Shown here piece by piece: positions 1 through 32,000 of a stretch of DNA of 32,000 bases. The first letter of the stretch is position 1, and the number at the start of each line of letters is the position of its first letter. The translations under genes and the position numbers were made by a program. The notes beneath the pieces are model-generated. The model saw only the letters and a list, made by a program, of their open reading frames with translations, did not search any database and had not been told where the DNA came from. The stretch lies in NCBI RefSeq assembly GCF_001644195.2, contig NZ_LWBL02000039.1, positions 38,309-70,308 of the forward strand, written 5' to 3'. Source of the stretch: Bacillus marinisedimentorum. GTDB lineage: Bacteria; Bacillota; Bacilli; Bacillales; Bacillaceae_O.

Positions 1-321
1 TTTAATTGTAATATATTTCCCATAATCATTTTCAATCGTCTGCAGCGATACGAGCATGCCCTCAAGGAGCAGCTGTACCTTCTCATCTGTGTCTTTGTCT
101 GTCTCTGGGACAACACAGCGGAGAAAGCCGCCGTCTTCCCCCTGGCTCACTTCCAGATCCACATCCAGAAGGGACATGACAGCATTCAGGGCACCGAACG
201 AAACCGCAGATGCACCTGCACAAACGAGATCATGTCCATACGGGCCGCTTTCGGCATGCCCGCTCATCTCAAAAGACGAGATCGTGCCGTTATCGTTCCG
301 GCTGACTTCAACTTTTATCAT
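1..321 (-). CDS. prp: Ribosomal-processing cysteine protease Prp (YsxB family); the 3' end runs off the window
   Basis: Absent from the ORF track because it is open at the window edge. My reverse-strand translation from the ATG at 319-321 gives MIKVEVSRNDNGTISSFEMSGHAESGPYGHDLVCAGASAVSFGALNAV... The SGHA...DLVCAGAS segment matches the His/Cys region of the Prp family. It lies directly downstream of rplU, as in the rplU-ysxB-rpmA operon. Confidence 0.8.
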   Translation of the reverse strand, partial: MIKVEVSRNDNGTISSFEMSGHAESGPYGHDLVCAGASAVSFGALNAVMSLLDVDLEVSQGEDGGFLRCVVPETDKDTDEKVQLLLEGMLVSLQTIENDYGKYITIK

Positions 322-332
322 AAGCCGAAGCC

Positions 333-641
333 TTAACCGTTGATTTTGTCAATGACAACTTTAGTGTACGGCTGGCGATGGCCCTGCTTGCGGCGATAGT
401 TCTTCTTCGGCTTGTACTTGAATACAGTGAGCTTCTTCGCACGGCCGTGCTTTTCAACTTTCGCTGTAACAGTAGCACCGTCAACAACCGGGCTGCCGAC
501 TTTAACGTCGTCGCCTCCAACCATCAGTACGCGGTCGAACGTCACTGTTTCGCCTTCATTCACGTCCAATTTCTCAACGTAAACTTCCTGGCCTTCTTCA
601 ACACGAACTTGTTTTCCGCCTGTTTCAATAATTGCGTACAT
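333..641 (-). CDS. rplU: 50S ribosomal protein L21
   Basis: 102 aa beginning [18 protein letters not shown] and ending [19 protein letters not shown], a textbook L21 sequence. GGAGG RBS upstream. Confidence 0.97.
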
Positions 642-741
642 TTCTGCACCTCCTCATTTACTAAGACTCGCCATCACAGGTGACTATGCTTGAATACCTG
701 GTCTGAGCGGTTGTAGCCGGGTGCGCTACAAATTAATAACA
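642..741 (-). promoter_or_regulatory. rplU 5' leader, probably the L21 ribosomal-protein leader
   Basis: A ~100 nt untranslated leader lies between a good sigma-A-type promoter and rplU. It contains the hairpin GTAGC-gcacccg-GCTAC followed by CCGCTCAGACCAGG, which resembles the L21 leader known upstream of rplU in Bacilli. Assigned from memory, not from a covariance model. Confidence 0.5.
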
Positions 742-747
742 AAATAA

Positions 748-777
748 ATCGTATCACATCATTCATTCATTTGTCAA
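748..777 (-). promoter_or_regulatory. Sigma-A-type promoter for the rplU operon
   Basis: Minus strand reads TTGACA (772-777), an 18 nt spacer, then TACGAT (748-753). Confidence 0.5.
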
Positions 778-784
778 CGGATTC

Positions 785-2260
785 TCAGCGTTTCGCAATG
801 CTTTCTTTTATCTCCGCAATCATTCCAAGACGGCGGATGACCGCAAACGGCCGGACAGCATCCGAGATGGTGATAAACAGCTTTTTATTTGCTATATTAT
901 CGAATCTTTCTTTATCGGTACGAAGCAGTCCGGCAACATCAGCCGACGCCTCCACCCAGGCGGCTTCCGCATCGTCACGGCTGTAATCAAGCAGTTCCCT
1001 TTCAAGCATGTACAGCACTTCCCAGCTTGACCGGACCCGGCCGGTTCCGCTGCATGACGGGCAGGGGTCTGTCATCTGTTCCAACAGGCTTTGCCTTGTT
1101 TTTTTCCTCGTCATTTCCACAAGGCCGAGTCTCGTAAATCCTTTTATGTCGGTCCGCTGTTTGTCAGATGAAAAAGCCTGCTGCAACTCTTTCAGTACAG
1201 CTTTGCGGTCTGTGTCTTTTTTCATGTCAATGAAATCAATCAGCAAAATACCTGATAAATTTCTTAGCCGTACTTGCTTTGCAATTTCGGTTGCCGCCTC
1301 CATATTCGTTTTGTACACCGTTTCGGAAAGGACGCGCCGGCCTGTGAATTTCCCGGTGTTCACATCAATGACCGTCATTGCCTCAGTCGTTTCAACGACG
1401 AGATAACCGCCGCTTTTCAGCCAGACTTTTTGCTGGAGCGCTTTTTCAATCTGCTGCTCAAGCCCGAATGCCGAAAATATGCCTCTTTCCCCTCTATAGA
1501 ACTCGACTTCAGCTGCAGCAGCGGAATAACCTGACAGTCTTTCTTTCAACTTATTGCAGACCAAGCTGTCATCGGCAGTGATAAGCCTGATATTTTCAAG
1601 GCCGGCATCCGTCATGATCTGTTCGATGAAGTCATTTTCTTCATAGATCAATATGGGGGCTGAACGGCCGGAGTATGTGCTGGTCATTTCCCGCCATCGC
1701 CTTCTGAGATAGCGGAGTTCCTCTTTCATCTCGCCTAGTTCCCAGCTGAGGCCCGCCGTCCGCACAATCAATCCTTCACGGTTTTCAGTCAGCAGGCGGG
1801 CTGTTGATTTCATTTTTTCCCGTTCGGAATCAGCAGCCCGTTTTGAAACGGCAACATAGTTCCCGTCCGGCAAATATACAAGTCCACGGCCCGGCACTTC
1901 CACAATATTGGTCAGCTTCGGCCCTTTGTCACCGGTCGGTTCTTTTACCACCTGGACAATGAGCTCTTCGCCCTGTTTCACAAGCTGCGAAATGGAAAGG
2001 CTGTCCTTTTCGCCTTCTGCCTTCTTGTTATGTTTAAAAGAAAGCAGCTGATCACGATGCAAATATCCGTTTTTTCCGATTCCAATGTCGACAAAACAGG
2101 CCTGCATTCCGGGCAGAACATCAATGACCCTTCCTTTATATATATTGCCGAGTATGCTGGTTTTCCCTGGATGGCGGATCACAACTTCTGCCAACCGGCT
2201 GCCTTCAAGAACAGCCATCCGTTTTTCCGTGCCCGCCATATTCAAAATTAGATGTCTCAT
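785..2260 (-). CDS. rng: RNase E/G family ribonuclease (Rng/CafA-like)
   Basis: 491 aa. N-terminal S1 domain (GNIYKGRVIDVLPGMQACFVDIG), followed by the RNase E/G catalytic core pattern (GLIVRTAG, VIDVNTGKF, IDFIDM) and a CPSCSGTG zinc-link-like motif. Confidence 0.88.
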   Translation of the reverse strand: MRHLILNMAGTEKRMAVLEGSRLAEVVIRHPGKTSILGNIYKGRVIDVLPGMQACFVDIGIGKNGYLHRDQLLSFKHNKKAEGEKDSLSISQLVKQGEELIVQVVKEPTGDKGPKLTNIVEVPGRGLVYLPDGNYVAVSKRAADSEREKMKSTARLLTENREGLIVRTAGLSWELGEMKEELRYLRRRWREMTSTYSGRSAPILIYEENDFIEQIMTDAGLENIRLITADDSLVCNKLKERLSGYSAAAAEVEFYRGERGIFSAFGLEQQIEKALQQKVWLKSGGYLVVETTEAMTVIDVNTGKFTGRRVLSETVYKTNMEAATEIAKQVRLRNLSGILLIDFIDMKKDTDRKAVLKELQQAFSSDKQRTDIKGFTRLGLVEMTRKKTRQSLLEQMTDPCPSCSGTGRVRSSWEVLYMLERELLDYSRDDAEAAWVEASADVAGLLRTDKERFDNIANKKLFITISDAVRPFAVIRRLGMIAEIKESIAKR

Positions 2261-2294
2261 CGTCCCACTTCCCGATTATGTGCTGTCCTTTATT

Positions 2295-3143
2295 CTAATC
2301 GAAAAGCTCCCCGATTGTACAGGAGGTCCGCTTCTCTTTGAAATATGCCTGAAGGACAAGCTGTTCTTCGGCATTCTTTTCCGGCACGCCTTCCTGGTGG
2401 AAAGAATGCTTTTTGGTTCGGTAAAAAAGCGGAAACAGGCCGGTCACTTGTTCATCTCCGCGGACAGAATAATCGACGACCGGTTTTCCGGCAGTAATGG
2501 AAGGCCTTGAATACCGTTCAAGCAGGAACCTGATCAGGAGGTACCCCCGCTGCTTCCACTCCTGCCGGAGAGAAAAAAGGATGAATGAAAATACAAGCCA
2601 CAAATTAAGCTGGTAAGGGATCACAAAAAAAACAGCAGCCGAGCATATGATCAGCAACCCCAGGGAAACAAGCAGCATAACAGCATGGGCTTTTTTAAAG
2701 GGAAGACGCACGGAGAGCAGGAGAAACAGCAGTTTTCCTCCGTCCAGCGGCCAGACCGGGAGGAGATTGAACAGAAGGATAGTCAAATTATATTCCATCA
2801 AGCGGCGGAACAAGTCAGGAGCAAGCAAACCATTCATGCTTAAGCTAATGGCGAGGACCGCAATAAATAGGTGCTGGATTGGACCGGCAAGGATAACAGC
2901 AGCCTCCTCTGCAGCCGGCCTGTTTCCGTATTCTTCCACCTTCGCCACCCCTCCGAACGGCAGCAGCATGACAGAGGTGATCCGCCACTTGTAATATGCA
3001 GCCGCAGCAGCGTGGCCAATTTCATGCCAGAAGACGACCGCGAACAATAAAACGACTTCTGTAAAACGGCCGGAAGCGATTCCGAGTCCGAGTACCAGCC
3101 AAAAAAGCGGATGAATATGGATTTTGCCGAATAGGTCATTCAA
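2295..3143 (-). CDS. spoIVFB: Stage IV sporulation intramembrane metalloprotease SpoIVFB (site-2 protease, M50)
   Basis: HEIGH zinc motif in a TM segment, NLLPVWPLDGG motif and a C-terminal soluble domain. Collinear with B. subtilis SpoIVFB. TTG start at 3141-3143 overlaps the spoIVFA stop codon. Confidence 0.92.
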   Translation of the reverse strand: MNDLFGKIHIHPLFWLVLGLGIASGRFTEVVLLFAVVFWHEIGHAAAAAYYKWRITSVMLLPFGGVAKVEEYGNRPAAEEAAVILAGPIQHLFIAVLAISLSMNGLLAPDLFRRLMEYNLTILLFNLLPVWPLDGGKLLFLLLSVRLPFKKAHAVMLLVSLGLLIICSAAVFFVIPYQLNLWLVFSFILFSLRQEWKQRGYLLIRFLLERYSRPSITAGKPVVDYSVRGDEQVTGLFPLFYRTKKHSFHQEGVPEKNAEEQLVLQAYFKEKRTSCTIGELFD

Positions 3144-3948
3144 ACGGGAACACCTTTAAAGGGTCGATGAAGTCACCGTCTTGCTTAATCGCAAAATAAA
3201 ATGATCCCGCACCGCTGTCCCCCTGTTTCACTGTTCCGATTCTTGTTTTTGTTTCAATGAAGTCGTATAGCCGTACATCTATATCTTCCAGATTTCCATA
3301 CCACGTTTCCCATGTTTTCGTGCCGTCGGCATGCTGGATGATGACCGTATTTCCGAACTCTTCTTTTTGGCCTGCAAAAATGACAATTCCCTCTTTTACA
3401 GCTTCAACAGCCGAATTTCCGCCTGTTTCAAGATGAATCCCTTCACCGTTTTTCTCAAAGCTTTCCGTCACTTTTCCACCGATTACCGGCACCGCATAAT
3501 CATAAGAACTCTCCAGTTTATCGCCGGCAGGAGTCCCTTCACGTTCCGCCTCCTTTTCCGGAAGAAGAGCGACCGGTGTGCCGAATGTGTCTTTATACCA
3601 GGTAGAAACGGCAGCGAACTGAAACTCCTGCTCGAACGTGCTCGTCACAGCCGAACGGGCTTCATCAAGAGCCGGAGTCGTATCCTTGAATAATATTCCG
3701 GCAGATAAAAACAAGGCGGAGGCGGTCAGAATCCTGAATATAAGCCACTCCCTGTTGAAAAGAGGATGCCCTTTGCTGCCTGTTTTCTGAAATTCCTGGG
3801 AACTGAGCGGCGCCAGTCCATGCCTCTCCTCCACTCCCGGCAGCTTCACGTAGCGGCCCGGTCTGCCCTCTTGTTTCACAACCCTGCCCTTACTGGCCTG
3901 CCGGCGCTTTTCAATTCGTTTGCGCGCTTCTGTCACTCGATTTTTCAT
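3136..3948 (-). CDS. spoIVFA: Stage IV sporulation protein FA (degenerate LytM/M23 domain)
   Basis: Collinear with B. subtilis SpoIVFA: RKRIEKRR near the N-terminus, FEQEFQFAAVSTWY, and a C-terminal YFAIKQDGDFIDPLKV. I prefer the ATG at 3946-3948 (RBS GAAGGATGG 8 nt upstream) to the ORF-track start at 3981, which has no RBS. Confidence 0.88.
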   Translation of the reverse strand: MKNRVTEARKRIEKRRQASKGRVVKQEGRPGRYVKLPGVEERHGLAPLSSQEFQKTGSKGHPLFNREWLIFRILTASALFLSAGILFKDTTPALDEARSAVTSTFEQEFQFAAVSTWYKDTFGTPVALLPEKEAEREGTPAGDKLESSYDYAVPVIGGKVTESFEKNGEGIHLETGGNSAVEAVKEGIVIFAGQKEEFGNTVIIQHADGTKTWETWYGNLEDIDVRLYDFIETKTRIGTVKQGDSGAGSFYFAIKQDGDFIDPLKVFPFE

Positions 3949-4040
3949 ATTCACAACCATCCTTCGGCTTTTTACTATCATCCTATGACTTGTCCGTGTG
4001 GTTTATGAGTTAGCGTTCGGTGTTGATATGGTGACTTGCA

Positions 4041-4208
4041 GGGAGTCAGGAGGAAACCGGATTTCAGCACAAAAGAACAAAAGCGCAAGGCGCCCGCTTA
4101 GCGGCGTACGCATAAGCGGGGGTACCCGCAGGAAGGTGATCTTTCCTTCCGAAGGGGATCACCGCTTATGACGATAGCCGCTGGCGCCTGGAGCTGGATG
4201 ACTCCCTT
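4041..4208. repeat. 168 nt nested palindrome (REP/MITE-like structured intergenic element)
   Basis: Nested inverted-repeat pairs: AGGGAGTCA 4041-4049 with TGACTCCCT 4200-4208; AGGCGCC 4089-4095 with GGCGCCT 4184-4190; AGCGGC 4101-4106 with GCCGCT 4178-4183; CATAAGCGG 4112-4120 with CCGCTTATG 4163-4171; GGTGATC 4136-4142 with GATCACC 4158-4164. The GCGCCTGGAGC-type tail resembles GC-rich intergenic repeats I recall from other Bacillus genomes. Confidence 0.6.
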
Positions 4209-4307
4209 CTCGCTTTTTATCCACAACGCAACAATTTTATATTTTCCTTAACAGCAAAAAAACCCTGCCAGAGACAGAGCGTTTCATGAATATTTTAATT
4301 TGAAAGT

Positions 4308-4394
4308 GGAGTCGGCTTCCGATGCAGATGCTTGCTTTCACCAGGAGCATAGTGCGGTATCCGTTCTTGTTTGCCTTCGGTCGCACTTATGGTG
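4308..4394 (+). ncRNA. Copy A of an unclassified structured element (paralog of 23549-23668)
   Basis: Roughly 70% identical by hand alignment to 23566-23650. Hairpin CATAGTGCGGT (4348-4358) with GGTCGCACTTATG (4380-4391) encloses the 21 nt loop ATCCGTTCTTGTTTGCCTTCG. The strand is assigned from two G-U pairs that are only possible in plus-strand RNA. Confidence 0.45.
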
Positions 4395-4767
4395 TATTCT
4401 TTGCCGCTGTCTGGAGGCGAGCCTCCGGCGGGGTTATACCTTTCCTGCCGCTCCCGTCGGAGGGGATTGCTGAAGACAAAAATAAATGGTACAAGGGGAT
4501 CCGGTGATACTCCGCTTTCCCTGCATGCGGTGAGAATTCAGGGATTGATGTTTAACAACATCCTTCGGAAACACGGACGAGCCAAAGCCCCGCAGCCCGG
4601 AATGCAACAAGCGGTGAGGCTGTACGGAGCCTCCGTAAACCCTTGTCAACAGATAAATCCTCCGATATATCATCCTGTCAATAACAGTTAGCACGGTTAT
4701 TGAATTCAGTCTCATTTGAAGAGGCAGTTTCAGGGCGTCCGTTTGAAAAGATTCCCCTCAGGCTGAA

Positions 4768-5565
4768 TTAACGGATTCCGAAAAATTTCTTCATCTTTGC
4801 GAACATTCCTTTTTCCTCTTCCAATGAGAGGAGCGGGACTGATTCACCGAGTATCCGGCGAGCAATGTTGCGGTAGGCGATTGACGCTTTCGTTGAAGGA
4901 TCAAGCGCGATCGGTTCACCGCTATTGGAAGCCTTGATGACATTGTCATCATCAGCGACGATTCCAAGCAGGTCGATAGCCAGGACAGAAACGATTTCAT
5001 CGACATCAAGCATATCGCCGCTTTTCATCATATGATTGCGGATCCTGTTGACAACAAGGCGCGGCGACTCGATTTGATCTTCCTGTTCCAGAAGGCCGAT
5101 GATACGATCAGCGTCTCTTACGGATGACACTTCCGGTGTGGTGACGACAATCGCCTTGTCCGCACCTGCGACGGCATTTTTGAAGCCCTGCTCGATACCG
5201 GCCGGACAGTCAATCAGAATATAATCGAAGTCTTGCTTAAGCTCGTTAATGATTTCTACCATCTGTCCAGGTGTCACCGCCGACTTATCTTTGGTCTGGG
5301 CAGCCGGCAGCAAATATAAATGTTCAAACCGCTTATCTTTGATCAAGGCCTGCTGCAGCCGGCACCGGCCTTCAGCAGCATCGACAAGATCATAAATAAT
5401 CCGGTTTTCAAGCCCCATAACGACATCCAGATTCCGTAGACCGATATCCGTGTCAACAAGGCACACTTTTTTTCCTGTAAGGGCCAGAGCGGTTCCGATA
5501 TTCGCTGTAGTGGTTGTCTTACCTACCCCGCCTTTGCCAGATGTGATGACGATTGCATCTCCCAC
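4768..5565 (-). CDS. minD: Septum site-determining ATPase MinD
   Basis: ITSGKGGVGKTTTTANIG deviant Walker A motif, full-length ParA/MinD fold and a C-terminal amphipathic helix (KGMFAKMKKFFGIR). GTG start with an AAGGGGA RBS. Confidence 0.97.
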   Translation of the reverse strand: MGDAIVITSGKGGVGKTTTTANIGTALALTGKKVCLVDTDIGLRNLDVVMGLENRIIYDLVDAAEGRCRLQQALIKDKRFEHLYLLPAAQTKDKSAVTPGQMVEIINELKQDFDYILIDCPAGIEQGFKNAVAGADKAIVVTTPEVSSVRDADRIIGLLEQEDQIESPRLVVNRIRNHMMKSGDMLDVDEIVSVLAIDLLGIVADDDNVIKASNSGEPIALDPSTKASIAYRNIARRILGESVPLLSLEEEKGMFAKMKKFFGIR

Positions 5566-5580
5566 GCTGCATTCCCCTTT

Positions 5581-6255
5581 CTATTTCAACCTGTTTAACT
5601 GCGGCCTGATATGGGTCAAATACTGAAGCCGCTCAATCAGGATTTGATGGTTTTCATCTATATAGGCACATTCCATATCGAGTTGATCTTCTTCGTTTTT
5701 CGAATCGGGTGACCTTGAAATCACATCTGCGATTCTAAGCTGTGATGGTTTCATGATGGAAGCAGCGACGACGGCATCTTCGTTTCCGTTGCAGCCGGCA
5801 TGAGCGATTCCTTTCAATGCCCCCAGCACGAAAATGTTGCCTGCAGCCTTGACGGTACCGCCGGGATTGACATCGCCGATTAAAAGCAGGTCGCCTTTCA
5901 CCTCCAGAACCTGTCCTGAACGGACAATTTTGGCCGCGGACAGCACTTCCTGGCTTTCTTTCCATTCGCGCGCCTCTTTTTTGGTCATGACACTGGAGTT
6001 TATTTCTTCTACGACTAGATTCTTTTTGGTGCGGATCAATTCACGGATCTGCTCTTCCTGCTCCTTTGTCAAATAGCGATTGCCCACTTCCAGACGGACA
6101 ATAACCAGGGGGCGTTCTTCATCTTGATGATGGTTAGAAGAGAGTTTATGGTCAAGCTCCTTAAGGAGCTCATCAAACGAACACTTGTCATCGATGTACA
6201 GGGTCAAGCCTTTTTTCGTGCCTTTGATCGCCACGTATTGCTGATTGTGTCCCAT
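5581..6255 (-). CDS. minC: Septum site-determining protein MinC
   Basis: [19 protein letters not shown] at the N-terminus and a C-terminal beta-helix segment [39 protein letters not shown]. Collinear with B. subtilis MinC. Confidence 0.95.
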
Positions 6256-6283
6256 ATGAACTGTTCACCTCAGAGAATAATAA

Positions 6284-6290
6284 TTCGACA
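6284..6290 (-). promoter_or_regulatory. Candidate Spo0A box (TTTGTCGAA) 29 nt upstream of the minC start
   Basis: The minus strand reads gaTTTGTCGAAtt. TGTCGAA is the 0A-box core. This is one of four copies of the 9-mer TTTGTCGAA in the window, all of them intergenic. Confidence 0.35.
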
Positions 6291-6295
6291 AATCG

Positions 6296-6317
6296 TCCGG
6301 AACTCCTTTTTTCCGGA
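6296..6317 (-). terminator. Hairpin just after mreD (weak terminator or attenuator candidate)
   Basis: TCCGGAA (6296-6302) pairs with TTCCGGA (6311-6317), starting 9 nt after the mreD stop. On the minus strand it is followed by the moderately T-rich CGATTTGTCGAATTATTATTC. Confidence 0.3.
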
Positions 6318-6325
6318 AGACCGGT

Positions 6326-6847
6326 TCAGCTTTCCTGCAGATTGGCTTTCCGCAGGTCGATAAACCATTTCCTGAACGGAAAAAAGACGGCCAGGACGAA
6401 TAGCGCATTCAAAATGAGCGTCGGATAAAGCCTGTTATTCAGGAAAGTCTCAAACAGCATATGGGTAATGCCGATCAAACTGTACATCCCATAAACCGTA
6501 AATTCCAGTGCAGCCACCATGCCGAGACCGACAAGCAGCACGACAAAAAAGCTGGCATGAAGAAACTTCATCAGCTGGACAGTGATATAGGCAAAAAAAG
6601 CGAACGTGAACATATAAATGCCAATAATATCAGTGTATACCAGATCATAAAGCAAGCCTGTGAACATGCCGTAATAAATTCCATATACAGGATCATAAAA
6701 AATGGCGATGAACAGGATGGTAATAAATAAAAAGTGGGGTACGGGCAAATAAAGCAGCCCGAACAGCTCAGGCGGCATATTGTCTGCAAAAATGCTTTCA
6801 GCGATCAAAATGAACAGGACAACAAAAGGAAGGATGGCTCTGGTCAT
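6326..6847 (-). CDS. mreD: Rod shape-determining protein MreD
   Basis: 173 aa polytopic membrane protein. Overlaps the mreC stop by 4 nt. N-terminus ILPFVVLFILIAESIF matches the MreD pattern, and the position between mreC and minC is as expected. Confidence 0.85.
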   Translation of the reverse strand: MTRAILPFVVLFILIAESIFADNMPPELFGLLYLPVPHFLFITILFIAIFYDPVYGIYYGMFTGLLYDLVYTDIIGIYMFTFAFFAYITVQLMKFLHASFFVVLLVGLGMVAALEFTVYGMYSLIGITHMLFETFLNNRLYPTLILNALFVLAVFFPFRKWFIDLRKANLQES

Positions 6848-7725
6848 CCCTCATCATCCTCCTTTTGCTGATCCAATTCAGGTTCCGGAGAAACAGCCTG
6901 CCGTTCCACGATCACCACATGGTCAATATCATAAAAGTCTGCGGCAGGCTTGATCAGCGCTGTCTGGGTCAATCCGTATTCATCCGACTGCACCTCAATG
7001 ATTTCCCCGATGACGAGCCCTTCAGGAAAGACACCGCCAAGGCCGGAGGTCACAACCATTTCCCCTTTTTTCACTTCCACATCAAACGGGATACGCTTAA
7101 ACAGCAATGCCTGCTTGTCCGGGTCATATCCTTCGATAAGGCCGAACACTTTTTCTTTGCCGCTGACTACCGCAGATATGCGGTTTGTCCGGTCCATACC
7201 GCTCAACAGCTTGACACTCGACGTAAACTGGGCAGTGAATTTGACCCTTCCAAGCATGCCGTCCGGTGTGATGACAGCCATATCCTGTTTCACACCGTGC
7301 TGTGCTCCTTTATTGACAGTAATCATTTCATTCCAGCGATCCGGACTGCGGGCAATGACAGTGGCCTGGATCGGATTCATATCCGATAAGTCATCTTTTT
7401 TATCAAGGATGTTCCGGAGCCGACCGTTTTCATCCCTAAGCTCGTTAGCTTCGATTGAAAGCTCTACATATTCGTCAAGGCGGGCCTTGAGCCTCGCATT
7501 TTCGCTGTACAAATTCTTCATTTCATCTACGTTTTCAAAGAAACCCGCTACAAATTGAGCGGGTTGGTGAAAGACCGACTGAAACCATCCGGTCGTATCT
7601 TTGACTAACTGTTCCGGCCAGGACAGCTGCTGGCGGTTATTCAAGGAAAAACCGATCAATGCCACGAGAAAGATGATGCTTACTAGCAGGACGATAAGCC
7701 GTTTATTGAAAAAGAATTGTGGCAT
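6844..7725 (-). CDS. mreC: Rod shape-determining protein MreC
   Basis: N-terminal TM segment, coiled coil (NARLKARLDEY) and beta-barrel domains (GMLGRV, VVTSGLGGVFPEGLVIGEI). Acidic tail. Confidence 0.93.
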   Translation of the reverse strand: MPQFFFNKRLIVLLVSIIFLVALIGFSLNNRQQLSWPEQLVKDTTGWFQSVFHQPAQFVAGFFENVDEMKNLYSENARLKARLDEYVELSIEANELRDENGRLRNILDKKDDLSDMNPIQATVIARSPDRWNEMITVNKGAQHGVKQDMAVITPDGMLGRVKFTAQFTSSVKLLSGMDRTNRISAVVSGKEKVFGLIEGYDPDKQALLFKRIPFDVEVKKGEMVVTSGLGGVFPEGLVIGEIIEVQSDEYGLTQTALIKPAADFYDIDHVVIVERQAVSPEPELDQQKEDDEG

Positions 7726-7737
7726 GACTACACCCTC

Positions 7738-8781
<1,044 letters not shown>

Positions 8782-8855
8782 TCACGTATCTCCCTTTCTT
8801 ATGTGTAAAAACTCATAATTTTAATTATACGATAAACGAAATCAAAAGGATAGTA

Positions 8856-9548
8856 TCATACGTATCCTTTTTCTTTCAAACTAATGAATTTTTGATCTCC
8901 GATAATCAAATGATCAAGTACTTCAATGCCAATGATTCTGCCGCATTCGACAAGGCGTTTCGTAACTTCAATGTCTTCGCGGCTCGGCGCCGGATCCCCG
9001 CTCGGGTGGTTATGGATGCAGATGATCGAAGCAGCCGATCTCCGGAAGGCCTCTTTGAAAACCTCTCGCGGATGAACAATGGACGCATTCAAACTTCCTA
9101 TGAATACAGTCTGCCGGTGCAGCACCTGGTTCTTTGTGTTCAAATACAAACAGACAAAATGTTCCTGCGTCAAAAAACGCATATCATCCATCACAAACCT
9201 GGCACCATCTTCAGGGGACCTTACTGCATATCGGTCATTGTACTGGAGGCGGCCAATCCTGCGGCCGATTTCCACTGCTGCAAGAATTTGGACCGCTTTC
9301 GCTTCACCGATTCCGTTGATTCCCGTCAGTTCTTCCACAGAAGCATTTTTCAGCATGCGGAGTCCTTCGAAATGCCGGATAAGGCTCCCGGCAAGTTCCA
9401 TGACCGACGTATCTTTAGTCCCCGAACGAAGCAGGATGGCCAGCAACTCCGTGTTCGACAGGCCGGAAGCTCCTTCTGAGAGCATCCGTTCCCGCGGGCG
9501 CTCCGTATCAGGATAATCCCTTATCATAAGGGCAGGATTTGTCGCCAA
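8856..9548 (-). CDS. radC: RadC-family JAMM protein
   Basis: N-terminal HhH region (ERPRERM, ELLAILLRSG) and a C-terminal JAMM motif HNHPSGDPAPSREDIEVT. TTG start at 9546-9548 with an AAAGGAG RBS. Confidence 0.92.
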   Translation of the reverse strand: MATNPALMIRDYPDTERPRERMLSEGASGLSNTELLAILLRSGTKDTSVMELAGSLIRHFEGLRMLKNASVEELTGINGIGEAKAVQILAAVEIGRRIGRLQYNDRYAVRSPEDGARFVMDDMRFLTQEHFVCLYLNTKNQVLHRQTVFIGSLNASIVHPREVFKEAFRRSAASIICIHNHPSGDPAPSREDIEVTKRLVECGRIIGIEVLDHLIIGDQKFISLKEKGYV

Positions 9549-9608
9549 TCAACATTCTCCTTTCAAGGGGCGGCAAAGGAGAAAGAACAAGGGTGAAAAA
9601 GCCCCTCG

Positions 9609-10178
9609 TCAATTTTTAAAAAAGCCGAGTGCGGACAGTTCCCGGACTGTCCTTGAAACAGGAAGCCCGACAACACTGAAATAATCGCCGCTGATTTCTT
9701 TCACAAACAGCGCGCCGAGACCCTGTATGCCATAGGCACCAGCTTTATCATACGGCTCGCCGCTTGCCAGATAAGATTCTATTTCTTCTTCGGTAAGATT
9801 CCAAAAACGGACATCGGTTGATGAATAAAATGTTTTCTCTGCTTGCGGAGTTACCAGGGCCACGCCTGTATATACAGTGTGTACACGGCCGGACAGAGTC
9901 TTTAACATTTCGCGCGCCGCCATATCGTCTTCCGGCTTGCCCAATATTTCCCCATCAAGCGCCACCACTGTATCCGCCCCGAGTACAAACCCTTCAGGAT
10001 AGCTTTTTGCAACATCTGCAGCTTTTTGCAGTGCAAGCGACATGACGATGTCATGCACTTCTTTTGTTTCATCCATTCTCTCTTCAATTGTGCTCGGCAC
10101 AACCTCAAAGGAAATCCCTGCGTTTTCAAGCAGTTCTTTCCTCCTTGGAGAACCGGATGCCAGAATCAATCGCTTCAT
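9609..10178 (-). CDS. maf: Maf-like nucleoside triphosphate pyrophosphatase (septum formation protein Maf)
   Basis: LILASGSPRRKELL, GADTVV and DKAGAYGIQG motifs. I prefer the ATG at 10176-10178 (RBS AAGGGTGGA) because it aligns with the B. subtilis Maf N-terminus. The ORF-track start at 10241 adds 21 unsupported residues. Confidence 0.92.
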   Translation of the reverse strand: MKRLILASGSPRRKELLENAGISFEVVPSTIEERMDETKEVHDIVMSLALQKAADVAKSYPEGFVLGADTVVALDGEILGKPEDDMAAREMLKTLSGRVHTVYTGVALVTPQAEKTFYSSTDVRFWNLTEEEIESYLASGEPYDKAGAYGIQGLGALFVKEISGDYFSVVGLPVSRTVRELSALGFFKN

Positions 10179-10247
10179 CCTGTTATCCACCCTTTTATCC
10201 AAAATCTTCATTATTTCAGTGACTATAGCATAGCAAAGCAAGCCACT

Positions 10248-10254
10248 TTCGACA
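10248..10254 (-). promoter_or_regulatory. Candidate Spo0A box, proximal, upstream of maf
   Basis: The minus strand reads taTTTGTCGAAag, 70 nt upstream of the maf ATG. It overlaps the -35 position of a possible promoter (TTGTCG, 17 nt, TATGCT; TATAGT follows). Confidence 0.4.
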
Positions 10255-10288
10255 AATATTAATATGTAAAATGCACAGCTCTATACAT

Positions 10289-10295
10289 TTCGACA
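10289..10295 (-). promoter_or_regulatory. Candidate Spo0A box, distal, upstream of maf
   Basis: The minus strand reads tcTTTGTCGAAat. It lies 41 bp from the proximal box in the same orientation. Confidence 0.4.
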
Positions 10296-10370
10296 AAGAC
10301 AGTGATTTTCTGTCTGATGTCCCAGTCCCATTTTAAAAGATGTTTTTCCCTTTTCCCAGTCCCTTTCCCT

Positions 10371-10406
10371 AAAAAACAGAAAAAGAACCGAGAATTTTTC
10401 CGGTCC
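10371..10406 (-). terminator. Intrinsic terminator after the spoIIB-like gene
   Basis: On the minus strand, GGACCG-gaaaaattct-CGGTTC is followed by TTTTTCTGTTTTTT, starting 6 nt after the stop codon. Confidence 0.6.
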
Positions 10407-10411
10407 TTTTA

Positions 10412-11386
10412 TCATAAACGCTGTTCAGCTGTCCATCCCTTATATATTACGAGCCCGTCCAGCAATGCCTGCTGGGCATCCCAGAGGTTGCGATCCTTGC
10501 CGGCCGATGCCCATTTATTATATGAAGCATAAGCCGCATTCAGCTTCACGCCGAAAGCTTTTGCAGTTTTGTCAATTTGCTCAAGGTTTGCCCATTCTTC
10601 ATACGCTTTTTCAAGGCTGTCATTCCCCGCGCCTGGTTTTGTATTTCCGGCAAGTGCAGATCCGGTTAAGGACACCAGTTTTTCATGGACGGATAAACCT
10701 GTTTCGTAGTATTGTTTCAGTTTTTTTTCGGAAACGGGCTGCTCGTCCACCGAAAAAGCTTTCGTATACACATCCTGGCCAGTCTGTTTATACGTTTCAG
10801 CGATCTCCTGGATATCTTCTCCTTCCGCGATTCCGATAAAAAGGAATGCTTTGTCGCCGGCCGGCATCACAACCGCTGGATACCCTTTTTCATGTAGGTT
10901 TTTTTCGAATTCAGCTGCGGTATCCTCTGTCGAGAAAGCCCCTCCCTGGATGACCTGTGCGCTGTAGGCCGGAATCACATCGCCCCCGGCACCTGCATCC
11001 TGCACTTCTTCGCCGCCTTCCCCGGCCGCTTTCAGTTCAACGGGCAAATCATTGCGGACGAGCAATGAAAGAATCATTATTCCGAGAAGTGTTCCAATCA
11101 CGATGGCCCCAGCCAGCGGCAGAAGCCATCGATTCAATCCATTTCCTTTGGAGCGGCTGCTACCCGCTTTCCTGTGCGGAAGGTGAATGAGTTTAGCCGG
11201 CTTACGGCGTGGTATCGGTGATCTAGACGGGCGCCGGGCGGAAGTTTTTTTCGTTGCCCTCGGGATTCGCGGAGAACTGGAAGGCTCGCGGGATGCGGCC
11301 AATTCTTCCTGTTCATCGTCAAGCCTCATCTTATGGATTTTCCCATTGTAAATGATTGTGATTTCACGGCGGTCCTGCTTGTCCAT
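10412..11386 (-). CDS. spoIIB: SPOR-domain membrane protein at the SpoIIB position
   Basis: Basic N-terminal tail, one TM segment (WLLPLAGAIVIGTLLGIMILSLL) and a SPOR-like segment (YSAQVIQGGAFSTEDTAAEFEKNLHEKGYPAVVMPAGDKAFLFIGIA). It sits between the comC/pilD-side genes and maf, as spoIIB does in B. subtilis. I prefer the ATG at 11384-11386 (RBS GGAGTGAG) to the ORF-track start at 11437. Confidence 0.7.
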   Translation of the reverse strand: MDKQDRREITIIYNGKIHKMRLDDEQEELAASREPSSSPRIPRATKKTSARRPSRSPIPRRKPAKLIHLPHRKAGSSRSKGNGLNRWLLPLAGAIVIGTLLGIMILSLLVRNDLPVELKAAGEGGEEVQDAGAGGDVIPAYSAQVIQGGAFSTEDTAAEFEKNLHEKGYPAVVMPAGDKAFLFIGIAEGEDIQEIAETYKQTGQDVYTKAFSVDEQPVSEKKLKQYYETGLSVHEKLVSLTGSALAGNTKPGAGNDSLEKAYEEWANLEQIDKTAKAFGVKLNAAYASYNKWASAGKDRNLWDAQQALLDGLVIYKGWTAEQRL

Positions 11387-11434
11387 GCTGCTCACTCCAA
11401 TCCTATTACTGACCTTCACCGTAACAAATTCACA

Positions 11435-11467
11435 CAAAAAAAGAACAAGACATTTGTCGCCTTGTCC
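11435..11467 (-). terminator. Intrinsic terminator ending the pil operon
   Basis: On the minus strand, GGACAAG-gcgacaaatgt-CTTGTTC is followed by TTTTTTTG, about 35 nt after the pilO-LysM stop. Confidence 0.7.
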
Positions 11468-11502
11468 TAAAAACCTTCCGCCAAATTTCGAAAGAAGTTT
11501 AA

Positions 11503-12444
11503 TCAGTAAACAGGAATTTTGAGTTTTTGCCCGGCATGCACGTTATCACCATTGAGGTTGTTATAATTGCGGATGACCGTTTCCCCGCTTCTGCTGTTAA
11601 AATACTTCATTGAGATGGAATATAGTGTTTCACCGCTTAAAACGGTGTGAGTCATGATCGTAGACCGGGCCGCCGTATCGTCCCCGGATGATTCGGATTG
11701 TACTGAATCTTCCACGGAAGCTGTGTCCCGATCCCCTTCCTCTGAACCGGATGTTTCATTGAAAAACGCCCCTGAAACGAGGGGGTTTTCTTTATAAGCC
11801 GGCTGCGGTGCATGAAATGCCGGGCCGAATTCAAACTTTCCGGCTAAAGAAGGATAGTAATAGTTCCGCAGTTTCACTGAAAAAGCGAGTGGATTCTGTC
11901 TTTCACTTAAAGCTGTTCTCTCCGGGTTGCCGGTAAACGAAAAGGAAACAATCTGATAATGCCGTTTTTGTTTTTCAAAAGTTTTCAAAAAATCTTCTAG
12001 AGCATAGTAATCTTCAGCCTCTACCTCAAGTACTGTATCCATAGGAATCAAGCCTTCCGGTTTCGGATGCTCTTCCGTGACCCCTGCCGCGGAAGCCTTT
12101 TTTTCGGCACCTTCTTCAGGACCGGCAAAATCAGCTTTTAACAGGAGGCTTCCCGAAACAGTTTCCGCACGTTCAATGTCGAGAATGACCTGCTCCTGAA
12201 AAAGCTTCACGGGTATTTTTTGCTGAAGATCCACCGCTGCGCTCTCACCGCCGCCGGTTTTCACTCTAGTTTCCTCGAGAGCTGCCAGCAGTTTCTGCTC
12301 CGTTTCAAGTTCGTTTTCAAGCCGGGTAAGTTCTCCCCCATGCGGACGGATATAAAAGAAATATAAGGCCATAAGGAGCATGAAGACCATGAATGCAGCT
12401 CCGCCGATGATCATCCATTCTTTTCTATCAAGCTTATTGATCAT
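11503..12444 (-). CDS. pilO: PilO-like T4P alignment protein fused to a C-terminal LysM domain
   Basis: N-terminal TM plus coiled coil (GELTRLENELETEQKLLAALE) in the PilO position, with a 4 nt overlap onto pilN. The C-terminal HTVLSGETLYSISMKYF...NYNNLNGDNVHAGQKLKIPVY is a canonical LysM motif. Confidence 0.75.
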   Translation of the reverse strand: MINKLDRKEWMIIGGAAFMVFMLLMALYFFYIRPHGGELTRLENELETEQKLLAALEETRVKTGGGESAAVDLQQKIPVKLFQEQVILDIERAETVSGSLLLKADFAGPEEGAEKKASAAGVTEEHPKPEGLIPMDTVLEVEAEDYYALEDFLKTFEKQKRHYQIVSFSFTGNPERTALSERQNPLAFSVKLRNYYYPSLAGKFEFGPAFHAPQPAYKENPLVSGAFFNETSGSEEGDRDTASVEDSVQSESSGDDTAARSTIMTHTVLSGETLYSISMKYFNSRSGETVIRNYNNLNGDNVHAGQKLKIPVY

Positions 12445-13031
12445 GGCTGTTCCCCCTCCAGTGCCGCCTGCTGAATCTCAAGTGTATTCAGAAGAAGTTT
12501 ATATTCGCCGAGGTAACGCGGCAGTCCGGAATCAGGTTCTTCTTCCAGTTTGAGTGATGCAAGCGTCAGCAATTCAGCGCTCATCACATAGCTGGATCCC
12601 TTTAATCGATTAAGGAAATAAGCCGATTCCCTGTTCGTATCAAACTGGGCAATCAATGTTACCGAATGGGTTTCTTCCTTATAATCGAATTTCATCAGAT
12701 AACCCCGCTCTGGAAGGAGGCTGGTAATATGCTCAAGAAAGAAAACGGTTGGCAGGCGGCTTGATTCAGCCCAGCCGACGGCTTCCTGGAGCATTGCCGC
12801 CGAACTTGCCGATCCGCCGCTGGCGGCATGTTTCTCAGCTTCCAGCCTCAGGTTCCTTACATCTTCGACACGCTCTCTGACCGCCTCTTTTTCCGCTTTT
12901 ACCGACTGAATTTGCCAGAGCATTATGGAAAGCACTCCTGTAAAAACAAGGGCAACAACGGCTGATGCCGCCAAAAAAGCATATGATTTCCTCTCTTTTT
13001 TTGGAAGCAGATTAATGTCGGCAAGCATCAC
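12441..13031 (-). CDS. pilN: PilN-like T4P assembly protein
   Basis: N-terminal INLLPKKER motif followed by a single TM segment, typical of PilN. Overlaps both pilM and pilO by 4 nt. Confidence 0.8.
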   Translation of the reverse strand: MMLADINLLPKKERKSYAFLAASAVVALVFTGVLSIMLWQIQSVKAEKEAVRERVEDVRNLRLEAEKHAASGGSASSAAMLQEAVGWAESSRLPTVFFLEHITSLLPERGYLMKFDYKEETHSVTLIAQFDTNRESAYFLNRLKGSSYVMSAELLTLASLKLEEEPDSGLPRYLGEYKLLLNTLEIQQAALEGEQP

Positions 13032-14026
13032 AGCACCTCTTTCAGCGCAAGGCCTGCAGCTGTGTAGAACGATGAGGGAAGGATGTCATCAGCACCTTCG
13101 GCTTGAACATTGTGCTGATTGATACGGAATACCGGCAATTCAAACCGTTCAGCAAGCCTCATTTCGATAAAAGACAGTTCCGGGTGATCACCATTCAGCA
13201 AAATAGCGGTAACCCCTTCCCTGCCCTGGTTAAGACTGTACCTGTAAAAGTTGATGATCCGTTCAACTTCAGTTGCCGCATCCTCCAGCTGGCCGAACAA
13301 TTCCTCAGGTGCTCCGCCCCACTTGATTTCCTGCAAGCCCTGGCGATTATTGGTGAACTCCCATTCCGTCCCGTCCATATCCATTTTCAGATGCCTCATA
13401 AAAACCGGCCTGTCCTTATGGAATACACTCACATTCATCATATCCAAGTCAGCCTGTACAAGCAGCAGATGGTCGTCCGGTTTTGTCTGTCCGGCTGCAT
13501 GGAAAAGCCGGTAGATCGATAACGGTGAAATATCAGCAGCAACAGGACGAAGCCTGGCTTCTTCCAGTAATTCGGCATACTGCCTTACGACCGGTTCCGG
13601 TGCAGCAAACAATAGAATGATTTTCTCATCCCCCTCTTTACCGGTCAGGATGAAATCAAAGACTGGATCTTCAAATGGCAGGTGAATGCTGGCACCGAGT
13701 TCCATGAAAAGGTGGCCTTTAATTTCATCATCGGCAAGCGAACCCGGTATTTTAATTTGCCGGATGACAATATAAGGATCAGGCACAAGAAATCGGACAG
13801 GCCTTCCTTTTATTCCCCAGTCAGCCGCACACTCATCCAAAATAAGGCCAAGAGTTTCAGCATCCTGAATCACGCCGTTAAGAATGACGCCGTGAGGAAG
13901 CGTCCTTTCCTTGTGCGACTTGATGGTCAGCGGATCTTTTTGTTTGAGCTCAAGCAGCCGGATTGTATAGTCCTTGATGATCAGGTTGACCGGCTTGTTT
14001 TTCGCAAGTAATCCAGAAAAAAGCAT
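13028..14026 (-). CDS. pilM: PilM, actin-like T4P assembly ATPase
   Basis: 332 aa cytoplasmic protein with an FtsA/actin-like two-lobe pattern, immediately upstream of pilN. GGGGGGA RBS. Confidence 0.8.
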   Translation of the reverse strand: MLFSGLLAKNKPVNLIIKDYTIRLLELKQKDPLTIKSHKERTLPHGVILNGVIQDAETLGLILDECAADWGIKGRPVRFLVPDPYIVIRQIKIPGSLADDEIKGHLFMELGASIHLPFEDPVFDFILTGKEGDEKIILLFAAPEPVVRQYAELLEEARLRPVAADISPLSIYRLFHAAGQTKPDDHLLLVQADLDMMNVSVFHKDRPVFMRHLKMDMDGTEWEFTNNRQGLQEIKWGGAPEELFGQLEDAATEVERIINFYRYSLNQGREGVTAILLNGDHPELSFIEMRLAERFELPVFRINQHNVQAEGADDILPSSFYTAAGLALKEVL

Positions 14027-14047
14027 GGAGATCCCCCCGATTAATCG

Positions 14048-14800
14048 TCAATAAAAGTTAAAGTACCAGGTTAACAGCCTTTCGCCGAAAAAATAGGCGG
14101 TCAACGTTCCCAATCCAATAAATGGGCCAAACGGAATCGGCTTTTTCCGTTCAAGCTTGCCCGCCAGCAGGCCGAGGATGCCAAACAGCGCGCCATAAAA
14201 AGTAGAGAAAAAGAATGCGAGCATAACTCCCTTCACACCCAGCACAAGGCCGAGCACCCCGAAAAGCTTTACATCACCGCCGCCCATGCCCCCTTTTGAA
14301 AGGACGGCAACCGCATATAAAAGTGCGAATCCGGCTGCCCCGCCTGTAAAGGGGGCATACCAGGGCTCAAGCGGAAAGAACATCCGCAAAAGAATGAACA
14401 GGCCTCCAAAAAACAGCAAAACCTTATTAGGAATAATCATATATGTGAAATCCGAAACAAATACGATGATAACCAGTGAAATAAGCGGCAGTGCAACAAA
14501 CAGTTCACCTGTCCAGCCGACAAAAAGCGGTGCAGCGGCAAACAGTGCCGCGGTAAGCAGCTCCGTTGCCGGATACAGCGGTGAAACCCGGGTGCCGCAG
14601 TGCCGGCATTTCCCATGCTGGCGAAGATAAGACACCACCGGGATGAGGTCTGCCGCTGTCAGGGTTGTGCCGCATTCACCGCATGCCGACCTCGGCTTGA
14701 TGATGGAACGGCCTGCCGGGATGCGGAGGCCGACAACGTTGTAGAAGGAGCCGAGGATGAGGCCAATCAAAAAAATGTAGGTGTAAAATAGTAAATTCAT
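14048..14800 (-). CDS. pilD: Prepilin peptidase / N-methyltransferase (A24 family; positional equivalent of B. subtilis comC)
   Basis: N-terminal CGECG...CRHCG zinc-binding pairs and a polytopic membrane body. GGGDVKL and an earlier VSDFTYMIIPN supply the two catalytic Asp motifs. Confidence 0.93.
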   Translation of the reverse strand: MNLLFYTYIFLIGLILGSFYNVVGLRIPAGRSIIKPRSACGECGTTLTAADLIPVVSYLRQHGKCRHCGTRVSPLYPATELLTAALFAAAPLFVGWTGELFVALPLISLVIIVFVSDFTYMIIPNKVLLFFGGLFILLRMFFPLEPWYAPFTGGAAGFALLYAVAVLSKGGMGGGDVKLFGVLGLVLGVKGVMLAFFFSTFYGALFGILGLLAGKLERKKPIPFGPFIGLGTLTAYFFGERLLTWYFNFY

Positions 14801-14814
14801 TATTTTAAGCTATT

Positions 14815-15201
14815 TTACTTTACAGGCTCAGCTTCAATTAACTCAGTTTCAGTAGCGTCAGAATTTGATTGTGTTTTTATTAAAGAAACAGCTTCATGAT
14901 CAGAAATTGAAAATACTCCACCAGAGTATTTTACTGTGAAAGTGTCATCTTTCGCTTTATCTAAGTAATCTTCTAATTTATTAAAGTCCCATTCGTTTAC
15001 AGTTGGATCTGAGGCGTGTGCCAACTTAGCTGCATTTATAATTTGAATTGCGTCTGCTACTGTTGCATCATTCTCCGTCTTATCAATGATCTTCCCGACA
15101 CTAGGAACCGCAATCGCCGAAATAATCCCCAAAATCACAATGACAGCCAGCAGTTCAACGAGTGTAAAACCTTTCTCATTCTTCCTCAATTTTTTCAACA
15201 T
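14815..15201 (-). CDS. pilA: Major type IV pilin
   Basis: MLKKLRKNEKG|FTLVELLAVIVILGIISAIAVP shows a class III signal peptide, a G|F cleavage site, Glu at +5 and a hydrophobic alpha1 helix. The C-terminal domain is very AT-rich. Confidence 0.9.
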   Translation of the reverse strand: MLKKLRKNEKGFTLVELLAVIVILGIISAIAVPSVGKIIDKTENDATVADAIQIINAAKLAHASDPTVNEWDFNKLEDYLDKAKDDTFTVKYSGGVFSISDHEAVSLIKTQSNSDATETELIEAEPVK

Positions 15202-15249
15202 CTCGCAACACTCCCTCTTCGTTTTGTAGTAATTTATATAAAAGCGCCA

Positions 15250-16458
15250 CTACCCAATCTGATTGAAAATATCGAACATCGGCACGATGATGGCAAGCAC
15301 GATGATACCAACCAGGGCAGCGAGGATGACAATCATCAACGGTTCTATAACAGCTTTAAGCCGGTCGGTTGCCGTTTCGACTTCCGCTTCATAAAAGTCA
15401 GCCACTTTGGCGAGCATTGCATCCAGTGATCCGGTTTCTTCACCGATTGCGATCATTTGCGTGACAAGCGGCGGGAATACCCAGTGCTCTTTCATCGGAG
15501 CAGCAAGCGATTGGCCGGATTCCAGTGATTCACGTCCGCGATTGAGAACGCGGGCGATCACTTCATTCCCGACTACGCGTTCCACAATCGACAGCGCCTG
15601 CAGGATCGGCACCGAGCTGGCAAAGAGCGAGCTGAGTGTCCTTGCCATACGGGCCAGGGCTGCCTTTTGCAGCATCTTGCCGAAAATCGGCATCTTAAGG
15701 ACGGCATAATCAAGGTAATACTTCATTTCTTTATCACGCCTGATGAAATGGATTGCCGCATATGCGAGCACAAATAACAGAACGAAAAGCCACCAGAATC
15801 GCTGCATGAACATACTGGCATTCAGAACCACCTGTGTAATCGCCGGCAGCTCGGCGCCAAATCCAGCAAACATATCCACAAAAACGGGGACGATTGCAAT
15901 GAGCAGGAAAACGACCACGGCAACGGCCAGAGTTCCGACGACAGCCGGATAGGTAAGCGCTGAAATGACTTTCTGACGGATACGGTGCATTTTTTCAAAG
16001 TGATCAGCCAGCTGTTCCAGCGTTTCATCCATGTTGCCGCCTGCTTCTCCAGCCCGCATCATGTTAAAGAACAGGGGCGGAAAGACTTTAGGGTGCTTGC
16101 TGCAGGCTGCAGAAAGCGGATTGCCTTCCCGAAGCTCATCCTCTATATGTATGAGCGCTTTTTTAAGCGTCTTGCTCTCTGTCTGCTCGGAAAGGATCCT
16201 GGTCGCATTCACCACCGTAACTCCAGCTTTCAGAAGTGTTGAAAACTGGCGCAGGAAGATGACAAAGTCGCGGAGTTTCACCTGCCTCCCGACCGTTATT
16301 TCCTTATTCCAGATCGTTTCCGGCACCTGGCTGATTTCAAGGACGGCGATATTTTTTTCCCGGAGTTTCAAAACAGCTTCACGCCGGGTATCTGCCTCGA
16401 TTTTGCCTTTTCTTTTTTTTCCTGATTTCTCGCGCCCCTCGAACCGGAAATAGCCCAT
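15250..16458 (-). CDS. pilC: T4P platform protein PilC (GspF family)
   Basis: 402 aa with a duplicated GspF-type domain, three TM segments and GEE/AGE motifs (MMRAGEAGGNMD, MIAIGEETGSLD). Confidence 0.93.
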   Translation of the reverse strand: MGYFRFEGREKSGKKRKGKIEADTRREAVLKLREKNIAVLEISQVPETIWNKEITVGRQVKLRDFVIFLRQFSTLLKAGVTVVNATRILSEQTESKTLKKALIHIEDELREGNPLSAACSKHPKVFPPLFFNMMRAGEAGGNMDETLEQLADHFEKMHRIRQKVISALTYPAVVGTLAVAVVVFLLIAIVPVFVDMFAGFGAELPAITQVVLNASMFMQRFWWLFVLLFVLAYAAIHFIRRDKEMKYYLDYAVLKMPIFGKMLQKAALARMARTLSSLFASSVPILQALSIVERVVGNEVIARVLNRGRESLESGQSLAAPMKEHWVFPPLVTQMIAIGEETGSLDAMLAKVADFYEAEVETATDRLKAVIEPLMIVILAALVGIIVLAIIVPMFDIFNQIG

Positions 16459-16459
16459 G

Positions 16460-17497
16460 TCAATCCAGCTCCTCTACGAAAGGCAAAGCTGCTTCCCTGG
16501 TGATCATGCCGCTGTCCATCAGTTCTTTGACTGATGAGCCGAATGTATGCATCCCCGCAGTTCTGCTCGTCTGCATGACATTTTGGATTTGATGGATTTT
16601 TTCGTTGCGGATCAAGTTCGCTACAGCTGGTGTATTCGTCAAAATTTCAGTCGCTGCCCGCCTCCCTGAACCGTCACTTATCGCGAACAGGCGCTGGCTG
16701 ATGATGCCGACAAGCACGGAAGCAAGCTGAACCCTTATTTGCGCCTGCTGATTCGGCGGGAATACATCGATGATCCTGTCAATCGTTGCCGGTGCTCCTG
16801 ATGTATGTAATGTGCCAAGGACAAGATGACCTGTTTCCGCCGCCGTAATGGCAGTTGAAATCGTCTCCAGGTCCCTCATTTCACCGACGAGAATGACGTC
16901 AGGATCCTGTCTCAGGGCAGCACGAAGCCCGTTTGCAAACTTGTTTGTGTCAAAGCCTATTTCCCGCTGGTCGATAATGCAGCTCCCATGGCGGTGCAAA
17001 TATTCGATCGGGTCTTCAAGCGTGATGATGTGCTTGTTCGCTGTCTGGTTCAAATGATCGATCATCGCCGCCAGTGTCGTCGATTTGCCGCTTCCTGTCG
17101 GCCCTGTTACCAGAAGAAGCCCCTGCGGCTTTGACACCATCTCTTTCAGGACCGGCGGCATGTGGAGTTCCTCAATCGCCGGAATGGCTGTCGGCACAAT
17201 TCTTACCGCCATGCTGATGCAGGACCGCTGATAATACGCATTTATCCGAAACCGGGAAACGCCCGCAATACTGTAGGAAAAGTCAAATTCCCGCGCCTGT
17301 TGGAAATCGTCCCACTGGTGTTCCGGAATGGCAGCCCGCGCCATCGCTTCAGTATCTTCAGGCTGCAGCGATTCCTTGCCGTATTTTTTCAGCACGCCGT
17401 TTATCCGCATGATCGGCGGTACACCTATCGTCAGGTGCAAGTCGGATGCTTGCAATTCGTATGCTGCCCGAAGCAAATTGTTCAAACGCTGTTTCAT
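16460..17497 (-). CDS. pilT: Twitching-motility retraction ATPase PilT
   Basis: Walker A GPTGSGKSTT, Asp and His boxes, and a PilT-type AVANLIRNEKIHQI motif. About 345 aa with no N-terminal GspE_N domain. I prefer the ATG at 17495-17497 (RBS TAGGTGA) to the GTG at 17506. Confidence 0.92.
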   Translation of the reverse strand: MKQRLNNLLRAAYELQASDLHLTIGVPPIMRINGVLKKYGKESLQPEDTEAMARAAIPEHQWDDFQQAREFDFSYSIAGVSRFRINAYYQRSCISMAVRIVPTAIPAIEELHMPPVLKEMVSKPQGLLLVTGPTGSGKSTTLAAMIDHLNQTANKHIITLEDPIEYLHRHGSCIIDQREIGFDTNKFANGLRAALRQDPDVILVGEMRDLETISTAITAAETGHLVLGTLHTSGAPATIDRIIDVFPPNQQAQIRVQLASVLVGIISQRLFAISDGSGRRAATEILTNTPAVANLIRNEKIHQIQNVMQTSRTAGMHTFGSSVKELMDSGMITREAALPFVEELD

Positions 17498-17506
17498 TCT
17501 CTTCAC

Positions 17507-19168
17507 CTACTCGCTGTTTGTGACGCGCAGCACTTCTTCGGTCGTCGTCACGCCTTCTTTCACTTTGAGGAGCCCGTCATCAATCAAATAAATCATTTTC
17601 TGGTTTGTGGCATAGTCACGGATGTTCCCCATTGATTCCCCATCCATGATCATCCGCCTCATCTCATCATCGACTGTCATGAGCTCATGTATGGCGACCC
17701 TGCCTTTATAGCCGGTCATATTGCACGTTCCGCAGCCTCTTCCCCGCATGATCCTTTCGATTGTAATTCCGCGTTTCGAGAAAATTTCAAGCTCCCTTTT
17801 CGTCGGTTCCTGCACTTCGCCGCAGTCGCGGCATACCTTCCTGACAAGGCGCTGGGCGACTACGCCTGAAAGTGAAGCTGCAACAAGAAAGGGTTCCACC
17901 CCCATGTCGGTAAGGCGGGTGATTGATGTCACTGCATCATTTGTGTGCAATGTACTTAAAACAAGATGCCCGGTAAGGGAGGCCCGCACCGCAATTTCAG
18001 CCGTCTCTTTATCCCGGATCTCACCGACCATGATAATATTCGGATCCTGCCGCAAAATCGAGCGCAAGCCCCGAGCAAACGTCATCCCGATTCCTGCATT
18101 GACCTGGATCTGGTTAATTCCTTCAATCTGGTATTCTACCGGGTCTTCGATGGTGATGATGTTGACTTCCTCACGATTCAAATGATTGAGGGCCCCATAA
18201 AGCGTAGAAGACTTTCCGGATCCTGTCGGGCCGGTAATCAGCACAATGCCTGTCGGCTGTTCGATCAGCTTGTAGAACCGTTTTAAATTGACCTTATTGA
18301 AGCCAATCTTGTTCAAGTCATTCAGCGCGCTGCTCAAATCGAGGATGCGCATGACGACTTTTTCACCGTAGATGGTCGGAAGCGTCGCGATCCTTATGTC
18401 AACCGGATGAAAATCAAGGTTTGTCTTAAGGCGGCCGTCCTGCGGCAAACGGCTTTCTGTAATATCGAGATCCGCCATGATTTTGATGCGGGCCGTCATG
18501 ACGTTTTGCATATGTTTTGGAAGCGATCTCTCTACCCTTAACACGCCGTCCACGCGGAATCGGACATCGAGCTTCGATTCGTGCGGATCAAAGTGGATGT
18601 CGCTCGCTCGCTGCTGGACCGCACTTTTAAGAATCTGGTTGACAAGCCTCACAACCGGCGAATCTTCATCGGTGATCCGCTCATCTTCTCCAAGCCCGCC
18701 GGCCGGCATTTCTTTCATCAGCTCTTCCATCGACTCATCGATTCCATAATATTTGTTGATGGCCTTCAAAATATCATCTTTGGTGGCTATCGCCGTCTCA
18801 ATCTGGAAGCCGGTGGACAGGCGCAAATCATCAATTGCATAAAAGTCCATCGGATCGGCCATGGCGACAAACACCCTGTCGCCTTCCTTCTTTAAGGGAA
18901 TGACAAGATTGCGGCTGGCGAAGTCTTTCGGAATCAAGCTGATCAGCTGAGTGTCGAAAGGATAGCGGTACAGGCTGACATGCGGGATTCCAAGCTGGAA
19001 TTCGAGTACTTCGATCAATTGCTGTTCCGTTATGTATCCGAGCTGCAGAAGCGCATCTCCCAGTTTCTGGCCTTTGCTTTTTTCAGCCAGAGCATTGGAC
19101 AGCTGTCCGTCTGTTATCAAGCCTGCTTCCACGAGCAGGTCCCCGAGGCGTTTCCTTGTTGTGCTCAT
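17507..19168 (-). CDS. pilB: T4P extension ATPase PilB (GspE family) with an MshEN-type N-terminal domain
   Basis: Walker A GPTGSGKSST, a tetracysteine zinc motif (CRDCGE...CGTCNMTGYKGR), and an N-terminal RLGDLLVEAGLITDGQLSNALAEK / KLGDALLQLGYITEQQLIEVLEFQ tandem motif. I prefer the ATG at 19166-19168 (RBS GGGAGGG) to the start at 19186. Confidence 0.93.
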   Translation of the reverse strand: MSTTRKRLGDLLVEAGLITDGQLSNALAEKSKGQKLGDALLQLGYITEQQLIEVLEFQLGIPHVSLYRYPFDTQLISLIPKDFASRNLVIPLKKEGDRVFVAMADPMDFYAIDDLRLSTGFQIETAIATKDDILKAINKYYGIDESMEELMKEMPAGGLGEDERITDEDSPVVRLVNQILKSAVQQRASDIHFDPHESKLDVRFRVDGVLRVERSLPKHMQNVMTARIKIMADLDITESRLPQDGRLKTNLDFHPVDIRIATLPTIYGEKVVMRILDLSSALNDLNKIGFNKVNLKRFYKLIEQPTGIVLITGPTGSGKSSTLYGALNHLNREEVNIITIEDPVEYQIEGINQIQVNAGIGMTFARGLRSILRQDPNIIMVGEIRDKETAEIAVRASLTGHLVLSTLHTNDAVTSITRLTDMGVEPFLVAASLSGVVAQRLVRKVCRDCGEVQEPTKRELEIFSKRGITIERIMRGRGCGTCNMTGYKGRVAIHELMTVDDEMRRMIMDGESMGNIRDYATNQKMIYLIDDGLLKVKEGVTTTEEVLRVTNSE

Positions 19169-19182
19169 ACTGACCCTCCCGT

Positions 19183-20529
19183 TCAATTCCCTTTGATCAC
19201 TTCTCCAGGCTGGTCCCAGATCGAACCGCCGTTTCTGTCTGGCCAGTCAGCCGGACCGGTCTGGCCGTTTTCGGCTTCTGTTTCATTCCCCGGCTCTGGA
19301 TCATCGCTGATGCCTCCTGGTTCCAAATCTGAAGCTGTTTCTTCCGTTTCTGGAGGTGCGCTGCCACTTCTGGCAGCACTGCCTTCCCTGAGCGGCCGGA
19401 CTTCAATCCGGTGAACAGGCGAATAATAATCTTCAGCAAGCACCATTTCAGACAGTAGTTCGCCTGCAGGTGTTTTTTCAATCCGGAACAATTGAACGGA
19501 ATATCCCGGAGATCCTTCTTCAGTCACTTTCTTTTCTCCTGGCGCAAGCAAAGAAGAATACTGCACGACCGTTTTCGGATTATAGGATGCCTTTTCCCCC
19601 AGGACGGCCTCATATTGAAGGAAAAAAGGAATTCCGCTGATTTCGACGGTCAGAATGTCTTCTGTCAAATCGAACGTTATCGTATATGGTGTTGGATTGG
19701 GGTTATAGAAAACAAAATCCAAATTTCCGGCCAATACCTTTGCTTCATAGCCAGGAGGAATATCTTCTGGCACCGCATTGCCGATATGGCGCTCGACGAT
19801 CGAGAAGTTTGTTTCAGCTGCAGCCCTATACAGAGCGGACGAAATTATTGAAAGATACAAGCCCTGTTCACCTGGAACCCCTTTTTTTCCGAACGTATTC
19901 AATACCGAAAATGAACTTTCCGGCAAAATCGTATACGTTTCACCCGGCTTTACATAGTCATGGAGAATAGGCATTTTGTCTGCCAATCCGGTAATGGACA
20001 CACGGGCCACAACTTGTTTTTCCGCTCCATCAACGTCCCTGAACGCAAGAAGGGAATACGTATGGACTCCTGTCTTCATCTTTTCGGCATCTTGGAGCAT
20101 GTTTTGCTTCAGCCGATCAATGTCCAGGACAGAAAGAATCGTTTCGCCTGCCAGCAGCCGGGCCGACCGATATACCTCTTCATCGTTGACAGTAATAACA
20201 GGCTTATTGTTTTGACCGTCTTGGACAGCTGCAATGGAAGTCTCCACATCAATCATAACGCCATTAATCGGATACGTTTTATCCTGCATCTTGAGCTGAA
20301 ACGCAGCTCCCTGCTGCCATTCAGCTGCGATATCTGCCAACTCCGAAGTTGCTTCTTCCTCAGTTAATCCGCTTATATCAGCATCAGCGATTTTCGTTCC
20401 TGAAGAATATGTCCCGTTTGCAGAAACCGTTTTTTCATAGACGAATGTACCACCATGTGTAAACGCGATGATAAAAAGGCTTCCTAAAAAAAGCAGTAAG
20501 AAAAGTTTCAGTTGTTGTATGTTCTTCAT
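19183..20529 (-). CDS. Secreted or membrane-anchored VanW-like protein with a G5-like domain and an acidic tail; the active-site motif is degenerate
   Basis: Signal/TM segment (LKLFLLLFLGSLFIIAF). VanW-domain pattern P.ssFS....G...G...(x)ALYRAAAETNFSIVERH...P.GYEAKV..NLDFVFYNP. A G5-like stretch follows (VVQYSSLLAPGEKKVTEEGSPGYSVQLFRIE). I prefer the ATG at 20527-20529 (RBS AAAGGAGGA) to the start at 20553. Confidence 0.65.
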   Translation of the reverse strand: MKNIQQLKLFLLLFLGSLFIIAFTHGGTFVYEKTVSANGTYSSGTKIADADISGLTEEEATSELADIAAEWQQGAAFQLKMQDKTYPINGVMIDVETSIAAVQDGQNNKPVITVNDEEVYRSARLLAGETILSVLDIDRLKQNMLQDAEKMKTGVHTYSLLAFRDVDGAEKQVVARVSITGLADKMPILHDYVKPGETYTILPESSFSVLNTFGKKGVPGEQGLYLSIISSALYRAAAETNFSIVERHIGNAVPEDIPPGYEAKVLAGNLDFVFYNPNPTPYTITFDLTEDILTVEISGIPFFLQYEAVLGEKASYNPKTVVQYSSLLAPGEKKVTEEGSPGYSVQLFRIEKTPAGELLSEMVLAEDYYSPVHRIEVRPLREGSAARSGSAPPETEETASDLEPGGISDDPEPGNETEAENGQTGPADWPDRNGGSIWDQPGEVIKGN

Positions 20530-20641
20530 GTTGTTCCTCCTTTCACCGCTCATGGTTCAAAAGACTTATATTTTGCTTTATTCGTGTTTCTTTGACAATC
20601 TCCTGCCACATGAATAAAAATCTTATAAAGGCCGGCAAATA

Positions 20642-21370
20642 CTAGCTCGTTTCCATTTCATTAAGGATTGACTCAAGCCGCCCCGATTTCGCACTGTTGT
20701 TATTTACCGGTTCTGAATCTGTATCTTGAAAATGCGGACGGCGGCGATCCTTACCAGCTGCATCCATCAAGGACGGCAAGTTTGCTCCCTTTCCTACTTT
20801 ACCGGCTTGCTCCTCTGTTTCATTCAGCTCAGCTATTTCCTCGAGTACAGCTTCAAGCGGACGTTGACGTTCTGCTGGTTCCTCATTGCCGTGCAATACC
20901 GCCCTGTCATCCGCTCCATCCAAATCGTCGAGCCCTTCAAGCAGATTTTCCAGCTGATATTCCCTTCCGTACTTATCATCATTACTTACAGCTTTTGTTT
21001 CCATCTCCTCAGAAGCGGGGAGACTGTCCCCTGATGCTCCATTACCCTCAGCAGCGAGATTCAGAGTCTGGCATTCAGAGGCATCATCCCCCATACTGTT
21101 TCCCTTTTCTTCAAATTCATCAAGGCTCGCTGCCGTTTGTATAAAAGCAATGCGATCTTTTAAAAGGAAATAAGCTGTAACCGATAATACCCCTGCCGCC
21201 GCCAGCCCTGCTGCACCATAAATATATTCCGCTAACAGGGAAAGTGAAGCGATGATACTGGATCCTGCAGTTATGGTAAGTTTGCTTTTAACATTCATCT
21301 GTAGCGGAGCAAAATAAAAAATGATTCCGAGTATAACAGCTGCTGCCGCAGCAATAAGCACTGATTCCAC
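20642..21370 (-). CDS. Hypothetical membrane protein with a long acidic, probably disordered C-terminal half
   Basis: About three N-terminal TM segments, then a D/E-rich region (LLEGLDDLDGADD, EEIAELNETEEQ). I recognise no family. A GTG at 21368-21370 has an AGGGAG RBS; the ORF-track start is the GTG at 21388. Confidence 0.5.
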   Translation of the reverse strand: MESVLIAAAAAVILGIIFYFAPLQMNVKSKLTITAGSSIIASLSLLAEYIYGAAGLAAAGVLSVTAYFLLKDRIAFIQTAASLDEFEEKGNSMGDDASECQTLNLAAEGNGASGDSLPASEEMETKAVSNDDKYGREYQLENLLEGLDDLDGADDRAVLHGNEEPAERQRPLEAVLEEIAELNETEEQAGKVGKGANLPSLMDAAGKDRRRPHFQDTDSEPVNNNSAKSGRLESILNEMETS

Positions 21371-21400
21371 AGTTTCACTCCCTCTCACTCTGTTAGATTT

Positions 21401-21407
21401 TGTCGAA
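21401..21407 (+). promoter_or_regulatory. Candidate Spo0A box in the divergent T4P promoter region
   Basis: The plus strand reads atTTTGTCGAAtc. It ends about 28 nt upstream of an extended -10 (TGTATAAT, 21434-21441) facing the minor-pilin operon. It also lies in the leader or promoter of the minus-strand operon. Confidence 0.4.
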
Positions 21408-21433
21408 TCAATCTACTATTCTTCTAATTTATT

Positions 21434-21441
21434 GTATAATA
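21434..21441 (+). promoter_or_regulatory. Extended -10 element (TGTATAAT) for the minor-pilin operon
   Basis: A perfect TATAAT preceded by TGn. The -35 region is poor (CTACTA), as is typical of activator-dependent promoters. An alternative promoter is TTGAAA, 17 nt, TTCAAT further downstream. Confidence 0.35.
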
Positions 21442-21516
21442 AATGTAACAAAGTTGAAAGATTTGTCATATTTTAATTCAATGTAATTAGTTCAAGGGGC
21501 AAGGGAGGCATGGGTA

Positions 21517-22002
21517 TTGAGGACTAAAGTCTCAGGTGAAGAAGGGTTTACGTTAATGGAAGTTATGCTGGCATTTACAATACTTGCCATTGCCGCTGTC
21601 CCCTTTTTCATGTTTTTCACCCAATCGATGATGTTTTCAGCCGAAAATGGAAAGAAACTGGCCGGAATTCAAACGGCCCGGGAAGTTATGGCGTACATAC
21701 ATGAAAAAAATGTCACAGCAGAAGACTTCACCGTTACGATTGATGGCAATCGGCAAGCGCTTGATTGGTCCCCTCTCATTTCAGATGACAGCGAGGCTTT
21801 TAAAAAAACGGCAGTACCGCACACAGTTATCCTTGAACAAAATCAAACGGATTACTTTGTCCGGGTCGTCTCCGCATCCTTTAACGGGCCTGCACCTGCC
21901 GGCGGTGCCCCGCTCCAGCCCGTAGCAGTTGAGGTTTACTCAGATGCGGATGCCGGCTCTTTTGTAACTGAGACATTCGGTTATGTCGGGGAGGGTTCAT
22001 AA
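21517..22002 (+). CDS. Minor pilin (prepilin-type N-terminal cleavage/methylation domain)
   Basis: TTG start 8 nt after a GGGAGG RBS. ...SGEEG|FTLMEVMLAFTILAIAAVPFF has the G|FTLxE prepilin signature with Glu at +5. Confidence 0.8.
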   Translation: MRTKVSGEEGFTLMEVMLAFTILAIAAVPFFMFFTQSMMFSAENGKKLAGIQTAREVMAYIHEKNVTAEDFTVTIDGNRQALDWSPLISDDSEAFKKTAVPHTVILEQNQTDYFVRVVSASFNGPAPAGGAPLQPVAVEVYSDADAGSFVTETFGYVGEGS

Positions 22003-22458
22003 GTGAAATTGAAGGCCCCCTTCATGGACAGCAGCGGTGTAACATTGATCGAATTACTGACAGCATTGACACTCACCATAATGGTGCTTGGCGTTTTTTT
22101 CAATGCCCTGCAAAACAGCATGAATGCGTATGACAAAACGGCAATACATAACCGTTTGAGGCAAGAAGCAAACATCGTCCTCACCAGTCTTGCTGAAACC
22201 CACCGCAAATGGGACCTTCCTTACAAATTGGCGTCAGCAGATAGTGAAATTACCTTGAATGGGGATTCAGGTGAGCGTACGATTTCAAGTGGAGAATTCA
22301 AATATTTGGTTACGATAAACGAAGTCAGCAATTTGAATGACGGCCCTGTGGTGATCAATGCTTCCAGCTATCATATTTCATTGACAGTCCGATCAAAACG
22401 AAAAGCAGCAGAATCATATACACTGTCAACTTCCATCGACAGAATCAAGGAGGATTGA
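22003..22458 (+). CDS. Minor pilin (prepilin-type N-terminal domain)
   Basis: GTG start abutting the previous stop codon. ...DSSG|VTLIELLTALTLTIMVLGVFF has the prepilin signature with Glu at +5. Confidence 0.8.
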   Translation: MKLKAPFMDSSGVTLIELLTALTLTIMVLGVFFNALQNSMNAYDKTAIHNRLRQEANIVLTSLAETHRKWDLPYKLASADSEITLNGDSGERTISSGEFKYLVTINEVSNLNDGPVVINASSYHISLTVRSKRKAAESYTLSTSIDRIKED

Positions 22459-22463
22459 TGCCT

Positions 22464-23474
22464 ATGTTTCATACGGATGAAAAAGGATCAGCGCTTCTTA
22501 CCGTCCTGCTTATGATTTCCATCATTTTTATATTCGGAGCCGTTCTAGCCAGCTCAGCCATCAGCGGAATGAAGCAGACAAAAATGTCTGAAAGGGACAT
22601 CCAGGCAATACACCTTGCTGAAATGGGAATCGCACAATTCAGGAAAAATCCTTCTCAGTCGCTAAACAGCACCGGTCCTTTTTACATAAACGGAAAAGAC
22701 CCGGCAAGTGCTACAGCACTGAAATACTCATATCAATTTGAAAATGTAAGCAGGGACACCCGTACAGGTTTTTTCTCCTTGACCTCGGCGGGTACTTCTC
22801 ATGGAATAACAAGAAGGATTGATGTAAGCGGTACATTGTACGACGGGAATACACCGCCATGTGACGGCCCGTTTGCACCTGATTGCTATGTGGAAGAGGA
22901 TGCAGAGGTCAGCCAAAGTGTGATTACAGGAGGTGATATGACCGTTTGTAATAAAGCGAACCTCGAAATTAAAAACGGCAGCCTGTTCGTCGGGGAGATG
23001 CTTTACTTGTCCCATAACGCCGGCGGAGCGAACAGTTCATCAATCATTGTCGAAGAGAATGCTTATTTTAGATCTGGAATTACCATGCTGCAGCAAAACA
23101 GTCTGATTGTGAAGGGCGATGCTTACTTTTACAATCCCTACATTGACCTGAAAGGCAGCAAACTGCAGCCGTGTCCCCCTGAGAAGCAGGCGGACAGTAA
23201 CGGACAGGGCAGCCCTAATGTAAACAAGTCCGGTAATGGTAATGAAAACGGAAATAAAGGCCTGGTTTGTGTGGAAGGAACCCTGTTTTATCCAGAAGGT
23301 GAAGAATTGCTGGAAAGGAAGACACTGGCGGAAAACACAACTTGCGGTTCGCTTGGCCCAGGCATAGAAAGAGGTATTTTCGCCCGAAGCTTCGAAGCCA
23401 TTCCGCCAGACAGATTTCCTGACTTCTTCAAAGAGTTCCCGCTGGTTATCATTGAAGAAATTACCTATCAGTAA
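22464..23474 (+). CDS. PilX/GspK-like large minor pilin lacking Glu+5 (possible tip or priming subunit)
   Basis: DEKG|SALLTVLLMISIIFIFGAVLA is a PilX_N-type hydrophobic N-terminus without Glu5. The C-terminal region has repetitive beta-strand-like segments and a GNGNENGNK low-complexity patch. The ATG at 22464 is best spaced from the AAGGAGGA RBS; the ORF-track start is the TTG at 22455. Confidence 0.7.
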   Translation: MFHTDEKGSALLTVLLMISIIFIFGAVLASSAISGMKQTKMSERDIQAIHLAEMGIAQFRKNPSQSLNSTGPFYINGKDPASATALKYSYQFENVSRDTRTGFFSLTSAGTSHGITRRIDVSGTLYDGNTPPCDGPFAPDCYVEEDAEVSQSVITGGDMTVCNKANLEIKNGSLFVGEMLYLSHNAGGANSSSIIVEENAYFRSGITMLQQNSLIVKGDAYFYNPYIDLKGSKLQPCPPEKQADSNGQGSPNVNKSGNGNENGNKGLVCVEGTLFYPEGEELLERKTLAENTTCGSLGPGIERGIFARSFEAIPPDRFPDFFKEFPLVIIEEITYQ

Positions 23475-23548
23475 CATTTGTACGGCTGTTAACAGTGATG
23501 TTGATTACGGTGTAAAATGGAAAGCAAAAAAATAAAGCAGGCTATTCT

Positions 23549-23668
23549 GGAGCTTACCCGTTCCTTTCCGCTGCAGACATTCGCTTTCACCACGGACACA
23601 AGGGCGACATCCGTTCCTGCTTCCCTCCGGTCGCACTTGTGCCTATGGTGAAAACGAGCCCCTGCTCC
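23549..23668 (+). ncRNA. Copy B of the unclassified structured element (paralog of 4308-4394); candidate sRNA
   Basis: Nested helices: GGAGC 23549-23553 with GCTCC 23664-23668; TTTCACCA 23585-23592 with TGGTGAAA 23646-23653; CACAAGGGCGAC 23597-23608 with GTCGCACTTGTG 23630-23641. The 21 nt loop is ATCCGTTCCTGCTTCCCTCCG. A plus-strand promoter candidate is TTAACA (23489-23494), 18 nt, TAAAAT (23513-23518). A weak hairpin plus T-run lies at about 23683-23712. Confidence 0.45.
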
Positions 23669-23840
23669 GTATATCAACGTACTCATTTTAAAATGCAATG
23701 TCTTTGCTTTTCTTCCTACAAAATATTGCCCCTTTAATGGAACATCAAGCGGAAATTGTTTTGGGAATTATAAACCGGTTTATCAGAAGATGCATCTAAT
23801 GACGGCATGCAGAACCATTTCTGTTACTCTTATAACCCGA

Positions 23841-23900
23841 ATAACAAGAAGAACAGCAGACCATCCATTTTACGGTTTGGCCCGCTGTTCTTCTTGTTAT
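23841..23900. terminator. Long perfect hairpin; candidate bidirectional terminator between the convergent minor-pilin operon and the GGDEF gene
   Basis: ATAACAAGAAGAACAGC (23841-23857) pairs perfectly with GCTGTTCTTCTTGTTAT (23884-23900), giving 17 bp and a 26 nt loop. Both 3' arms are T-rich. Confidence 0.55.
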
Positions 23901-23977
23901 TTAATGTGTGAAATTACAATTTTCTCCCTCACAAAACGAACCAGCTGCCTTTCACGGAGAGGGGCGCGTGTTCACAA

Positions 23978-25741
23978 TCATGAACTGTAAACCGCAACTT
24001 TGTTTCGCCCTTTCTGTTTAGCTCCGGTATACATGGCACGGTCGGCATGGCGGATGAGTGCCATCGGTTCATCTGCATCTACAGGGGCCGTGGCTATGCC
24101 AAAAGATGCTGTGATTCGTATCATCTCTTTTGATTTATTTTCTCGTTGAATATGCTCTCTTAGCACAAAAGGTTTGCCGGCGATCGTCTGGCGGGCCATT
24201 TCTGCAAAAGCGAAGCAGCGATGCCTGTCCATATCGGGAAGAATAACAACAAACTCTTCTCCACCGTAGCGGATGACAGTTCCCCTGTCACCGGTTATTT
24301 TTTTCAGCCTGTCTGCCACTTCAATCAAAATCTCATTCCCGCTCTGATGACCGTATGTATCATTAATCGCTTTAAAGTGATCGAGATCAAGCATGATCAG
24401 CGACAGGGCCCTTAAGTTCCCGCCTTCAAGCTCAACAAAATTGGAGGCCAGGTACGTTTCCATGTATCGATAATTATATACATTCGTAAGCGAGCACTTT
24501 TCACTTTCTTCCTTCGTCTGTTCATAACTCCGGGCATTTTCAAGTGACACACCCAGATAGCTTCCAAGAATGTCGACAATCGTCAGCTGGAATTTTTCGA
24601 AGGCGCGCTTTTGCTTCGATGCCAGCAAAATAATACCGACAATTTCACGGTTCCGCTGGATCGGCACAGCCAAAATGCTTTCGACATCACCCGGCAACAC
24701 GCCTTTGGACAGAAACCGCCATTCATGCCGGCTATGATAAAGCAGGTTCCTTTCCGTCCGCATCAAACGGTTCGTTATTCCATCGGACCGCCAGAATGGG
24801 TTTTTTCCCTTTCTTGAGTCTGCTGGCTGTCCCGCTTCAAAGTACCGGAGGAGTTTCGTTTTCCTGCCCCTGTCAACGTCGATGATGTAGGCGAAATCAA
24901 CAGGCAGCATTCCCGCGATCTTTTCAATGAACAGATCGAGAATATCATCGGAATTCATGCGCCCCGTCAGTTGATGGCCGATATCGCTCGCTTTTTGCAG
25001 GTACACATTCATCTTCTGGCTTGTGTAATACAGCTTCACAAAAAGGGAGATTGTCATGAATGGGATGCCGACAAACAAGATTGCAACGGTACCCATTTCG
25101 ATATACAGCATATAAAGGACGAGGCCAACAGGGAATACGAGCAGGCTTGTGAGCGCCTCCCAGGCTGCATCCTTGCCGAATACAGGCCTTTTTTCTCCAG
25201 TCATATACAGCTGAACGACCATTAAAAAAATCTGGTTGGCAGCAAAAATGGCTGCGGCATATAGCATCACCTGAAGTAGCCTGTCCATATCGGACAGCAT
25301 GATAGCGCCATGCTGGCCTCCCGCAAGGTTGTAGATGGTTCCACCGGAAAGCGATACGAACAGGAACATCAAAAGATTGGCTGGTATGCGGTACGACTGC
25401 TGTGAAGGGATTTTCAGCTTGATCAGCAATACGGCTACCGCGGCCTGTGTCAGGACCATTTCAATAAAGAGGCCGAAATATAAAAAAACAGAGAGTGATA
25501 TCCCCTGGATAAAGAAAACAGGGGTTTCGTTTACAATAATCGGGAAAAAGGCGACAAGGCACATCAGCAATAAAAAGGCGATTATATCTTGTCCGGCACC
25601 CTGAATCACCGGGTCAGACGTCTGATACACACCGAGTAAAATAAGCGGCCATAATATTGCTGCCGCACCCCAGAGTCCAGCCGCTTTGGCTTTACTCACC
25701 CTCATAAGGCCCTCCACCCTTCTTTGTTCATCTATTTTCAT
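23978..25741 (-). CDS. Membrane-bound GAF-GGDEF diguanylate cyclase
   Basis: A polytopic N-terminal half, a central GAF-like region (ESILAVPIQRNREIVGIILLAS) and a C-terminal GGDEF domain with an intact RYGGEEF active-site motif plus DLDHFKAINDTYGH. The true start may be the ATG at 25703-25705 (RBS GGTGGAGGG), because the first ATG at 25741 has no RBS. Confidence 0.88.
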   Translation of the reverse strand: MKIDEQRRVEGLMRVSKAKAAGLWGAAAILWPLILLGVYQTSDPVIQGAGQDIIAFLLLMCLVAFFPIIVNETPVFFIQGISLSVFLYFGLFIEMVLTQAAVAVLLIKLKIPSQQSYRIPANLLMFLFVSLSGGTIYNLAGGQHGAIMLSDMDRLLQVMLYAAAIFAANQIFLMVVQLYMTGEKRPVFGKDAAWEALTSLLVFPVGLVLYMLYIEMGTVAILFVGIPFMTISLFVKLYYTSQKMNVYLQKASDIGHQLTGRMNSDDILDLFIEKIAGMLPVDFAYIIDVDRGRKTKLLRYFEAGQPADSRKGKNPFWRSDGITNRLMRTERNLLYHSRHEWRFLSKGVLPGDVESILAVPIQRNREIVGIILLASKQKRAFEKFQLTIVDILGSYLGVSLENARSYEQTKEESEKCSLTNVYNYRYMETYLASNFVELEGGNLRALSLIMLDLDHFKAINDTYGHQSGNEILIEVADRLKKITGDRGTVIRYGGEEFVVILPDMDRHRCFAFAEMARQTIAGKPFVLREHIQRENKSKEMIRITASFGIATAPVDADEPMALIRHADRAMYTGAKQKGRNKVAVYSS

Positions 25742-25769
25742 TTTAACAAAATTTTCTTAAAATTGATAT

Positions 25770-25804
25770 CAAAAATTAGGAGAAAGGACTCAATAGCCCT
25801 TTCT
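25770..25804 (-). terminator. Intrinsic terminator after folC
   Basis: On the minus strand, AGAAAGG-gctattgagt-CCTTTCT is followed by CCTAATTTTTG. Confidence 0.6.
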
Positions 25805-25841
25805 TCAAGTGAATCTTACCGCCTGTATCACACCCATAAAA

Positions 25842-27140
25842 TTACAAAACAAAAGCAGAACGCACACCTGATAAGAAGTAAAGCGATCCGGTGATGATCA
25901 GGATATCGTTTTCCGCAATCAGTTTTGTGGACGCGTTTATTGCATCCATCCAACTTTCATTCCATTCTTTGCGGCCGTTATCCGGATGGATCGAATAAAG
26001 AGTCTGCGCGGCGGCAGCGTTAGGAAAATCAAAGCTTGTGTAGATAACCCGGTCTGCCCCCTCTTCCAGCATTCGGGTCATGGCGGGAAGGTCTTTCGTC
26101 GTCAGGGCAGCGAATAAAATCCATACTTTTTTCCCTGCATACTTCGTGTGGACCGTCTGGACAAGGCTTCGTATCCCGGCTTCATTATGGGCTCCGTCAA
26201 GAATGATTGCCGGCTTATCCGCCACTTTTTCAAAGCGCGCCGGCCAGAATGCATTACGGAGTCCAGTTTCCACATGTCCATCATTGATTATAAACGAATA
26301 AAACATCTTCAAAAAATCAGCAGCCATTAATGCAAGCGCCGCATTTGAGATTTGGTGGCGCCCGATCAGGCCTGTTTGCAGCCCCTTTCGATTTGAGAAA
26401 GCAGAAAGATAATCGAATGTTTCCGCGTTTTCCATTGAAGTGTGGTTTGAAGTGGTGAAGCCGATTCCATAGCGATACAGCTTGGAGTTCTTTTCTGAAG
26501 CCTTTTTCTCGATTACTTTGACAGCTTCAGGGTGATCTGCCGCTGTAATGACAGGAACGCCGTTTTTAATGATCCCCGCTTTTTCAGCTGCTATTTGCGG
26601 AATCGTGCCGCCGAGTATGTTTGCATGATCCATGCTGATGTTCGTAATGATGGAAACAAGCGGATGAATGACATTGGTCGAATCGAGCCTGCCGCCGAGT
26701 CCGGTCTCAAACAGCACGATATCCGGATATGCCGCATTGGCGAAGTACAGGATCGCCATCAACGTAACAACTTCAAATTCAGTCGGGGCACCCGGGCCGG
26801 CTGACTCCGCTTCTTCAACAACGGGCCTGATATCATTTACCAGGCGGACGATGTCATCATCCGGAATCTGGCGACCTCCACAGGCAATGCGTTCGTTGAA
26901 CCGCTCAATGTATGGTGAAGTAAATGTGCCGACCTCGTAGCCTGCTTCAGTCAATATACTGTTTAAAAAGGCAACGACGGACCCTTTTCCATTCGTCCCT
27001 GCTATATGTACAGTTTTCAGCCGCCTTTCCGGATGGCCGAATTGTTCAAGCATCCATTCCATCCGGTCAAGGCCGGGTTTTATCCCGAATTTATGGCGTG
27101 ACTGCAGCCAGTCAAGTGCTTCTTCATATGTATTTACCAT
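25842..27140 (-). CDS. folC: Folylpolyglutamate synthase / dihydrofolate synthase
   Basis: Mur-ligase family. The HIAGTNGKGS P-loop, the MDHANILG motif and the position downstream of valS match B. subtilis folC. Confidence 0.95.
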   Translation of the reverse strand: MVNTYEEALDWLQSRHKFGIKPGLDRMEWMLEQFGHPERRLKTVHIAGTNGKGSVVAFLNSILTEAGYEVGTFTSPYIERFNERIACGGRQIPDDDIVRLVNDIRPVVEEAESAGPGAPTEFEVVTLMAILYFANAAYPDIVLFETGLGGRLDSTNVIHPLVSIITNISMDHANILGGTIPQIAAEKAGIIKNGVPVITAADHPEAVKVIEKKASEKNSKLYRYGIGFTTSNHTSMENAETFDYLSAFSNRKGLQTGLIGRHQISNAALALMAADFLKMFYSFIINDGHVETGLRNAFWPARFEKVADKPAIILDGAHNEAGIRSLVQTVHTKYAGKKVWILFAALTTKDLPAMTRMLEEGADRVIYTSFDFPNAAAAQTLYSIHPDNGRKEWNESWMDAINASTKLIAENDILIITGSLYFLSGVRSAFVL

Positions 27141-27177
27141 TTTTGTTTCTCCTTCTTCAGTCTGTATCTCTTCGTTT

Positions 27178-27206
27178 ATTATGCCATGAAGGTTTAGCGC
27201 GGTAAA
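27178..27206 (-). promoter_or_regulatory. Possible sigma-A promoter for folC
   Basis: Minus strand reads TTTACC (27201-27206), 17 nt, CATAAT (27178-27183). Confidence 0.35.
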
Positions 27207-27224
27207 GGCACATACTCAGGCAGT

Positions 27225-27256
27225 CAAAAAATGAGCGGAGTGCATGTGCACTCCGC
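27225..27256 (-). terminator. Intrinsic terminator after valS
   Basis: On the minus strand, GCGGAGTGCA-(tg)-TGCACTCCGC is followed by TCATTTTTTG, starting 7 nt after the valS stop. Confidence 0.8.
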
Positions 27257-27262
27257 AGCATA

Positions 27263-29905
27263 TTACTGTTTCAGTTCTTCAAGCCTGCTTTTCACGATAT
27301 CGCGTTTTTCAAGATAGTCTTTTTCTTTCTTCCGTTCTTCGTCAACTACCGCCTCAGGTGCTTTTTTAACAAAGTTTTCGTTGCCGAGTTTTTTCTGGAC
27401 ACGTGTTACTTCGCCGTTAAGCTTTTCAAGTTCTTTTTCAAGGCGGATGATTTCTTCGGCGATATCGATCAGCCCTTCAAGCGGAAGAATCAACTCCGCC
27501 CCTGTCACAACTGCTGTCATTGCTTTCTCATCGGCTTCTACCCCGGTTCCAATCAATAACTCGCTCGGATTGCAGAAGCGTTCAAGATAATCGCGGTTCT
27601 TTTCAAGCGTGCCCATCATTGATTCTTCGGTTGTCTTGATCTTCAGCTTGATTTGCTTGCTCATCGGTGTGTTCACTTCCGCCCGGATATTGCGGACTGA
27701 ACGGATAATGTCAACGAGCAGCTTCATTTCCTCCGATGCCTGCTGATCTGACATTTCCTCTCTCACACCCGGCCAACTTGCAACCGTGATTGAAACGCCT
27801 TTGTGCGGGAGGTGCTGCCATATTTCTTCGGTGATAAAAGGCATGTACGGGTGCAATAGGCGCATCGTATTATCGAGAACATATGCAAGCACCGAACGGG
27901 TCGTCTTCTTCTGGTCTTCATCATCTCCATAAAGCGGCAGTTTCGCCATTTCGATGTACCAGTCGCAAAGGTCATCCCAAATGAAGTTGTAAAGCAGGCG
28001 TCCGACTTCGCCGAATTCATATTTATCCATCATTTTCGAGACATCACGTATCGTCTCATTCAAACGGGTCAGAATCCATTTGTCAGCGACAGTTTTCTCA
28101 CCGCTCAAGTCGATTTCCTCATACGTCATGCCTTCCATATTCATCAATGCGAAACGTGAGGCATTCCATATTTTGTTGCCGAAGTTCCATGCGGACTCAA
28201 CTTTCTCCCATTGGAAACGCAAATCCTGTCCCGGTGTTCCGCCTGTGGCGAGGAAATAGCGCAGTGCATCGGCGCCATACTTATCGATGACTTCCATCGG
28301 GTCGATTCCGTTTCCGAGTGATTTGCTCATTTTGCGTCCGTCTGCATCGCGTACAAGGCCATGCAGCAGTACGTCTTTGAACGGCCGCTTCCCGGTAAAT
28401 TCGATGCCCTGGAAAATCATGCGGGCAACCCAGAAATAAATGATGTCATAACCCGTTACAAGTACATCCGTCGGATAAAAACGTTTAAAGTCAGCCGATT
28501 CCTCATCAGGCCAGCCCATTGTTGAAAACGGCCAGAGTGCCGAGCTGAACCATGTGTCAAGGACATCTTCATCCTGCTTCCAGTTTTCGATATCCTGCGG
28601 CGGCTCATGGCCGACATGGATTTCGCCTGTTTCTTTATGGTACCAGGCTGGAATGCGGTGGCCCCACCAGAGTTGTCGGGAAATGCACCAGTCACGGATA
28701 TTCTCAATCCAGTGCATATACGTTTTTTCAAATCGCTCCGGAACGAAGTTCACTTTTCCATCTGTTTTCTGCAGCTCGATCGCTTGTTCCGCCAGCGGGC
28801 CCATTTTAACAAACCACTGGGTGGAAAGATACGGTTCAACAACTGCCCCGCTCCGCTCGGAATGACCGACAGAATGAGTGTGCTCTTCAATTTTCACGAG
28901 CACGCCTTCATCTTGAAGATCCTTCACGATTTCTTTGCGGCATTCAAACCGGTCCATGCCCTGGTATTTGCCGGCATTTCCGTTCATGGTACCGTCTTCA
29001 TTCATGACAAGGACACGTTTCAGGTTATGGCGGTTGCCGATTTCAAAGTCATTCGGGTCGTGGGCCGGGGTGATTTTCACCGCACCGGAACCGAACTCCA
29101 TATCGACATAGTCATCACCGACAATTTCCAGTTCGCGGCCGATAATCGGCAGGATTGCCTTATTGCCGATCAAATGTTTATAACGGTCATCTTCCGGATG
29201 TACCGCAATCGCAGTGTCACCGAGCATGGTTTCCGGGCGGGTTGTCGCAATTTCGATTTCACCCGAACCATCTGCAAGCGGATACCGCATATGATAGAAT
29301 GCACCTTGAACATCCTTGTAAATGACTTCGATGTCAGACAGCGCCGTCTTTGTTTGCGGATCCCAGTTGATTATATATTCGCCGCGGTAGATCAGGCCTT
29401 TTTTATAAAGGGAGACAAACACTTCGCGAACCGCTTTTGACAACCCTTCATCAAGCGTGAAACGCTCGCGGGAATAGTCGAGCCCAAGACCGAGTTTTGC
29501 CCACTGCCTGCGGATGAATTCGGCATATTCTTCTTTCCATTCCCATGATTTTTCAAGGAATTTTTCCCTTCCCAGATCGTGGCGGGAAATTCCCTGCTCA
29601 CGAAGTTTGGCATCAACCTTTGCCTGGGTTGCGATTCCGGCATGGTCCATGCCCGGCAGCCATAATACGTCATATCCCTGCATTCGCTTCGCCCTGGTCA
29701 GAATGTCCTGAAGCGTCGTATCCCATGCATGGCCAAGGTGAAGCTTGCCGGTAACATTCGGCGGCGGAATGACAATCGTGTAGGGCTCTTTCGCTTCATC
29801 GCCTGTCGCCTGGAAAAACTTTTCTTTCACCCACCAGTCATACCACTTTGCTTCCGTCGATTGCGGGTTATACTTCGTCGGCATCTTGATTTCTTCATTA
29901 GCCAT
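27263..29905 (-). CDS. valS: Valine--tRNA ligase
   Basis: 880 aa class I aaRS with HIGH-type [19 protein letters not shown], the editing domain and a C-terminal coiled coil. Confidence 0.98.
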
Positions 29906-29959
29906 CTCTATACCCTCCTGTTTTTTACGTTTCTTCTGTAGGTCCTTTGCTGAAAACAG

Positions 29960-30258
29960 CCAATAAAAAAAGCCTTTTTCACCAAAAGGGCGAAAAAAGC
30001 TGTATCCGCGGTACCACCTTTATTTGCCTGAACAGGAATGCTGAAAAATCCTGCCCGGCACACTTCATCGGATAACGGCTTATGCCGGCTTCTTCTACTG
30101 ATGCCATAAGGCCCTTGTTCAAAGAAGCTGCTTGAGGGCGACCTTCCGAATACATGGATCCTGGAAATTCTCTCAGCAAACTGAATTTCCTCTCTTTAGG
30201 CCTTGCATCCATACTCTTCCCTGTCCCAGCATTTCATTCATGGACTTTTTCAAATACT
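29960..30258 (-). promoter_or_regulatory. T-box leader (valine specifier) controlling valS
   Basis: The minus strand shows stem I elements (AGAGA, GCTGAGAG), a candidate specifier GTC in GGAAGGTCGCC (30140-30142), and the T-box sequence AAAGGTGGTACCGCGG (about 30006-30023). The terminator GCCCTTTTGGTGAAAAAGGC (29972-29991) plus TTTTTTT competes with the antiterminator. Confidence 0.85.
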
Positions 30259-30269
30259 GATATATAAGT

Positions 30270-30299
30270 ATATTACAAATAAAGTTCGAATGACGTCAA
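30270..30299 (-). promoter_or_regulatory. Sigma-A-type promoter for the valS T-box leader
   Basis: Minus strand reads TTGACG (30294-30299), 18 nt, TAATAT (30270-30275). Confidence 0.5.
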
Positions 30300-30645
30300 C
30301 TATTGTTCCCCGTTTTTTTGATTTTTATTCATAATGATTTGGCTGTAAGCAAACTGGATTCATTATACACGTCTTTCCGTTAGGGTTTTTCGTAAACATT
30401 GCTCCTGTTTTAACAGGGCGGGTTGATTTCTGATACAATACTCACTTTCACCTGGACCACAAGTGCTGCATCAGTTCATGGTTACCTTCGGCCGCATCCA
30501 CAGTATGTTCTTTGCCGGAGGGCTTCAGGCATATCCATTCATTCCCGTCCATAACTCTTTCTTCACAAATACACTTTTCCCCGACCTCCTGCATAAACTG
30601 GTTTTAACACGACTGGACGCTCTATGCTTCTGGAAGGAGGAAATC

Positions 30646-30837
30646 ATGAAAAGACGTTACTGGAAGTACAGGCTGCCGCCCGGTGTAAGGAAGTTCAGGG
30701 ACATTTGCGAACAAATCACTCTGCCGTTATGTATATTCCAGCTGATCAGAACGCTGCTCTTTCCAACAACCCTTGATGTCATTTTTTTAATCTGCCTTGT
30801 ATTTCTGCTGTGTTGTTTTTATTTGGGATGGTTATAG
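30646..30837 (+). CDS. Small (63 aa) hydrophobic membrane protein
   Basis: An ATG 5 nt after a strong RBS (GGAAGGAGGAAATC). A basic N-terminus (MKRRYWKYRLPPGVRKFR) is followed by two hydrophobic segments. The ORF-track version starts at a GTG at 30463 with no RBS and a non-protein-like N-terminal extension. Confidence 0.55.
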   Translation: MKRRYWKYRLPPGVRKFRDICEQITLPLCIFQLIRTLLFPTTLDVIFLICLVFLLCCFYLGWL

Positions 30838-30907
30838 GGGGCTCTCACAAAATTTTTTCGGCCTTCTGCTCTGCCTGGATCGCTTCTCACCTTAATTCTT
30901 CATATAA

Positions 30908-30942
30908 AGTAAGCCGGCTGACTTCCTGTCTGCCGGCTTACT
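30908..30942 (-). terminator. Hairpin terminator after ysxE (possibly bidirectional)
   Basis: AGTAAGCCGGC (30908-30918) pairs perfectly with GCCGGCTTACT (30932-30942). It lies immediately after the ysxE stop and is followed on the minus strand by TTATATG. Confidence 0.6.
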
Positions 30943-30945
30943 CTG

Positions 30946-31935
30946 TCATTCTGTTTCCATCTCGATCATTCTCCTTGCAATCACCCCGCGTTTTTCAAGT
31001 TTCCAGACCGCTTGCTGCAGCCTGCGGGTCCAAGTTAAGTGGTCCGTAAGCCGCAGCCTGCTGAGGCAAAGGTCCAAAAGTTCCTGATGGGAGACCAGGA
31101 GGGCTGCAAAAAGATATTTTTCCTCCATTCGCCAGGAGAATGCTTCAAAGTAAGGTTCCAGGCTCTCCACAAACGTTCCCGGATCTGCTGAGCCTTCAAT
31201 TGCGTGTTTTTCTGTGTAAAAAAGCAAATCGAACACCGGAGAATCGTACCCCGCCTGTTCAAGGTTAATCAGTAAGCTCCCGCCTTCCCTGTCTGTCAGA
31301 AAGTGATCTTCACAGGCGTTATGGAGGACGGCACAAATCCGTGCCTTTTTGTCCCCTGCTTCTTCACGCCAGCCGGCCAGCCACCTTTCTGAATCTTCCA
31401 GCAGGACCATCACCTGAAAGAAAGAGGAAGTGAATAAGTATTCTCCCGGAGACATGTAGACCCTTTGCTCACATGTTTCCATAAACGTCTCGAATGCATA
31501 CCGCTGTTTTTGCCGGATGTTTCGAACCGTTGAAGAGAAAGCATCAAGCTGTACCGCGCTCAATTCCTGCTCCTTCACCGTCATGCGATGAAGCCTGGCA
31601 ATTTCTACAGGATACTTTTTGATGTTCCGGTCAGCCGCCTCGTTTGTATCAATCCATGGCGTCAGCGTATAATAGACACCATTAACTTCGACACCCGGCT
31701 GGCCGGAAATTGTCGGGGACGGCGCAAGAAGCCGTCGGTACCCTTTTTTATAAATGGTTTGCAGCATATGCGCAAACCTGCCGGCATCTTCTTTACGGAG
31801 CCGCGTTTTTTTTAATGCAAAGGTGCCGCCGTCCGTTTCCACCTTTTTGATTCGGCCCCGGCCTGTTACTTTCTGCGGCGTTAAGCGGTAAGCGGCCAGG
31901 ATACGCCGGTATTTTTCAGAAATGTTTCCAGTCAT
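30946..31935 (-). CDS. ysxE: Spore coat protein YsxE-like (CotS / aminoglycoside phosphotransferase-like fold)
   Basis: 329 aa. It sits between the valS region and the end of an upstream sporulation gene, as ysxE does in B. subtilis. The kinase-like layout includes a degenerate catalytic-loop region (VLHNACEDHFL). The assignment rests largely on synteny. Confidence 0.65.
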   Translation of the reverse strand: MTGNISEKYRRILAAYRLTPQKVTGRGRIKKVETDGGTFALKKTRLRKEDAGRFAHMLQTIYKKGYRRLLAPSPTISGQPGVEVNGVYYTLTPWIDTNEAADRNIKKYPVEIARLHRMTVKEQELSAVQLDAFSSTVRNIRQKQRYAFETFMETCEQRVYMSPGEYLFTSSFFQVMVLLEDSERWLAGWREEAGDKKARICAVLHNACEDHFLTDREGGSLLINLEQAGYDSPVFDLLFYTEKHAIEGSADPGTFVESLEPYFEAFSWRMEEKYLFAALLVSHQELLDLCLSRLRLTDHLTWTRRLQQAVWKLEKRGVIARRMIEMETE

Positions 31936-31951
31936 TTGGCCTCACCTGCTG

Positions 31952-32000
31952 TTATTGAATGATAACCGGCTTTTTGCCGGCTGATGCAGCATAACGGCCT
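31952..32000 (-). CDS. Possible 3' end of the upstream gene (spoVID position), partial
   Basis: A reverse-strand frame reads ...GRYAASAGKKPVIIQ* and ends at a TAA (31952-31954), just before the ysxE RBS AGGTGAGG. There is too little sequence to identify it; the call is by synteny only. Confidence 0.25.
   Translation of the reverse strand, partial: GRYAASAGKKPVIIQ

Follow-up and report, generated by a model that had tools for sequence, protein, structure and literature searches.

What occupies the long stretch of DNA between minD and spoIVFA in Bacillus marinisedimentorum? A sequence-only reading of this locus had drawn attention to a noncoding, hairpin-dense spacer of about 0.8 kb and had proposed that it could be a large structured RNA, a long structured minD 3′ untranslated region (UTR), or a pile-up of nonautonomous elements. 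We examined the spacer within the window, by which we mean the whole 32-kb stretch of DNA that was analyzed, and compared it with the orthologous loci of related genomes. With a probability of roughly 0.6, we consider the spacer to be a lineage-specific mosaic of a promoter, small palindromic repeats, and orphan DNA, and not one large RNA. The earlier observation was real but over-read. Literature searches returned no paper on the minD-spoIVFA locus or on repeats of B. marinisedimentorum.

The spacer and its flanking genes

The genes of the locus lie on the minus strand in the order rplU (with its L21 leader at 654-722), an RNase G-like gene, spoIVFB (2295-3143), spoIVFA, the gap, minD (4768-5565), minC, and mreDCB. 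As an open reading frame (ORF), spoIVFA spans 3136-3981; its true start is likely the ATG at 3948, behind GAAGGATGG, and this start agrees with the 270-amino-acid product at NCBI. The gap reported earlier is real and measures 786 nt, or 819 nt when counted from the ATG at 3948. Its GC content (50%) was the highest of all the intergenic regions in the window, the others ranging from 27 to 44%.

The SpoIVFA, MinD, and ValS proteins were 100% identical to proteins of Bacillus marinisedimentorum. The sole close relative in the collections was a metagenome-assembled genome (MAG) labeled Alkalihalobacillus macyae (here, B. macyae), with 82 to 83% identity in SpoIVFA and 97% in MinD. Beyond B. macyae, the SpoIVFA identity of the next relatives fell to 51%. 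The same spacer is 138 nt long in B. tianshenii and 213 nt long in B. solimangrovi, where a canonical terminator within a few bases of the minD stop codon is followed by the promoter. Among other Bacillaceae, it measured ~220 to 520 nt in four and 1.5 to 3 kb in three more. Compared to the outgroups B. tianshenii and B. solimangrovi, the spacers of both B. marinisedimentorum and B. macyae are expanded.

At the spoIVFA end of the spacer, we predict a sigma-E-type promoter for spoIVFA-spoIVFB at 3980-4008 on the minus strand, with the layout TCATAAA-N14-CATAGGAT (−35 element at 4008-4002 and −10 element at 3987-3980). In an alignment of four species, CGGACAAGTCATAnGATG in the −10 region was invariant, with CATA upstream, and the block in common with B. 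macyae spans 3949 to ~4050, with 93% identity over 42 nt. We take this site to be a sigma-E-dependent promoter by its likeness to the published spoIVF promoter of B. subtilis and to the consensus for sigma-E; the two elements and their conserved spacing fit that class. The likeness to a B. subtilis-type spoIVF promoter extends to the block CATA...GGACAAGTCATAnGATG, which is kept in all four species, and to the position of spoIVFA-spoIVFB directly downstream. In contrast, the B. subtilis-type terminator of minD, which lies within a few bases of the stop codon in B. tianshenii and B. solimangrovi, is here displaced by ~0.5 kb. The sequence-only reading had included neither this promoter nor the dispersed repeat at 4317-4406 and the hairpin at 4082-4195 that are described below.

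R1, a dispersed palindromic repeat

Searches with blastn and nhmmer identified a single dispersed repeat in the 32-kb window, R1, which is ~90 to 115 nt long and has the consensus TTCCGCTGCAGACAYTCGCTTTCACC...ATCCGTTCCTGCTTCCCTCCGGTCGCAC. Its three copies in the window lie on the plus strand in unrelated contexts. Copy A, in the minD 3′ region, extends from 4317 to ~4431; its core is at 4317-4406, and a degenerate right arm reaching to ~4431 takes in the hairpin at 4404-4431. Copy B (23566-23672) is intergenic, lies between convergent genes, and is the most complete palindrome. Copy C (30428-30536) precedes the valS T-box promoter region and a small ORF on the plus strand. The core of copy A was 74 to 76% identical to 23566-23650 and 30428-30517 (nhmmer E values of 1e-21 to 1e-24). 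A fourth copy was present in B. macyae (positions 1 to 69 of sequence L001), at a distance of 335 nt from spoIVFA on its upstream side; contig JAENYN010000045 breaks off within this copy. With the B. macyae copy included, the R1 matches had E values of 1e-19 to 1e-24 by blastn and nhmmer. R1 is demonstrably a dispersed repeat.

Copy B forms a near-complete palindrome of ~105 nt (−52.8 kcal/mol on the minus strand), and the nhmmer model of R1 also matched its right arm in reverse. Copies A and C share ...TTCTTTGCCG in their right arms, which have diverged. All copies share the left arm (TTCCGCTGCAGAYRYTCGCTTTCACC...), a 7-bp stem inside it (GTGCGRY/GTCGCAC), and a C/U-rich loop of 21 nt, ATCCGTTCNTGNTTNCCTYCGG. 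Conservation of the loop equals that of the arms, and the left arm and loop are better kept than the right arm, a pattern that is odd for a simple hairpin element and that weighs against our preferred reading. All four copies point the same way, on the strand whose GC skew is negative, a tendency that is not significant with a sample of four. On the minus strand, a T7 run could be read within 20 to 55 nt downstream of three of the four copies, which suggests that R1 may be associated with terminators.

Like a MITE, R1 is dispersed in multiple copies, three within the 32 kb and a fourth in B. macyae. As to terminal inverted repeats, copy B is a near-full-length palindrome, but copies A and C have divergent right arms. 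No target-site duplication was recognizable around R1, the ends of which are not sharply defined. The nearest described analogues of R1 in Bacillus appear to be the bcr repeats of the B. cereus group. Of these, bcr1 is ~155 bp long, has 5-bp direct-repeat flanks, is transcribed, and is not conserved in position between strains (PMC3184786). R1 shares with the MITE-like repeats bcr1 to bcr18 a noncoding, intergenic, multicopy, hairpin-forming, and lineage-restricted character, a length of ~100 nt, and a position that varies between genomes. The comparison is one of descriptions only, and it also brings out differences, in that R1 belongs to another host clade and no direct repeat was recognizable at its flanks. 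Further, bcr1 folds as a cruciform with two stem-loops, whereas R1 makes a single hairpin whose 21-nt loop is conserved.

REPIN/RAYT systems are known mainly from Proteobacteria. Compared with REPINs as defined in PMC3116915 and PMC3337134 and with the REP tags GTAG/CGTC described in PMC3733652, R1 resembles these elements in its two inverted ~25-nt arms around a spacer, in its hairpin of ~80 to 110 nt, and in being dense (three copies per 32 kb), extragenic, often 3′ of genes, and persistent in a lineage. R1 departs from them in that its arms are not short GC-rich palindromes, its loop is as conserved as the arms, and the GTAG/CGTC head is missing; GTAG, CTAC, CGTC, and GACG were absent on either strand from all three copies in the window.

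Element P and the comparison with B. macyae

Folding of the whole spacer gave z scores of −2.2/−2.5, mainly because of one hairpin at 4082-4195. In sliding 120-nt windows, the only stand-out was 4090-4209 (z, −5.8/−4.6); scores stayed near 0 from 4240 to 4600 and did not go below −2.4 from 4600 to 4780, near minD. The hairpin is the rod of element P (~4052-4266), a long imperfect palindrome with an AT-rich conserved arm at 4196-4266, and P is the only strongly structured part of the spacer. With its flanks, P had a minimum free energy of −78 kcal/mol on either strand (z, −3.8 and −4.8). The rod, with the inverted arms I1 and I4, has 37 to 39 pairs on either strand, of which none or one is G-U and the others are Watson-Crick. 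It is therefore strand symmetric, like a DNA palindrome. The only pairing of P beyond the rod is AGGAAA/UUUCCU.

On the minus strand, the rod is preceded by an A-tract (AUAAAAAGCG) and followed by a U-tract (CUUUUGUUCUUUUG, 4083-4070), which is the layout of a bidirectional intrinsic terminator. The terminator scan also placed a terminator-like site at the base of P (4095-4081, followed by UUGUUCUUUU). P is flanked by 10-nt direct repeats that match at 9 of 10 positions (TTTTTTGCTG, 4261-4252; TTTTGTGCTG, 4074-4065); these are low-complexity and T-rich, and they may represent either a target-site duplication or a chance match in T-rich sequence. SPRITEs are dispersed repeats with a terminator-like fold (PMC3184786). 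P and R1 resemble SPRITEs and bidirectional terminators in lying by T-runs at predicted transcript 3′ ends, as does P in having its hairpin between an A-tract and a U-tract. The ~115-nt rod, however, is far beyond the stem of a normal terminator, and P is single-copy in the DNA that was read. We place the region in the general kind of small palindromic intergenic repeats and assign R1 and P to no named family.

P matched positions 6951-7057 of the B. macyae sequence L010 (window 4265-4160) with 92.5 to 94.5% identity over 91 to 107 nt, including 56 consecutive identical bases. B. macyae supplies only one arm of P, as contig JAENYN010000085 ends inside the element. For comparison, fourfold-degenerate sites in six flanking genes were 56 to 71% identical between the two species. 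Thus, P, at 92 to 94%, is under strong constraint or of recent common origin. The left junction of P is also alike in both species and consists of a T-rich run, (G)CTG, and then TTAAGG. P occurred once in the 32 kb of the window and once in 18 kb of B. macyae, and so it does not show the multiple copies of a MITE within the DNA read.

The arrangement of the elements differed between the two genomes. In the window, the order from minD is orphan DNA, R1, a hairpin followed by T7, P, the promoter, and spoIVFA. In B. macyae, minD is followed by ~120 nt, a T-run, P, an assembly gap, R1, T7, an AT-rich stretch of ~280 nt with a clean terminator at its end, and the promoter. P is located on the B. 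macyae contig that carries mreB to minD (JAENYN010000085, which ends 228 nt after minD), and R1 is located on the contig that carries spoIVFA; thus, R1 is on the minD side of P in one genome and on the spoIVFA side in the other. Each species also has DNA that is private to it, namely, the AT-rich 280 nt in B. macyae and 340 to 360 nt of orphan DNA in the window. Both short-read contigs of B. macyae stop inside palindromic elements, one in R1 and the other in P. Taken as sequence, the two-species comparison looks like a hotspot for small nonautonomous insertions, unlike a conserved large RNA.

Neither R1 nor P occurred at the orthologous locus in nine other Bacillaceae or on the contig with the best other ValS match (L011; 85% identity). 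Exact-pattern scans for both elements in IMG/VR and metagenome contigs gave zero matches. In the search for the sites orthologous to R1 copies B and C, no intact ValS was on record for the B. macyae MAG. As far as can be seen, R1 and P are confined to the small B. marinisedimentorum/B. macyae clade.

A possible but rather unlikely alternative to the mosaic makes P a functional signal of this clade, at the RNA or DNA level (for instance, a small RNA of ~165 to 190 nt or a dedicated structured terminator), that is vertically inherited at the locus, with R1 as an unrelated passenger; the spacer would then owe its length to a genuine gene or regulatory module. The 92 to 94% identity and the 56-nt identical run, set against 56 to 71% at neutral sites, would be expected of such a signal, as would the T-run left junction that is the same in both species, the single copy in all DNA available, and the strong, significant rod between an A-tract and a U-tract. 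Reading of the sequence also places a TATAAAAT box 5′ of the rod. Against this, the sigma-70 scan of the minus strand found no sigma-A-type promoter passing in front of P, P matched no Rfam family, and the near absence of G-U pairs together with an equal fold on both strands is a habit of DNA palindromes that is unusual in mature RNA. Moreover, P is absent at the locus in B. tianshenii, B. solimangrovi, and seven other Bacillaceae, and the B. macyae contig breaks inside it. Candidate promoters before P for sigma-A, -B, -D, -H, -W, -F, -G, and -K were also read by eye and were unconvincing, and neither strand offered a convincing promoter for P.

It is important to note that some observations run against the mosaic reading as well. 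P was seen once per sample with the same left junction, which fits vertical inheritance plus selection equally, and the contig breaks may reflect sequencing drop-out at strong hairpins. We find it doubtful that P is an undescribed clade-specific structured RNA or DNA signal under strong purifying selection upstream of the promoter of spoIVF (the pro-sigma-K checkpoint), for instance, a rod-shaped small RNA or an insulator, and/or that R1 is a small-RNA family whose C/U-rich loop (CCUCC/CCUUC, anti-Shine-Dalgarno-like) pairs with ribosome-binding sites.

The minD-proximal DNA and the origin of the spacer

Immediately downstream of the minD stop codon lies orphan noncoding DNA (4432-4767) with a GC content of 51% (56% over 4407-4600). 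We analyzed it as 4407-4767, thus overlapping the degenerate right arm of R1. In this form, it folded with z scores of ~0 to −2.4, it aligned locally with P, R1, and the B. macyae pieces no better than shuffles did, and no counterpart was present in the assembled B. macyae flanks. The possibility that it is a decayed copy of R1 or P was negative by nhmmer and by local alignment against shuffles. The orphan DNA (4432-4767) is probably part of a long minD 3′ UTR. The first terminator-like site downstream of minD, 488 to 514 nt past the stop codon, is a weak hairpin followed by T7 on the minus strand (4254-4280; eight pairs, three of them G-U) that was found in the terminator scan; the T-run itself had been noted earlier and is a T7 at 4256-4262. 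The predicted matches to the intrinsic-terminator pattern are 4280-4262 followed by T7 and 4095-4081. In total, three terminator-like sites were counted, compared to 1.8 ± 1.6 in shuffles, a count that is not significant by itself.

The spacer is noncoding, as had been claimed. Codon-usage log-odds were negative in all six frames (real genes in frame, +0.31 ± 0.09), and a Pfam search of eight spacer ORFs at E values of ≤10 gave no credible match. Six-frame tblastn of the spacer against the relatives' loci found DNA-level matches only, without protein-level similarity. A phmmer search of the 106-amino-acid spacer ORF against 1.84 billion proteins returned four matches, all of them long repeat proteins with 5 to 10 summed stretches each. 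We rejected these as repeat-summing artifacts; the two that were inspected are tandem-repeat proteins, one of them ankyrin-like, and Pfam did not detect an ankyrin repeat in the ORF. The spacer had no blastn match among plasmids or phages, and neither a clean insertion sequence (IS) match nor a pseudogene of the kind that BLASTX would reveal was found. The spacer has neither the codon usage nor the protein homology of a protein-coding gene or pseudogene. It is thus very unlikely that decay of a protein-coding gene or of an IS gave rise to the orphan DNA (4407-4767) or to the whole spacer, despite GC at coding level, two overlapping ORFs of 93 and 106 amino acids, which are of a length expected by chance, and the 1.5 to 3 kb of extra DNA at this locus in other Bacillaceae.

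The individual features on which the impression of a structured region had been based are all present, to within 2 nt of the positions given: the hairpin CCGC..GCGG at 4404-4431, the stems GATGTTTAACAACATC at 4547-4562 and ACGGAGCCTCCGT at 4624-4636, and the long-range pair ACAAGGG (4491-4497) with CCCTTGT (4640-4646). The octamer GCGGTGAG does occur twice, at 4611 as given and at 4528 rather than 4526. We judged the counts of hairpins, octamers, and 7-mers against shuffles. Perfect hairpins of 5 to 6 bp were about twice as frequent as in shuffles (P of ~0.03 to 0.04), so that the description of the DNA as packed with stems is borne out only marginally, and the counts within minD were similar. 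Repeated octamers (6 observed versus 5.3 expected) and long-range 7-mer complements (13 observed versus 11.2 expected) were at the level of chance, and most of the listed stems were near it.

No known RNA was found in the spacer. At the gathering threshold, Rfam 15 identified only the T-box and the L21 leader in the whole window and assigned the spacer to no family. At E values of ≤10, the region from 3800 to 4950 gave only noise matches of 16 to 17 bits on both strands, and R1 copy B likewise gave only noise. Among eight related loci, Rfam found no known RNA in the spacers. ARAGORN found no tRNA or tmRNA, and Tandem Repeats Finder found nothing. Apart from the whole-spacer z scores of −2.2/−2.5, a GC content of 50% that is well above that of other intergenic regions, and the modest excess of short hairpins, little points to the whole 0.8 kb as one large structured noncoding RNA or a functionally structured minD 3′ UTR, and we regard this as highly improbable, because the structure signal is confined to P (z of ~0 over 4240-4600), no Rfam family matched even at E values of ≤10, ~60% of the spacer (4240-4767) folds as well as shuffles or barely better and is absent from the assembled B. 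macyae spacer, the minD-proximal 360 nt have no counterpart in the B. macyae flanks, the elements are ordered differently in the two species, the region is split by a terminator-like T7, and the R1 part is also present at two unrelated loci.

Among the identities first proposed for the spacer, a pile-up of nonautonomous elements fits best. R1, as a dispersed repeat, bears this out for part of the spacer; for the remainder, where P occurs once per genome sample and ~340 to 360 nt are orphan, the description is an extrapolation. According to the mosaic reading, a normally short region (140 to 270 nt in relatives, with a terminator and a sigma-E promoter) would have been expanded by lineage-specific insertions in both species. 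R1 is a 90- to 115-nt palindromic dispersed repeat of the MITE/REPIN type, and P is a rod-like palindrome of ~180 to 215 nt with an A-tract 5′ and a U-tract 3′. R1 and probably P would be small nonautonomous DNA elements whose insertion sites are at the T-tracts of terminators or adjacent to them. Since the insertions lie between minD and its terminator, minCD transcripts are predicted to have a 3′ UTR of ~0.5 kb. These transcripts would stop at the T7 hairpin, which is weak, and/or at P. As a bidirectional terminator or an insulator, P could then prevent vegetative transcripts from running into the mother-cell-specific spoIVF operon, a role that a simple terminator immediately after minD would fill in the outgroups. 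Downstream of all insertions, spoIVFAB would be transcribed from its own conserved sigma-E promoter.

Overall, the region is an ordinary to mildly interesting composite intergenic region. For annotation, it is useful, if unsurprising, that such repeats break short-read assemblies and mimic structured RNAs. Should P turn out to be single-copy and under selection, a new candidate for a regulatory RNA or insulator would lie just upstream of the sigma-E promoter of the SpoIVFA/SpoIVFB checkpoint operon, with a very narrow phylogenetic range. If the mosaic reading is true, small palindromic repeats colonize terminator regions in a little-studied Bacillus clade, and a terminator has been pushed 0.5 kb downstream while the neighboring sporulation promoter was left undisturbed.

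Copies of R1 outside the minD-spoIVFA spacer

Two further copies of R1, the dispersed palindromic repeat of ~90 to 115 nt, were found in the window, copy B at 23566-23672 and copy C at 30428-30536. Of the R1 copies, copy B has the fullest palindrome, with a minus-strand folding energy of -52.8 kcal/mol. The three copies in the window share the same orientation, and their strand is that of negative GC skew. A separate 62-nt palindrome, distinct from R1, lies at 23840-23901, downstream of the minus-strand gene at 23978-25741, and has a 17-bp stem (AATAACAAGAAGAACAGC...GCTGTTCTTCTTGTTAT); besides its R1 copy and T-run, this intergenic region therefore has a long hairpin as well.

The left end of copy C contains the -10 element of a sigma-70-like site on the plus strand (30410-30439; TTAACA-N18-TACAAT with a TG extension; 10/12 matches). 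Downstream on the same strand is a small ORF (30647-30837), with an ATG at 30647 and the RBS GGAAGGAGG. The repeat may here contribute part of a putative promoter upstream of the ORF. The window also carries two canonical leaders on the minus strand: valS is preceded by a T-box (29983-30236; 104 bits) and rplU by an L21 leader (654-722; 59 bits).

Limits of the spacer and of palindrome P

In the ORF listing, spoIVFA begins at 3981, with an alternative ATG at 3948 preceded by GAAGGATGG. Translation from the latter yields a 270-aa product that matches the B. marinisedimentorum protein at NCBI with 100% identity, and thus the true gap between minD and spoIVFA is ~819 nt. Within it, the long imperfect palindrome P is flanked by a 10-nt direct repeat (4065-4074 and 4252-4261; minus strand, TTTTGTGCTG and TTTTTTGCTG; 9/10 match), which could be a target-site duplication or a chance match in T-rich sequence.

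The locus in other Bacillaceae

In the B. macyae MAG, a break coincides exactly with the minD-spoIVFA spacer, where both flanking contigs stop: the spoIVFA-side end falls within R1 (L001/L009, 1-69) and the minD-side end within P (L010, 6951-7057). Upstream of the spoIVF promoter, L001 carries a 23-codon ORF (MKYFGAAANFKNIDKINVNSVFA) followed by a clean predicted intrinsic terminator (~195-310), with no counterpart of either in the window. The minD-spoIVFA gap reaches 1.5 to 3 kb in B. coahuilensis, Alkalihalobacillus sp., and Alkalicoccobacillus gibsonii (L005, L006, and L007, respectively). On the basis of these gap lengths, the locus appears to be a recurrent insertion site across Bacillaceae.

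Follow-up and report, generated by a model that had tools for sequence, protein, structure and literature searches.

The window, by which we mean the whole 32,000-nt stretch of Bacillus marinisedimentorum DNA that was analyzed, shows the classic Bacillaceae arrangement valS-folC ... maf-radC-mreBCD-minCD, into which a type IV pilus cluster is inserted (Table 1). The M23 and M50 genes after minD resemble spoIVFA/FB and a ysxE-like gene is also present; judged from this sporulation synteny, the host is likely a spore-former. The spo0A gene is not among the genes of the 32,000-nt window. A GGDEF/GAF gene adjoins the minor-pilin operon.

An earlier note, written from the letters of this DNA, had described an AT-rich spacer between a pilB-side operon and a minor-pilin operon. 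The spacer is indeed divergent and AT-rich, with a GC content of 32%, and the plus-strand operon opens with three prepilin-like genes. These genes match the N_methyl motif and, weakly, ComGE/ComGF, and the G|FTLME prepilin signal is seen in their translations; the first of them begins with a TTG codon behind the SD sequence GGGAGG (21503-21508). On the minus strand, the likely start of the first gene is GTG 21370, 7 nt beyond the SD sequence GAGGGAG (21378-21384); the upstream GTG 21388 is without SD. With the start at 21370, the spacer comprises 146 nt (21371-21516) and not the 128 nt given before. The leftward operon does contain pilB, but it opens with an unannotated membrane protein gene and a VanW/G5 gene, and pilB follows only in third place. 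Searches of Pfam and NCBIfam with the membrane protein yielded no family match, and tblastn against the related loci found no match either.

Table 1. Genes, promoter elements and 0A boxes of the pilus locus (positions are those of the window; "." marks elements without a single assigned strand).
Feature	Position	Strand	Basis or remark
valS (T-box leader), folC, GAF-GGDEF protein gene	upstream side of window	-	
Leftward operon except gene 1: VanW/G5, pilB, pilT, pilC, pilin, prepilin peptidase, pilM, pilN-like, LysM protein	11503..20553	-	Pfam and NCBIfam matches
VanW-like protein gene	19183-20553	-	
Leftward operon, gene 1: membrane protein, 242-248 aa, acidic tail	20642..21384 including SD (gene 20642-21370/21388)	-	
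Imperfect tandem box TGTTAGA	21391..21397	+	4/7 match, 3 bp upstream of perfect core
Perfect extended 0A box TTTGTCGAA	21399..21407	+	core TGTCGAA at 21401-21407
Poor minor-pilin -35, TCTACT	21412..21417	+	3/6 match, 17-nt spacing to TATAAT
Shared promoter core, 12-mer TATTGTATAATA	21430..21441	.	invariant in 13 loci; anchored comparison, MAFFT alignment A1
-10 hexamer TACAAT, leftward (assembly-operon) promoter	21431..21436	-	predicted start ~21424
-10 hexamer TATAAT, minor-pilin promoter	21435..21440	+	predicted start ~21447 (about 7 nt past -10)
Alternative leftward promoter ATGACA-16-TACATT with TGn	21442..21469	-	window-specific; absent in relatives
Conserved block TTGAAAGA	21454..21461	.	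near-invariant columns, fixed spacing from 12-mer
TTTCAA, complement within TTGAAAGA block	21459..21454	-	candidate leftward -35, 17-nt spacing
Rightward operon: three prepilin-like minor pilin genes (21517-22002, 22003-22458, 22455-23474)	21503..23474	+	
maf, radC, mreBCD, minCD, M23/M50 pair in spoIVFA/FB position	beyond pilus cluster	-	

Related loci were collected by a PilB genome scan, which yielded about 20 loci from Bacillaceae whose PilB identity was 64-75%, and the divergent arrangement is kept in many of them. Thirteen loci, namely the window and loci from Anoxybacillus, Cytobacillus, Rossellomorea, Neobacillus, Lederbergia, Metabacillus, B. testis and others, were anchored on TTGTATAAT and compared. 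In the MAFFT alignment A1 of these loci, TATTGTATAATA occupies 12 consecutive invariant columns, and in all 13 the element lies upstream of the first minor-pilin gene and faces the minor pilins. The TATAAT hexamer that the earlier note had picked as part of a divergent type IV pilus promoter region falls inside this 12-mer, which bears out that assignment, although the sequence TGTATAAT is found at 21433-21440 and not at 21434-21441. The promoter had furthermore been described as an extended -10. Since the TG dinucleotide (21433-21434) directly abuts TATAAT and does not form TGnTATAAT, it stands at -14/-13 instead of the canonical -15/-14, and the TG flag of the promoter scan was not raised. 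The poor -35 region reported for the same promoter was confirmed (TCTACT); a sigma-A PWM scan detected no decent -35 for the rightward TATAAT in most loci. In the loci L001, L003 and L008, SD and ATG follow at most about 35 nt past TATAAT.

On the opposite strand, the leftward hexamer TACAAT overlaps TATAAT by 2 bp, the TA dinucleotide, within the invariant 12-mer, and from the geometry of the hexamers the predicted rightward and leftward start sites are 23 bp apart. The 13-locus comparison further revealed the motif TT(G/A)AAAGA at a fixed distance after the 12-mer. In the PWM scan, TT(T/C)(C/A)AA-16/17-TACAAT came out first or close to first among the leftward promoters of 12 of the 13 loci. 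A natural control is available in locus L037, where the pilin genes all point the same way and no divergent operon exists: TGTATAAT is kept, the other strand reads TACAAA, so that the leftward hexamer is lost, and the TTGAAAGA block is missing. The two pilus operons are thus predicted to share one compact bidirectional sigma-A promoter, the core of which is ancient and conserved across Bacillaceae. In some relatives the TTGAAAGA block and the SD in front of the first pilin gene overlap. The complement of the -35 of the alternative leftward promoter, TGTCAT(A) at 21464-21470, is at the same time a degenerate 0A-like box.

Beside this promoter lies the 0A box that the earlier note had pointed out. 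Its core matches the 7-mer exactly, with G2, C4 and G5 intact, and the A/T flanks are present as well (TT-TGTCGAA-T); the definition of the core, the contacts made by G2, C4 and G5 and the flanking A/T residues have been described for Spo0A (PMC3485338). In 20,000 dinucleotide shuffles of the spacer, the exact 7-mer appeared in 0.45% (P=0.0045) and the 9-mer in 0.07% (P=0.0007), so the match is statistically unusual as well as exact. Over the whole window, TGTCGAA is found in 11 copies compared to 4.9 expected, and TTTGTCGAA in 4 copies compared to 0.51 expected, a number that was reached in none of 100 shuffles. All four copies of the 9-mer are non-coding (P ~3e-4) and oriented toward the downstream gene, and since they have no extended flanks in common, they do not constitute a repeat element.

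The 9-mer is no exclusive signal of Spo0A, because the copy upstream of minC is better read as the -10 of a sigma-H promoter, for which AAAGGAGTT-11 nt-GTCGAATTA is a near-perfect fit (consensus used: RNAGGAWWW-11/12-RNNGAATWW). For the pilus copy, GTCGAATCA could pass as a sigma-H -10, but positions 21381-21390 read cctctcactc, without AGGA, and this reading was rejected. The two copies at maf have GAAA instead of GAAT. Given the lack of an AGGA-type -35 at the pilus copy and the GAAA of the maf copies, these three are no sigma-H -10 elements.

Relative to the rightward promoter, the core of the box occupies -46 to -40 when counted from the predicted start at ~21447. The earlier placement of the box upstream of this promoter therefore stands, at about -43, with TCTACT 4 nt and TATAAT 27 nt downstream of the box. 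Counted from the predicted leftward start at ~21424, the core covers +18 to +24, which agrees with the earlier assignment of the box to the leader or core promoter of the opposite operon, as far as this leader can be predicted from the conserved elements. The distance to the minus-strand start codon had been given as 13-31 nt; with the likely start at GTG 21370, it is 31-37 nt. The tandem box TGTTAGA extends from +28 to +34 of the same predicted leader. Spo0A footprints in phi29 and Nf cover a consensus box and a box with three mismatches that are 3 bp apart (PMC2731898), and TGTTAGA might possibly form the second half of a site for a Spo0A~P dimer, although a 4/7 match in AT-rich DNA is weak by itself. 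Binding to the perfect core would be in line with experiments on C. difficile, where EMSA with promoter fragments of spo0A, sigH, lplA and ssuA, all containing a perfect core, showed binding of the Spo0A-DBD in four of four cases, whereas a core-less control fragment was not bound, and where a single change at G2, C4 or G5 lowered the affinity about 10-fold (PMC3485338).

When the orthologous pil loci were checked for conservation of the box, as the earlier note had suggested, 9 of the 13 promoters had no 0A-like box (one mismatch allowed, with G2, C4 and G5 kept) and none had a box at the position and in the orientation found in the window; this comparison extends over distant relatives only. 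The PilB genome scan reached 75% identity at best, and the closest match in two metagenome scans had 72%. The VanW-like protein is 100% identical to the NCBI protein of B. marinisedimentorum, and a search with it gave, beyond this species, one match with 29% identity, and exact-protein look-ups for closer relatives found none. The nearest sequenced genome has 54.5% AAI (PMC8289215). Across the 13 loci compared, the box is lineage-specific and not positionally conserved. The Lederbergia locus (L013) has the 12-mer ATCAATCTACTA in common with the window, but TTTCGTA in place of TGTCGAA, and the window contains about 10 extra bases before the -10.

The relatives that do carry boxes have them at other places. 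Two exact boxes were found in the minor-pilin leader of L029, one at +23 and the other, which overlaps the SD-ATG spacer, at +64, so that L029 is approximately a mirror image of the window. L014 and L003 have AGTCGAA in reverse orientation. In L011 and L015, the stretch that separates the -35 region of the pilA promoter from its -10 contains a box in reverse orientation. The boxes of L029, L011 and L015 consequently occupy repressing positions, be it past the start site (L029) or inside the promoter between its two elements (L011, L015). Exact cores are enriched both in the 13 minor-pilin promoter regions (3 compared to 0.22 expected, P=0.002) and in 21 pilC-pilA spacers (2 compared to 0.13 expected, P=0.0085), an enrichment made up of only five boxes in four species. 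In the pooled pilus promoters, TGTCGAA ranked fourth of 630 7-mers of the same composition, and among the 180 with a CG it took first place; all three higher-ranking 7-mers come from one block common to closely related Neobacillus leaders. An apparently conserved 0A box upstream of pilA, TTCGACA near 9890 in L006, L009, L012 and L013, was rejected as a coding artefact, because it lies within the 3' coding sequence of pilC, where it encodes PMFDI. Only the pilC-pilA boxes of L011 and L015 are truly intergenic. The greedy ORF map over-calls coding sequence in AT-rich loci, and its coding/intergenic labels were therefore not used for the relatives.

The reading that we favor, tentatively and with rather less than even confidence, is that the box is a lineage-specific Spo0A~P operator blocking the leftward assembly operon. 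The lineage would have acquired a perfect Spo0A operator, consisting of TTTGTCGAA and the weak tandem box (21391-21407), beside an ancient promoter. With rising Spo0A~P, a dimer would occupy +18 to +34 of the leftward transcript, immediately ahead of its ribosome-binding site, and could act as a roadblock as at abrB, thereby switching the assembly operon off. The genes shut down in this way would be those for the membrane protein and the VanW/G5 protein as well as pilB, pilT, pilC, pilA, pilD, pilM and pilN, and sporulation signaling may thus shut off pilus assembly. The same dimer would cover -56 to -40 of the -35-less minor-pilin promoter, where it might cause modest stimulation or provide relief from the competing leftward polymerase, but this is the least supported arm of the proposal. 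We infer repression as the sign of regulation from the boxes of the other species: since these are at repressing positions, and since what they have in common would be that Spo0A~P represses one or another essential pilus operon, an operator on the leftward operon is preferred over a switch acting in opposite directions.

The strongest competitor is a chance or neutral match without regulatory role, next to a pilus promoter that is governed by different inputs, for instance c-di-GMP or a regulator of its own. We consider this somewhat unlikely, but it has to be taken seriously, because the nine orthologous promoters without the motif have the same -35-less promoter and because the entire 32-kb window was scanned for many types of motif, so that some matches are expected. 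The GGDEF/GAF gene beside the minor-pilin operon would be compatible with other control, and the use of c-di-GMP-II riboswitches at pilA by relatives indicates that other routes exist in the family. Against chance stand the rarity of the 9-mer in shuffled spacers, the excess of its copies in the window and their exclusively non-coding location, and the top rank of TGTCGAA among the CG-containing 7-mers of its composition in the pooled pilus promoters.

The earlier note had gone further and proposed that one site could control the two operons in opposite directions, activating the minor-pilin promoter and repressing the pilB-side operon; the activation would be class II-like, in the style of spoIIG or spoIIE. 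Dual action of a single site has an experimental precedent at the phi29 A2b/A3 promoters (PMC2731898), and the geometry is suggestive: the box is centered at about -43, only 4 nt from a poor -35, and lies inside the predicted leftward leader. Upstream 0A boxes stimulate spoIIG at a step after closed-complex formation (PMC12090719), and when one direction of a bidirectional promoter is activated, polymerase competition can block the opposite one (PMC12825309). The activation arm is nevertheless weakly supported. Relatives without the box keep the same -35-less promoter core, so that there is no obvious need of Spo0A for its activity, a canonical extended -10 is missing, and the boxes of L029, L011 and L015 occupy repressing positions only, L029 showing the mirror layout with its boxes in the minor-pilin leader. 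Moreover, inducing minor pilins without the assembly machinery would follow no obvious logic. We therefore regard the full opposite-direction model as improbable and retain a repressing operator on the assembly operon as the preferred reading.

A role independent of Spo0A, be it as operator of a dimeric regulator (TAGATT-N10-AATCTA, an inverted repeat at 21394-21399/21410-21415 that flanks the box), as 5' arm of a leader hairpin masking the leftward start codon (a 10-nt pair, 21362-21371/21401-21410, is 90% complementary, and GAUUGAUUCGACA pairs with the start-codon region in the leftward leader fold) or as a weak secondary rightward -35 (TTGTCG-17-TCTAAT, listed by the PWM scan), is very improbable, since none of the three is conserved in the 13-locus alignment, six-nt inverted repeats are frequent (6 pairs in 171 nt) and the leftward fold lacks significance (z=-1.24, matched by 22 of 200 shuffles). 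The palindromic operator was rejected on the grounds that short inverted repeats are common in this AT-rich spacer and that this one is unconserved. Structure in the rightward leader was not significant either (z=+0.69), and no Rfam family was detected in the spacer at gathering score, the relaxed-threshold matches being far below the threshold.

To our knowledge, hardly any studies exist on type IV pili in aerobic spore-formers. No paper on direct Spo0A control of pil genes was found in literature searches; the altered surface growth of C. difficile spo0A mutants is only an indirect hint (PMC3827441). This makes the pilus site, beside its conserved bidirectional promoter, a candidate addition to the Spo0A regulon, but it would not be a new kind of system. 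More speculatively, and in our estimate rather unlikely, Spo0A boxes may have been recruited repeatedly and independently to the type IV pilus promoters of spore-forming Bacillaceae, the positions differing between B. marinisedimentorum, Bacillus sp. OV322 and the Neobacillus spp. D3-1R and PS3-12. Pili would then be wired directly into the Spo0A~P-dependent choice of either sporulation or a life on surfaces or in biofilms, and in B. marinisedimentorum one operator beside the shared bidirectional -10 would determine in which ratio the two divergent pil operons are expressed. Should the site be functional, pili would join the Spo0A regulon, and the locus would offer a simple system, open to testing, in which a single response-regulator site acts on a bidirectional promoter. 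Whatever the role of Spo0A, TATTGTATAATA together with the TTGAAAGA block provides a ready-made marker for Bacillaceae pilus promoters, and the locus represents a predicted natural example of the 23-bp bidirectional class, driving two functionally linked operons.

The known mode of pilus control in Firmicutes is by c-di-GMP-II riboswitches, and the type found at C. difficile pilA1 likewise regulates type IV pilus genes of this phylum. Such riboswitches are located upstream of pilA in the related halophilic Bacillaceae L016, L019, L022 and L025; an Rfam scan detected none anywhere in the window, where the pilC-pilA gap comprises only about 48 nt. Among the Spo0A-controlled promoters, spoIIG has several boxes and an over-long spacer of 22 bp, and neither is seen at the pilus promoter. 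The likeness to spoIIG and spoIIE consists in a poor -35 and a 0A box immediately preceding it, at about -43, whereas the pilus promoter differs by a perfect TATAAT -10 that is conserved in box-less relatives and by having one strong box only.

Closer in layout is 0A box 3 of phi29 and Nf, where a consensus box and an imperfect box 3 bp away also lie between divergent promoters, one of which is without -35 (PMC2731898). In phi29, the single consensus box between A2b and A3 affects both promoters, but both effects are negative, as A2b is repressed and the p4-dependent activation of A3 is blocked (PMC2731898). The distance from box to -10 is 40 bp at phi29 A3 compared to 27 nt at the pilus promoter, and the two pilus promoters, unlike those of phi29, share one -10 region. 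For the proposed repression, the nearest parallels are abrB and the spo0A Pv promoter, where 0A boxes located past the start site are regarded as roadblocks (PMC12090719). The pilus locus resembles them in having a perfect core with a candidate tandem partner at about +18 to +34 past the predicted sigma-A start. Compared to abrB, the start site is a predicted one, the second box is weak (4/7) and the operator putative, and the target would be a type IV pilus assembly operon instead of a transition-state regulator.

The promoter itself corresponds to the bidirectional promoters with pseudo-symmetrical -10 described by Warman et al. (PMC12825309), with the same opposite-strand hexamers overlapping by TA. 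Start-site spacings of 10, 18 or 23 bp are common among bacterial bidirectional promoters (PMC12825309), and the predicted spacing of 23 bp at the pilus locus is one of these three, with both directions driving mRNAs. The pilus promoter is recognized from conservation alone and its start sites are predicted ones; its 12-mer, invariant in 13 genera or species, is more constrained than the generic symmetry of the -10 demands.

TGTATAAT or TGTATACT was also found at the major-pilin promoters of many relatives, in the pilC-pilA spacers of the related loci L003, L005, L007, L008, L010, L011, L012, L031, L037 and L069. In these promoters the G of the TG directly abuts the hexamer, as it does in the minor-pilin promoter, and the TG is non-canonical in both. 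Separately, an identical 13-mer, TTTGTCATATTTT, which contains the degenerate 0A-like TGTCATA, is common to the window (21462-21474) and to L008 from B. testis; in the window it lies on the downstream side of the promoter core, in B. testis on the upstream side, about 30 nt before TTGTATAAT of L008. On the other side of the promoter, the assembly operon opens with a gene whose product has no Pfam or NCBIfam match, and tblastn in relatives likewise gave no match; most related loci nevertheless have an ORF of 245-306 aa in this position.

Upstream of the major pilin gene, related halophilic Bacillaceae carry c-di-GMP-II riboswitches (57-81 bits; Table). Rfam detected no c-di-GMP-II riboswitch in the window, where a GAF-GGDEF gene (23978-25741) adjoins the minor-pilin operon. 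The RNA leaders of valS and of the ribosomal protein L21 gene are ordinary and expected. Among the related loci, L004 (JAGGQZ010000003.1) is titled Chryseobacterium sp. ISL-80, which appears at odds with its Bacillaceae-type content (72% PilB identity and a folC-GGDEF-pilin-VanW-pilB synteny typical of Bacillaceae) and suggests a mislabelled or contaminated assembly.

Table. Positions of boxes, genes and RNA leaders in the window and in related loci
Sequence	Positions	Strand	Feature	Remarks
Window	654-722	minus	Ribosomal protein L21 leader	59 bits
Window	6281-6312	minus	Third TTTGTCGAA copy, upstream of minC	Inside near-perfect sigma-H promoter match
Window	10248-10256, 10289-10297	minus	Two perfect TTTGTCGAAA boxes, upstream of maf	Direct repeats, 41 bp apart
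Window	10412-11437		Unannotated 341-aa ORF	spoIIB position
Window	20642-21370	minus	First gene of assembly operon	N-terminal hydrophobic segment; long acidic, low-complexity tail
Window	29983-30236	minus	T-box leader, upstream of valS	104 bits
L016	10025-10108		c-di-GMP-II riboswitch	Rfam RF01786
L019	9970-10051		c-di-GMP-II riboswitch	Rfam RF01786
L022	9956-10039		c-di-GMP-II riboswitch	Rfam RF01786
L025	9939-10022		c-di-GMP-II riboswitch	Rfam RF01786
L029 (Bacillus sp. OV322)	1741-1788		Two exact TGTCGAA boxes	Leader of first minor-pilin gene; 41 bp apart

Bacillus sp. OV322 has two exact 0A boxes (Spo0A binding motifs) at its pilus genes; the second falls between the SD of the first minor-pilin gene and its ATG. 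The recurrence of TTCGACA near position 9890 in L006, L009, L012 and L013 was rejected as a candidate because the conserved peptide PMFD(I/M) is encoded there, at the 3' end of pilC, which makes this sequence a trap when searching for 0A boxes. Motif-based calls can also be confused by the overlap of the 0A core with the sigma-H -10 consensus (GTCGAAT); the sigma-H promoter match at the minC-upstream copy reads AAAGGAGTT-11 nt-GTCGAATTA.

The pair upstream of maf, in the spacer that separates this gene from the unannotated ORF, is possibly a candidate Spo0A site stronger than the one at the pilus promoter, and it shares its box spacing with the minor-pilin leader of Bacillus sp. OV322. Its proximal box can be read as a -35-like hexamer, TTGTCG, 22 nt upstream of TGcTATAGT (10230..10222, minus strand), which is a spoIIG-like spacing.
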